Under the pieces are notes generated by a model, which had not been told where the DNA came from, did not search any database, and saw only the letters and a list, made by a program, of their open reading frames with translations. DNA of 53,510 nucleotides, taken from the NCBI GenBank assembly GCA_020536535.1, contig JAHLWZ010000265.1, positions 1-53,510 of the forward strand, in the 5' to 3' direction. Position numbers and translations under genes: made by a program. Numbering within the stretch: the first letter of the stretch is position 1; each line of letters starts with the position of its first letter. This DNA comes from Pelomyxa schiedti (Eukaryota; Protista; Evosea). Of the stretch, positions 1-53,510 are shown one piece after another.

Positions 1-152
1 GTCTGAGGGGAGGGTGGAGTTTGTTGATGAAGCTGCCTTGAGGCTGGCACTGAGTATGGAGAGGATTGTATGTGTCTACTTATTGATGCCACAGCGTTAA
101 AACACTGTAGATGTTCTGGGGCTTGGAGGCGCAAGTAACTGCGGACCCTTGA
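1..152 (+). CDS. 3' end of an upstream gene, possibly an RRM protein (partial)
   Basis: Exon ...SEGRVEFVDEAALRLALSMERI, intron GTATGT...TAG (68-110), last exon MFWGLEAQVTADP-TGA. GRVEF..AL.LAL resembles RRM RNP1/helix 2. Confidence 0.4.
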
Positions 153-977
153 GTCGGCCCTTCGCTCTTTTTTAAGTTTCTCTTAAAAAAAAAGATTGTT
201 TAGCTATCCCAACGTGGTATTTTTCTACTCACATGTCATTTTCGTTGCAACTGGGAGGGGTAAGTACAAGCCAGGAGAGGCTACGAAGGAGCGGAGCTGT
301 AAGGGGAAGGCTGGGTGAGGAGAGCTGGGAAGAGGGGTGTATGGAGCAGGACTGAAACAAACAGCAAGGTGACTGGGAGGCACGAGCTGGGAGGAGCTTG
401 TTGTACTAGTGGCATAGAGACTTGTTGTTGGGGAACTTTTTATTAAATTCCAAGTAGCAAGCTGCCCAGCCCTTTCTGTGCGCATTCTGCAATAATATTA
501 ATGAGGAAGAGGTACCTGTTTTATCATGTCTACAAAGTTCTGAGCTGGCTGTTCTGGAACTTGTAGGGGTTTGCAATACACTATTGCCATCCCCGCTGCT
601 ATTCAGTGCCTGGAAATGCTTCTGTAATTCCCGGGAGCATTCCTGCTGGTCAGGGAAAAGGTGGTATTTGGGTGGTTCAGATAGTAATGGAACCGCATAT
701 ATATGTTGATGTATCAACAAGGTATCCGTATTCAATTTATTGCTCTTCCATCAATTATTACTGGCACCTTTAGCTCAAGTAAAGTGTTCTTCCATGTGCT
801 CGTAGCTTGTAGACAACACTGATTTCAAAGACTTGGACAGCATTTCTTTCTTCATGACCTTGGCATTCCAGGTCTCATTTTTATGCTTTACCCGAAACAA
901 AAAAGGTAAACAGGAACTGTCCATCTCCTGCACTTGTGACTTTGAAAGACTTAAAATCAGCCATCAGCAGTACCTTG

Positions 978-2790
978 TAATAGAACCTTCTGTATCTCCA
1001 TGGGCAGCGCCAGTCGTGCTTGTGAATAAGCCATATGGAACCTATCGATTCTGTGTAGATTACAGAAAACTGAATGATGTAACCAAGAAGATGGCGTATC
1101 CAATGCCAAGAATTGATGACATGCTAGACGCGCTAGGTGGCAATAATTGGTTCACAGGGCTCGATTTGAAAGCTGGCTATTGGCAAGTCGAACTGTCCAA
1201 AAGAGCTAATCGCTTTTCGAACAAGATCGGGATTATACCAATTTGCTGTAATGAGTTTCGGTTTAGTCAATGCACCTGCCACATTTCAGAAATTACTGGA
1301 TCTAATTCTAGCGGGATTGACTCCTGAACACTGTTTGGTATATATCGATGATGTAATCATATTCTCGCGAGGAACCCTAGTTGAACACCTATCTTGGGTG
1401 AGGAAGGTATTTGATTGCTTGAGAAAAGCAGGATTACAAGTAAACCTGGGAAAATGTCAATTTACAATATCAGAATTGCGATATTTAGGACATTTGATCT
1501 CGAGTAATGGTGTCAAACCAGATCAGCCAAAATTCAAGCAATTCAAAATCTACAGCCGCCTGTAAATCAGAAAGGTGTGAGAAGCTTTTTAGGAATTGTA
1601 GGATATTACCGACGATTCATCAAAGGCTTTGCCAAGATATCTACTCCATTAGAAGAATTAAAGAAAAAGGATATTGAATGGCATTGGGAAGAAGCAGAGC
1701 AAAAGGTATTTGAGAAATTGCAGTGAAAGTTGATCAAGGCTCCAATTTTACAATATCTGCGATGGGATAAGCCTTTTACTATTGAAACTGATGCTTCAAT
1801 AACTGCTCTATCTGCAACATTGACGCAAAGGGATGATGAAGGACAGATCCATCCTATTGCATTTGCAAGCCGCAAACTGCGAGGCGCAGAAGTTAGATAT
1901 CATATTACACAGTTGGAAGCATTAGCTGTTGTATATGCTGTGCAACATTTTCAACCATATATTTGGGGACAACATTTTACATAATAACAGAAGCCAAATC
2001 TCTAGCTAAGCTGAATCAAGTACAAGGAAATTCACGATTGGCTAGATGGTCATTGTCCCTTCAAGAATATGACTATGAAGTCATACACAGACCTGGACAT
2101 CTTAATACTTCAGATGGCTTTACGAGAGCTGAAACCAAATAACCTGTTTCTGTTCGTGAAGAACAAAGACTTGATGTGCAAGTGGAACAGGAACAAGAAG
2201 AAAAACTGCAAGAACAAGTCTGCGTTGTGGAAATATCAAATCAGGAAATTGCTGCTGAGCAAAAGAAGGATCCAGAACTGAAGATTATTTCTGAAGTAGT
2301 CAAAGGCAATTATTCTGTGTTGAAAGACATGCCTGAAGATGAATCATGGTTCAGAAAGATCTTTTTGTCCTTGGTCACGATACTTTATGGAAAGTACCTA
2401 AACCGGCTAAGTTAGAAAAACAAACTCCAAGATGGCGATTATGATACCTAGAGGAAACATCAAGCTCCGATTGATGCAAAATCACCATGATGACTTAAAA
2501 GGTGGTGGTCATAGAAGTGGGGCCAAGATGCACATTGCTATGTACGAAAAATATTGGTGGCCGACTATGTTTCAAGACCTCAAAGAATGGGTCAAAAGCT
2601 GTCCTGAATGTCAGAGATTTCGAAAACACAAGCCAAGTTATCAACCAAAAAGTATATTAGCTACTGAACCAAATGAGTATGTAGCTATGGACTTATGGGA
2701 CCATTTCAAGAAACCAAGTCCGGAAAGACACTTGGATGTGTTATGATTGACTTGTATACTAAAGTAGTAAATCTGAAAACTTTGCGTAAA
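978..2790 (+). mobile_element. Degenerate Ty3/gypsy LTR-retrotransposon pol (RT - RNase H - integrase N-terminus), pseudogenised
   Basis: RT motifs SPWAAPVVLV, RFCVDYRKLN, LDLKAGYWQV, FGLVNAPATFQ, YIDD. RNase H TDAS, PIAFASRKL, LEALAVV. Integrase HHCC (HDD...GH...WWPTM...CPECQ) and VAMDL. The RT-RH-INT order is gypsy type. Several frameshifts and stops (TGA 1724-1726, TAA about 1982); truncated at about 2790. Confidence 0.95.
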
Positions 2791-2896
2791 TGAGAGAAAA
2801 GAGGCAAAACAGGCCCACTACAAGGAAAAGGAAACCGCCTAATGCAAAAGCGAAACCAAAGATGCCGCATGTGACACCCCGGTGTGATTAGAATCC

Positions 2897-2993
2897 AAAA
2901 TTTAGGGCACCTCGCCAGGGTTGTTATTCAAGTTACTTGATGGTGCTTGTTTAGTAAAACCCAGATAAACAAGTACTTGGGCCAATAAACAAG
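2897..2993 (+). repeat. Dispersed non-coding repeat, copy 1 (copy 2 at 41720-41817)
   Basis: GGTTGTTATTcAAGtTACTTGATGGTGCtTGTT...ACCCAGAtAAACAAGTACTTGGGcCAATAaACAAG aligns by eye with 41741-41817. Confidence 0.85.
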
Positions 2994-3631
2994 TAGTGTG
3001 CCTTCGCAAAAAAACGAGCTTTGTGACTCCTTTATTTGGGAAACAATCCGACTCACCAGGTGAGTGCCACACAATACCAAGTTGCGGAAAGCTAAAACGG
3101 CGTTGACAGCATTGCCCTGCGTGCCACGCGTTTTAAACGCATTTGATCTTTGTAACCAAAGAGAGGAAAAATAATTTGTTTTGTCGATCGTGGTAGATCA
3201 CTATTTTAGACGACACCAACGACTGTTCCATGCTGTTTTATATATTTCCGGGTAACATTCACATTCTTTCAAACCAGCAGTCTGTTTTTTTCTTTTTCTT
3301 TTTCATGTATTTCGATCGCCTTGCTCTTCTTCCTCCCCAACAACCGCTTTATCCCGTCCATACGCGCAGGCTACGGTATCAACAACTTCCTCCAGGCATA
3401 ACCTACACTGCACCCCCTCCATTGTCGCGCTCAGCGACCAGTCTTCTTTCTGTACTGCTCTGAATTTAAATGGAACTTCAAAAATTCTTGAGAGAACTGT
3501 GTCGGTGGTCGCTGTTATGAATGTACATCTCACGACTCCATTATTGTTATTTTAACACACAAACAGGATAGAGTGGATGCTCGCTACCCTACTTATTTAC
3601 CTCCTCAGTATTTTCCTCCCATGCCTCCTCC

Positions 3632-3766
3632 ACCAATCCCCCAACAACTAATCCCACAACAACTGATCCCACAACAACTAATCCCGCAATTGGTTGTTGC
3701 GGGATTGGTTCTTGCTGGATTGGTTGTTGCGGGATTGGTTGTTGCTGGATTGGTTGTTGCGGGATC
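3632..3766. repeat. Fold-back array: 15-bp tandem units (ATCCCACAACAACTA-like) abutting their reverse complement (TTGGTTGTTGCGGGA-like)
   Basis: The + strand encodes (IPQQL)n then (LVVAG)n; the - strand reads (QQPIP)n. Inversion point at about 3688. Confidence 0.85.
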
Positions 3767-4196
3767 AAGGATCTTTTTAACAATGTAGATGAACTAATGC
3801 CAGGCATATACCTGACATATTATTGGTACTCGCTTAAGCTCGGTCCTCCAAAGGTGGATAAAGCTCATTTCCTCCGCGGCGGTTTGTATCCCTCTCACTG
3901 TTGGCTATTTTCTCACTTTTGTTTCTTAGTTCGAGTATCTAGTATACTAGAATGGATACTAGATAACCCGAAGGCCGAGCCAATCCCAGCGCAACAACCA
4001 CCAATGGCTCCAATTCCAAGGAAGGTGTAGTAGCAAGTATAACAACAAGGGAAAAAAGTTTCCGCAGCTATGAAGTTCTTTTTTTTGTTTACTACATTCA
4101 CCTCGGTATAGACACAAAAGAAATGGTCTTTTTTTTGGGTTTCACCACAATCCTGTTTTGTAGGGAATTTGACACTGGTGTTTGGTATTGAAATTG

Positions 4197-5098
4197 TTAG
4201 AAGAGCTTCTGGGCAGCAATGAGGTTCTTCTGCTTCCAGGCCGGAAGCTTCATGAACGCAGCCTTGTCCTCCACGTTGAACAAGCAAGCCACAGCGTCGT
4301 CAGACAGAGCCTGCACCCTCTCCATCCCGTTCTTGAGGTCCTTCCTGGCCCTGACCGCCTCGGCCTCGGCCTTTGCCGCGGCCTGCCTGTTGGCCTTGGC
4401 CCCCTCGGCCTCCTTCTTGGCCCTCTCGGCCGCGAGCCTCTCCAGCTCGGCCTGGTGCTGCGCCGCGGCCCTCGCGTCCCGCGCCCGCTTCTTCTCCGCC
4501 TCCTCCTGCAGCTCCCGCTCGGCCTTCTCGTACATCGGCTCCTTCTCCCCCGGGGCCGCGGCCGCGTACCAGCTCTCGAACGCCTCGCGCTCGCACACCT
4601 TCTGCATCTGCTCCATCCTCGCCGCGAGCTCGATGCGGCGCACCTCCNNNNNNNNNNNNNNNNNNNNNNNNNNNNNNNNNNNNNNNNNNNNNNNNNNNNN
4701 NNNNNNNNNNNNNNNNNNNNNNNNNNNNNNNNNNNNNNNNNNNNNNNCTCGTACATCGGCTCCTTCTCCCCCGGGGCCGCGGCCGCGTACCAGCTCTCGA
4801 ACGCCTCGCGCTCGCACACCTTCTGCATCTGCTCCATCCTCGCCGCGAGCTCGATGCGGCGCACCTCCTCGTACTGCTGCATCGACAGGAAGTTCCCGTC
4901 GAGCTTGGCGTACGCGGCCAGCGCCTCGCTCGCCTGCACGACCCCGCCGCCGCGCGACGCCAGCGACTCGTCGAGCTCCTTGAGCACCTGGTTGCGCTTG
5001 GCCGTCGACATCTGCACGTCGAAGCTGTGCTCCGCGACCCACGAGACGAACATGCGGTCCTTGATCGCGCTTTCGTCGATGGTCCCGGTGGCTGCCAT
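4197..5098 (-). CDS. Intronless villin-headpiece (HP/VHP) protein with an E/R/K/A-rich helical stalk, about 226 aa after removing a false gap duplication
   Basis: C-terminus LSDDAVACLFNVEDKAAFMKLPAWKQKNLIAAQKLF* matches the villin HP35 pattern (LSDEDF..VF....AF..LP.WKQ..LK...LF). Very GC-rich codon usage. Removing the 100 N plus one 121-bp duplicate gives a 681-nt in-frame ORF. Confidence 0.85.
4648..4747. other. 100-N scaffold gap flanked by an identical 121-bp duplicate (4527-4647 = 4748-4868); assembly artefact
   Basis: Identical sequence on both sides of the gap; collapsing it restores the reading frame. Confidence 0.9.
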
Positions 5099-5247
5099 TT
5101 CGTAGTGTGTTTTTTTTTTTGCTTTTTTTGCACTTTTTTTTGTTGGTTCGGGTATTTCGGTTTCTTCTAGAGTTTTTCTCTGAATTTTTGGCTATGTTTG
5201 GTGTGAAAAAGCTTCATTCCTTTCTTTCCTGGACACACAGCAGGAGG

Positions 5248-7376
5248 CTAGTACTCTCGCCAGTCACTGCAAGACAGAAGAAGGTTGTCATACATGGACA
5301 TTGTTGAGTCCAACCTGTTTTTGTTTCAGTAATGGAGGTTGGGAGAGGTGCAAACCTTTGTTGCTTCTGGCAAAAGTCCTCAAGTTGGATCACTTCGGTG
5401 TCAGAAAGTTCACCAGGTTGCTCTGCTTTGGTGAGAACTTCAGAGTATTCCTGTTGAAGACTGCGTATCTGACAATGCACTGATAGTATGTCAGAGTAAA
5501 GGCCGGACCGTGCTGTTTCTAAGAATTGAGGGTGAAGACCCCACCTCCAGTGAGATTCTGAGTCGGCCGATGCAGTCTGTGATTATTAGGGACAGTATAA
5601 GTCTATGTAGGCAGTCCATACATCTTTTTGCAAAAAGTTTAAGGCTTCTAGTTGTTGGAGTGCAGATGTTACTTTGCAAGAAGGGAGCATTGCCCTATCT
5701 ATGAGCTTAAAGTATATTAGAATACTGAGACATAGCCAAAATGAGAACCAACCAGATGCGTGGCAACAGGGTAATTGCTTTCACAAATCAAAGCAAATAG
5801 TGTTTGTGCCTCGATTGAGTACTTTTGGCCTAGGTAGCCTCGCACCGAGTACTTTTGAAGTGACTTCACAATTTCTTTCACGTCTTGGGGCGTTAAGCTT
5901 GAGGACTAAGTATGGAGAGACACACTCAATGTATAATGACGCACAGGTTCTGCTGGATCGGCTTCGGATTTCTCTGGAGTTATAACACGTGACTCTGCAA
6001 GTGCAGAAAGAAATGTCTGGTTTTATAAGAGCATTACAGAGAGATTCTTTCTCCTCACCTGAAAGTGGTCGAAGTCCATGGCCCGAAAAATCCTCGGAAA
6101 AAGTGGTTGAAGTTGCTCATACAACTGTTCGATGGAGTGAGGAATGTTCCAGGGACGGTTAAATGATACTAGGCGCAAGTGACTGGAAATCAACAGAAGA
6201 AATATACAGACATATTGTATATGCTGAAGGTAAATGTGTAAACATCACCCTTACAATTGCCCCAGAAAGGTTTCCGTAAGTTTTCTCAATGAAATCGATG
6301 CAGGCCTAAAAATGATGAGATGTGTTTTGATATTGAACTTACTTGTGAAAGAAAATTTGTTCGAAATTGCTCAAAATTAATTCTCCAAAGGGTGTCTAGT
6401 TGTTCCGCCTAGAAAACGTGGGTTGATCTTTACACGCACAGTGGGATCAACCTCCGTCATATATGTGCTATTGCTATGTACATCGCTGTGGTCCTTGGTT
6501 GCAGTTAATGACCAAGTAAATATGACTAAGATCACACATCCTGGGATGCCGTAGGAGGTGGGATATTCCTAGCATTGGCCAGTACAATATAGTTGGCTTT
6601 GAATGTTGCATTGAATACGCGCTTTTGATTGTTAGTAATGCGAATATGATTTAAAGTTTGCGTTACTTTGACAGAGGCTTCCAGTGCCTTGGCATCTTCA
6701 CTTTCATGATTCAGCTGTTCGGCAGCCTGAACTTTTGTAAAAAGTTATAGATCAAAATTGATTAGTTACTTTGGGCAGCAACTGTCTCAGGGACAATATT
6801 CCATGCTCCAATAGAACTTCTGCGACAGCACCTGCCTAGAAGATGATCGGCAGTGTAGAACAAAAAGTTACACACACATGTGGTCCAAACTTCGAGGCTG
6901 TGAAGCTAACAATCCGAGGAAATCTCAAACGAGTAACCACAGCCTCTAAATCAACTTGGAATATATGCCTGTGAGTCTTCACGAGATAAGATTGTGGGTC
7001 GGCAGCATAGTTTTGAATATACCCCAGGATGATGAGTATCCTCCTCTTCCAACAAAGAAAGCAACTGATGTTGCATCAAAACACACATTGCTTTCCTCAC
7101 TTCCTATTGGTCCAAAGTCAATGTGGTGCACAGTGTTGTTGAGCAAGGATCACCTCAAGAGCAAGTTCTGTGAATTGCATAATACTAGACAGACATAGTG
7201 GCCCCTTTCTCACCAAACAACAAGCCACTTTCTTTCACCCAATTTAAGTTCTTTTCAATTACCATCTTGCTGCCCTCCACAACAAAAAAAAAATAAATGA
7301 AAGACATCCTACACACAGCAGTTATGGGATCGAATTGATCCACGAGAACACGGCACACCAACTGTTGCTCCTCCAT
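5248..7376 (-). CDS. POLR3C: RNA polymerase III subunit RPC3 (RPC62/Rpc82), multi-exon
   Basis: Spliced N-terminus MEEQQLVCRVLVDQFDPITA-KVACCLVRKGPLCLSSIMQFTELALE-EVRKAMCVLMQHQL ... RLRFPRIVSFTASKFG ... VAEVLLEHG parallels RPC62 (LCSLLLQEHFGEIVEKIGVHLIRTG...VKKALCVLVQHNL...LRYPRYI...IVEELLLNG). Internal exon borders are approximate. Confidence 0.8.
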
Positions 7377-7482
7377 CGCGCACACCCAAACAACGATCTC
7401 TTAACGGGGAGCAATAAAAAAACGCAATCAGCGATCTCAGAAGAGACAATCAAAAAGCAGAAGGAACAAATAAAAACTAAGA

Positions 7483-10400
7483 ATGAGCGACGGACCAGCA
7501 AGAAGGTATTGCGCTGCCTTTGTATCGTAATTGGCGTATCACGACACCAAACACACGGCCGCACGTGCCTCTAACGCGCCTCCCCTCCTCCCTTCCCCCC
7601 ATTATGGGTCGATGACAACACAGAGTGACGCAGTCCTCGATCACCAACTACTTGCACTCCCCAGCCAAAGGCCCGGCCCCTCCCGCTACTCCCGCCGCCT
7701 CCTCCTCCTCCTCGTCCCAGCCCACACCCAAGCAACAATCTACAACCGCTGCCGCCTCTGCCCCCTCCACGCCCACACCCTCGCCCTCGCCGGCGCCGGA
7801 GCCGCCGCCCCCTCGCGGAGCCACGCAGTCGAAGCTGTCATTCGACCCGCAGCCCCCGCGCTCGGAAGGCGGCACGGACTCGGACTCGCAGCCCCCGGAC
7901 AGCCCAATGAAGGATGCCCCCAGCACCGCCCCAGGCTCCAGCGCGAGTGCCAGCGCGAGCCCACAGCGGGGCCGCGGGCGCGGGGGGCGGGGCCGCGGGG
8001 CCAGAGGTGGGGCGCAGGGCCCGGCGCAGGGGGAGAGGAACGCGGCCAAGGTGAGGCGGCTCAACTGCACCCCGGTGCCCCAGCGGGCCGCGGCAAAGAA
8101 CGCCAGCGCCAAAATCGCGGCGGAGAGCTCCAAGTCCCGCCGGTCCCCAAAGACCAACAGCCCGAGCTCACCTCCCACGCCTCCGAAACGAACCAACTCT
8201 GGTTCTGGAAATTCCCCTACTGCTAGCTCAAAACCCACCACCAACAACAATGCAAACGATAACAATCACAGTAACAACAACAACAAAAACAAAAACAAAA
8301 ATGCCAACACCCCACCAACATCATCTTCAAATACCACCACTACTTCTACTCGTAGTAGCACTCAAGCGAATTCCCATCCAAGCCCTCCGGACCAAACCAA
8401 ACCTAAGGCTTCAAAATCACAGGACAAATCGCCTCCAATCCCGCCTGAGGAATGTCTCCCGATTCCACCAAAGAAAGCCGGTTATGCCTCTGCAGCGGCA
8501 CCCCTCAAATCTCCGCAAACTCCAATGAAATCGAGATCTCCAGCTCTTGCGCGCACAGAAAGCCCTATACAGAACCTGCTCAAGGCGAAGTCTCCCCCTC
8601 TGAAGACATCGGGAACCAATGGGAATGATGAAGACGGCTTCTTACTTACACCAAGGTTTCATAATCCTTTTTTTTCCCCGCCTTACTATGGACTACTTAC
8701 AATGCTCATTGCACAAATATAAAGTAATGTAGGAAGTGCTGGCGAAGTAAATTACACAATGGAAATGCTTTTGAAAGAGCAGGAGCTATCAGATACATCT
8801 CTCAAGTAAGGAAAATGCTAGGAACAATCACACAATTGCTAATGGGATATCACTCTTAGTGTGTCACAGCAATCCATTGAGATCAGTGATGTGGATGATA
8901 TGGTGCGGCTCCTTTAAAACTGCGTGTGCCCATTAACCCACGAATTTTGTGCAGGATGATACACCACTTCCTGAACCTGTTGTTGACACGTTCCATTTTT
9001 GCGTTTTGAGCAAAACTCCTCCGGTTTCCCCTGCCAAGTTGGGGAAAGAAATATTAAATGGCCAATAGGTAGTTCCAAGGGAAAGGTTTCAATATACATG
9101 GGATGGTCTCTGTGAGTGCGATGCATCGTGTTCATGTCCATGCAAAAAAATTCTGACTGCATACGCAAGTTTGTCTCATCACTCTACTACGTTTCTTTCA
9201 TCACACATGCGAAGAGGGTGGCAGTCAGTCACTGTATTCCCTGCTACCATCTGGATGGCTTTCAAATATGCTCAAGCCTTCAAAACACATCCCTGCTAGC
9301 ATCTTGAAGTGGTTATATGACACAGGTACTTGAGACATCACTGCACTTTTTTCTTCGAATAATTTCCTCTTGTTTCCAGTGGCATATCATGAAGACTTAG
9401 ATCTTTGTACATATTCCTATCGAGCCCTTCTGCAAGTGATGGGTGTTGTATGTTTTTTTTATATCATTTCTTTTATTTGTTGAGTTATTTAAGGAACCCT
9501 TTATCGCCAGCCTAGAGTGGAGATCACCTGAAAACGAAATCAGCGGAGACCTCGTGTGGTACCCTGATTGCACTACCCTCTTCGAAACATTTTCACTTTA
9601 CGGTGTCAATGATAGCACCACGTCGTTCCCTTGTGTGCATTCAATACCTGGCAAGTAACGCATCACCCTCCCTTCTCTCCGCCTTTCGTTTAGATTTTCC
9701 CTTCCTTTCCAATGTAACACTCAATTGGGGTTGGGCGAAATAGGGAAGCCAGACTGACTCCCTTTAAGTACTGCAGCAACCTAACACTTGTCACTCAGTT
9801 AATGAGCATCCTTCTTCGCAACAGGTATACATTGATACACAAGTGATGTATTTTGAAATTCTTCTAGCAAATGGTCCGTGGTTGAGAGTGATATGAGCAA
9901 AGTTCTAATTGATCTACTGTATTTGATTATTGATCCTTGCATATCCTCTTTTCCATGGGAAGGATTGTCCCCAGAAATCTTGGAGAACACACCTTCAACA
10001 AGCCCAAGAACTCAAAAGTACCCGCTCTGCCCAGTCCCGGCTATGCAAGTATAGTTCACTTGGACAACCTCAAATTTGACCACTCAATTAGCAATTAATC
10101 GTCTCGTTGATTGAATCATGTGATCATGAGGAATGGTACAGTGTTGTTGAAGTCATCGTGGAAGAAATCTCCACAAAATCTACCAACACATCCACATCCA
10201 CCTCCACCTCCACCTCCACCTCCACCTCCACCTCCACCTCCACAACCACCACAACAACCACAACATCTCTCTCAAGCACATCTACTTCGTCATCAGCAGT
10301 TTCTACAAGTTCTCCGGAACGATCTTCTATAATGGCGTGTTGCAACAACTGGGAACGGTACTTGCTGATTGTTACCGCTCTCCCTTGTAGCACAATGCGT

Positions 10401-11057
10401 TTACGAGAATTGCGAATGAGAGTCGCCTGGCAAGCACTTCTTCAAGGTCTTCCATGCTTCGGAATTATCATGGTATCCTCTCCATGGTTTCTTTTTTCTT
10501 TGTGCCAATTCGACCGTAGAGTAAAGCTGATGAATCGGACATTACTTTTTCTCATATGCAGTCTATTGCCACGTTGATTTCACAATCAAAGGTTCCCATT
10601 CATTCACATCCTCTTTTGGTCACTTATCTTGATCTTGTACAGGTTTTGAAGGAACCTCCAAATGCAATCGCTTTATTACAATCTCTGAAACTCCTCGATT
10701 TATGCCTTTTTGCGAGACCAGCCACTGAAATTGCGGAAGGAAACCCTCGTTCACTGATTGCTGTTCTAGAGAAAATAAAGCACCAAACACAAGACGATTC
10801 AGATGACATTCTCAGACAGGTTTAAAACATTGGAAGGGAAAAAAACAAACCCACTCAACAAACACTAGGTGAAAGACCTGCTGACAAATTCCACAGGCCG
10901 GCTCTCCATCATCGAAGCCGAGTATGGCTGTAGAAAGCCTGAACTCACACAAAAGACACTACTTTCCTTTGCCACCAGCACTACCACTAGTACTCTCACC
11001 ACCTCCACCCCCCCCAGCGCTTCTTCTTCCTCCTCCAACGCTTCAGATTTGCCCTAG
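7483..11057 (+). CDS. SLF2: SLF2/FAM178-like SMC5/6 cofactor (C-terminal CANIN-type domain) with a long S/P/N-rich disordered N-terminus, multi-exon
   Basis: Spliced SGWLSNMLKPSKHIPASILKWLYDT-VAYHEDLDLCTYSYRALLQVM ... VWYPDCTTLFETFSLYG ... LEKIKHQTQDDSDDILRQ-VKDLLTN resembles SLF2 CPVPVLKWLFRMMSVHTD...WIPSLSDVAAVFFNMG...[25 protein letters not shown] (recalled). Exon 1 7483-7505, intron to 7623. Confidence 0.7.
10191..10265 (+). repeat. (TCCACC)n coding microsatellite (Ser-Thr tract) inside the SLF2-like gene
   Basis: Directly visible hexamer repeat. Confidence 0.9.
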
Positions 11058-11139
11058 TAACTCACCAATAAGATATTCTCAAGATTCCATCCCATGATTA
11101 CAATTCTCCTATCGACATGGAAACACACATTCTGCGAAA

Positions 11140-12716
11140 TCAAACAGCATTCAGTGAGTGATGGACTTCCCCTTTGTTCGTCCCACGTTGGTTCTCAGTG
11201 CCGGCACGGCCAAGTGCAACATTGACAAAATGGCAGCTATTGCAAAACGGGGTTATTCTCCCAAACAAAAAATTGTTGTTACCTTCCACCCAACCATTTG
11301 TTTCATAATTCGTTTTTTTTTTTTTTGTTAACTCATTGTAATATGGGTAGAGGGTGTTGTGTTTAGGCCACATTTCAAAACACATCAGTCTATCGTCATT
11401 GGTGAGTGGTTCAGACAGTACACCAAGTCAATAACTGTAAGCTCACTGGACATGGCTGTGTACTTTGCCATAGGTGGATTTCCTCAAATAAATGCTAGTT
11501 CTGCCTCTGCTCTCCCTTCTACTGCTAGTAATTTTGAATCCAGTACCTGTGGAGGGAGTTGTCTTTGTGGCTGGGATGATATCACTATTGCATTTCCTGT
11601 AATTCCTACTGTTATTTGGTTGAGAAAAGTCAATGAAGAGCTTCTTCCACACGTGAGAGTTCTGGGTTTGTTGGTAGAATCACCTCAAGCAGTGAATATG
11701 ATACAACATCACATAGCTCGCCCAGTTAATGTATGTCCTTCTATCCGTTTTATCCCTATCTGATGGAACACTTTACTATTCAGATTTGGATTAAGGTGGA
11801 TGTGGGAACACACAGAACAGGCATTGAATACCACAACTTGGATGAAATATCTGAATTGGCTTCGTTAATCTCAGTGAGACTTCGATCTCCGTACTTGTTG
11901 CTTGGTTTCTAACCTTCTTAAAATCAGCAATCACCCAAAACAGTCCTTCAAGGCCTACTTGTGCATGCCGGTCATTCATACCATACATTTTCCCGGTTAC
12001 AAACACTTTCCGTTTTTCAGGATTCGATTTCGCATGTCAACAATATTCGAGATCACCTGAATCGATTGGGATTTTCTGGCCTAAAGGTAGCTAGATTAAT
12101 TTCGATATATAGAAAGAAGCTAATGGCATTAAGATATCATTTGGTGACACTCCAACACTCTCTCTTTCACCCCTTCCTCCACTTCACGGAATTGATGAAA
12201 TAAGACCCGGCAATTTCATATTTTACGATGCAATGCAGATGCAAATCGGAAGCTGTCTTGAAACCAACGTTGCTGTGGCCGTGATGTGCCCAGTAATTGC
12301 CAAGCACCCATCAAGAAAGGAGGTACCCAGAGTCACTCCAAACACTGAATTCTAATTCACATGCTTAAGGTTGTAATCCATGGCGGTGCCATACATCTAT
12401 CAAAGGAATTTATATGTGAGCCTGCTGAGACTGGTTCTAGATTTTATGGATGTTTGTTTCTTCCGATTCCTCCCAAATCCATATCTTATTTCTTACAGAT
12501 ATTGCCCTCCCGCAGAGCAGTGATACCAGAAACTTATCTTGGGGACCAATTATTCAAGGAGCCAGAGTGAAGTCACTTTCCCAAGAGCATGGAGTAATTT
12601 CTTTTGACAACCACCAGGTCTCTTTCACTTTTCATTAGTTTAGCCAAACTGTTCCTTTTCCTCATTCGAAAAAAGGATTTTGAAGGCATAACCATTGGAG
12701 GTTCTGTGTTTATCAT
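11140..12716 (-). CDS. Hypothetical multi-exon protein, family not recognised; ends uncertain
   Basis: Successive minus-strand open segments bounded by GT/AG, e.g. CELEFSVWSDSG-NVGFKTASDLHLHCIVKYEIAGSYF and GLEGLFWVIADFKKVRNQAT. Confidence 0.45.
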
Positions 12717-12913
12717 TCCCGTTCACAGTTGCCTTGTAGTCACACACCTGAGAAAGTACATTACTACTGATGGAGAGTCAATACCAGCAATGGAAGAGCA
12801 TTTGGCGGAATTCTGAGTTGAGCACCAAAAAGTCCAGATAAAAAAAGTGGAATACAGAAGGAAACAATAGTGAAACAATAAATGTAGTGTCTTAATATTA
12901 CTGGCATGTGTGC

Positions 12914-14559
12914 TCATGATGAAGTTGACTCCAAGCCCATACAGGCAGCCCAGGGAACCCACATAGATGAGCCAATGGAACAAACCGCCGCTTCTCTACA
13001 AACACTGAATGGTGCACACATTTCACCAACCCATTCCACTCCCTTCCAGTGCTTCAAGTACACATCCACGAGAGTGCTATTCTCTTGCATTCGGTGATAC
13101 AAATCAACAAGGCTTGCTCCACTCAGGTCATCGAGTCCGTATTCTATAGAAGCGATGTATTCAATGTACCAGTCAATTCCTAGAAACTGTCAATTGCAGG
13201 AGTTTCTTAAAGTCCGGGTCCTTACTGTTATTGGCATTGGCCTCTTTCACATCATACTGATAGGACGTGAAATCCGTGAGTGAGAATGGTGAGACGTTGT
13301 TGTAAGTAAAGAGCCTCATCCTCGGATTGGCAAAGTACCAAGGAGATAAGGACCCGGCTGCAAAACCAGCTGATGTTAGCTTTGGTGTAGTTAGATCCCC
13401 AAAGATGCGAAACATATCCAAGTGGTCATGCCCTTGAACATACATTAGTCGGAAACGTTAATGAAACATCTTGTCTTACCCATAAAATGTCCAATTATTA
13501 TCGAGTTATAGGGATCAAGGGAGGACACAAACATTTCGTTGTAGGTCTAGAAAAGAATGTTTAGGTATTTGCCACTAAAAAAGAGGTACCTTGTAGAACT
13601 GAGAAGTGAGACCTGCATTATATCCAGCCGGAACATGGTAAATCATGAACACTTTTTCATTGTTTTGCTTGGCAGTGGTTAATACCCCAGTCAACCATGC
13701 TATTTGTCCAGCAGGATCTAAGAATTGTAAGAAGACCTCTGGAGCTGCCAAGATACAAACCAGTGTGAATTGTTGGATCGACTTCCAGATTTTTGTCGTA
13801 GTACAGAGCTGTATTCACAGCTACGAGCCGCAATCCAGGAGTAATGACTGTTGTGTAGTAACCACCCTTTACAAAGGTTGCCTGCATTGTGGAATCAAGG
13901 AATGGACTCCAGGCTTCTGCTGTGTAATCAAACAACCAGTACTCATAGTCCCACATCTACTCCTGTGAGTGAAAAGAAAAAAAAAAGTGTATGACCTGGA
14001 ATTCAGGGTAAGTATCGTGGTTTCTGAGTTCACTGTTAGATGCTGCCTGAACTGAAGGAAGGGAACATACCCTAGAATGGGGTAAACCTTAACGCCAGGG
14101 AAATACTTCTGAAAGTAGTAGGTGACATTTTGTTGGTATTCAATTACGCCAGCCCACTTTATGGAACCTGGGTTGTGGGGAATCTGCGCTCGTTTAGACC
14201 TTAATTCGTCCAGGTTGGCGTTACCATATCGCCAGTGTAGAAAATGAAATCGGGAGCGGGGTAGGTGTCTCGCATGAACTGGAATGTGTCCTCAAGTGCT
14301 GCAAGGGGCAAATCGCAAGGGCCGAGTGATCCGTATGGCCCGGCGTCCCCGGTTCCAGAAACACAATCCTCTTTAATGTTCGCTCCCACATAATACGCCG
14401 GCTGCGGTAATTGGTGCGTTGATACAGGCCGTTACGAAAAAGAAAGGAAAACAATCCAACTTGATAGTGAACGTCAGTGATGTGCCAGAAGTAACCCTTG
14501 GAACATGCCAAGTCTGCTACACATATAACTAGTACAAGCAACACTGAGATCAGTCTCAT
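12914..14559 (-). CDS. Secreted acid-sphingomyelinase-like phosphodiesterase (SMPDL3/calcineurin-like metallophosphoesterase), multi-exon
   Basis: Signal peptide MRLISVLLVLVICVADLACS; metallophosphoesterase motifs FWHITDVH, FIFYTGD, LGNHDTYP, HVPAG, GHDHLDMFR; SLSP...NPRMRLF; C-terminal Cys pattern. Confidence 0.92.
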
Positions 14560-14807
14560 CTTGACAGCGGTAGGTGGTTTTATTTTATTAAAATCATTCG
14601 ACCAACTCCTCCTTTTCAAAACGCCAGGGAACTAACGCCATAACGGGAGAACAAAAAAAAGTGCACATAAAAAGTGGTGAGCCCGAAACAAAATAGCAGA
14701 AAAAGAGAGGAATCTAGCTTTGATACACAGTCAAAATTACACTCCCCAAAAGTCCAGTGTGTGAACACAGGGAGGAGTTAAAAAAGCACAAGTGGAGGTT
14801 GGCTCAA

Positions 14808-17800
14808 CTAGGGTGCTTTCTCAGTTGTGGTCAATGGGGCTACCCTTGCTGATTTGCTGAAGATTGGCTTGGAACTTGGAAGTGAGGGAGAAGCCTTGGG
14901 TGCAGTGGAATCGCGGGAATCAGTACTTTTAGGGAGAACACTGCTGTGGTTGTTGCTGCGGTGTAATGATGAGGCCAATTGTGAAGATGATGGCTCTATT
15001 TGCTGTTGCCAGGAGGATATGTTGAACTTGGCGTTTGAGGTAAGCTCAGAGACTTCTGGTATGACTGTGTTCAGTGCTTCCAGGAGTGGCATCACCACAA
15101 ATTGGATGAAAGTGTACTGCATTTTGGCTTGGTTGGTGTTGTGTCTATCCATGAATGGAGATATATCCATTCCGAGCGATTTCTCTTTGTCGCCTTGCCC
15201 AAAAAGTTCTGTACCAGGTAATCAGGATAGTTTTTATTAAGGAAGGGTAGTTTGGGTACCTTCTACAACTTTCTGTGCCCAGGTTACAGCCACTTTCCAT
15301 GGCCGGGTCACATTGGAAATGTCGGCTACCTTTAAAACCATTCGGGAAAGAGATAGCCTATGCTGTGCGTTACCATAATCCAAGTGGGACACCTTTAGAA
15401 TGGAGTTGAATTCTCCAATAATCTCTAGGTGCTTTGCCATATCTACAGATGCCGTAAGAAGAAAAAGTTTGTTTTACGGCATCTTCTGTGACATACCAGT
15501 AGAAAGTATCAGAGTGATTACGATTTTCCTAAAAAGGCGAAATTGCTCAATGGACAGGTTTTTGAGGAAGTTGAGATTCTCCTGTTTCAAAATCTGGAAC
15601 AGTCTCGCTGCATGCATACTTTCTAAAACTGATTGGTCGTTGTACTGGATAGCAAGGGGGTCCATTGCCGAAACTAAGAAGTTGTTGTTCACACCTATCA
15701 ATATTACATGAGGAAAGAGTATCCACAATGATGTGAAAACCCACCAGGGTGGCAAAGATCATGACACATAGCTGATATAAGTAATGCAAGTTTTTCTACT
15801 GGCGGAATTGTGAGCAAGCATTGTGTGCAAAGGAGCCAGTGCACAGCTTGCATTACATCTGCTGCATGAAGACTGAAAGGTGTTTATGCTTTTTTTTTTT
15901 TGGAAACACATCATTACCTTGTATGATAAATATTTGTGTCAATATAGCACTGCTCGACTGTCAGGCCGAACCTGCGTTATTAGTTTAATTCACTCCTCAT
16001 CAAGGGGCGTCTCACTCCATAAATATTCTTTCGTTGATTCCAAACTCTTCAATAAGACCATGATGACGAAGAAGTAAGCAAGCCATAGTGCTTAATGCGT
16101 GTCCTTCAGCATTTTGTGTATACTGGTAAAATTCAGAAAAGTTATGGCACTGAGCAAACCTCAAAAATATCAAAGTTCCAAGTGTTGAGCTTATATCCAC
16201 TTGCCATTGTGTCAATATTAGCTGCTCCTATTTGTACAGGTGCTTTTGTTGCCGGGCTCTTACCAAAAGAACCCTTTCCTCACATTAAGATAATAACTGT
16301 GATGATGTCAACTTACTTCAAGTTTAGGGACCAACTGGTCCAGCAAAAACGCTTTTGCTTCACACTCAACTGATCCCAGCTGCTGTTCGTCGAATTGATA
16401 ACTAAAACCTATGAGGATTTCATAGCAAGCAGTGGAAGAGCGAATACATTTTCCTCTCAGCGATTAGATGTTTGATAAGTTCCAAGTTCCTATGCATGTA
16501 AAAAATATGAAAAATGCCCAGCAGTTGTACCTCAGTTCTATTGCTTTCAGATGTGTATTACGTTGTAACTCTTCCAGCATTTGTATTGCGGACTCTGCTT
16601 GAGAGGAAAAGGCAATATTGCCTTGCATTTGGATCATCACGGAGAGCTGTGCACAGTAGTTTAGCTTGGCGTGAAACGGAAATAGAAACTCTACTTGTCT
16701 CTGAAGTGCATCATGGGACCGAATCAAATTTCTATGCTGAACAAGTAGAAGTAGGATAGCGAGCGCTAAAATTCCAAGGAGTGCCAGAGCACTGCAGACC
16801 ACGGCGGGAATTATCACTTTGGTGTTCGCTCCCGCGTTGTGGCTTGGTGGGATCCAGGCTAGCCAGACCTAAAAGTATCATTAATAACTGAATTGAAGGA
16901 AAATGAACCATACATCTGAATGGTTTTTAAGCCACCTACATGCCGCCTCATCATTGGAAAAGCCTCTTTCTGCAACGTCATCTTGATTAACACTAATTAT
17001 GTACAAATAGAGATTTAGAGGAAGGAATTTACTTACACATTATCTCCATCTGGTCATTGTTGCTTAGAGTAAACTGTTTTAAAAAGGCGAATTCTTGTGG
17101 GAATCTGTTGGAGAATTGTGGCCACAATGCCTTATACAAAACTTCCTCAGGATAATCACAGAAAATTTCTCCAGTTGCAGCGTGTTGGTAGCAGGAATCA
17201 GTATAATAAGGCAGAGTCACTCGACTTAAGGCGTATTTCTTGAGATAATAATGCGGATTCCACAGATAAAATAATATACACTGGTGTGACTCAAATGCTT
17301 CGTCAATCCTGCTCAACAAAGCAGATTCCTCAAGAGGAACAAGAGTGAGATCCCATCCATTACTTCTGCAAATTTCTTCATCATACGTAGCCCAAGGAAA
17401 TGACAACAAAGTATGGTTGATGGCATCAAAGAATTCATTTCTTTCACTTGGACTCATGCCAATGAAATTGTCTTGTTTGGGAATGAGGAAAAGAAGCTAA
17501 TTATGCAAAGTAAGGTAACCTGCTCTTGGGTAAATGTCGAGACAGAAGGAAGGTATGTACCAGCCGTTTCTTCCAACCACACCAAGTGGCCCGCCATTTA
17601 TTACTAGCCCACCATCAATGTAGGTTACTTTATCTTGCTCCTCTCCAGTTGTCCAAATCTCCAGAGAAACGTGAGCAGTCCCGTTTTTGAGAAATTCCCA
17701 TGGCCCTTGATTCTCAACAAAAATGTTCTGAACTGAAGTCAAACGGGACAAAAAAAAAAAAAAAAAAAAAAAAAAAACAAAGCAACATACAGAAACAGGA

Positions 17801-17988
17801 GTACCAAGCTTCTCAGTCAAGAGAATTGATGCCAGAGCTATATTCACCTCGCTCGCCAGCCAATACCCACCAACCAGCACGACCGGTTCTTTATTCTGCT
17901 GCACCGTCTTCATGTCTTCAAAACAAGCACCACGCGCAATATACACAACACAAGCAGAGACCCACAGGATCCCTATGGTATGATGCAT
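14808..17988 (-). CDS. Signal peptide + glycine-betaine-type periplasmic-binding domain (OpuAC/ProX-like) + TM helix + class I cyclic-nucleotide phosphodiesterase, multi-exon
   Basis: Binding-domain motifs SLEIW, GRNGWYIPSF, LFYLWNPH, RVTLP, CDYPEEVLYK, FLKQFTLSNNDQ, AACRWL...W.AWIP. TM VIIPAVVCSALALLGILALAILLLLV. PDE motifs WNFDIF, YHTSLHAADV, CHDLCHPGVNN, YND.SVLE.MH, LILSTDMAKH, LKVADISN, ELFGQGD.EK, Q.TFIQF. The exons join in frame with GT-AG introns. Confidence 0.88.
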
Positions 17989-18353
17989 CCTCGCCACCGT
18001 TCCGTTTGCTTAATTTTACTTTGTTTTGTTTCTTTGTTGTGTTCTGTTTTCGTTATTGTTGTCAACGTGGAAAAGTCTTCCAACAAACGTGCGTTCGCTG
18101 CATTGTCACATTTACTGTAATCCGGTTCGACAATGATTGTTGCGGGTTTTTCTCCTAGGTTGATCTCTCAGAAACGCATCCTGGGACCGAGGCTGTATCG
18201 TCCTTCAACAGACCCCCTCAGTTGGCCCATCAGTTCTTTCGAACCAAGGAGTCTCTCCCAAACCAGAACCCTGATTCACCCAATCCCAATCACGGCCCTG
18301 CAGTTGCACATTTTTCGGCCTCGCAATATACTGTATCTGTACAGACAACTACG

Positions 18354-21300
18354 ATGCCAGCACTGCGAAGAAAGGGACCAAAGACTCACCTACCTCCTGA
18401 ATTCGAGGTTTGTTGTCGCATGAACATAGGACTCGCTCTTAAACTGGCGTTAGAAAAAGAAAAGAAAGGTTGGTCAGAAGACACCTATACGAGCTGCAAC
18501 AAACACAACAGTAAAAGCACGAGGTAAGGTTTTCCTTTGGCTTTTGCTTTCGCTTTTCTTGTATTTAATTTTCAACGTGATGGTAATAACTTTGTTTAAA
18601 CGAAACAACAAGCCCTTGTACTCCAAGAGCAGTCTGTTTGTGTCAAGCATTCGCCAACAGAACCGCTAAGTCAAAGGCAACTATCTCTGCCTGTGGTATT
18701 TTCCAAGCTGAAGCACACAAATGACAGAGCCAGAAATGGTAACCAAAGATAGAGATAGGAGGCATTGGTATCTTACCTCAATGTGATAGATGCTGTGAAT
18801 GAGTTGAAGGACTTCCTCCTAAATCACCCCGAGGTCATACAACAGCAAGCATCCACAATTCTGGAAAAATGTGGAGAATTGGTTTCTGACCTAAGTTCGG
18901 AAGTTCGCCACAGTGTTTTTTCACTACTTCCTGTGGTCTTCAAATCCCTCCCAGAAGTACACTTTTTCCTCAATGGAAAGATATTATCTGATTTGTGTGC
19001 AGAATGACATTCAACAATACATGCCTCTTCTATGTGCATACATGTGCAGTGGTCTAGCACACTTGCACAGAAGTGTGCGCTCCGATGCTATCACGACAGT
19101 ACTATTGCTGATGGAATTTTACCCAAGACTTGTTGTCACGGGCCATATTTCCATGGTCATTCCTCATCTTAGTCGATTGGAGCTGATTCTTTTTCCTTCT
19201 CCCAGTTCCTCACCCGCCTTGCGGACCTCATTTCCACGTCCAAACCTTCTGCTCCAACAATGGTCGGGCACTCTCAAGCACGCATATTTGCCAATTTCGA
19301 TGAAGTACCATTGTTTAACCCAGAAGATCCCCAAGCAATTTCAATTTCCGATGACCTTATGGGATCTGACAAATTCCAAGTACGAAAACGCAGAACACAA
19401 CAATTCTGGCTCCAGCTAACTTCTTCCTCCTCAGTTTAAGCTAGTGGTAGTTGAAGGAATAGCACGCATTGTGGAGACTATGCTAACACAATCGAAGGCC
19501 ATGCTCCCGACATCATTACCTGTTAGCACTGTCGACTATATGGAATGCCTGCAAGGACTCAAACTCTATACAACATCTCCAATCCCCAAAATTACAGGAC
19601 CTTGTACCACAACCTTGTCAGGAGCCAATGAGGTTTGGTGTGGTGCGCAAACTCGCTTTGTAATGTTTCTTTAGGTGCTCAACAAATTGTTTATGACAAT
19701 TGAAAAACCTCTCATTGAGATATGGATAGAATGTGGGGCCTCATCTCCCCACCCATCTTGCTTACCAGTATCCCTTCTCACAACTCAATTGTTTAACTCT
19801 CATCACCTTGCACAGGTGTTAAAACTGCTGCTCGAATTACTCAACACACTGTTACTCAATACAAGTTTGTATGTATTTTTCCTGCCAGGAAATTGCTGAA
19901 TCATACCACAGTGCCGTTTGGCGCAACCCAGATACTTTACATCGTTATTTGGGCCATATTTTTCGGTGCTTCCCCATAGCACATAAAATTGCACACAATG
20001 AAAAGGTACACTTCATGATGACTGCAAAAAAAAAGTTTCTTTGACATCGTTCTGAAGGATAAATCGCATGTCACTTCTTCCAACATCTTAATATGTTGCA
20101 TTTTGAGCCATTTCTTTCCATTGTGTGCGAATGAAACAACTTTGCCACAGTGGGTGGAAACCATTTTTGACAATCTGATTTCTCTGATTTCACACCAGGT
20201 TCTCATTTCTCCCACTAGGCAACCAGCCCTTTTTTTTTCGCCCAAAAAAAAAACCTGCCTAGCTTGTAACAGTACTCAAACAGCAGCAATAGGATGATGA
20301 CGGGCGAGGAACTACTTATTTACCTCCGGAGGCTGTCAAAATTTTCCCTGTTTTAATACGAGGACTAGCTCTTCCGGATACTTTCCTGGTAGAAAAACTT
20401 CGACTCTACACTGTATGTATCTTTTTTGCGTTCAGATAGTGGTCCCTTTAATTGTGACTTGTATTCAGGCTTTCACACAGTGTTTTATCCATTGTCCTGT
20501 TCGTTCCACACTAAAAAGTGAATGTGTTTCCTTGCTGACAACTCAGATTTATGTGTGTAATTGAGACTAAAACTCGGTGTCCTTTCCTAATACAAGATTC
20601 AGTCAAACTCTCATGTTATAAGCGAACTCGGCAACCCAAAGTTGCATGAAGTTTTCAAAACTTGCTTTGGTTACATCCCGAAGTTACTATGGGAACTCAA
20701 AACGAGCAACGTTGAAATGACTGCAGTGAGCCCATTTCTCCATGTTCTTTCTCCAACAATTCACAGAATATTTTGAGGAGTCTCCAATACTATGGGAGAA
20801 CGCATCCCACGCCCACATTTGCAAGCTTCCAAGATGGCCTTATTCCTTTTTTCTTCACTACGATTCCACACCCAAAACGCAAAGGAGAAGGTTGCTCATG
20901 AGTTTATTTATTTACTTTTCTATTTCCTTTTTAAGCTCCTTCACAGTGAAGAACATTTACGGACCGTTTGTATCCCTGCCACCACAGATTCAAATTCAGG
21001 CTCTGAATATATTGTACTACTTCCCTGCATTGAGTCATTCTATGCTTCGTTCAATTGCTGGGTGCTCCTTATGTGTGCGATTTTTGTGGGTTGGGTTTTT
21101 CACTTCAACAAACTAACCCTCGGTAGCCCCACAACTGATCCCAGATATTTTGTCGGCTATTTTTGATCTTGTGCAAACGCACTATGAGCGTTGTGATGAA
21201 TCTCTATTGGAGCATGTTGGCTTTCTTACCAGCATTTATGTGTCAGCCATTGGTGCCAGGTCCAACACGGTTACAGGAAAAAGAAGGCATTCCAGTATTG

Positions 21301-22144
21301 TTTTACCCAGTAATGTTTATGCTTCAGATAAACATTTACATTTTTGACAATTGGTAAAAAGGTGCCTCATTTTGGAATGCTGTAGAAGCAGTATGCGATG
21401 CAATCAAAATGATACCTTCTCGCTTTTCTTGTATAGATTACTGCAAACAAACAGTTGCAAATCTATTGGTGGGTCGTCTGCATTCTCTATCTTGCACCAC
21501 AGATTTTCCCTAATTTTTTCAAAGAGTAGACCAGACTGTGACAGTGACGTCACCAAGTCGGTATTGATGTTCGTGTACTCATTCTTTCCGACATCGGTCA
21601 GTTCTCTGCACCCAGATATTAGTCCTCCAAGTAGTAGCTATGTGGTTTTGCCTGGCGATCTCCTTCACAATGTTGTAACCTCAGTAAGCAAGTGCATATT
21701 CAGTCTGGACAGTACCCCTTCAAGACCTGTTGCATCAGAAACATTGGACACTGCAGACAAGATCACTTTACTGGAATTACCCACTCTCTATGTTGATTTG
21801 TTCCTTCGCTTGGAACACTTATTGAGGGACGTCATGGACCATATTACTGAGACAGTGAAGAGAGGTATTTCAATTTTTCTTTTCTTTTTCTCCCATAGTA
21901 TACACATTCAATTGAATTAACATATATGCACCCAGACAACAAGAATGCACACTCGGCAAGCAGGGTGCTCCTAGGCCTGCTAGAGGGTGCAGGAAGATCC
22001 CTAATTTCAGCGCTGCAGAGGCCCGAAAACAAAGCAGCCACCAAGGCCTTGGCTGGGTTCCTGGAAGGGCTCCCCAATTCACCCATTGATCCCACTACCA
22101 TGACCAAAATCAAGTCTGACATTGCGGTCCTCCTTGGACAATAG
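18354..22144 (+). CDS. TEX10: TEX10/Ipi1 (rixosome, pre-60S processing) HEAT-repeat protein, multi-exon
   Basis: Spliced N-terminus PEFE-KKKRKVGQK...ATNTTVKAR-ALVLQEQS...LSL...LKHTN...R.DAVNELKDFL...D.SSEVR...YMCSGLAHL...VRSDA matches the Ipi1/TEX10 N-terminal pattern. Confidence 0.88.
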
Positions 22145-22229
22145 TAAAATCCAATATAAGCTGATATCGGATTGGATAACTCTCCAACCCATCATTTCTT
22201 CCCCTTCTTTTGCATCTTGTTTGCAGCCA

Positions 22230-22956
22230 TTAGTAGACGTAGCACACAGGCAGCAGAGCCAAAGTGTAGTACTGGAAAGAAGAAGCTGGGCAAAAAAATG
22301 TGTACAAGTAGGAGGCACACTGAAACCAACGCGGTGTGAAGAACAGCCTGTGTTGATGTTGGTTGGTTATTCTATTACTACTTACATTGCATTCAATTGA
22401 TTGTAAATTAGGCTGTGTGTTGTGAATAGCTACGTACATCACAAAATACAAAGAAGGCACAGGCATAAGACACCATGAAAGGTCCAAAAATGAGGAGAAT
22501 AATACAATCCACGGGAGCCTGCGGCTTCAGTACTTTCCAGGTCCACGAGTCTGGTTGGCGATTAATTATTGTACAGCACCACCTTGTCAATGTGGGGTAG
22601 GTTTTTTTTAAGAAAAAAGGGTTGTTCTCGGAAATGATACAGACAGGGAACACCGAACACATGAAACGAATCATACACGCTCTGTTGAACGCGGATTCAA
22701 AACACTTTGAAGGGGATCCACCAGTTGCTCCGATTGTCAAAATGTACTCAAACGCACGGAAGCAGAAAATAAATGCAGTCAGCAAAGCAGCTATTGTCGG
22801 GTGTGCCTGTGCTCTGGACGTGACTGGCGGGTGTCCCATAATCGTGGTTTGCGGTGCCTCCTCCTCTGCGTGCACCTGGCTCCCCGTCCCATAATGCACA
22901 GCGCACAAAACCACAAACACAGACCCCCACAGCGCAGTGCGCCCAGGACGCGCCAT
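22230..22956 (-). CDS. Hypothetical small secretory/membrane protein
   Basis: Signal-like MARPGRTALWGSVFVVLCAVHYG and further hydrophobic segments (IAALLTAFIFCF; IILLIFGPFMVSYACAFFVFC); intron-like AT tracts. Confidence 0.5.
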
Positions 22957-23343
22957 CAAACCAACGAATTGTTTGAAACAATCTCCGCGGAGATTCTTAG
23001 GCGAACTCCGGCCGGTCACTGCCCTGTTTGGGTTTTGGCAAAAAGTGGGCCACTTTCCCATGGGTTTTCCCAGCCTTCTCGTAGATAACACCCGTGCAAC
23101 ACCTCCTCCGTTTCAACGCAAGGGTTCGGTTGGTTAATTTTTTTGTATAAATTAAAAGACCAAACGAGGGTTACGACTGCGTTAGACACACTCAGTGTGT
23201 CACGTAACAATGCTGTACAACAAACGGTAGGTATCAGTTTCTTTCTTTTTCCCATCGTCAATACGATATTTTTTTTTTTGTTTATTTGCAGGGGTATATG
23301 GTTACAAATGGTTTAGGATGGGCGCGGAGGTGTTAGACCCCGG

Positions 23344-24826
23344 CTAGTAGGTCGGCTCTGAATCCGTAAACATCGTGTTTGGCCTGAATCCCAGCAGAAA
23401 CGCCAGGCTCATTTTGCTGCTACTACTATTCCGGAGTACTGGGTCACAGTTTGGCCCGTAGTTGGTGCTATAAGTGGACGAGGAGGGAGCGGAGTCTAGG
23501 CCTGAAGCGGAGCCGAGTGACATCAAAGTCTCCGTGGGGCTAGTGGGTATGTGTCTCGAGTGTGATGATGACGAGGAGGATGAGGAGGATGATGGTGAAG
23601 ATGAAGATGATGGGGGACTACAGGTGATCGGTGGAGATGAAAGTAGTGAGGGAGGTGGGCTGGTGAGCTCCGGTTGGTCCTCGCTGGTAGAATCCTGCGT
23701 CTCCGAATTGGAACTGGGCGACTTGGCCGTAGGAGATGATACCTGTGGATCTCCGCTTCTTTGTACTGTGGGATGCGACTTCTGTGGGCTTTTCTTTGAC
23801 TGGGACCCGGAAATACTTTCTGATGCGGGCCGGCGACATGTGCCCTGGGAGTTGGAGGCTTCGGTGGGTTTACGGGGAATAGACACCGGCAATGTGGTGG
23901 AATTTCGGTTTGGACCGCGGCGTCTTATTTTCCGGTTCGCGCGGCCGGGGTCTTCAACGACGTGGAAGTGCCACGTGGGCTGTATAACCGGAGGTACTTC
24001 TGCATGCACTTTGTCTGGTTGGACGTGATGTGTATTTGCCGGATATCCTTGTGCCCTTTGACTGCCGTTACTGGTTGAGGACTTGGCGAAATGGAGGGAT
24101 GATAGTTTGGTTTCGGCAGAGGCTACTGGGGATGGGCCTGCTTGTACGGGAGGAGAGTGCACAGAATGAGGAGTGTTGTTTTGGGTGGCACTGAGCGAAT
24201 CTGGGAAAAGTGGGTAACAAGGAATTTGTACAGGAGGATGCATATGTGTTTGACTGGGGGAATTTAGTTGATGGGAGCGTTTGAAAGGAAGCTGGAAGGA
24301 CACGGAACTGCTGTCGTCACCTCTCCATCTTGCTTTTTCCAATTGATGTTGGAATGGAGGAACTTCATCCGCACTTTCACTGGGGCTGCTAGAGGTGGCC
24401 GTGAAACCCCTGTCATCTCCTACTGCGATTCCATTCGTGCTAGTTGCCCGGGGACTAGGCGAACTGGAAGGGGAAGAGCAACATGAAGAAGCCGATGAGT
24501 GGCTTCCCTCTCTGCTACTTGCGGGCAGGTGGGTATGGCGTGGTGAAGTTTCCCGGTGATGGTGACTACTGTGAGGTGGTGACGCGGAGGTTGAGGAGGA
24601 GTCCGGGCGGCTTCTAAGTTCATTTTCCAGTTGGTGGACCCGCTGCTGTAGTTGGCAGACCTATTTATTATTTCCATTAGTCTGCTGGTAACCACAAACA
24701 AACAAACAAACAAACAACCTAAAACTAACAAATACTAATAGGAGGGAGTTGGATGGAGCTGCCACATACCGCCAGAGAAAGGAACAATGTGTTGTCCAGA
24801 CCGCACAATGACTCTTGGTTATTCAT
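23344..24826 (-). CDS. Two-exon Ser/Pro-rich disordered protein with an N-terminal coiled coil, possibly a transcriptional regulator
   Basis: Exon 1 24826-24770 (MNNQESLCGLDNTLFLSLA), intron GTATGT...TAG, exon 2 24660-23344 open throughout (VCQLQQRVHQLENELRSR...; NLS-like RANRKIRRRGP; C-terminal KMSLAFLL). Confidence 0.7.
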
Positions 24827-25249
24827 AAATGTGTAGCAAACGTTCGTTGTTGCGTTTATGGTTGTCCCTTGATTTTGTTGGGCGTCGCTAGTTTGGCTCG
24901 TGGGTCCGTTCGGCTCGCTTCGAAGCAACGATTTCTGGAAACTTGGTTGTGTGTTTTGTGCATATTTTATCCGTGCGAAAACGCGTTTCGGCTTGCTGCG
25001 GAAAGATTGATCCAATAACGGGGTTCCTTCGGTGCGATGTAATTTGGGAGTTTGACCTGCCTTCTATGGGTCGTTTTCCTTTCTGGACTTTGCACAAACT
25101 TTGAGAAATGAAGAGAAAAGCGGAAACCAGAAACGAAGTGAGAATGCAGATGCGGAAGGGTGTGGTCCACGGAAAGGGTATTGACAAATTGATGTCATTA
25201 GGGTGCTACACTTCACACTCTGTGTGTAGTGTCTGTGTATGAGTTGTTC

Positions 25250-26769
25250 TTAGGGTTCTATGGGCGGTTCTGGACTTGGGATTACCGGGATGAATTCTCC
25301 GGAGCCAGAGAAGAGGATAACTGTAGGAATTTGAGTGGAGTTAGTGGGATTATGAAACCATGGGGTTGACATACTTGATAAAACAACAAATGCCGTAACT
25401 ATAAAAACAGGATACAACAAAGTGCATACCCTGGGTCTGTGCAGTTGTAGTGTTGGAGCGTCAGCACTATCAGTTGGTAGTGGTTTGGAAACCAAGAGTG
25501 TCTGTACGATAACTGAATTATCACTTGATGTGTGTGGGTTCATTTCATGTCGAAGGGATGGCCAGTGTTCTGCCGGAGAGCAATCTGGTGCTGAAGGAGT
25601 AGGATCACTCATGACGATTGCTGCCCATATCAGACCAAATGTATGTAAATCCGCTAAGCGATTGCATTTGTCACCTGTAGCTGTCAGTGAAGTGCTAGTT
25701 TTTATCTTGAACATTTTCACCTTTGTACCGGAGTCTTGCTGAGACATGTGTCTTTAAGTGGTGAGTGTACAAATTGGTATACAGGTGCTTTTGCTTTTCC
25801 GACGAGCTACCTTAAGTATGATGGGATCGAATTTGAATGTGCCATCTGGCATTTCAACAATGTTTGAAAGAGATAACTCTCTATAAGCCGTGCCAATTGA
25901 TGTCACATAAAAAAAGAATAAGGTTTGAAATGTAACACAAACGTGATAGTACCCGTGTGCAATTCCTTGTTGATGAAGCACTCTAAGGCCAGTAAGCACT
26001 TCACTTTGATGTATAAGGTAGAACGGAAGCAAAGAGGGGATCCCAGGGAAACCTCATATTAGCCTTGATGAATGAACCGGACATAGTCTCTTCCCGATGA
26101 AGTTTATCTTCTAGAGTCCCAATATAATTTTCAGAGAAAGCGAGTATGGTAGTGTTCTAAAAAAAGTTAAAAGACAAAGGGAAAAGGTCTGAATACCGAA
26201 GGATTGGGTTTTAGAGGCAAGTAGTATCTAAGTAAATTCTTGTGTTGTGGCATCCGTTCTATGGCTTGTACTGCCTGCTTGACATTTTTCAGTAGCTGCT
26301 CACCAATTGCTTCATCTTCCACATCTTCTTCACCACCGCTTTCCGTTTCACTTTGGCTATCGCCACAACTGTCACTCAATTCCTCACCTTCACTTTCGTC
26401 GTTGCCCTCACTTTCGCCATCACTCGAGTGCTCCTTTTTGTCATTAGAATAGCTCTTTGGCACCGTCTCCTCTGCGGCACTTTGCGGATCCATCGTGTTC
26501 GCGTTTCTCCTTCTCGGAGCTCCCCACGTCGCCGCCACCTCCACGTCTCCAACGTAACCTGTTGAATCAGATCCACACGCCACGTCAACGAGAGGTGGTG
26601 ACGCCGATGCAGTTGCAGTCTCGCCAGTCTCACGCAACGCAGCGTACGTGAATTTCTTGCACACAAACATCGCCTTGTCATTAGATCTCTGCACTCTATG
26701 AGCAGTGACGTGCAGCCCATCTCGCGTAACTACGTCCAAGGGCAGATCAGAGACCCTCAAGAACGACAT
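25250..26769 (-). CDS. Degenerate protein-kinase-fold protein (probable pseudokinase) with an acidic insert and a C-terminal TM segment
   Basis: FVCKK (VAIK-like), MPQHKNLLRYY, EVLTGLRVLHQQGIAHG-ELSLSNIV...DGTFKFDP; HRD and DFG are not intact; hydrophobic VCTLLYPVFIVTAFVVLSSM. Confidence 0.65.
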
Positions 26770-26849
26770 TTTTTTTCTCTTTGGCATGGAGGAGATTTCG
26801 ATCAAACGAGAATCAAAAAAGAAAGGAACAAAAAACCGAAAGTTTGGAG

Positions 26850-29800
26850 ATGGGTGACGACAGCGAGTTGGAGCAGAGGTTGGAGAAAAATTACCATGAC
26901 ATTGTGTCGTTCCGGGACCAGACGCGTGAACTGTTCAAGCAGGCAAAGAAGTATCAAAGCGTGGCATCGCGTATGCAATCTCTCTTGTTTGGCTAATTAT
27001 TTTTTTTTTTCCCCCCCCCCTTTTCTTTTCTAAGTTGGGCGTAGACATGTGCGAGGAGGAATCCGAGCTCATCGAGTGGATTAGGACTAACAACGATGCT
27101 ATTGCGCGCCCCGTGGGGGATCCCATAAGTACGATGTGCCAACTCCCGTGCTTTCCCTAAGCCTTGATTAATGCGTAGGAAACGGCATCAATGGCATCGT
27201 GGCCCAGATTAAACAAGCTTCTGCGAATACGGACACACTGGTTTCTTCTTCTACTTCTCGAGTTTATTTCTAACTAATGCACAGGCTCGATGTATTGTTG
27301 GTGACTCAGACCCAAACAGATTTTTCCAATTTCTAGAACTTGATGTTCTCCAAGTTTCGGTATATACCCCTTCTTCTTCTTCCCAGAATGAACAATGTTA
27401 CTTGTAGGAGGCAAGGAAGAAAATTGAACGCCTGAAACTGGACTTGACTAATACCATGAAAAAGAAAATTGACACCAAGGCACAGTACTTGCTAGTTGTC
27501 CATGTCAGACTTATTTTTTTTCAGGTTGAACAGGAGCAAATTAAAGCAGATATTGACAAGGCGAGGGAGGAATATCAGGCAAAACTTACAGAAGTCCTGT
27601 CAAAGAGAGACACAAGTTTTTTAAAGTAGCTTTCTTCTCTCCTTTCCAGCTAAGTGGTCATAGGTTTGCTCTGCGCTATGCTCGACGCCAAGTTTCTTAC
27701 CATGAGGACTGTCTTAAATCCTTCTCTACAGTAAAGGCTAATCTGGAAAGCCTAGAAGCTGATATTGAAAAAGGTTATAATTGTGTGACTTTTACATTTA
27801 AGTAAAACAACGCCAGATGGAAATCAAGAAACAACCATTAAGCAAGGAAATATGTTAATGAAAACACCTGTAACCGGTGTTATGCGTGATTACTTCTTCC
27901 AGATTAAGGGCCCTCTTTTGTTACGTTTCAAAGGAAAGGTATATAATAGGATTCTCAGATGCAATATAACCGTCATTCAGGATTTTGATGATAGCGTCCC
28001 ACTGGCGATGTCAACTATCCGTGCTCACCAAAATCGTGGAGGTCCTGATGATGATAAACGTTTTGACATTGTTGTTACTGGGAAAAAGTCAAGGACAATC
28101 ACCCTTCAGGTTTCTTGGTGAAAGTTTTTTTTTCTTACTTCTGGGATAGGCCAACAGTCCTCAAGATCGCTCAGCTTGGATAGATGCTCTGGCACGAGCT
28201 ACGTCTGGAACGTCCTCCAGTGATTCTAGTGATTCAATGGTATAACTCCATGAGAAAATGTAATCCAATACATCTTAGCCACCATCCGATAAAGTGAAGT
28301 CCAGTGATGCTACTGAACCCGAAAGTTCTGATGTGAAAGATGATCTCAAGGTATCTTACATGTCTTGCTGTCTTTGTTAAAACTTTATGATAGCCTGTTG
28401 CAGCAATTCCCCCACCACCAGATGATCGTCCCAGATCAGAGTCATTTGATAGAATAACACTAGAACGGAATTTATCAGTTTCAAGCATTGAAAAGAATAC
28501 ATCTGTGAGGTTTTAATTTTCCCTCCCCTTTTCTATTTTCCCACATCCAACAAGGTCGAGACCTTCAACTGGGCGCCTCAGGTAATTGTTATGCCAAATA
28601 CTTCAACTTACGTAATTTAATTGTTACTGTGACTTTTAGTGGCATGAGTGGTATGTTCAAGTAATTACTTTATCCTTTTTGTAACCTTTCTTTCAAGAAA
28701 CAGTTGTTCAGTGGAATGAAGCTAAGCAGACATTCCTCCGAAAACCGCTTCATCCATCAATGAGGACTCCAGCATTCAAGCTTAAAAAAGTTCCAGTTTG
28801 GACTCTCAAAGAGGTTTCATTTTTTCCTGGCTCTCATATTATAAAAATTCCCCAGCAGTATGTCACATCCAGCCAGGTGCTCATGCCACCACCTCCAAAT
28901 CACCCTCCACCTGCACCTCGCCTGGAGGATCCCAGTACTCCATTCAGGGAGCCATCACCCCCAACCCAGGAGATTCATCCCCCTACACCAACCCCACTAA
29001 CCCCAACTGCTGTTTCTCACACTCCACCACATGTCCCCCCCTCTAGACCACCTCTACCTCCACCAGCTCGAAAAATGCTACCTGGCTCAAAGCCTCCCCT
29101 CCCGCCTCCCCCTGCCCCATTGCAACTCAGCAGTACCCCTGATATTGCACCCCCACCTCCAGTGGAGTCGCCTATTGCTCCTCCTGATGCCCTTGCACCG
29201 CCAGTGGTGACACTTACTGAAGCTTCCCCTCAACCAACAGTGACACCCACTCCGGCACCTACCCAAGTGGTGGATACAACTCCTTCAATTACCACTGTCC
29301 CACCAACACCTGCGCCTCCTGCACAACCTGTCACGGCACCAGCTCCACCTCAGACATCGACACCCGCCCCACAACCCACACCCACAACAACCGTTATTCC
29401 ACCAACACCAGTGGCAACACCAGCAGTAGTACCGGCAACACCTATAACACCGGCAGTAACGGCAACAGTAACGCCGGCGCCAGCACCCTCGCCAACACCT
29501 GCACAAGTCCAAACGCCACCAACGTCCATTTCCACACCAGAACCGGCACCAAAAGTGGCTTCTACACCACAAACACCCATTCAACCACCAACTCCAACTC
29601 CAGTCACTGCTCCACCACCCACCACACCACAAACACCATCAGCCCAGCCTTCGACTACTGAACAGGTATTACTTGTTAATGCAACCGCTCCATTTACCAG
29701 TAACTTAGGAACTAAGTATGAAACTACTTGCACTCCGCAAGTGGGTATCTGAAACAGTATGGACAATGCTAGAAGTGGAGACCCCAGCCTTGCGCCACAA

Positions 29801-30165
29801 AATCTCCAGCTGTCCATCAGCAAATGACGTGTATCCCGCAGCCCAATTTGTCAAACAGATTAAAGCGGTACTGGAAACTACCTTTCACTCACTCCCCAAT
29901 TGCCCTAACAAAATCCTAGCACTTGGTGAAAGCAGAAGAAATTCTGCCCCCGTTACCCATGCATCAACCACCCTCGGTGCAACTTGACCAGCTTGGCCGT
30001 CTTAAGTACATGCTCATCTCTGTTGTTGATGACATCGAGCACACACTGGAAGCCATCAAACTTACCATGGCAACTTCCAATGACTGGGTAGAAATCAAGC
30101 TTTTGGTTCAAGCTGTTCAGCTTGTATACCAAGGAATGAAATCCCGCCCTCCCAACCTCATCTAA
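26850..30165 (+). CDS. BAR-like helical domain + PH domain + long Pro/Thr-rich region + C-terminal helical domain, multi-exon
   Basis: PH motifs IKQGNMLMK...RDYFFQI...LLRF...RFDIV...ITLQ-ANSPQDRSAWIDAL; helical, charged N-terminal half; polyproline tracts 28880-29650. Confidence 0.75.
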
Positions 30166-30284
30166 GCCACCAAACAGCACAAGTATCCACCCAACTTCAA
30201 CTTCTATCAACAGAAATTTTAACAATAAAACATCCCTCTAAAACTCAAACTCTTTTTTTCTACAACCATTCAATAAGTGTTTGT

Positions 30285-33200
30285 TTATTGGTTACTGTAC
30301 TGGCTCCCACCTCCAGCCACAACAGCCTCTTCCACTCCCGCACCCATACCAGGAGCAGTATTTATATCACTCATTGCCACAGGAGAAGTAGGTGGGTGCT
30401 TCCTGCGATTGATCCATCTTCCAAACAAGAACAAAGCACCAGCAGACAGGCAGCCGAATGCAACAGCACCAACAGTCACTCCAACGGCTATTCCTACTGC
30501 GTGCTTCTTATGGTCTTCTGAACTATCCTCTGTGTGTTGTTTGTTGTGGGTTTTTGAATTTGTGTGGTCAGTTATGTTATGAGGTAATATTTAGAAAGAA
30601 AAGGATAGGGACAAGGACGGGGAATTTTTACCACAGTAGGGTCCAAATGATAGAGCCGTTACCATGAAGGAGGGGAAAATGGAGTGGTACTGGGCTGACC
30701 ATGTTGCCATGTCTATGGACCACAGTTCGGCGTTGTCAGTGTAGTAGTTTCGGCCGGTGAAATAGAGTCTGTTTGTGCAGGTATCATAGGACAAGCTCTG
30801 CGTGTATTCCGTTGTGTACGGGCTGTAGATCATGATGTAGTATGTGTCATCGATTATGCCGATGCTTTGGGATGTGTAGTCTATGGCGTAGATTGCGCCG
30901 AGTGGATCCGTTGCTATGTCTGTAATTACTGCATCTGTTATCTGTGCACTCAGGTTAATAATTGGGTAAAAGCATTGTAGGTGGAATTGTGACTTGAGAA
31001 CTCATGGAAATGTTCTTACCGTAAGAAGTTGGGTTACTCGCATGGTCTCGGGATCCAACAGATACAGGTACGAGTCAAATCCATCATTGGATATGACTAG
31101 AAAGCCGAACTGTATGGTGTTCCAAGTCATGCCAGTTACATCACCATAGGGAATGTCCAGTGACCCGAAATATTGTAGTGAGCAACTGGAGGTGGAAAGC
31201 ATGTAGAATTCCACAGTGTCTGTATTGATGAGGAATAGATCACCCGGGTATAACTCTTCAAAATCGCCAGCTATGAAGTTATAATTCCCTGGTTGGATGA
31301 AACATTCTGTAGTCCAGTCACGGAGTGTGGGCTCAGTGAATGTATTCACAGAATAAAAATATGGGTCCAGTACATAACCAGAAAATTGAGATGGAGCTTC
31401 TTCTATGAAAAGTTGACAAATACTCACTTTCAACAAAGGGGAAAAAACCTGACGTTTGTGGTTGCGGAGGGTTTTCTGTGAAGGAGAGGAATCAGTGGGC
31501 AGGTGAAAAATGGGAAGTGACTACCTAATACCGCTAAAGTGAAAGATCCAGTAGCGGATGACCAACCAGTAACAAAAATCCAGTAGGATACTCCCGCTTC
31601 TCCTTCCCATTCAACCATCGAACCCAAAATACAATAATCATCATCGAAGGCGATACACTCAGAAACGTATTCGTTCTGCTGACAACCCGAGAAGATGTAT
31701 ATTTGTGTATCATAGTCTGTTGAGGTACATGTACTAGCAGAGAGGGATTGATCTTCTGGTGGGGTATAGACAAAGAGTAGTCCTTTAGGTCTCTTAGTAC
31801 AAAGAATACAATTGGAATTGAAAGGAAACCTGGAGAGTAAAGGGAGAAGCAAGTTATCTCTTGCCACGGCGCATCTGTTGTGTTTCCACCAATTGTAAAG
31901 GGAAGCTGGTCAACAGTTATTGCTGAATCACAGTCAACTAGTGGAATTGATAAAAGGGTAAGCTGTGGCTGATTAAACAGGGTGGAAAGATACGGGGATG
32001 ACTAAAAGAGCCAGAACCTTACAACATAGAAATGAGGAAAAAGTAACCAAATAACTAGGAAAAATACCAGGTAGGCTTATTGGTGGCTCTACATCTGGAA
32101 ATATTATTAAGATGTGATAGGGACAAGCAAGGTAAGCCAATACCAGAAACAGAGAGAAAATAATATTCGCCAAGTGAGAGAGTTCCACTTGTAATCATAA
32201 TGTAGTAAGTTTCACCAGCGACTGCAAGCCAATCAATTGACGAACCAGTCCCACAGCTATCATCATCACGTGCAATACAGGTGCCTACATCTCCAGTTGT
32301 TTCACATCCTGAAAAAACGTAGAGAATTGTGTCCATTTCATTCACGGCATTGCAGGTATTGGCGTTGACTGTCCCAGTAGTAGAAGGGGTGTAGGAAACC
32401 AATTGTCCTGAGGAAAGTTATGATGAACAGGAGCCTAGTGCCGAACCTGGTGTCGAAATGGAAAAGCAATCCACTGTTTGAGGGGTAGCGCTGTCCAGAG
32501 ACCCTGACAGTGTATATGGTAACATTGGAATATCTTGAGCTGCAGCGCAGTCTAAGTTGCCACCTGTATGAATCTTAGTAAATAAAAAGGAAAAGACACT
32601 CATTACTTGTTCCTTCTGTTCAAGTCAATGAGAGACAAAGGTGAGTAAGCTGAAATATGTTACAGGGAAAAAACCTTCCACTATTAGAGTGAAATTCCCT
32701 TCACCAGAAAGGAAGCCCGCCACGACAATATAATAAGTAGTATACTCAACGGCGTTCCACATGGCCATTGAAGAAAGTCGACAGTAGTCGTCGTTAGATG
32801 TCACACAGCCACTGCCACCTTCACTATCATCGCATGATGTATAAACATATATTACTGTGTCAAAATTTGTCGTTCCCCCACAAGTTTGTGCAATAACTGA
32901 AACATTACTAGCTGGAGCAAACAGGAAAAGAGCGCCTGTCAATAGTTACTTGGTGTGCTTCAGCTCATTCTGATTTTACCGTGACTTTGCTGTTCAGAGA
33001 AACAGTCAATCACTGACATTGGGGAGCCAAGTGTGGATCCATTGTAGGCAAAGGGAAGGGATTCAACGCGGATAGCATCATTGCAACTAAGTACTTGAGG
33101 GAGGAGCATTAATAACAGATACAGCAAATACTTAACATACTGGGTAACTCTGCAACCAAAGAGGGTCAAAGAAGTAAAAATTAAATTGGGAAAAGACTAT

Positions 33201-34617
33201 AGCCATAGTACCTTCCAGGGATAAAGAAAATTCCCCAACACTGTCAGAGTATCCAGTAACAAAGATGAAATATGTCGTTTGTGCTTCCCCTACCCACTGC
33301 AGTGCAGATTGCAACGAACAGTAATCGTCGTTGTCAAGGCAATTGTAGACATTCCCGTTATTACAGCAACTAGTAAACACATAAATCATTGTATCCAGCT
33401 CAGCTGTGGAGCACAAAGAAGCATTCAACCCCACAGTTGAGGCAGGTGTGTAGGAAAATAGAACTCCTAAAGGAAAATTAGGTAACGCATTCAAACAAGG
33501 GTTAACCTTGTTTAGGTGTTGAAAAACATGAAACTAAGCTAGAGGGTGCAGAAGTTGTATCGCCTTGGTATGAAAAAGGCAACGAGTCAATAACCACCGC
33601 TGATTGACAATCCACTACAGTCTCTGTGTACAAGTGCATAAGCCACTCAAATGGAACTGAAAAACGAGAAAAAAACAGCAGAGGGACAACCTGTAGTGTT
33701 GCACTCTACATAAGACGAGGATTCCGACGGTGCACACATCTCTGGGAAAGCAAGACCATCCACAGAGGTTGTTGGAAATGTGCCCATCAAACTGCTGGTT
33801 CCAGTGGATATATCCACCATTCTAAGCTCCGAATTGAGCGAATCCGCATTTGCACCAGCGAACCACACCACGTCATTGCACGCGTCATAAGACATCGACA
33901 CTGGGGTACCCAGGCTGAATCCAATTGTCCCAGTCCCACCGGTGTCGCTGCCGTCGATTGGCCACCCAATTGCCGAAGTGGGGTCGATCCGCCACACGAC
34001 GGCGGTGTCCTGGTCGACGGCGAACAGCGCGCCGTCGGACTCGTCGGCGGCGAGGGCGACGAGGTGCGCGGGGCCCTCGACGACGCCGACGGGGCTCGCG
34101 CGGCCGCCGCCGGCCGCGTCGATGGTGTAGAGGTAGCTCAGCGAGTCCAGCTGGTCCCAGAACAGGGCGTAGAGCGCGGCGCGGCGCACCGAGTGGGCGA
34201 GGGCCGTGCCGTGCAGCAGCAGCGAGACGCCCGTGGGGCCCACGAGCGCGTGGGCGCAGGTCGCCGTGTCCAGCGTGTAGAGCGAGTTGTCGGAGCCCAG
34301 GGCCACAAGCGTGGGGCCCCCGGGCACGAACTCGGCGGCGACGAGGCTCAGGCTGGTGCTGTAGGTGCAGACCGGGGTCCACTCCCACAGGAACGGGGTG
34401 GCGAAAGAGGCCAGGCCGTAGTTGTCGGCATCGAGGACGTACGCAGGGGAACAGTTGGCAGTAGCTGAGTACCCAAATACAAAGGGGTTTTAGGGTCTGT
34501 TGCCAACAACAGCAACCAACGAGGAGGGGGGAGCGAATGATGGAGAGGGGGAACTTTACTGTGAAGAAGTGCAAAAATCGAAAGAAAAGACAAAATTGAG
34601 ACGTGGAGGCACGGCAT
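30285..34617 (-). CDS. Type I membrane surface protein: signal peptide, beta-propeller-like domain, four Cys/Asp-rich PPC-like beta-sandwich repeats, second propeller-like domain, TM and short tail
   Basis: Signal MPCLHVSILSFLSIFALLH. Four repeats C..A..I..LPF...G......CFS...G.L..Y.P....A.TC....DT.IYVF.GC.....C....DD.C...S...W....TY.I.V.G....G.F.L. Two homologous propeller-like regions start YVLD..Y....F..P.L..WT..C. TM AVGIAVGVTVGAVAFGCLSAGALFLF followed by RWINRRK. Confidence 0.8.
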
Positions 34618-34777
34618 GGTTGGGTTGGCAACCCTTTTTTTATTATTATTTTGTCCGCGAAAAACGAAACTCTTTGGCAAACCAAGTGTCTCATCAACCC
34701 TATCAAGGAATGGCTTTGATTCTGCGGCCGGAATTAACATTTGTGTTTCCTTGTTTGGGAGGATGGCATCCCCGCTG

Positions 34778-35577
34778 TCAGGTTGTGTTTTGTTGTTGTT
34801 TTTGCTGAGTGTGTGGAATGAAGGTAAAAGTGTCATTGGGTTGCACACCTAGTTGTGACATTGTCATGGTGTTGTTGAGGAGCTTCTGGCCGTTGTGCAC
34901 TAAACAGTTGTGCTTCCAGACATACTTCCTGTGGGATTTGTTATTATGGGAAGGGTTGTGGGTGTTTGTAGGAATGTTGTTTCGTTTCCTAGAGAATAAT
35001 AACTCAACCAGGAAATAAGTGTGCTCTGTTTGGCCAGTGTTTGCCGCTGGTGAATGTATGCTTTCATATCCTCTTTCAAATCCCCTACTGTTGTATCTTG
35101 CTTCACATACAAATCTAAGTCCCAGTCCGTCAATGTTGCCAAAAAAAGCAATTCACACACTTATGATGCCGCCATCACCCCTCTGCAATTTTACAACAAA
35201 TGCTTCACCATTCTCAAAAGCCAGTGCACGTTCTACCATCTGGGGCCTCAAATGCACCCCCATGTGCGAAAAATCAGCAACAACAGGGTCTTGCGTCATT
35301 CTCTCCAGTATCCTTCCCAGTTGCTCTGGTTTGTTGGAGTGTTTTGTTGATGGTGTATTATGGGACGTGACTTCGTTTCTTAATCTATGCAATCTCGCAT
35401 GCCTATAGAAAATTGCTGCAAACGCCCACCAACATCAGTGTTGCACCCACCATCCATTTCGAAAAACTCATCATGATTGTGATGGTAATCATCATCAGAA
35501 GACTCCTCAGACTCTGACCCACTCAGATGAGCTACTACTCTCCTTGATTGGGAGTAGTAGCGCATCACTCCACCCAT
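34778..35577 (-). CDS. SNRNP25: U11/U12 snRNP 25-kDa protein (ubiquitin-like fold)
   Basis: QDPVVADF...ALAFENGEAFVVKLQRGDG...YVKQDTTVGDLK...ISW-KYVWKHNCLVHNGQKL...LGVQPNDTFTFI parallels SNRNP25 QDPLLCDL...ALEYGQAMTVRV..MDG...ATVLDLK...ISWSYVWRTYHL..GEKL...YGIRNRDEVSFI. Start codon uncertain. Confidence 0.85.
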
Positions 35578-35663
35578 TGTCTTGTGGTGCGTTTCCAGTA
35601 GTTGTAGGAACCCTGGTCCTGTGATCTTTCAAGACAGAAAACAGCTTGGTGTCTAAGAATTAG

Positions 35664-37153
35664 ATGAACGAGCTCGTATTGGAGTTGGTGTTGGGGTATT
35701 TAGAGCCTCAGTGCCTCTGCCATGTGATGTTGGTCTGTAGATCTTGGCTACAAGTATGCGGTGAGTACCCGAAGGAAAATAATACATACATTTCACTACG
35801 CGTTTAGACCGTAGTTGGACTTTTAGAGAATACAAACCAAACCCATTTGATTTTAAAAAAAAACATACATGTTGACTGTTTTTGATTTACATAGAGAGGG
35901 TCAAGTTGCGCCCCCACAGCGTGAAAATTCCCTGCGACGACAGTCATGTGCAAAAGTTGGCACGGTGCTCCTGGATGAGAGGTTTGTGGCTTGAATTTAA
36001 TAGTGACTTCCTCGAGGAATGCTTAATTTCATTAGACACTTTGGTGGAATTAACTCTGGAGAGGCCTAGTATGATAACTGATGCTGGGTTGTCCACAATA
36101 GCACTCTTTACTCACCTGAAGGGTTTGGTGATTGACTCTTGTGAGCTGGTTTTTCCCTCCTTTTCTGTTATTGCACTGATGAACTCCAGATATCTGATGA
36201 GGGGGTGATTACTTTGCTGGGGTCGCTTCCCCAAACCTTGGAGTACCTGTCGGTGGATAACTGTAGTACTCTGACGGACGAGATTATGGTAGTTCTAGCA
36301 GCATGCTTTCCAACGTTACAGTCTCTAAGTCTCGATTCTTGCGAAATTGGGGATCCCGGCCTCGTGCATCTGTCAAGTGCCGTTTTTTGCAAGTTAATAC
36401 ACTCCCCCGCCGAAACATCTAGTATCTCTAATAATTACAAGGTCTCTCAAATCGTTGAACCTTTGCTATATAAATGCCACCGGACTTGGGATTACTGCTT
36501 GTTTGACCGCATTTACTGCACTGGAGCACATCAACTTAGACTTGCTTGCAGATGTTGGGGATGACCCATTACAGTATTTACCTAGCGCATTGGTTTCTTT
36601 CAGTGCGGAGGCAACTGATATTGGAAATGAAGGCATACAGCACTTGGTTCATCTATGCCCAAAGCTACACACCCTGTCTCTACTGTGTAATCAGCTGACT
36701 GATTTTGGGGTGCAGCTTTTAGAAGGGCTTCCAAGCCTTCAAGTCTTAGCTCTATCTGTGCCAACAATTTCCCCTGAGTGCTTATCCCATCTTCCAGAGG
36801 GATTAAAGGTGTTGAAGTTAGCTGGTTGCCTACAAGGAGTCAACGATAATTCGTTGATGACAGTGTGTCAAAAGCAAAAGTCATCCCTGCTTTCCTTGGA
36901 TATCAAAGGTTGCATACTTGTTACAGCAGCGGGGTTTCTTTCTGCCTTACCAGTATGCTGTATGTTGAGGCATGTGAACGCTGAGCAGTGCCCAGCTATC
37001 AACCGCCAAGTCACTGAGCAACTGAAAGCGACCTGCCCCTCGTTGGTGTGCTTTTGCAGCACCGGGACTTCAACAGACCCGGAAGAAGAGTGGACTGAAC
37101 TACAGCCTTGTTCAATGGAAAGAGACCCTGACAATGCCATCAGTTATTGGTGA
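35664..37153 (+). CDS. F-box / leucine-rich-repeat protein (FBXL-like)
   Basis: Exon 1 MNELVLELVLGYLEPQCLCHVMLVCRSWLQVC (F-box pattern), then Cys-containing LRRs (L..L.L..C..ITD.GL). Confidence 0.85.
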
Positions 37154-37290
37154 ATTCACCAACAACTACAACCGCCTTCTTCCATCATTGTTGAGTGGCA
37201 CCATTCAAAAATGATTGGTGGCAACAACCAATAACAACAGTTGAATTGGAAATGGCTGCACAAATGCTAGTGGGCAGCACACAGAACAAG

Positions 37291-37591
37291 TCACGGGTGA
37301 TAAGGAGGAGGTGGAGAGCCATCCCGGTCATTCTTGTCTCGGTCTGTTCTTCCTCTTGGACCCATAGACATTTCTTGTTCAAACCGCCTCTGCCTCCTTC
37401 TAAGCTTCCTCCTCCTTTAGTTGTGTGATTAGTAATAGAGCAACTTAACATTAACCAACAAAGTACATCAAAATTCAACACCGACAACACAACCTGTAGC
37501 GAGCCCTCATATTCCGGATTGAAGCAATTATGCCCTCAGCAATAAGAATTGAGCCCACCAGAACACCAGCACTTATCAACAGCTCCGCCAT
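37291..37591 (-). CDS. Predicted 73-aa single-TM microprotein with a polybasic stretch and a C-terminal PPPY motif (not in the ORF track)
   Basis: Exons 37591-37494 and 37414-37291 (222 nt) joined by a GT...CTAAT...AAG intron: MAELLISAGVLVGSILIAEGIIASIRNMRARYRRRKLRRRQRRFEQEMSMGPRGRTDRDKNDRDGSPPPPYHP*. Confidence 0.6.
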
Positions 37592-37955
37592 ACTTCAGAC
37601 CACGCGGTTTATGTATCCCTTCACATTGGCCAATTGAGTTTAGTGTGCCACACAAACCACAGAAAGGGAAACACCACCTACCACGAGAGTGTTGGTTTGC
37701 CAATGAACGTCCGACCGCTCTTTTACTTTCCTTTGTTGAATGGAATCCTCCCACTTGCACCATAGCTGTCATCACCATAGTCATTGTGAGCTAAATTTAA
37801 TTTAAGAAAACACTACAGCCATGTGAAAGCCGTAGTGGCGTATCTGGCTTCTTAGACAAGTAAAGTGTTTGTTTCTCTTGGCCACTGAACTGGACTCCGT
37901 AGGACAGACCCAGAACAAGTGGCCGTCAAAAACAAACAAAAAAAAAAAAGGAAAA

Positions 37956-39373
37956 ATGAGCGGTAACACGCGTGTCGTGGATCTGCGTAGCGACACGATC
38001 ACCAGGCCGACGGCGGCAATGAGGCAAGCCATTGCAACTGCAGAGGTTCGTTCTTGTGTTTTGGCTTGTTGGTTTGTTGGTTTGGTGCTGTTGGTTTCCC
38101 CACTGGGTTTTTTTTTTTTCCCTTTTTTCTCCTATTTAGTTCAACGATTACAGGTTGGGGATGATGTTTATGGCGAGGATCCTACGGTTGCCAAGTTGGA
38201 GCGAATGGTGGCGGAAACATTGGGAAAGGAGGCAGCTTTGTTTGTTCCAACAGGCGTTATGGCAAACCAGGTGCGTATTCATTCATAATTTGCTTACCCT
38301 TCACAATAAAACCGGCTTTTTTTCCTCTTTTTCTTTTTTTTTTTTTTTCTTTTTTTGTTGCAGTCAAACTGAGTTGGGATACACTTAAAAAGATTTCCAT
38401 TCATTGTCATACGAGACCTGGGCAAGAAGTTTTTTGCTCTCATTTCTCTCATGTTTACTATTACGAGTCTGGAGCCCCAGCTTGTGAGTGAAAACAAGAA
38501 GTTTTCCATTCTCTATGTGGTTACAATCTTATTGTGTGCAGTACTATCTGGTGTGACAATGGTTCCAATTCACACACGGAATGGAATTTTCACTGCTGCG
38601 GACCTTAATACTGTTTCCAGGCCCGACAACATTCATTTCCCTCCCACATCTCTTGTGTGCGTCGAAAACACTGTTGGAGGTGGCGGGGGTATTGTGTGGC
38701 CTCTGGAATCCCTTGCTGAAGTATCCACGTGGTGCAAGGCAAGAGGCATCGCACTACATATGGATGGAGCCAGGCTGTGGAACGCCAGTGTAGCTTCTGG
38801 AATTCCAGAGCGTGAATATGCTTCTCTTTGTGATTCTGTTTCTGTCTGCTTCTCCAAGGTAAAAGACTTTTTATTGACGTTGTATTTACACCTTTCCAGG
38901 GACTTGGAGCGCCAGTTGGCTCTGCTGTCGTGGGCACCAAGGAATTTATTGCACGGGCACGTGCGTTTAGGAAAGTACTAGGAGGTGGTATGAGACAAGT
39001 CGGAATAATAGCTGCTGGTGCACTTTACGCACTTGAGAATAATCGTCCCCGCCTGGCTGATGACCATGCCAATGCCAAGAGGTATTTCCGCAATACAAGT
39101 TTTTTCCACTTGACCATCTCAAGGTTTGCAGTAGGAATTTCCAAAATCCCTGGGATTGCAATTGATGTTGAAGCCGTACAAACCAACATATTGATGTTTT
39201 CTCTATCAAGTGCAACACGCGTGACCTTGCCAGAACTGGTTGACAGCCTGAAAAAACAGCATATTCTTGTTAGTGCTGTTGATTCCACCCGCATCAGAGT
39301 AGTCACATCCATGGAAGTCACAGAAAGAGATATGGAAACCGCAATAGCAGCCATTGCCGCTGCTCTAGCTTAA
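37956..39373 (+). CDS. ltaE: Low-specificity L-threonine aldolase (GLY1/LtaE family, PLP-dependent)
   Basis: [66 protein letters not shown] (PLP Lys), [10 protein letters not shown]. Confidence 0.96.
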
Positions 39374-39438
39374 AAACTGAAAAAACTTGGAAAAAAAAAG
39401 AAAGTGCTTTGTTGTGCCATACTTTTTCCTATTATCTT

Positions 39439-41700
39439 TTAAAAGTGAGAGCTTTGTTGTGCCCTTGAATACCTTTGCTTGTACCACAGCAATAAGGAGT
39501 GCACTCGTGACTGTATTTCCACAGGCAAGTGCGAGAATGCATCAGGCTTGTCAATAGGTACCAGAAACAGGTCCTGGATGTCACGAACCGACATGGAGCT
39601 GTTGTCCGGGTGTTGTGTTGGTTGTGGTTCTGAGTTATGGGATGTGGTGGTTCTCATGGTGGGCCATGGTTCGGGTGTTACTGGTGGTTTGGGGATTCGG
39701 AACAAGGGAATTTTGGCCAGCCGGGAAATGTATACATTGTTTGTAGGTAGGTTGCGAATTTCAGGGGGGATGCAGTTCAGGTACATGGCGGAGTAAAGCT
39801 TGTAGTGAGACCGCATTTGCGAGGTCGTGCTGAGAAGTAGACTGATAACTCTCTTGTCTAACTGAAATGGTTAATCTGCTTACTGAAGACAACTGAAGGA
39901 GTGAGGGAAGCACACGAAAGGAAAAAAGAGACCACTGAAGAATGACCGGTAGGGTTCTGAAAAGAACTGCCGTTTACGCATCCCTCCATAGACATCAGAA
40001 AGAAAGCTACGAGTAAAAATCAGCATGTGGCCAAGAAAATCCCAGTTTTCCCGGTGAATTTCTTTGACAAAGTCAGAGAATTCGGATATTGCAGAGATAC
40101 AGAAACAAGGCTTCACTTTGTTGGAAGAGGCTATATCTGGCATCCTGATGATTCCTTGGACCATTTGACACACACAAGTGGGATTTGAAAGCTGATTCAA
40201 AATTGGTGATATCCGAAAGCAGTGCATTCCAACAAACTCGGTCCCATACCCTCCGTGCATGAGTAAAGATGAAGAAATTTTGGAGGCAGCCAAGGGCAGT
40301 AAGTGGTCACCAATTGAGTGATCCGAAATTTCAAGGGCTTCAGCAACTTTAGGTGCAATGGTTGCATCTGAAGGATTCCCGTTGTGGGTTGCGAAAGCCA
40401 CGCTTTGACGCTGGTGTGTATGGAGACACGTTGCTAGCAGGCGAGTATCGGCACCCCCGGTTAAAGAGGCCCGCTTTAAGTCACCATTTGACCCACTGTA
40501 CCCATCCTGGACAGCCTGTTTGATTCGTGTGTGCAGTTCAATGGAAAAGTTACAAAGCTCATCACAACTTGAGGCGGTAGTCAAAGAATTAGGTGGAATG
40601 ACTGCTGTGTCGGTATGCCTGACTAAATTGGGAATCATTCCCGCAGGGGATGCATTCATGTGCAAAAAGGAGCCCACGGGAATTCTGCTTACGGATTCAA
40701 GAAAAGTATTATCAGATAAGGTAACACCAAAGCTGAGGTACTCCAGAATAGAATGAACACACAACTCTGTCTCAATACTACCAGCAATACACTCCCATAA
40801 TGATGTTACAATGAATACATCAACGCCATTAATATGTCTCGAAGTAAAGAAGAGGGGGTAAAGTCCCATGGAGTCCGTGTGAGCTTCCACCGTCAAATCC
40901 TCTCCGAGGTCAGACCTTTTCTTCTCAACAGATATATAAGCATAAGCTCCACAAACAGAATTGAAGCGAGCAGAGTCGCCCCGCATGTGCAACGAGAGAA
41001 TCTCCTCTGGAGGTTCCAAAGCCTCACCGTTGCACCGTGAACTTTCCGTTGGATTTCCAGTGAGATTGTAAGCAAACCCCCCACATGCCACAGCCACGTG
41101 TGAACTCGAGTGCGCGTCGGTGCATTCAGGGCGGCCGGTGTATTTCCCGCACAGCCGGCATCCCACAGCTACACCAGACCTCTTTCTGGTTATACTAGTT
41201 GATTCACACTCTGCAGCCCCATCGTAAACAGGTGCCCCCGATGGCACTGATTCGGCGGCCGTTGTAGTGTTCGCAGTTGCTTCTGTGACGCCCACGGACG
41301 GCCAACTTGGGTGCGGGGTGCCGCCGGGGGCGCGGTGGCGCCCGGTCTGTTCCGAGTTGGGTGGCGGTTGTGGTGGCCGCGGCACTAGTTGCCTGCTGCC
41401 GTCGGGCACAGGCGATGCTACCAACATGGCGCGGCAGTGCCACCCCGAAGCCGAGGACACGGACACCCTGTGTACGTCGTCTGTGCCGGACGACTCACCC
41501 CACGCACTCTCGTAGTACTCTTCGTCTTCGTCGTCGGGCCCGTACTCATCATCGGGTCGGCGGTTCTCCCCTTCATTGTGGGAACTGCCGACACCACGAC
41601 ACACCCGGAGGAAAGCCATGGCGATTTTGTGTTCCGTCTCTAGCGCAGCCCCCCGATCCTGGGAAGCGCACACAACACCCAACACCTGATTCGCCATCAT
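39439..41700 (-). CDS. Asparagine-synthetase-family (bacterial-like) amide ligase lacking the N-terminal Cys1; two exons
   Basis: DSMGLYPLFF, EYLSFG..L..NTF..VSRIPVG, PP-loop-like SLTGGADTR, D..IA.KVAEAL, LMHGGYGTE; one intron joins FPF-LDKRVI (PFLD motif); about 200-aa low-complexity N-terminus. Confidence 0.72.
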
Positions 41701-41719
41701 CCTTTTCCAAGAACAACTG

Positions 41720-41817
41720 AAATTTGATGGCACTCGCGAGGGTTGTTATTAAAGATACTTGATGGTGCCTGTTAAGAAACCAACCCAGACAAACAAGTAC
41801 TTGGGTCAATACACAAG
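41720..41817 (+). repeat. Dispersed non-coding repeat, copy 2, inside the divergent promoter 41701-42006
   Basis: Alignable with 2897-2993. Confidence 0.85.
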
Positions 41818-42006
41818 GTGTTGAAATAACAACTGGTTGCGAACTCACATCTAATTCCCTTTAAGGAGAAAAAATGCAGTTCAAGTTGGCAACGCCACCC
41901 AGCAAGTTGGCGGAACCGAAACCAACATGCCGACGAGAAAACCTTTTAAGGAACGAACTGTTTACAACGCCACTCCCAAACAAGAATACCAACACAACGA
42001 CTTCCT

Positions 42007-45000
42007 ATGTTAGACACATTCCGCGAGGTGAAGAAGGTACTACTGGAGATTGACAGCCAGATACCGGCCCTGCTCGGACCCTCCACCAGTAAATGGCACA
42101 CGCCACTGAGCATCCCGCCCGTGGGTGTAGCCCTCATCGGGGAAGTCAAGGCCGGCAAGAGCATGGTGGGCAACGTCCTCATGCGAGAGGAGCTCCTACC
42201 CTCCGACGTCCTCGCCTGCACGAGCCGCATGACCGTCGTTATGGCACCCCCCAGGCCCCATGAGGCCCCGCCGCCCCCTCCCGCTACCACGACCCAGACC
42301 CATAATATAAGCAACGCGAGTGCTGCGGCGGCGGATGCCAGCTCCGGGGCACACGGCGACGCTGGTGGTGAGGAGGAGGCGAGGCCACGCAGTGTTTTGC
42401 TGGTGATGAAGGATGGGACTCGGCAGGGACCAATAGAGTTCGAGGGGGAGGTCCCTCGCCACTGCGTTGCTGTAAGGGTCAGCCCGGACCCTGTTGGCCA
42501 CACAGAAGTGTTTCTGGAGCGATGCAACTTTTTAGGTGATGTGATTCTCCAGGACTTCCCGGGCGTGAATGACAACACTGAAATAGAATCGGCGGTGTTT
42601 GAGAATCTCTCTGCTGTGTCAGGGGTGATATTCGTGTTGAACGCTTCTCAGGGGTGCTTCACACAGTCTGCTCGTCAGGTACTTCAGGCACTCCGTTCCA
42701 AGTGGGCGGGTCCCCCAAGGCCGATCCTATTTGTAGTGAATAAGATGGACACAATTGCGGCAAGCTTACCTGCTGTGAAGAGAAGGAATAAAGCAGTGGT
42801 AAAGGCGAAAGAGGAGGAATTGCTGAATTCTATCTTTCTGTCAATCCAGAAGGAATACCCCTCGCTTAATGATTCATCCTGGAATACTTCTACGCATTTT
42901 ACCTCACTTTCTGCCCAGCGGTGCATGGAATCTATTGTGGACCCAGAGAATCAAACACCAGAGGAAATAGTTGAGCTGGAGGCAAAAGTTGGATTCCTCT
43001 TGCAAAATACAATGAAATCCCTCATCTTACAAGCTAAGATGGAACTGGTCGGGTATCTTGACAGTTGGCTGAATGCTTGTTACAACCTTAAGGGGTTGGA
43101 AGTCTCTACTGCTGCCGCAAGAAACCTTGTTACCAGCATATCTACACCGGCTTTTTTAGTCTCCATCCAAAGACTTACAACACAGCGAGTGCACAGAGCT
43201 TTTCTTCAGGTCATAGACGCACTGCCTAAAATAAAAGCAATATCACTACAACATGACCTTCCAAGCTTCCCCCCCAATAATGTGATGTTGCACGACGCAA
43301 TTGTGGAGCATGTTAGTGACTTTACCTTTTCTCTGTTGAGGGAGAAGCTACATGAGGGAGTGGAACGCGAGTATATTTCACTGGCGGAAGACTTCACCAA
43401 CCTGTTGGTGGAGTCAAATCCTGTTTTGCAAACTTCTTCCCTCCAAGATCGGTCTATAGCTTTGTTCTCTTCTATTTTAATACCGTTTCTTCTCAAGTGT
43501 AATCCAGCTAGATCATACTTCAGTTCACTTTCTTTCTGGTATAGAACTTTAATGAGTCTGAAATTTGCTCTTATTTCCCCGGGTCTACTAGCCAAGGAGA
43601 TCCAAGAGAGAACCATTATTCGTGTCTTATACCAATTTCAGAAATCAGTCCCCTCCCTTGAGAAGTCTCTTTCTGAAGAATTGTCAACCACGGTTACTGA
43701 GGTAATCACCTCAGATTTGAAAAATCAACTTGACAAACTGGAAATTCAGCGATACGAAGCCCTTGCACAAGGAGGTACTACTTCAACTGATATGCTAAAA
43801 ACAGTTTCTTGGTGGGCCATCGAAGCAAGGTTGTCAGGCAACAAAATGGTAGCACCTCTGGACATGACTGGCGCGATTCTTATGCATAAAGATTGGCAGG
43901 GTTGTATTTACCAAGGGTGCAAACGGAGTGGGAAAGATTGTTGTGCCAAGTTACTCCATCTTAATCTCCCACGCGAAGTGCTGCAAAGTATATTCCTGCA
44001 ACTGTTCGCTTGCAAGTTTAATCTGAAACCGGGATTTGATTGCGCATATGTTTCAAACACAGATGGTACCTCTTCAATTGCCATAATCACTGATGACTGT
44101 ATGTCATGCACATCATCTCACCTGGAGGAGAGGATGATAGACATGCACGAAGAAGCGCTTATTACTCTCCCACCTGTAGAGATGCTGTTTGCCACTGCAT
44201 CCCAAGTTTCGATTGATGCTGCAGTTGCAGCGGTCCAAGCAACACCACAGGTTTTCCCCTTCTTTCTTCCTCAATTCATTGATTAAATAGTTGCCTAAGA
44301 CTTTTTCTCTGGATATTGTGAAACAAGTTACCTTTTCCAAGGAAAAGGCAACCAATGACAACCTTTGCGCTCCACATGCACGCCTCATAAATACGGGAAT
44401 GGCACTCTCATTGGACGAAGCTGCTAGCATTGTTCTTTACACCATGGATAAGCCAGTGTGCATGTACCTTTGGTTGAACAAGCAACTGCGGTCCCTGACC
44501 CGTACTGAAAAGACACTTGGCCCTTGGTTGCCATACCTGAGCATCCTCTCCACAGCATTGCATAAACTGAAGGTTACTACTAGTATCTACCAATCTGTTT
44601 TGCATTTAACAACCACCCAAAAGCCATTTGCTGGAGCCGAAGTATACCGTGGAATGAGCAGACTACCTGAGAAATACACAGAGAAATTCAATCCTGGAAG
44701 AGTTATTACGTGGTATGGACTGGCCAGCACCAGTGTCAACCGCTTTGACGCAGAGAGGTTCGCAACGTCAAACAACACTAGGGGGATGATAGTCACTATC
44801 TCACACCCAATTGGTTACGAAATCACTGACTTCAGTGCATTCCCCAGTGAACAAGAAGTGCTGATGCTGCCTGGTAAAATCTACCTTTCTAACCCCTTCG
44901 TCGTAGCAAAACTCACTGTTGGCAGGGAGCAAATTCAAAGTGACTAGTTTTGAGGACGACCCCAGCAAGCCTCACGCCACAGCCACAATTGATCAAATTC

Positions 45001-45008
45001 CTTATTGA
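42007..45008 (+). CDS. Dynamin-like GTPase + helical stalk + possible kinase N-lobe remnant + R-S-E ADP-ribosyltransferase fusion (about 952 aa)
   Basis: G1 GEVKAGKS, G2 LPSDVLACTS, G3 DFPG, G4 NKMD. ART motifs SIVLYT, LNKQLR, W.PYL..L.TALHKL, VYRG, W.GLASTS, SAFPSEQEVLMLPG-SKFKV. Exons 42007-44250, 44291-44572, 44624-44873 and 44926-45008 join in frame. Confidence 0.85.
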
Positions 45009-45061
45009 CTTAAGTTGCATCTTTTTAAAAAAATTGTTGTTGTCTTAACAGAAAAGAGGTG

Positions 45062-47583
45062 TCAAGCAAACCACACGAGATAACACAAGAAAGCAGCTAC
45101 GATTGCAGCACATGACATAAACAGGAGCCTGCACCTGATAGTCTCTTCCCTCTTGACCTTTTTAGCCTCTTTCCTCATTTGGTCGAGAAGATCGTTCTTC
45201 TGGTCAAAAGTGTCAATGCTGAGTGCCGCCATCAATTTGGCCATGAATTCGTCAGTGCGGGAATAAATACGGAATGTGCAGAACCGGTCACATGGAGTGT
45301 GTTGTATATTTACCAGAGCCAGCTGTGTTGTTTTTTGTTTGTTCCGTTAAGTGTGCGAGGAATATCTGGTGTTTTCACAAACCTTTCCATTTGGATTTTT
45401 CAAGCACTTGTCACACAAGGATGCCGCTGGTTGAACATTCATACTCGTGCCCAGAATTACCGACAGGTCACTGCGCCGAGCGTGCTCGATTGCTGGTAAA
45501 AACTGGTCTTCAGGCATGTTTTCCGTGAAGTGGACAATGGTGTCACGAAGGTCTCCGCCGCAATCGCACTTTCTCCCTGTGAATTCACGTTAAAGGCAAT
45601 TAATTTCAGATAGACACTAACCCGTCAAGTGGGTCCACCTGTCAGTACGTGAGTGTAGTGTATTGAAAGGTCTCAGGTAGTCACGATGGCATTTAACACA
45701 ATATTCTCTGTAGCAATTTCCGTGGAGCTCTGAGATTTGTTCCCGTTGGACACCAGAGCGGCGATGTAATCCATCAAGATTGGTACTTATGAGGAATTTT
45801 ACGAGGCCTTTTCTTGTTGTAGGTGTTGGCATTAAAGTCAATATGACAGTGTTTGAAAGTATATATACCTCAACAGCTCAGCAATGGCGTAATGTGTGTA
45901 CGTGGGAAATGCCGATTCAAGTTCTGGGGTTTCTCGGAATAGTTCACCCCGTGCCCGTGCGGTCCAGCAGCCATCAGGACCTGAGTTGGTAGGGATCAGA
46001 CTCTCAGACTCTCAACATGGAATTGCAAAAGGATACCCCTGTAATCAGGAATAGATGCTGCAGTAGAAACGCCAGCCCCAGTAAAAAAGACACAATGTCG
46101 TGCTTCTCGCATTGCTTGAGCGACTTGCTGTGCTTTCAATGTGATTGACTCTGAACTTTCAGTGTACTCAGCAATCTCCTGCTCATAGAGCAGCCCCATT
46201 GAGTCATAGGGTATAGCGGACACTATGGTAGGCTTAGACCCTGAGAAATACCATGGAATAAGGGAAGTATTGTACCCAGGCTGTTGGCTTTTTCCTGCTC
46301 TTCCTGTTCATGCAGTAATGTATCCAGTGTACGATCAGCAGCACCGAGTAAATTGCAATTTTCTGGTTGAACATAAGGTCTTGTTGTCTGTGAGATATGT
46401 TAGTTTCACATCGAATTAGGAAGTATTTACTAGGCTTTTGAGGTCCTCTGCAAAGGTTGTAATTGATGTAGCATCAAAATCTTGAACTGCATATCGACGA
46501 AGAGGCTCAGTTGGAATCTGCATTTGTTGAATGGAAAATGGAGAAAAAGATACATTCACCTTCACAACGGTATTTGGGTTAGTGCCGGGCTTCACTTGTA
46601 CAATCTCTGCACTATTACCACAGCAGTGAGTGTCCCATATAATCTGATTTCTTTTCTTAGCAAAAAAACAAATCCTACGATGTGAAAGAATACCTTGGTG
46701 TTGTCTACAAGTGTAGGGGAGTCGTCAAACTGGAAAACGGTATTCTTGACATTGTGACAACGGATGGTTCTAAGAAGTACCATGTCAAAAAAGACATAGC
46801 AGTCTGCAATGAGAGAAGCTTAGGCGGAAATTTGCGTTAATAAACTTTTCATACTGTTAAAGTTGGCAAATTCACAACTATCTGTTCCGATCACAACAGA
46901 GTCAAGAACCTAGAGCATTTTAGAAAACAATGAGGGGAACAACAATTTCACCTGCACAGTTGCATTTTCGGCATTAACAACACTTATGTGGGCAAGTTTC
47001 TGGTTGGTAGCAATAACAACACATGCATCACTGATGTCATGAAGAGCTATAATGTGGTTTGACCTCAGGTTCCTAACAAACTTCTCTCCACTCTTGAATG
47101 GCCCCTATATAGATTTCCACAATTAGGGTTTTGTCCCTTTTCGACAATTTAAGTCTTGTAAACACACTGGGCATAACAGCACATCAAATCCCAAATCAAA
47201 TCATCACCCTCGAAACCACAACCCCAAACCCATAATAGTTGGTTTTCGTCTCCACAACACACCAGCCTCACGAGCCGCTTCGGAATTCGCGGGGGCGGAA
47301 TCACGCCGTCCGAGTAAGAGGCAGGCCTCGGCTCCGCCGTAGCGGCCGTCACGGGCTCCTCTCCCACAATTGCCTCGGGCACCACCGCCGCAGCACTCGA
47401 CGTAGTATCCGGCGCTGCAGCCGCTGCCGACTCCTCCCCGCTGGTGCTAGTGGTGCTACTCGTAGCCGTCGTAGTGGCCGTCGTAGGTGCTGTGGGCGTG
47501 GCGTCGGTTGGTGCGATGGGCGTCGTCGTCGGTGTGACCGTCGTAGCTTCTGGTGCAGGTGCGTCGCCGCTCGTGGCGTCCAT
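45062..47583 (-). CDS. Class IV (SIRT6/7-like) sirtuin with an N-terminal C-CAP/cofactor-C-like beta-helix and a C-terminal tail anchor
   Basis: [40 protein letters not shown], ELHGN, CxxC...CxC Zn site, LRDTIVHF.E, LGTSM.V.PAA.L, VNIQHTPCD. C-terminal LLFMSCAAIVAAFLCYLVWFA*. N-terminal repeats HISVVNAENATVQV / TIRCHNVKNTVFQF. Confidence 0.88.
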
Positions 47584-47781
47584 TGTTGTTGACGATAGAT
47601 TGGTGATGCTTTTGTTTTTTTTTTTTTTTGTAAAGTGTTGGATCTTTACTTTCGCAGAAATGGAGTCACAAAAGAAACAGCCCCATCTTCCTTTGGAAGG
47701 TTCACTGGGCCAACTCCCACTCGCTGCCTCTGGCTGCTACTTCGATCCCAAGATCCCAAGAGGTACCGCTCATGGAGATCC

Positions 47782-48349
47782 TCAGATTCCCAACAAATCT
47801 ACTACGAGGTCAAATTGAGCTTCCAGTGTTCCAGATGAGCTTGCACTGTCACGTGACGATAGAGAAGGTTAGAACGAGTGGTGTGAACGACGGGTTTACG
47901 GTGCCATCGGTTGGTACGTCACGGTCGTCGAGGGTCACGAAGACACGCACGCATCCTGTCCAAATAGCCCTCGATGGTGCACCCCCTTTGTCCTTTTTCC
48001 CCTTTCCCCCCCCCTTTTTTTTCGTTTTGTTGTACTAAGTTTACACTTTACTTACCTCTGTACACTATGGTGCCATTACGTGTTAATAACTCCCGTGCAA
48101 AACTAATATAGTTGAAAAGATTGGAACAGACCCCTTTTGATTGTGGGGGGAGATATTTGCAGGGCAAGTCTCGAGGATGTAGAAATCACACTCTACAAAA
48201 ATTTCATTAACCAGGGAAAGGCCACTATTGCAATTGGTTACCCTGGTGGTGCAATAGTGCGTACTCTGCCCAAAAACCAACACTTCAATTAAACCGAGGC
48301 TCTTAACGGTGCCATTATAGAATACACCATAATACAACTGTAGGAACAT
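47782..48349 (-). CDS. Possible small multi-exon hypothetical gene
   Basis: Strong donor CAGAG|GTAAGT (about 48055) and branch/acceptor CTAAC...CAG (about 47870-47847); exons can be joined in frame ending ...EAQFDLVVDLLGI*. Confidence 0.3.
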
Positions 48350-48562
48350 TTAATGCTCTCTGAGGCGGAACCGGAACAACTTCGTAACTTTATAACAACT
48401 CTCGAAAAGGCAAAAGCTCACCCAGAAGGTTGTACTCTAATTTGGATGCCCACAAGCTCACATTACATTAGCTTTCCGAAACCAAGCCCCTTCAGATTAA
48501 AAAGTGAAGAAACTAGCACACAACTTTCCAATGTTTAAAAAAGATGTAGAGTTTTGTTTTGT

Positions 48563-50912
48563 TTATTGGTTCTGGCACCCACTAACATGCACTCGTCCCC
48601 TTCCCCCTTCCTCCTCCTCTTCAGAATCAGGATCATTTTGCTTCTCAGGTACTTCCTGCAAAACCACATCCTCAACCTCCACTGTGGTGGTAGCAGAGGC
48701 AGAGGCAGAAGTTGAAGTAGTTGCCGTGGTTGTTGTTGACGAGGAAGATGCATTTGCTGTGGTTTCTGATGCTGACGCGGATGCAGAAGTTGATGCTTCG
48801 GTTTGGCTATTTGAGTCCGCTTTGACATGTTCAAGGGGAGGTGGCGTATCGGCCGAGGTTGTTGGGTTCTTCTCGGAAGACGCAGTGGATTCTTCTGGTG
48901 TGGGCTTTGGCTCTGGTACGGGTTCGGCAAATGCCTCAAGGAGAAGTGTTCGCTTCGCGGGGGTTATTTGGGCCGGAATAGGGAATTCGATAAGGAACTT
49001 GACATAGAGACAGCCCTGTTTTTTGTTTTAGTGTTTGCGTTTTTGTTTTTGTTTTTGTGGTTGTTTGTTGGTGTTTATGTGGGCAGGGATTCATTCTCAT
49101 AAAGTAAACCTTATCAAAAGGACGTTTGTGCACAGGCATTCCTTCCTCTGCAATCATTAAAATATCACCTGTGCCGAGAGTTAGTGTAAAAAAGTGTTAG
49201 CGTAATTGAAGGACTAGCATACCAGGCTTTATAATCATATCAGGGGGTGATCTTACTTGCAATATTCTCTTGTCCAAATGAGTGATCCTGAATGAAGCTC
49301 CAGTGAGTGCTTGCACTAGCTTGATAGACTGTTCGACAATAAGATGGGTGTTCCCGACACGCTTAAATACTGGGTGCTCCTTTTGCTTCAATACGAAAAT
49401 CACATCACCAGGCTCAACTCCAGGCTGTATTTTTTTCAGAACAGGGAGCATTTGTTTGAGACAAACCTCTTGATCTGCCTCCCTGAAGAACTTGATTTGG
49501 GAATCTGTCTTCATTCCCTTTTCTATGTGAACATCAAAAGTTTTTTCTTCCTGAATAAGTTAGTAGAATACTGTGAAAAAAGGCAAAGGAACCTTGGCTA
49601 CTTTTTTCCCAAAGCACAAGGCGCACAAAGTATCATCCTCCAGCTGTGTTCCTGTAAATGGTTTAACAACCAAAGCTTTGGGGAAAGAAAAGTACGAACC
49701 TCTGCCACCACAAGTGCCGCACTTCATTACTCCTTGTTGCAGAAACGGTCCAAATTGTTGCATTACCACTCGGCTCCCGCGACCACGGCAAGCTGAGCAC
49801 TTGGGTAGTTCCTTGCCATCATTGGTGCCAAGTCTGGTGATTTTTTGGGTGAATTGTTATGTAAAGGTGTTGTAGAGGGCAACATACCCATTGCAAGACG
49901 GGCAAGTTGTTGTCCTCATAACGGGAACAGGAACTGTTGCACCACAGTATAAGTCTTCCAGAGACACTGGGAGCTTGTATGCAATATCTTCTCCTTTACG
50001 TTTTGCTCCGCTAGGAGAATCCTCCTCATCACTCCCGTCAACATGAACACCACACCGACGGAGAAAATCGGCGGTGGATGACGATCCACTATCACCATCA
50101 CTCTCACGCTTGATGCCCGCTTTTCCGTGCTTATCGTATATGGCTCGTTTGTGTGGGTCAACAAGTACTTCATAGGCCTCACGGATTTCTTTAAACTATG
50201 GAAAAGCAGAGGGATGAGAAAAGTTGCCTTGCAAGAATTGAAAGTGGTTGGTGCACCTTTTCAGTAGCTGTTGGGTCAGGATTCTGTGAGAAATTATTAG
50301 TGCAGTTAAAAGTAGTACACTCTTGTACACACATGATCAGGGTGGAGACGCTTTGCGGCGGATTTAAAGGCACTTTTAATTTCCTGTTCACTAGCATCTG
50401 ATGCAACCCCAAGGCGTTCATAAAACTCATTTTCTGAGTTCAAGTTTAGAAAAAGAAACAAGCAAAAAAGAAAACCAAGAAAGTAACTGAGAAGGCAAGA
50501 AAGAGAAGTCCAACAAAAAAAGTAATAAATAAAAGACTTAAATGAGGGCTTGACTAGAGGTAGGGGAAAAAGAGGAGTTTATATATCAACAACAACAACA
50601 ACAACAACAACAACGCATACTATTTTCCGGGGGCTCGTCGTCCTTTGGCTCCCCAGCGCGCCGCTTTCCCTTCCTCCCTCCTCCCCCTGCGCTGCTGCTC
50701 TTGCCCCCCTCGGCCCCCTCCCCGTCTCCCTTGGGTGTCCCGGAGCCCCCCTCGGCCCCCTCCCCGCTCTCTTTTTTGTCCGCCCCGGCCCCCGCTGCGC
50801 CCTCGTCGCCTTCCTCGCCCCCGGCGGTGTTTCGGCCGCTGAAGCCGAACCCCTCGTCGTCGTCATCCTCGGCCATTCCGCCGCGCCCACCAAACAACGA
50901 ACTCCAGAACAT
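48563..50912 (-). CDS. Type I DnaJ/Hsp40 (DNAJA-like) with an acidic/Gly-rich N-terminal extension and a C-terminal CaaX-like CQNQ
   Basis: J domain FYERLGV...LHPD...FKEI.EAYEVL.DP.KR..YD; four CxxCxG Zn repeats (CPSCNG, CSACRGRG, CGTCGGRG, CALCFGKK); PGDVIFVLKQKEHPVFKR, EEGMP; ends GCQNQ*. Confidence 0.93.
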
Positions 50913-52723
50913 CTTTCTTTGTGCTTGTTTATGAACCTGTTTAGTGTCAGGTGTGGGGGAAAAAAGTTCAAAGGACAACATAAAACACCAAACCGAAGGA
51001 GAACACAGAAGGGAAACAAAAAAAAAGCGGCTCACCCGGCCCAACGGAGAAAGGGGCAACACCCAAAGAGCTTTTTTTGTTGTTTATTCATTTCTCTTCC
51101 AAGAAAAATAAAAGATTCTGTTATGGCCCAAACAGAGTGTCATTGCTCAAGTTCAAACTCTCTTTGAGAAGTGGCAATTTCCTTTGTGCCCGGCATTTGA
51201 ACAGACTCTTCTGATCTTGATGCCAGTAAACCCAAAAAATGTTGTGTGTCTCAACGATGAGCGGCGACAGACGGTTGCCGGACCAGCAACAAAAACAACA
51301 AGCAACTGCCAATGCTGATGGAGATCTCACGAGTTGTGTGGCGCGGAATCATCAACGACCCATCGTGGTTTGACACTGACAAGAAAAAGAAGCTTCTGCA
51401 CAAGTTGACAAAGAAAAAGGCTGGGAGTCTTATGATAGAGGACAAGGAACAAGAGAAGGGAGTGCAGGGTGGTGCTTATGGGCCTGTGTTGTAACAACAC
51501 CTTCTTCTCTTCTCTGCCAGACACAAGCACTTGCTTAGGTTTCTGTTGGTTGTTTTATGGGAAAAATACAATCTGTCCAGTGGTGACCGGTAAAACATCT
51601 GCTAAAATTGACCGGTTACCACCAACTTTTGTATTTTCAACCTTCCTCAGTCTCAGTTTTGAATGGGAACCAGGGGAAACCTTGACCACAACTGCAAGCT
51701 ACTGATTCCCCCCTGGAGTCTGAGGTTGGGACACAAGAAAACCAATTTTGATATGATTTACAGCACACTTAGTTTGACCCCCAAAAAAGAGGTAAGTCAC
51801 GTAGTGTCCAAGGCTGATCCAAGAAGAAGAAAAGTGATTCTCAGAGGACCACAAGAACTAAAAGTGTTGATGCAAGAAGCACCTGGAAAAGACCCAGAAA
51901 AGGCAACCACCTGGAGTGGCAAAACGAAAGACCAAAAACCAGGGACCCAAGGACAACAACCAAAAACACCATAAGGAAAATCACAACACCCACAAAACCC
52001 ACAAAAGCAAGGAGAGTGGCTCTGATTCAAGTTGCTCTGCCATGGAGTGATAATAAAAAAAATTGTAATGTTTCTGTTGCTTGTAGTTCCCATTGACCAG
52101 CAGTTCTCTACATCACACTTAAACTAAGAGTTCTATCCATCTCCACCGCGATGCATCCTTCTACATCTCCCACCGACCATCAGGATGTAGCAGAAGGCAG
52201 TAACATTGGGGATAATTGGAGATTTTAGCTGTTAATGCGACACATCAACGCTCCTCCGCATCTAAAACCAACTTTTCCTGAGGAAAGACTGAGAAAAAGT
52301 TGGTTTTGATCACGGAGGAGGGTTGATTATTGATTCTCAATGACTTGGGGCAGAACGTAAGTGTGTCTGTCCCACATTGTGTGTGTGTGGCGCCACCTCG
52401 TGTGCATCATCAGGTGGACGATACACGTGGGGGTGGGTGGGGGGGTGGGGGGGAAAAAAAACTGGCTGAATGGTTCAGTAAATATATTTGGGGAAAACAT
52501 TTTACAGTAATAAGATTGAAAAAAAAAGAAAAAGACGAATGGGGGTGGTGGCGGGAGGGGGGCCAAAACATTCTGCAGCTCTTCACACAAACTCCTGGAG
52601 TGGGGCCTCTATCAGGGTGACGCGAATAAATCCAACCATGGGGGGCCTTGTGCTCCGCTTGGGCAGTGCACTTCGGTCATCTGCTTGTGTTTCCCTTCCT
52701 CGTCGCCTCATCTTCGATTCATT

Positions 52724-53308
52724 GTGGCTTGCAAATGCAATAGGATGGATCTGTCCTTCATCAGATAGAGCAGTTATTGAAGCATCAGTTTCAATAGTAA
52801 AAGGCTTATCCCATCGCTGATATTGTAAAATTGGAGCCTTGATCAACTTTCACTGCAATTTCTCAAATACCTTTTGCTCTGCTTCTTCCCAATGCCATTC
52901 AATATCCTTTTCTTTAATTCTTCTAATGGAGTAGATATCTTGGCAAAGCCTTTGATGAATCGTCGGTAATATCCTACAATTCCTAAAAAGCTTCTCACAC
53001 CTTTCTGATTTTCAAGCGGCTGTAGATTTTGAATTGCTTGAATTTTGGCTGATCACCATTACTCGAGATCAAATGTCCTAAATATCGCAATTCTGACATT
53101 TTCCCAAGTTTACTTGTAATCCTGCTTTTCTCAAGCAATCAAATACCTTCCTCACCCAAGATAGGTGTTCAACTAGGGTTCCTCGCGAGAATTGAGCTAA
53201 TCACTTTTCGAACAAGATCGGGATTATACCAATTTGCTGTAATGACTCATAAAAACAGTGTTCAGGAGTCAATCCCGCCAGAATTAAATCATATTCTCGC
53301 GAGGAACC
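52724..53308 (-). mobile_element. Second, inverted and rearranged fragment of the same gypsy pol copy (RT thumb/RNase H)
   Basis: 52724-53190 is the reverse complement of about 1361-1874 with about 5 substitutions and short deletions, followed by short pieces of 1204-1255 (+), 1304-1336 (-) and 1355-1377 (+). Confidence 0.93.
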
Positions 53309-53510
53309 TGGGCGGTGATTTTAGGTGGTGATGATGCACTTAAGCACCTTGAGCACATAAGCCAGTCAGTAAAATCACCACCCTGGGTAAACCACAAGAA
53401 AAAAACTTTTTTTTATGTTGCTCTTAATCTAACTCAATATTTAACAGTGCTGACAGGCCAGTTAAAGCCACTATTTGTCGCAATAAGCACTCCCAAGTGT
53501 TGTGTGTGTC

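What the first reader, a model, noticed from the sequence alone, without database searches (positions are those of the whole stretch)
14808..17988. Candidate ligand-gated receptor phosphodiesterase: extracellular betaine-type solute-binding domain wired through one TM helix to a class I cAMP/cGMP PDE
Manual splicing gives one continuous frame: signal peptide, a bacterial ABC-transporter-like OpuAC/ProX binding domain (Trp/Tyr-rich motifs consistent with the aromatic cage for quaternary amines), TM, a helical linker, and a PDEase_I domain with intact metal ligands (H..D, HD, D of ADISN) and the invariant Gln. Receptor cyclases with solute-binding ectodomains and rhodopsin-PDEs are established. 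I do not know of a solute-binding-protein receptor PDE. It would let an osmolyte or bacterial/prey cue lower cNMP directly, without a G protein. YHN reads YHT here. Ligand, regulation and novelty are inference.
Basis: partly seen in the sequence, partly recalled or inferred. Interest (0 to 1): 0.85.

Follow-up and report, generated by a model that had tools for sequence, protein, structure and literature searches.

The report
Amoeba betaine-type sensor fused to phosphodiesterase
The anaerobic amoeba Pelomyxa schiedti has a real 15-exon gene for one membrane protein with a bacterial-type choline/betaine-binding domain outside and an intact cAMP/cGMP-destroying enzyme inside; no searched paper describes this design, and whether an outside chemical controls the enzyme is untested.

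Summary
Observation confirmed. The minus-strand gene 17988-14808 (Pelomyxa schiedti, KAH3764712.1, 836 aa) has 14 GT-AG introns, all shared in place and phase with a paralogue whose silent sites are saturated. Layout: signal peptide, OpuAC-family binding domain, one membrane helix, coiled coil, helical hairpin, class I PDE with every metal and catalytic residue. The sensor's nearest solved structure is the TMAO binder TmoX (TM 0.80). All four tryptophans of its cation box are kept but its TMAO-specific glutamate is not, so the ligand is probably a methylated ammonium compound of unknown identity. The same fusion occurs in two more Pelomyxa genes and in one Mastigella transcript. Relatives of the sensor sit on kinases, cyclases and class C GPCRs in other protists, and other Pelomyxa PDE loci carry NMT1, EGF-CUB or dCache ectodomains. 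Best reading: a one-component receptor PDE (0.65); ligand, direction and activity are inferred. No paper found, though the public model already joins the domains. The scan noted this design before on other DNA of this genome (s1-602742, probably the C165 paralogue, and several Cache-PDEs).

The parts
14808..17988 (-). Whole gene, 15 exons: 17988-17791, 17727-17520, 17471-17037, 16981-16914, 16868-16695, 16646-16531, 16489-16448, 16401-16317, 16273(or 16258)-16160, 16122-16016, 15971-15918, 15872-15745, 15694-15497, 15442-15260, 15208-14808
   Evidence: introns shared 14/14 with paralogue; public model KAH3764712.1
17926..17988 (-). Probable signal peptide, aa 1 to about 21
   Evidence: Hydropathy peak at aa 4-23; 27% identity to paralogue, like other unconstrained parts. 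No signal-peptide predictor was run.
16842..17883 (-). OpuAC-family (cluster F-III, PBP2 fold) solute-binding ectodomain, aa 36 to about 312, exons 1-5
   Evidence: Pfam PF04069; AF2 pLDDT 95.8; Foldseek best TmoX 4XZ6, TM 0.80, E 1e-21
17260..17862 (-). Aromatic box: W43 (17862), W91 (17655), W162 (17394), W206 (17262), plus Y204 (17268); E95 and N120 stand where TmoX has F106 and E131
   Evidence: Alignment to 4XZ6, TmoX pocket list in PMC8918994, conservation over 79 domains, coordinates
16740..16817 (-). Single transmembrane helix, aa about 321-346
   Evidence: 19-residue hydropathy up to 2.96; within one exon with the end of the sensor and the start of the linker
16626..16739 (-). Juxtamembrane helix continuous with the TM helix (aa 347-368), with a 4-3 heptad L351/H355/L358/L362/M365
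   Evidence: AF2 helix over aa 318-368; L351 and L358 kept in 7 and 9 of 10 receptor-PDE linkers, position 355 is Asn in four
16332..16604 (-). Helical hairpin plus third helix (aa 376-391, 396-410, 419-437); no Pfam or PDB match
   Evidence: AF2; linker 82% identical to paralogue, the best-kept part; shared with other Pelomyxa PDE loci; no family hit
15003..16192 (-). Class I cyclic-nucleotide phosphodiesterase domain, aa about 470-772; H532, H536, H571, D572, E601, H604, D643, D683, N686, Q734, F737
   Evidence: Pfam PF00233 E 4e-81; PDB best S. mansoni and human PDE4, E 1e-58; VIA Z 43.6, rmsd 1.7 A over 319 residues to PDE4B
14808..15002 (-). Ser/Pro/Thr-rich C-terminal tail and stop codon
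   Evidence: Sequence; 30% identity to paralogue

Best explanation
A one-component receptor phosphodiesterase. Shown: one gene encodes signal peptide, two-lobed binding domain with an intact cation-pi tryptophan box, one TM helix, a heptad helix, a conserved helical hairpin and a complete class I PDE site. Inferred: the protein is a type I membrane dimer with the binding domain outside (or in a vacuole lumen). A small methylated ammonium or sulfonium compound closes the two lobes; choline-like cations are my first guess, because TmoX's Glu131 is missing and an acid (E95) sits at the rim of the box. Closure shifts the TM-coiled-coil helix pair, the hairpin bundle passes this to the PDE dimer, and cAMP/cGMP hydrolysis changes without a G protein. 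I put activation by ligand slightly ahead of inhibition (about 55:45), by analogy with Rh-PDE and RmcA only. Substrate cannot be called: cAMP or dual.
For: Frame, introns and public model. Same fusion in one Mastigella eilhardi Trinity ORF of 893 aa and in two more Pelomyxa genes. Box 4/4 Trp kept here and in all four PDE fusions. Purifying selection on sensor (pN 0.18, pS 0.78), linker (pN 0.11, pS 0.86) and PDE (pN 0.13, pS 0.71), against pN 0.45-0.57 in signal, spacer and tail. Sister sensors are attached through one TM helix to kinases, cyclases and RasGAP, or sit on 7tm_3 receptors. The same linker couples NMT1 and EGF-CUB ectodomains to PDEs; at C721 the NMT1 half-domain, TM, linker and PDE start lie in one stop-free 502-aa frame. 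No ABC permease match in the genome. Precedent for sensor-TM-helical linker-PDE dimers: Rh-PDE (PMC7644710).
Against: No biochemical data of any kind. No RNA reads across this gene's junctions. Dimerisation was not modelled (monomer AF2 only). The linker has no homologue of known structure, so its role is an analogy. P0001 and P0151 differ from the family consensus at two pocket positions (E95/N120 against H/I). The TM-proline-to-hairpin distance varies (54, 54, 61, 60 residues), which fits a strict heptad register only partly.
Confidence: 0.65

Rival explanations
1. A constitutively active membrane-anchored PDE. The ectodomain binds a ligand or serves targeting or dimerisation, but does not change the catalytic rate (control by location, phosphorylation of the tail or expression).
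For: Many protist PDEs are membrane-anchored with no known sensor and are assumed to be controlled by expression and phosphorylation (PMC10865986). Light modulation of the first Rh-PDE was low (abstract of PMC12004702). The tail is Ser/Thr-rich.
Against: The linker is the best-conserved part of the protein (82%) and recurs under different ectodomains; the binding box is fully kept across about 65% divergence to Mastigella.
Confidence: 0.17
2. A ligand-regulated receptor PDE, but the ligand is not a trimethylammonium or sulfonium compound (for example proline, another amine, or a peptide side chain).
For: Identity to TmoX is only 20%; F106 and E131 equivalents differ; cluster F-III proteins bind a range of osmolytes (PMC8918994). 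No member of the eukaryotic group has a tested ligand in the papers I could read.
Against: All top structural matches with a named ligand bind TMAO, betaine, DMSP, choline, ergothioneine or carnitine, and the four box tryptophans are intact.
Confidence: 0.12
3. Two neighbouring genes (a secreted or anchored binding protein and a soluble PDE) joined by gene prediction, or a bacterial contaminant.
For: No read was laid on this gene here; the gap from TM helix to PDE spans five short introns.
Against: 14/14 introns shared with a deeply diverged paralogue; one Mastigella transcript ORF carries both domains and the linker; three loci in the genome have the same order; spliceosomal introns rule out bacterial DNA.
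Confidence: 0.03
4. The enzyme half is catalytically weak or dead (YHT in place of YHN) and acts as a nucleotide-binding or scaffolding module.
For: The Asn of the YHN motif is replaced by Thr.
Against: That position reads T, T, N, S in the four fusions while all metal ligands, the general-acid His and the invariant Gln are kept; the model superposes on PDE4B at 1.7 A.
Confidence: 0.03

Closest known systems
Rhodopsin phosphodiesterase (Rh-PDE) of Salpingoeca rosetta, PMC7644710
   Same: Sensor, membrane helix, helical linker and class I PDE in one chain; dimer with a modelled four-helix linker passing the signal to the enzyme.
   Different: Light sensor of 8 TM helices with retinal; here a soluble two-lobed chemical binding domain and one TM helix. 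No sequence link between the linkers was found.
Pseudomonas RmcA (PMC8846402)
   Same: Periplasmic-binding-protein-clan sensor joined through the membrane to a second-messenger phosphodiesterase; L-arginine is listed as a positive stimulus.
   Different: Bacterial; SBP_bac_3 sensor; PAS domains; EAL enzyme acting on c-di-GMP, unrelated to the class I cAMP/cGMP PDE fold.
TmoX of Ruegeria pomeroyi (PDB 4XZ6) and other cluster F-III binding proteins (OpuAC 3L6G, DmpX 7YLE, ChoX 2REG)
   Same: Fold (TM 0.80) and the four-Trp box W55/W102/W177/W222 = W43/W91/W162/W206; F220 = Y204.
   Different: Free periplasmic part of an ABC importer; here fused to an enzyme, with no permease found in the genome; E131 = N120 and F106 = E95.
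OpuAC-ectodomain class C GPCRs (PMC3251606, PMC3971589) and OpuAC receptor cyclases and kinases found here (Naegleria, Willaertia, Entosiphon, Capsaspora, Mastigamoeba, Pelomyxa)
   Same: Same group of sensor domains used as receptor ectodomain (tree).
   Different: Output is a 7TM bundle, cyclase, kinase or RasGAP, not a PDE.
Human and Schistosoma PDE4 catalytic domains
   Same: Best sequence and structure match of the catalytic domain (about 32% identity, Z 43.6).
   Different: Soluble; regulated by UCR1/UCR2, which did not match the linker. The Tyr that fixes the invariant Gln in PDE4 aligns with A694 (the role is from my own knowledge). The NCBI name 'phosphodiesterase 4' is only a best-hit label.

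Membership tests
Class I cNMP phosphodiesterase (PF00233) | Profile match over the catalytic domain | tested here: met
   272.8 bits, positions 1-237 of 238
Class I cNMP phosphodiesterase (PF00233) | Metal ligands H, HD, D; general-acid His; invariant Gln and clamp Phe | tested here: met
   H536, H571, D572, D683, H532, Q734, F737
Class I cNMP phosphodiesterase (PF00233) | Asn of the YHN motif | tested here: not met
   Thr533; T/T/N/S across the four fusions. Not a metal or catalytic residue (own knowledge), so it does not exclude the family.
Class I cNMP phosphodiesterase (PF00233) | Hydrolysis of cAMP or cGMP | not testable with these tools
   Needs an enzyme assay
OpuAC / cluster F-III binding proteins (PF04069) | Profile match and PBP2 fold | tested here: met
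   58.6 bits vs cut-off 21.2; Foldseek TM 0.80 to TmoX; Atlas TM 0.84 to an OpuAC cluster
OpuAC / cluster F-III binding proteins (PF04069) | Aromatic box for a quaternary amine | tested here: met
   4/4 TmoX box tryptophans by sequence alignment; side-chain geometry in the model was not inspected
OpuAC / cluster F-III binding proteins (PF04069) | Works with an ABC importer permease | tested here: not met
   No PF00528 match in the genome; control 14/14. The assembly is incomplete and searched exon by exon.
TmoX (TMAO-specific) | Glu131 bonding the N-oxide oxygen; Phe106 | tested here: not met
   N120 and E95
PDE4 subfamily | UCR1/UCR2 regulatory regions | tested here: not met
   Linker profiles hit no PDE4 long-form chain or Pfam model; weak test for short helical segments
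Rhodopsin PDE | 8-TM rhodopsin sensor | tested here: not met
   One TM helix; no rhodopsin Pfam hit
Receptor enzyme (ligand-regulated) | Ligand binding outside changes catalysis inside; dimer | not testable with these tools
   Topology and heptad pattern fit; regulation needs experiment
Signalling helix (S-helix, PMC1592074) | S-helix sequence profile | not tested
   No profile at hand; the passages read do not list class I PDEs among S-helix outputs

The most novel reading that the evidence does not exclude
Pelomyxid amoebae run an undescribed class of chemically gated receptor phosphodiesterases: one membrane-helix/coiled-coil/hairpin/PDE output module onto which OpuAC, NMT1, EGF-CUB and dCache sensors are swapped, the mirror image of receptor cyclases. 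This gene would be its onium-compound sensor, turning a detritus, prey or symbiont cue directly into cAMP/cGMP breakdown without a G protein.
Probability: 0.55. Interest if true: 0.85.

Novelty: new variant of a known kind. Interest (0 to 1): 0.7.

Why it matters
The directly sensor-gated class I PDE I could find in the papers is the light-gated Rh-PDE; chemical cues usually reach PDEs through G proteins, kinases or cNMP-binding domains (own knowledge). A chemically gated single-pass PDE would fill the missing counterpart to receptor guanylyl and adenylyl cyclases. It is cheap to test, since both halves can be expressed alone and a small ligand panel follows from the structure. If it works, it gives a natural scaffold for chemogenetic cAMP/cGMP sinks and a first handle on what an anaerobic amoeba senses. 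The limits: known so far only from two genera of Pelomyxidae, both domains are well known, and the fused model already sits unremarked in GenBank.

Tried and rejected
My own spliced model was translated only inside scripts to check the frame and compare it with the paralogue; that joined sequence was never sent to a search tool. Searches used single exons by reference or the public protein P0001 returned. One search failed on a frame slip, corrected. Three word-index homologue searches found only the Pelomyxa and Mastigella proteins; they are limited by shared words and length, so the true range may be wider. The look-up of encoding contigs had no record for P0004 or P0005. The ESM Atlas gave no usable hit for the whole protein. 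My recollection that the hairpin resembles the helical segment before the PDE8 catalytic domain or PDE4 UCR2 was not confirmed by Pfam or PDB searches and is dropped as evidence. A heptad-multiple rule for linker length was only partly met (54, 54, 61, 60). Ten paper searches found no description of an OpuAC-PDE or of receptor PDEs in Archamoebae; the library lacks most subscription journals. The promoter scan is for bacteria and told nothing.

Full report
Source. The assembly has 52,367,397 bases in 5,337 contigs, matching the Pelomyxa schiedti genome of 52.4 Mb in 5,337 scaffolds (PMC8887013). The gene's public product is named as P. schiedti KAH3764712.1. The gene models of that study were improved with transcriptome data, but I cannot tell whether this one was.

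The gene is real. Three-frame reading of the minus strand gives 15 exons from ATG 17988 to TAG 14810-14808, with 14 GT-AG introns of 37-63 nt and no internal stop (831 aa). The public protein P0001 (836 aa) differs only by five residues from an acceptor 15 nt upstream at intron 8; numbering below follows P0001. The paralogue P0151 on contig C165 has 14 introns at the same codon positions and phases, although its synonymous sites are at or near saturation (pS 0.6-0.86). Amino-acid identity between the two is 69% in the sensor, 82% in the linker and 80% in the PDE, against 27-30% in signal peptide, spacer and tail. My joined model was not sent to any search tool; searches used single exons or P0001.

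One chain carries both domains in a second genus. A search of 1.8 billion representatives with exon 3 returned P0004, an 893-aa complete ORF of a Mastigella eilhardi Trinity transcript, with OpuAC at 49-312, one TM helix and PDEase_I at 556-768. It is 36% identical to P0001 and keeps the linker. A third Pelomyxa copy lies on C1006 (P0005). Its public model stops halfway through the PDE, but the remaining motifs follow in the genome. A profile of 79 sensor domains finds four loci in the genome: three with a PDE and one with a kinase.

The sensor. Pfam OpuAC covers aa 36-300. The best solved relative by sequence (E 6e-13) and by fold (AF2 pLDDT 95.8; Foldseek TM 0.80) is TmoX of Ruegeria pomeroyi with TMAO, followed by lactococcal OpuAC, DmpX with DMSP, ProX and a choline binder. 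In TmoX, W55, W102, W177 and W222 form the cation-pi box, F106 and F220 complete the cage, and E131 bonds the N-oxide oxygen (PMC8918994). Counting along the alignment, these are W43, W91, W162, W206, E95, Y204 and N120. The box is therefore complete, and it is kept in all four PDE fusions. The TMAO-specific acid is gone, and an acid replaces one Phe. My inference is a methylated ammonium ligand other than TMAO, perhaps a cation such as choline. The genome has no match to the ABC importer permease family, so transport is an unlikely job.

Where the sensor comes from. Relatives are fused to kinases (Pelomyxa, Mastigamoeba), class III cyclases (Naegleria, Willaertia, Entosiphon, Capsaspora), 7tm_3 receptors (Hondaea, Pyxidicula), RasGAP and a TRP-like membrane region. 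In a maximum-likelihood tree of 79 domains (midpoint drawing, no root), the six archamoebal domains form one group (100/98). A branch of 98/96 separates 53 domains (52 with no receptor output attached, presumed prokaryotic but mostly unnamed) from 26 that include all receptor fusions. Within the archamoebal group the PDE-linked domains are not one clade, but the kinase row that splits them is a long branch, so I do not count origins. This fits an old eukaryotic receptor ectodomain reused on many outputs rather than a recent transfer; direction is not shown. OpuAC ectodomains are already described on class C GPCRs (PMC3251606, PMC3971589).

The coupling segment. AF2 predicts one unbroken helix from the TM segment to aa 368, then a hairpin (376-391, 396-410) and a third helix (419-437), at moderate confidence. 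The helix has a 4-3 pattern at 351/355/358/362/365. Position 355 is Asn in four of ten related linkers, as in two-stranded coiled coils (own knowledge). No Pfam or PDB match was found for it. A linker profile hits five other contigs just upstream of PDE exons. Two carry NMT1/THI5-like binding domains (C721, C475), two EGF-CUB (C828, C813), one an unnamed region (C291). At C721 half the NMT1 domain, the TM helix, the linker and the PDE up to its YHN motif lie in one stop-free frame of 502 aa, so that architecture needs no splicing assumption. About ten further PDE loci have a dCache-like region and a TM helix upstream; I did not build their gene models. The Mastigella cytoplasmic module scores as well against the EGF-CUB loci (275, 240 bits) as against the C1006 OpuAC locus (262) and far better than against C165 (128) (a rough measure on intron-rich DNA), which suggests ectodomain swapping.

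The enzyme. PDEase_I matches over the whole profile. The best PDB hits are PDE4 catalytic domains (E 1e-58), and the model superposes on PDE4B with Z 43.6 and rmsd 1.7 A over 319 residues. H532, H536, H571, D572, E601, H604, D643, D683, N686, Q734 and F737 are present. The YHN Asn reads T, T, N and S in the four fusions, so the change is tolerated. Substrate choice cannot be read off: the Asn after the metal Asp is kept as in PDE4, but the Tyr that orients the invariant Gln in PDE4 aligns with A694.

How it most likely works. Shown: order, topology by hydropathy, intact box, intact active site, selection on all three modules. Inferred: dimer, lobe closure on an onium ligand, movement of the TM-coiled-coil pair, change in PDE rate (0.65). 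Rh-PDE offers the structural precedent of a sensor acting on a class I PDE dimer through a helical linker (PMC7644710). RmcA offers the bacterial precedent of a binding-protein sensor on a phosphodiesterase, but with an unrelated EAL enzyme and c-di-GMP (PMC8846402). Rivals: constitutive anchored PDE (0.17), a different ligand class (0.12), two genes (0.03), dead enzyme (0.03). The genome has many cyclase and PDE matches (62 and 145 exon-level hits), so the pathway exists.

Novelty. No paper in the searched library describes an OpuAC-PDE or receptor PDEs in Archamoebae. [quoted passage not shown] The library lacks most subscription journals, and my homologue searches were limited. I rate it a new variant of a known kind, the one-component receptor enzyme, with an undescribed sensor-output pairing. 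The scan has reported the design before on other DNA of this genome: s1-602742 (its length of 3,192 letters fits the C165 paralogue) and several Cache-PDE genes. Those notes are unchecked and are not counted as support; I found the paralogues and the wider family independently. Interest 0.7.

Noticed in passing
L022/L034 (G000:C721, about 41300-43700 +) and L032 (G000:C475, about 26700-29600 +): Receptor-type PDEs with an NMT1/THI5-like (thiamine-precursor-type) binding ectodomain, one TM helix and the same linker. At C721 sensor half, TM, linker and PDE start lie in one 502-aa stop-free frame.
   Followed up: partly
L031 (G000:C828, about 43500-45800 -) and L033 (G000:C813, about 58700-61100 -): EGF-CUB ectodomain, TM, same linker and PDE; cytoplasmic part close to the Mastigella OpuAC-PDE, suggesting ectodomain swapping.
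   Followed up: partly
L012-L015, L018-L020, L023, L024 (G000:C741, C1202, C463 x3, C912, C455, C1066, C876, C821): About ten PDE loci with a related dCache-like region and TM helix upstream; three in tandem on C463. Already noted by the scan elsewhere.
   Followed up: partly
L011 (G000:C291, about 10500-13300 -): PDE with the same linker and a TM helix; the upstream frame has no Pfam match, so the ectodomain is unidentified.
   Followed up: partly
L010 (G000:C818, about 69400-72400 -), P0027 = KAH3756676.1: Fourth OpuAC gene of the genome: same sensor group with intact Trp box, one TM helix and a tyrosine-kinase-like domain.
   Followed up: partly
L009:3930-4750 + (G000:C1006), P0005 = KAH3743265.1: The public model is cut short in mid-PDE; the remaining catalytic motifs follow in downstream exons, so the annotation is probably mis-spliced.
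   Followed up: partly
L021:648-4469 + (G000:C1031): 1274-aa frame with pentapeptide and WD40 repeats directly upstream of a PDE domain; probably the NACHT-WD40-PDE of s1-383115.
   Followed up: no
window about 13000-14560, minus strand: Next gene downstream looks like an acid sphingomyelinase-like phosphodiesterase by its motifs (weak ASMase_C hit, E 0.02). Such enzymes release phosphocholine; the link to a choline-type sensor next door may be chance.
   Followed up: partly
window 18913-19419 +: Divergently oriented neighbour with an Ipi1_N (Rix1 complex) match.
   Followed up: no
window 42007-44286 +: Uninterrupted 759-aa ORF with a Dynamin_N GTPase domain, unusual in a genome averaging 7.4 introns per gene.
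   Followed up: no
window 39880-41733 -: 617-aa open frame with no Pfam match.
   Followed up: no
G000:C1039:11289-11975 -: The only locus matching cNMP_binding (two domains, PKA-R-like) against dozens of cyclase and PDE loci. The exon-wise search gives a lower bound, but many inputs may converge on few effectors.
   Followed up: no
P0084, P0024, P0082 (database proteins): Related OpuAC ectodomains on a RasGAP (metagenome), on a TRP-like multi-pass protein, and on the Capsaspora NPR2-like kinase-guanylate cyclase, where the Trp box is partly lost.
   Followed up: no

Follow-up and report, generated by a model that had tools for sequence, protein, structure and literature searches.

Does a single gene of Pelomyxa schiedti join a dynamin-like GTPase to an ADP-ribosyltransferase (ART), and what might such a protein do? 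The question is raised by positions 42007 to 45008, forward strand, of contig JAHLWZ010000265.1, of which the whole stretch analysed here (53,510 nucleotides) is called the window. A preliminary description of this DNA had read two open frames at that place as one candidate defence effector. The public model of the gene, Pelo_3428 (912 aa), was the single match of a word-index search, and it already links the GTPase and ART parts through a 40-nt intron.

Gene structure and the joining intron

The DNA of the window is eukaryotic in character, with short GT-AG introns. ORF1 (42007-44286, 759 aa) matches Pfam Dynamin_N over residues 41-246 (E 3.7e-10), and ORF2 (44291-44947) matches Pfam ART (E 2.2e-9); a further Pfam scan gave the ART an E of 4.3e-12. 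Single-cell RNA contigs, from three runs of one sample, show that the ART part is transcribed and spliced, and removal of the 51-nt and 52-nt introns (Table 1) yields a single frame ending with a TGA at 45006-45008. Another contig spans 43300-43531. The RNA contigs leave the junction 44250/44291 and positions 42007-43299 uncovered, and absence of cover is not read here as evidence.

Table 1. Features of the Pelo_3428 locus (positions in the window)
Feature	Position	Strand	Evidence or remark
Exon 1: GTPase, stalk, kinase N-lobe remnant, ART N-terminal helices	42007..44250	+	open frame; predicted start codon
BDLP/mitofusin-type GTPase domain	42127..43011	+	Dynamin_N, profile, structure alignment, motifs
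G1	42139-42162	+	motif position
G2 Thr	42217-42225	+	motif position
Pro/Ala-rich insertion in GTPase domain	42250..42384	+	absent from relatives (alignment); pLDDT <50
G3	42553-42564	+	motif position
G4	42739-42750	+	motif position
G5-like block	42898-42915	+	inside GTPase domain
Helical stalk	43012..43764	+	long modelled helices, low pLDDT
Candidate membrane paddle at stalk tip	43456..43575	+	hydropathy; membrane binding inferred
Protein-kinase N-lobe remnant, no C-lobe	43867..44091	+	predicted structure, fold searches
ART N-terminal helical subdomain, upstream of joining intron	44110..44235	+	profile, ART2.2 superposition
Joining intron, inferred	44251..44299 (49 nt) or 44251..44290 (40 nt), both in frame	+	homology, intron features
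Exon 2: ART helices	44300..44572 (from 44291 with the 40-nt form)	+	RNA contig over 44454-44572
Intron, 51 nt	44573..44623	+	RNA contigs, runs X1 and X3
Exon 3: ART core with R (YRG), S, ExE	44624..44873	+	RNA contig
YRG	44645-44653	+	ART motif position
S-T-S	44720-44734	+	ART motif position
EQE	44849-44857	+	ART motif position
Intron, 52 nt	44874..44925	+	RNA contig, run X1
Exon 4: final two ART strands and stop	44926..45008	+	RNA contig to 45009; translation

Homology and intron features indicate that an intron with its donor at 44251 very probably fuses the GTPase frame to the ART frame. The strongest argument is that the first helices of the ART itself precede both this donor and the ORF1 stop, which makes the join very likely. 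A profile of the ART N-terminal subdomain scored 18.5 bits at ORF1 residues 702-743, compared with 1.0 for the best of 200 shuffles and -2.3 for ORF2, in a test that is not fully independent because the 76 short ART proteins of the profile were chosen with Pelo_3428 as query. In the structure alignment ART2.2 superposes on model residues 674-912, spanning the junction, and phmmer matches in relatives run across it. The donor scores 6.5, within the leave-one-out range of -0.3 to 8.8 obtained for 29 RNA-shown introns in two stretches (41-102 nt, mean GC 0.38), and 44252-44291 is the joint G-poorest 40-mer within 42900-44900. The in-frame GT..AG join proposed in the preliminary description very likely stands, with two amendments: the acceptor may be 44299 in place of 44290, and the ART holds two further introns. 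The acceptor scores are 2.9 at 44299 and 1.6 at 44290, the 40-nt form is shorter than all 29 RNA-shown introns measured, and the 49-nt form is favoured by 3.4 bits with the family profile and 1.0 bits with the ART profile, a margin too small to decide.

Two separate genes in P. schiedti, or a main transcript that ends at 44286, would agree with the absence of an RNA bridge across the junction, with the beginning of the ART-part contigs at about 44454 and with the in-frame stop and ATTAAA at 44282-44287, which could permit an ART-less transcript. Such an arrangement is nevertheless very improbable, given that the first ART helices are encoded upstream of that stop, that the relatives are single ORFs on transcripts and that the contig start at 44454 bears adaptor letters resembling a template switch. 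A true transcript start near 44454 was itself dismissed, since the contig end there is probably an artefact of template switching (in a comparison by eye, 9 of 13 letters agree with the adaptor). With the same layout present in five other full-length proteins, and the ART starting before the donor, the GTPase and the ART very likely form a single protein, the product of a single spliced gene of about 950 aa. We consider a 120-nt in-frame intron of the public model, 42799-42918, to be spurious, since it deletes a GTPase block that is conserved in relatives; the family-profile score rises from 352 bits with these letters removed to 386-389 bits with them retained (about 35 bits).

The GTPase domain and its stalk

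The G1-G4 motifs, which are intact at the places where they had been named, together with a dynamin-type G domain identify the GTPase as a BDLP/mitofusin-like member of the dynamin superfamily, and both profile and structure alignment agree. Against the PDB the best match of the family profile was BDLP (2j68, E 4e-31), followed by Fzo1 and the mitofusins (1e-20) and by IniA, with much weaker matches to Drp1 (1e-9) and dynamin-1 (6e-7). Structure alignment of the GTPase with VIA gave MFN2 (Z 20.0, rmsd 5.2 over 304), Fzo1 (Z 18.8) and IniA (Z 17.8). Membership of the core dynamin/Mx/MidX classes (dynamin, Drp1, Mx, Mgm1) was rejected, as the BDLP/mitofusin matches are far stronger.

The family profile reaches position 565 against IniA, and covers residues 24-562 of IniA and 129-570 of DLP1. 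The helical stalk claimed earlier is present in the model, which is of low confidence in this part (pTM 0.46), and so is the paddle-like stretch, which turned out to be only moderately hydrophobic in this protein: its best 19-residue hydropathy is 1.44, compared with 2.47 in P0004, 2.15 in P0005 and 1.86 in P0008. The paddle is clearly hydrophobic in three of the six relatives examined, and weaker in P0093 and P0096.

A kinase N-lobe between stalk and ART

The linker that follows the stalk is predicted to form three strands, then a helix and a further two strands, with the same topology in two separate models. Taken with fold searches dominated by kinases, this bears out the decayed kinase N-lobe that had been suspected. 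With the N-lobe alone, VIA returned kinase domains in 44 of 50 rows, including all of the top 39 (Z 5.3-6.8, where the level of the tool is 8); the best match has Z 6.8 and rmsd 3.4 over 87 residues, and the scores are modest as only about 80 residues align. All 47 rows listed by Foldseek are kinases (best E 3.6e-3, none reaching 0.001), and the sequence support has an E of 0.48. The alignment indicates that all full-length family members carry the N-lobe segment, and the lysine of the third strand is retained in Pelo_3428 and in three of seven other rows.

The C-lobe with its catalytic loop and DFG is absent, the ART N-subdomain coming directly after the fifth strand, and no kinase match was found with Pfam. 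Since the C-lobe is missing, the remnant cannot be an active kinase. As modelled, with only an N-lobe and no complete dual-specificity kinase domain, the Pelo_3428 product is neither a kinase nor a member of DSTYK. The N-lobe is likely to be a spacer or a brake, a relic of an ancestral GTPase-kinase in which the C-lobe gave way to the ART.

The ADP-ribosyltransferase domain

The Pelo_3428 product has both the ARTC fold and the R, S and E-x-E residues. The complete signature of R (YRG), STS and ExE (EQE) that had been read from the sequence is present, and YRG, the central Ser and ExE are kept in all six full-length members of the family; R811, S837, E878 and E880 are kept in 84-85 of 90 aligned rows. 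The best structural match of the ART, modelled with pLDDT mostly >90, is mammalian ART2.2 (Z 18.3, rmsd 3.1 over 207 residues), and the fold also matches HopU1 and XopAI (Z 16-18 for the three). According to passages of PMC3102197, ExE marks arginine specificity of ARTC enzymes, and this motif suggests that the ART very probably transfers ADP-ribose to arginine as a mono-ART.

The label of a toxin-type ART holds for the fold, but not for the nearest relatives, which are eukaryotic ARTs, nor for the best structure, ART2.2. The named sequence relatives of the ART that were looked up are all eukaryotic, from rotifers (Adineta), Thecamoeba and Entosiphon. By Pfam, related ARTs occur in fusions with LRR, TPR, ankyrin, WW, MORN, NACHT, helicase or caspase domains; from these many fusions it follows that ART shuffling is common, with the GTPase-ART protein as one long-lived product. 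Tandem multi-ART proteins were also observed (P0006, P0015, P0022, P0028, P0052 and P0137), some of them with WW domains; apart from P0137, which was outside the tree, the five group together in the FastTree ART tree. For three of these proteins the source was looked up, in each case an assembly contig.

Family members and phylogeny

A phmmer search over 1.84 billion representatives gave 1848 matches, of which the best 150 were listed; 41 were scanned with Pfam, and 161 proteins with local profiles. Among the matches listed, five other full-length proteins show the order GTPase, stalk, linker and ART, so that the Dynamin_N and ART architecture recurs as a conserved family. They are transcript ORFs from Pelomyxa sp. 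JSP (P0004/P0156) and Pyxidicula operculata (P0008), a further transcript ORF (P0093), a protein from an assembly contig (P0009) and Pelo_3837 of P. schiedti (P0005), whose ART falls below the Pfam threshold yet reaches 112 bits with the ART profile. P0096, P0126, P0043, P0033 and P0053 are partial sequences with this layout. The full-length members are about 20-40% identical (22-25% overall to Pelo_3428), and G1, G3 and G4 are kept in 8 of 8 rows. The two P. schiedti paralogues, Pelo_3428 and Pelo_3837, share 27-33% identity in aligned blocks; P. schiedti has at least two copies among the matches listed (best 150 of 1848), where no expansion is visible. The N-terminal extensions of P0093 (residues 1-366), P0005 (1-265) and P0096 (1-247) are unrelated, hinting at variable targeting modules.

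In the GTPase tree, which comprised 38 of 51 GTPase rows, the eight family rows fell on one side of a branch with support of 94/88, against 30 other dynamin-like proteins. The ART domains of the family formed one group at 0.98 in the FastTree analysis (70 of 147 ART domains) and were unresolved in IQ-TREE (40 domains); the GTPase and ART trees were built without mitofusin or DSTYK sequences. The sequence data thus suggest that the GTPase-ART layout defines a conserved protist family with one origin, the monophyly of the ART domains being that of the FastTree analysis only. No relatives were found in viral contigs. Scans of metagenomes and prokaryotes yielded at least 17 and at least 31 loci, all with GTPase-only matches; among these 48 listed loci the fused form was absent, and the N-lobe, stalk and ART profiles had no match. 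Another word-index search returned five relatives, GTPase-only, and the Atlas leads were of dynamin type, all below 0.9.

Neighbouring genes

The locus is followed on the minus strand by a convergent Sir2-family sirtuin gene (45065-47100), in which RNA contigs show 10 introns; its product has a long extension at the N-terminus and, at the C-terminus, a hydrophobic tail resembling a membrane anchor. The sirtuin and ART stops are about 55 nt apart, so that the 3' ends may overlap, and it may be by chance that two enzymes that use NAD+ are neighbours. At 45996, inside a sirtuin intron, the contig of the DNA run is without 8 letters found in the window. The divergent neighbour (39600-41745, minus strand) is transcribed and spliced and encodes more than 600 aa with no Pfam or PDB sequence match; judged by eye from a motif, it resembles an asparagine-synthetase-like protein. 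Elsewhere in the window we found a threonine-aldolase-like Beta_elim_lyase gene (38373-39373, plus strand), a weak match to bacterial DUF4394 under the cut-off (33650-34489, minus strand, E 1.7e-6), an OpuAC glycine-betaine-binding domain near a cyclic-nucleotide phosphodiesterase domain, possibly one sensor-PDE gene (17032-17496 and 14811-15221, minus strand), and a reverse transcriptase fragment (806-1327, plus strand, RVT_1 E 1.6e-9), probably from a retroelement at the contig end.

Comparison with known proteins

BDLP (2j68), IniA (6j72), DLP1/2 (5owv), MFN2 (6jfk) and Fzo1 (9kfd) share with the Pelo_3428 product the GTPase fold and motifs and the helical stalk, and its moderately hydrophobic stalk tip is a candidate for their paddle. 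In contrast to BDLP and the mitofusins, the Pelo_3428 product adds the C-terminal kinase N-lobe and ART, and this member has no strong transmembrane segment. The arginine-specific ARTC enzymes (ART2.2, 1gxy; HopU1; Tre1-type, 6drh; XopAI; Vis) have the same fold (Z 15-18) and R-S-ExE residues; unlike these surface or secreted enzymes, the Pelo_3428 ART lies at the C-terminus of a GTPase, and its nearest sequences are eukaryotic multi-domain ARTs. This position predicts that it is likely cytosolic and neither surface-bound nor secreted. The DSTYK/Dusty kinases carry a dynamin-like N-terminal region ahead of the kinase. With such a region, the order of GTPase, helical region and kinase N-lobe would be alike, whereas Pelo_3428 has an ART and no C-lobe; the titles and abstracts in the literature searched on DSTYK do not mention such a region. 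Dynamin-like GTPases also act in defence, in the Eleos/LeoABC systems and in the animal GBP/IRG proteins, which coat pathogens, and we know of no ART fusion in either. The anti-phage LeoA/LeoBC profiles of PADLOC match 4 of 12 rows of the family alignment, but not the Pelo_3428 product itself, which had no PADLOC match. A GTPase and a modifying enzyme are combined in one chain in the Roco proteins (LRRK1/2, Dictyostelium Pats1), according to parts of PMC9573974; there a Roc-COR GTPase accompanies an intact kinase, and in Pelo_3428 a dynamin-type GTPase accompanies an ART.

No description of a dynamin-ART fusion was found in the literature searched, which was mostly outside subscription journals, and supplements could list such proteins. 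The portions available of PMC8887013, 10.1101/2023.06.28.546890, PMC3417536, PMC9573974 and PMC3102197 describe none. Two recent surveys set this part of the superfamily aside: mitofusins and BDLPs in PMC10280142, and Mfn/Fzo together with highly divergent dynamin-like GTPases in PMC11789081. The 2010 review PMC3102197 stated that arginine-specific ARTs seemed to be lacking in unicellular eukaryotes. Both Pfam domains are visible in public annotation and in that sense known already, while the family, its N-lobe remnant and its spread appear to be undescribed.

Proposed function and significance

In BDLP and the mitofusins, the protein opens once GTP is bound and then forms dimers and polymers, which sit on the membrane via the stalk tip. 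On the model of BDLP and IniA, the Pelo_3428 product probably oligomerises on membranes in a GTP-driven manner. We favour, on balance, the reading that one spliced protein of a protist family forms a coat that assembles on membranes with GTP and brings an arginine-specific mono-ART there. The GTPase would assemble on the membrane via the stalk tip, and the ART, hung from the catalytically dead kinase N-lobe, would be concentrated there by the assembly and possibly released from the N-lobe brake; the ExE ART would transfer ADP-ribose to arginine of proteins on the coated membrane. The most likely role, which we propose tentatively, is predicted to be the tagging or disabling of proteins on membranes associated with prey, symbionts or viruses. 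Defence or symbiont control is taken as the lead because related ARTs occur in conflict-type fusions, because of the LeoA/LeoBC matches and the divergence of the paralogues, and because prokaryotes live in the cytosol and vacuoles of the host, according to the abstract of PMC10579272.

Low-copy retention fits a housekeeping role as well. With the same fusion and chemistry, the GTPase could remodel an endomembrane or a mitochondrion-related organelle while the ART acts as a regulator of itself or of partners in trafficking, a reading that we regard as rather unlikely. The retention of the protein in lineages as far apart as Pelomyxa and Pyxidicula, its one or two copies without expansion among the matches listed and the mitofusins as best structural matches are in line with it; the P. 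schiedti paralogues, only 27-33% identical in aligned blocks, the few matches overall, which suggest patchy spread, and the conflict-type architectures of related ARTs speak against it. It is quite improbable that the ART is mainly an NAD+ hydrolase or nucleic-acid marker, and that the assembled protein works as a switch to suicide or dormancy, as in the dynamin defence systems of bacteria: the LeoA/LeoBC matches in 4 of 12 rows would suit such a switch, and PMC3102197 describes certain ARTC enzymes that hydrolyse NAD+ or modify DNA, but in that review such enzymes are QxE, and the six full-length members here are all ExE.

The membrane coat with a mono-ART has a bolder version, unlikely as a whole, in which a DSTYK-like GTPase-kinase exchanged its C-lobe for an arginine-specific ART and became an ancient protist immune coat on phagosome, symbiont or virus-factory membranes that ADP-ribosylates only when assembled. 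If true, it would be an amoebal counterpart of the GBP/IRG coats with a built-in writer. The architecture is real, conserved and probably undescribed, and its function is predicted. The family represents an apparently undescribed eukaryotic branch of the dynamin superfamily with a modifying enzyme built in. It probably preserves a domain swap halfway, with the kinase severed between its lobes, and through it the control that amoebae may exert over prey, symbionts or giant viruses could be tested directly.
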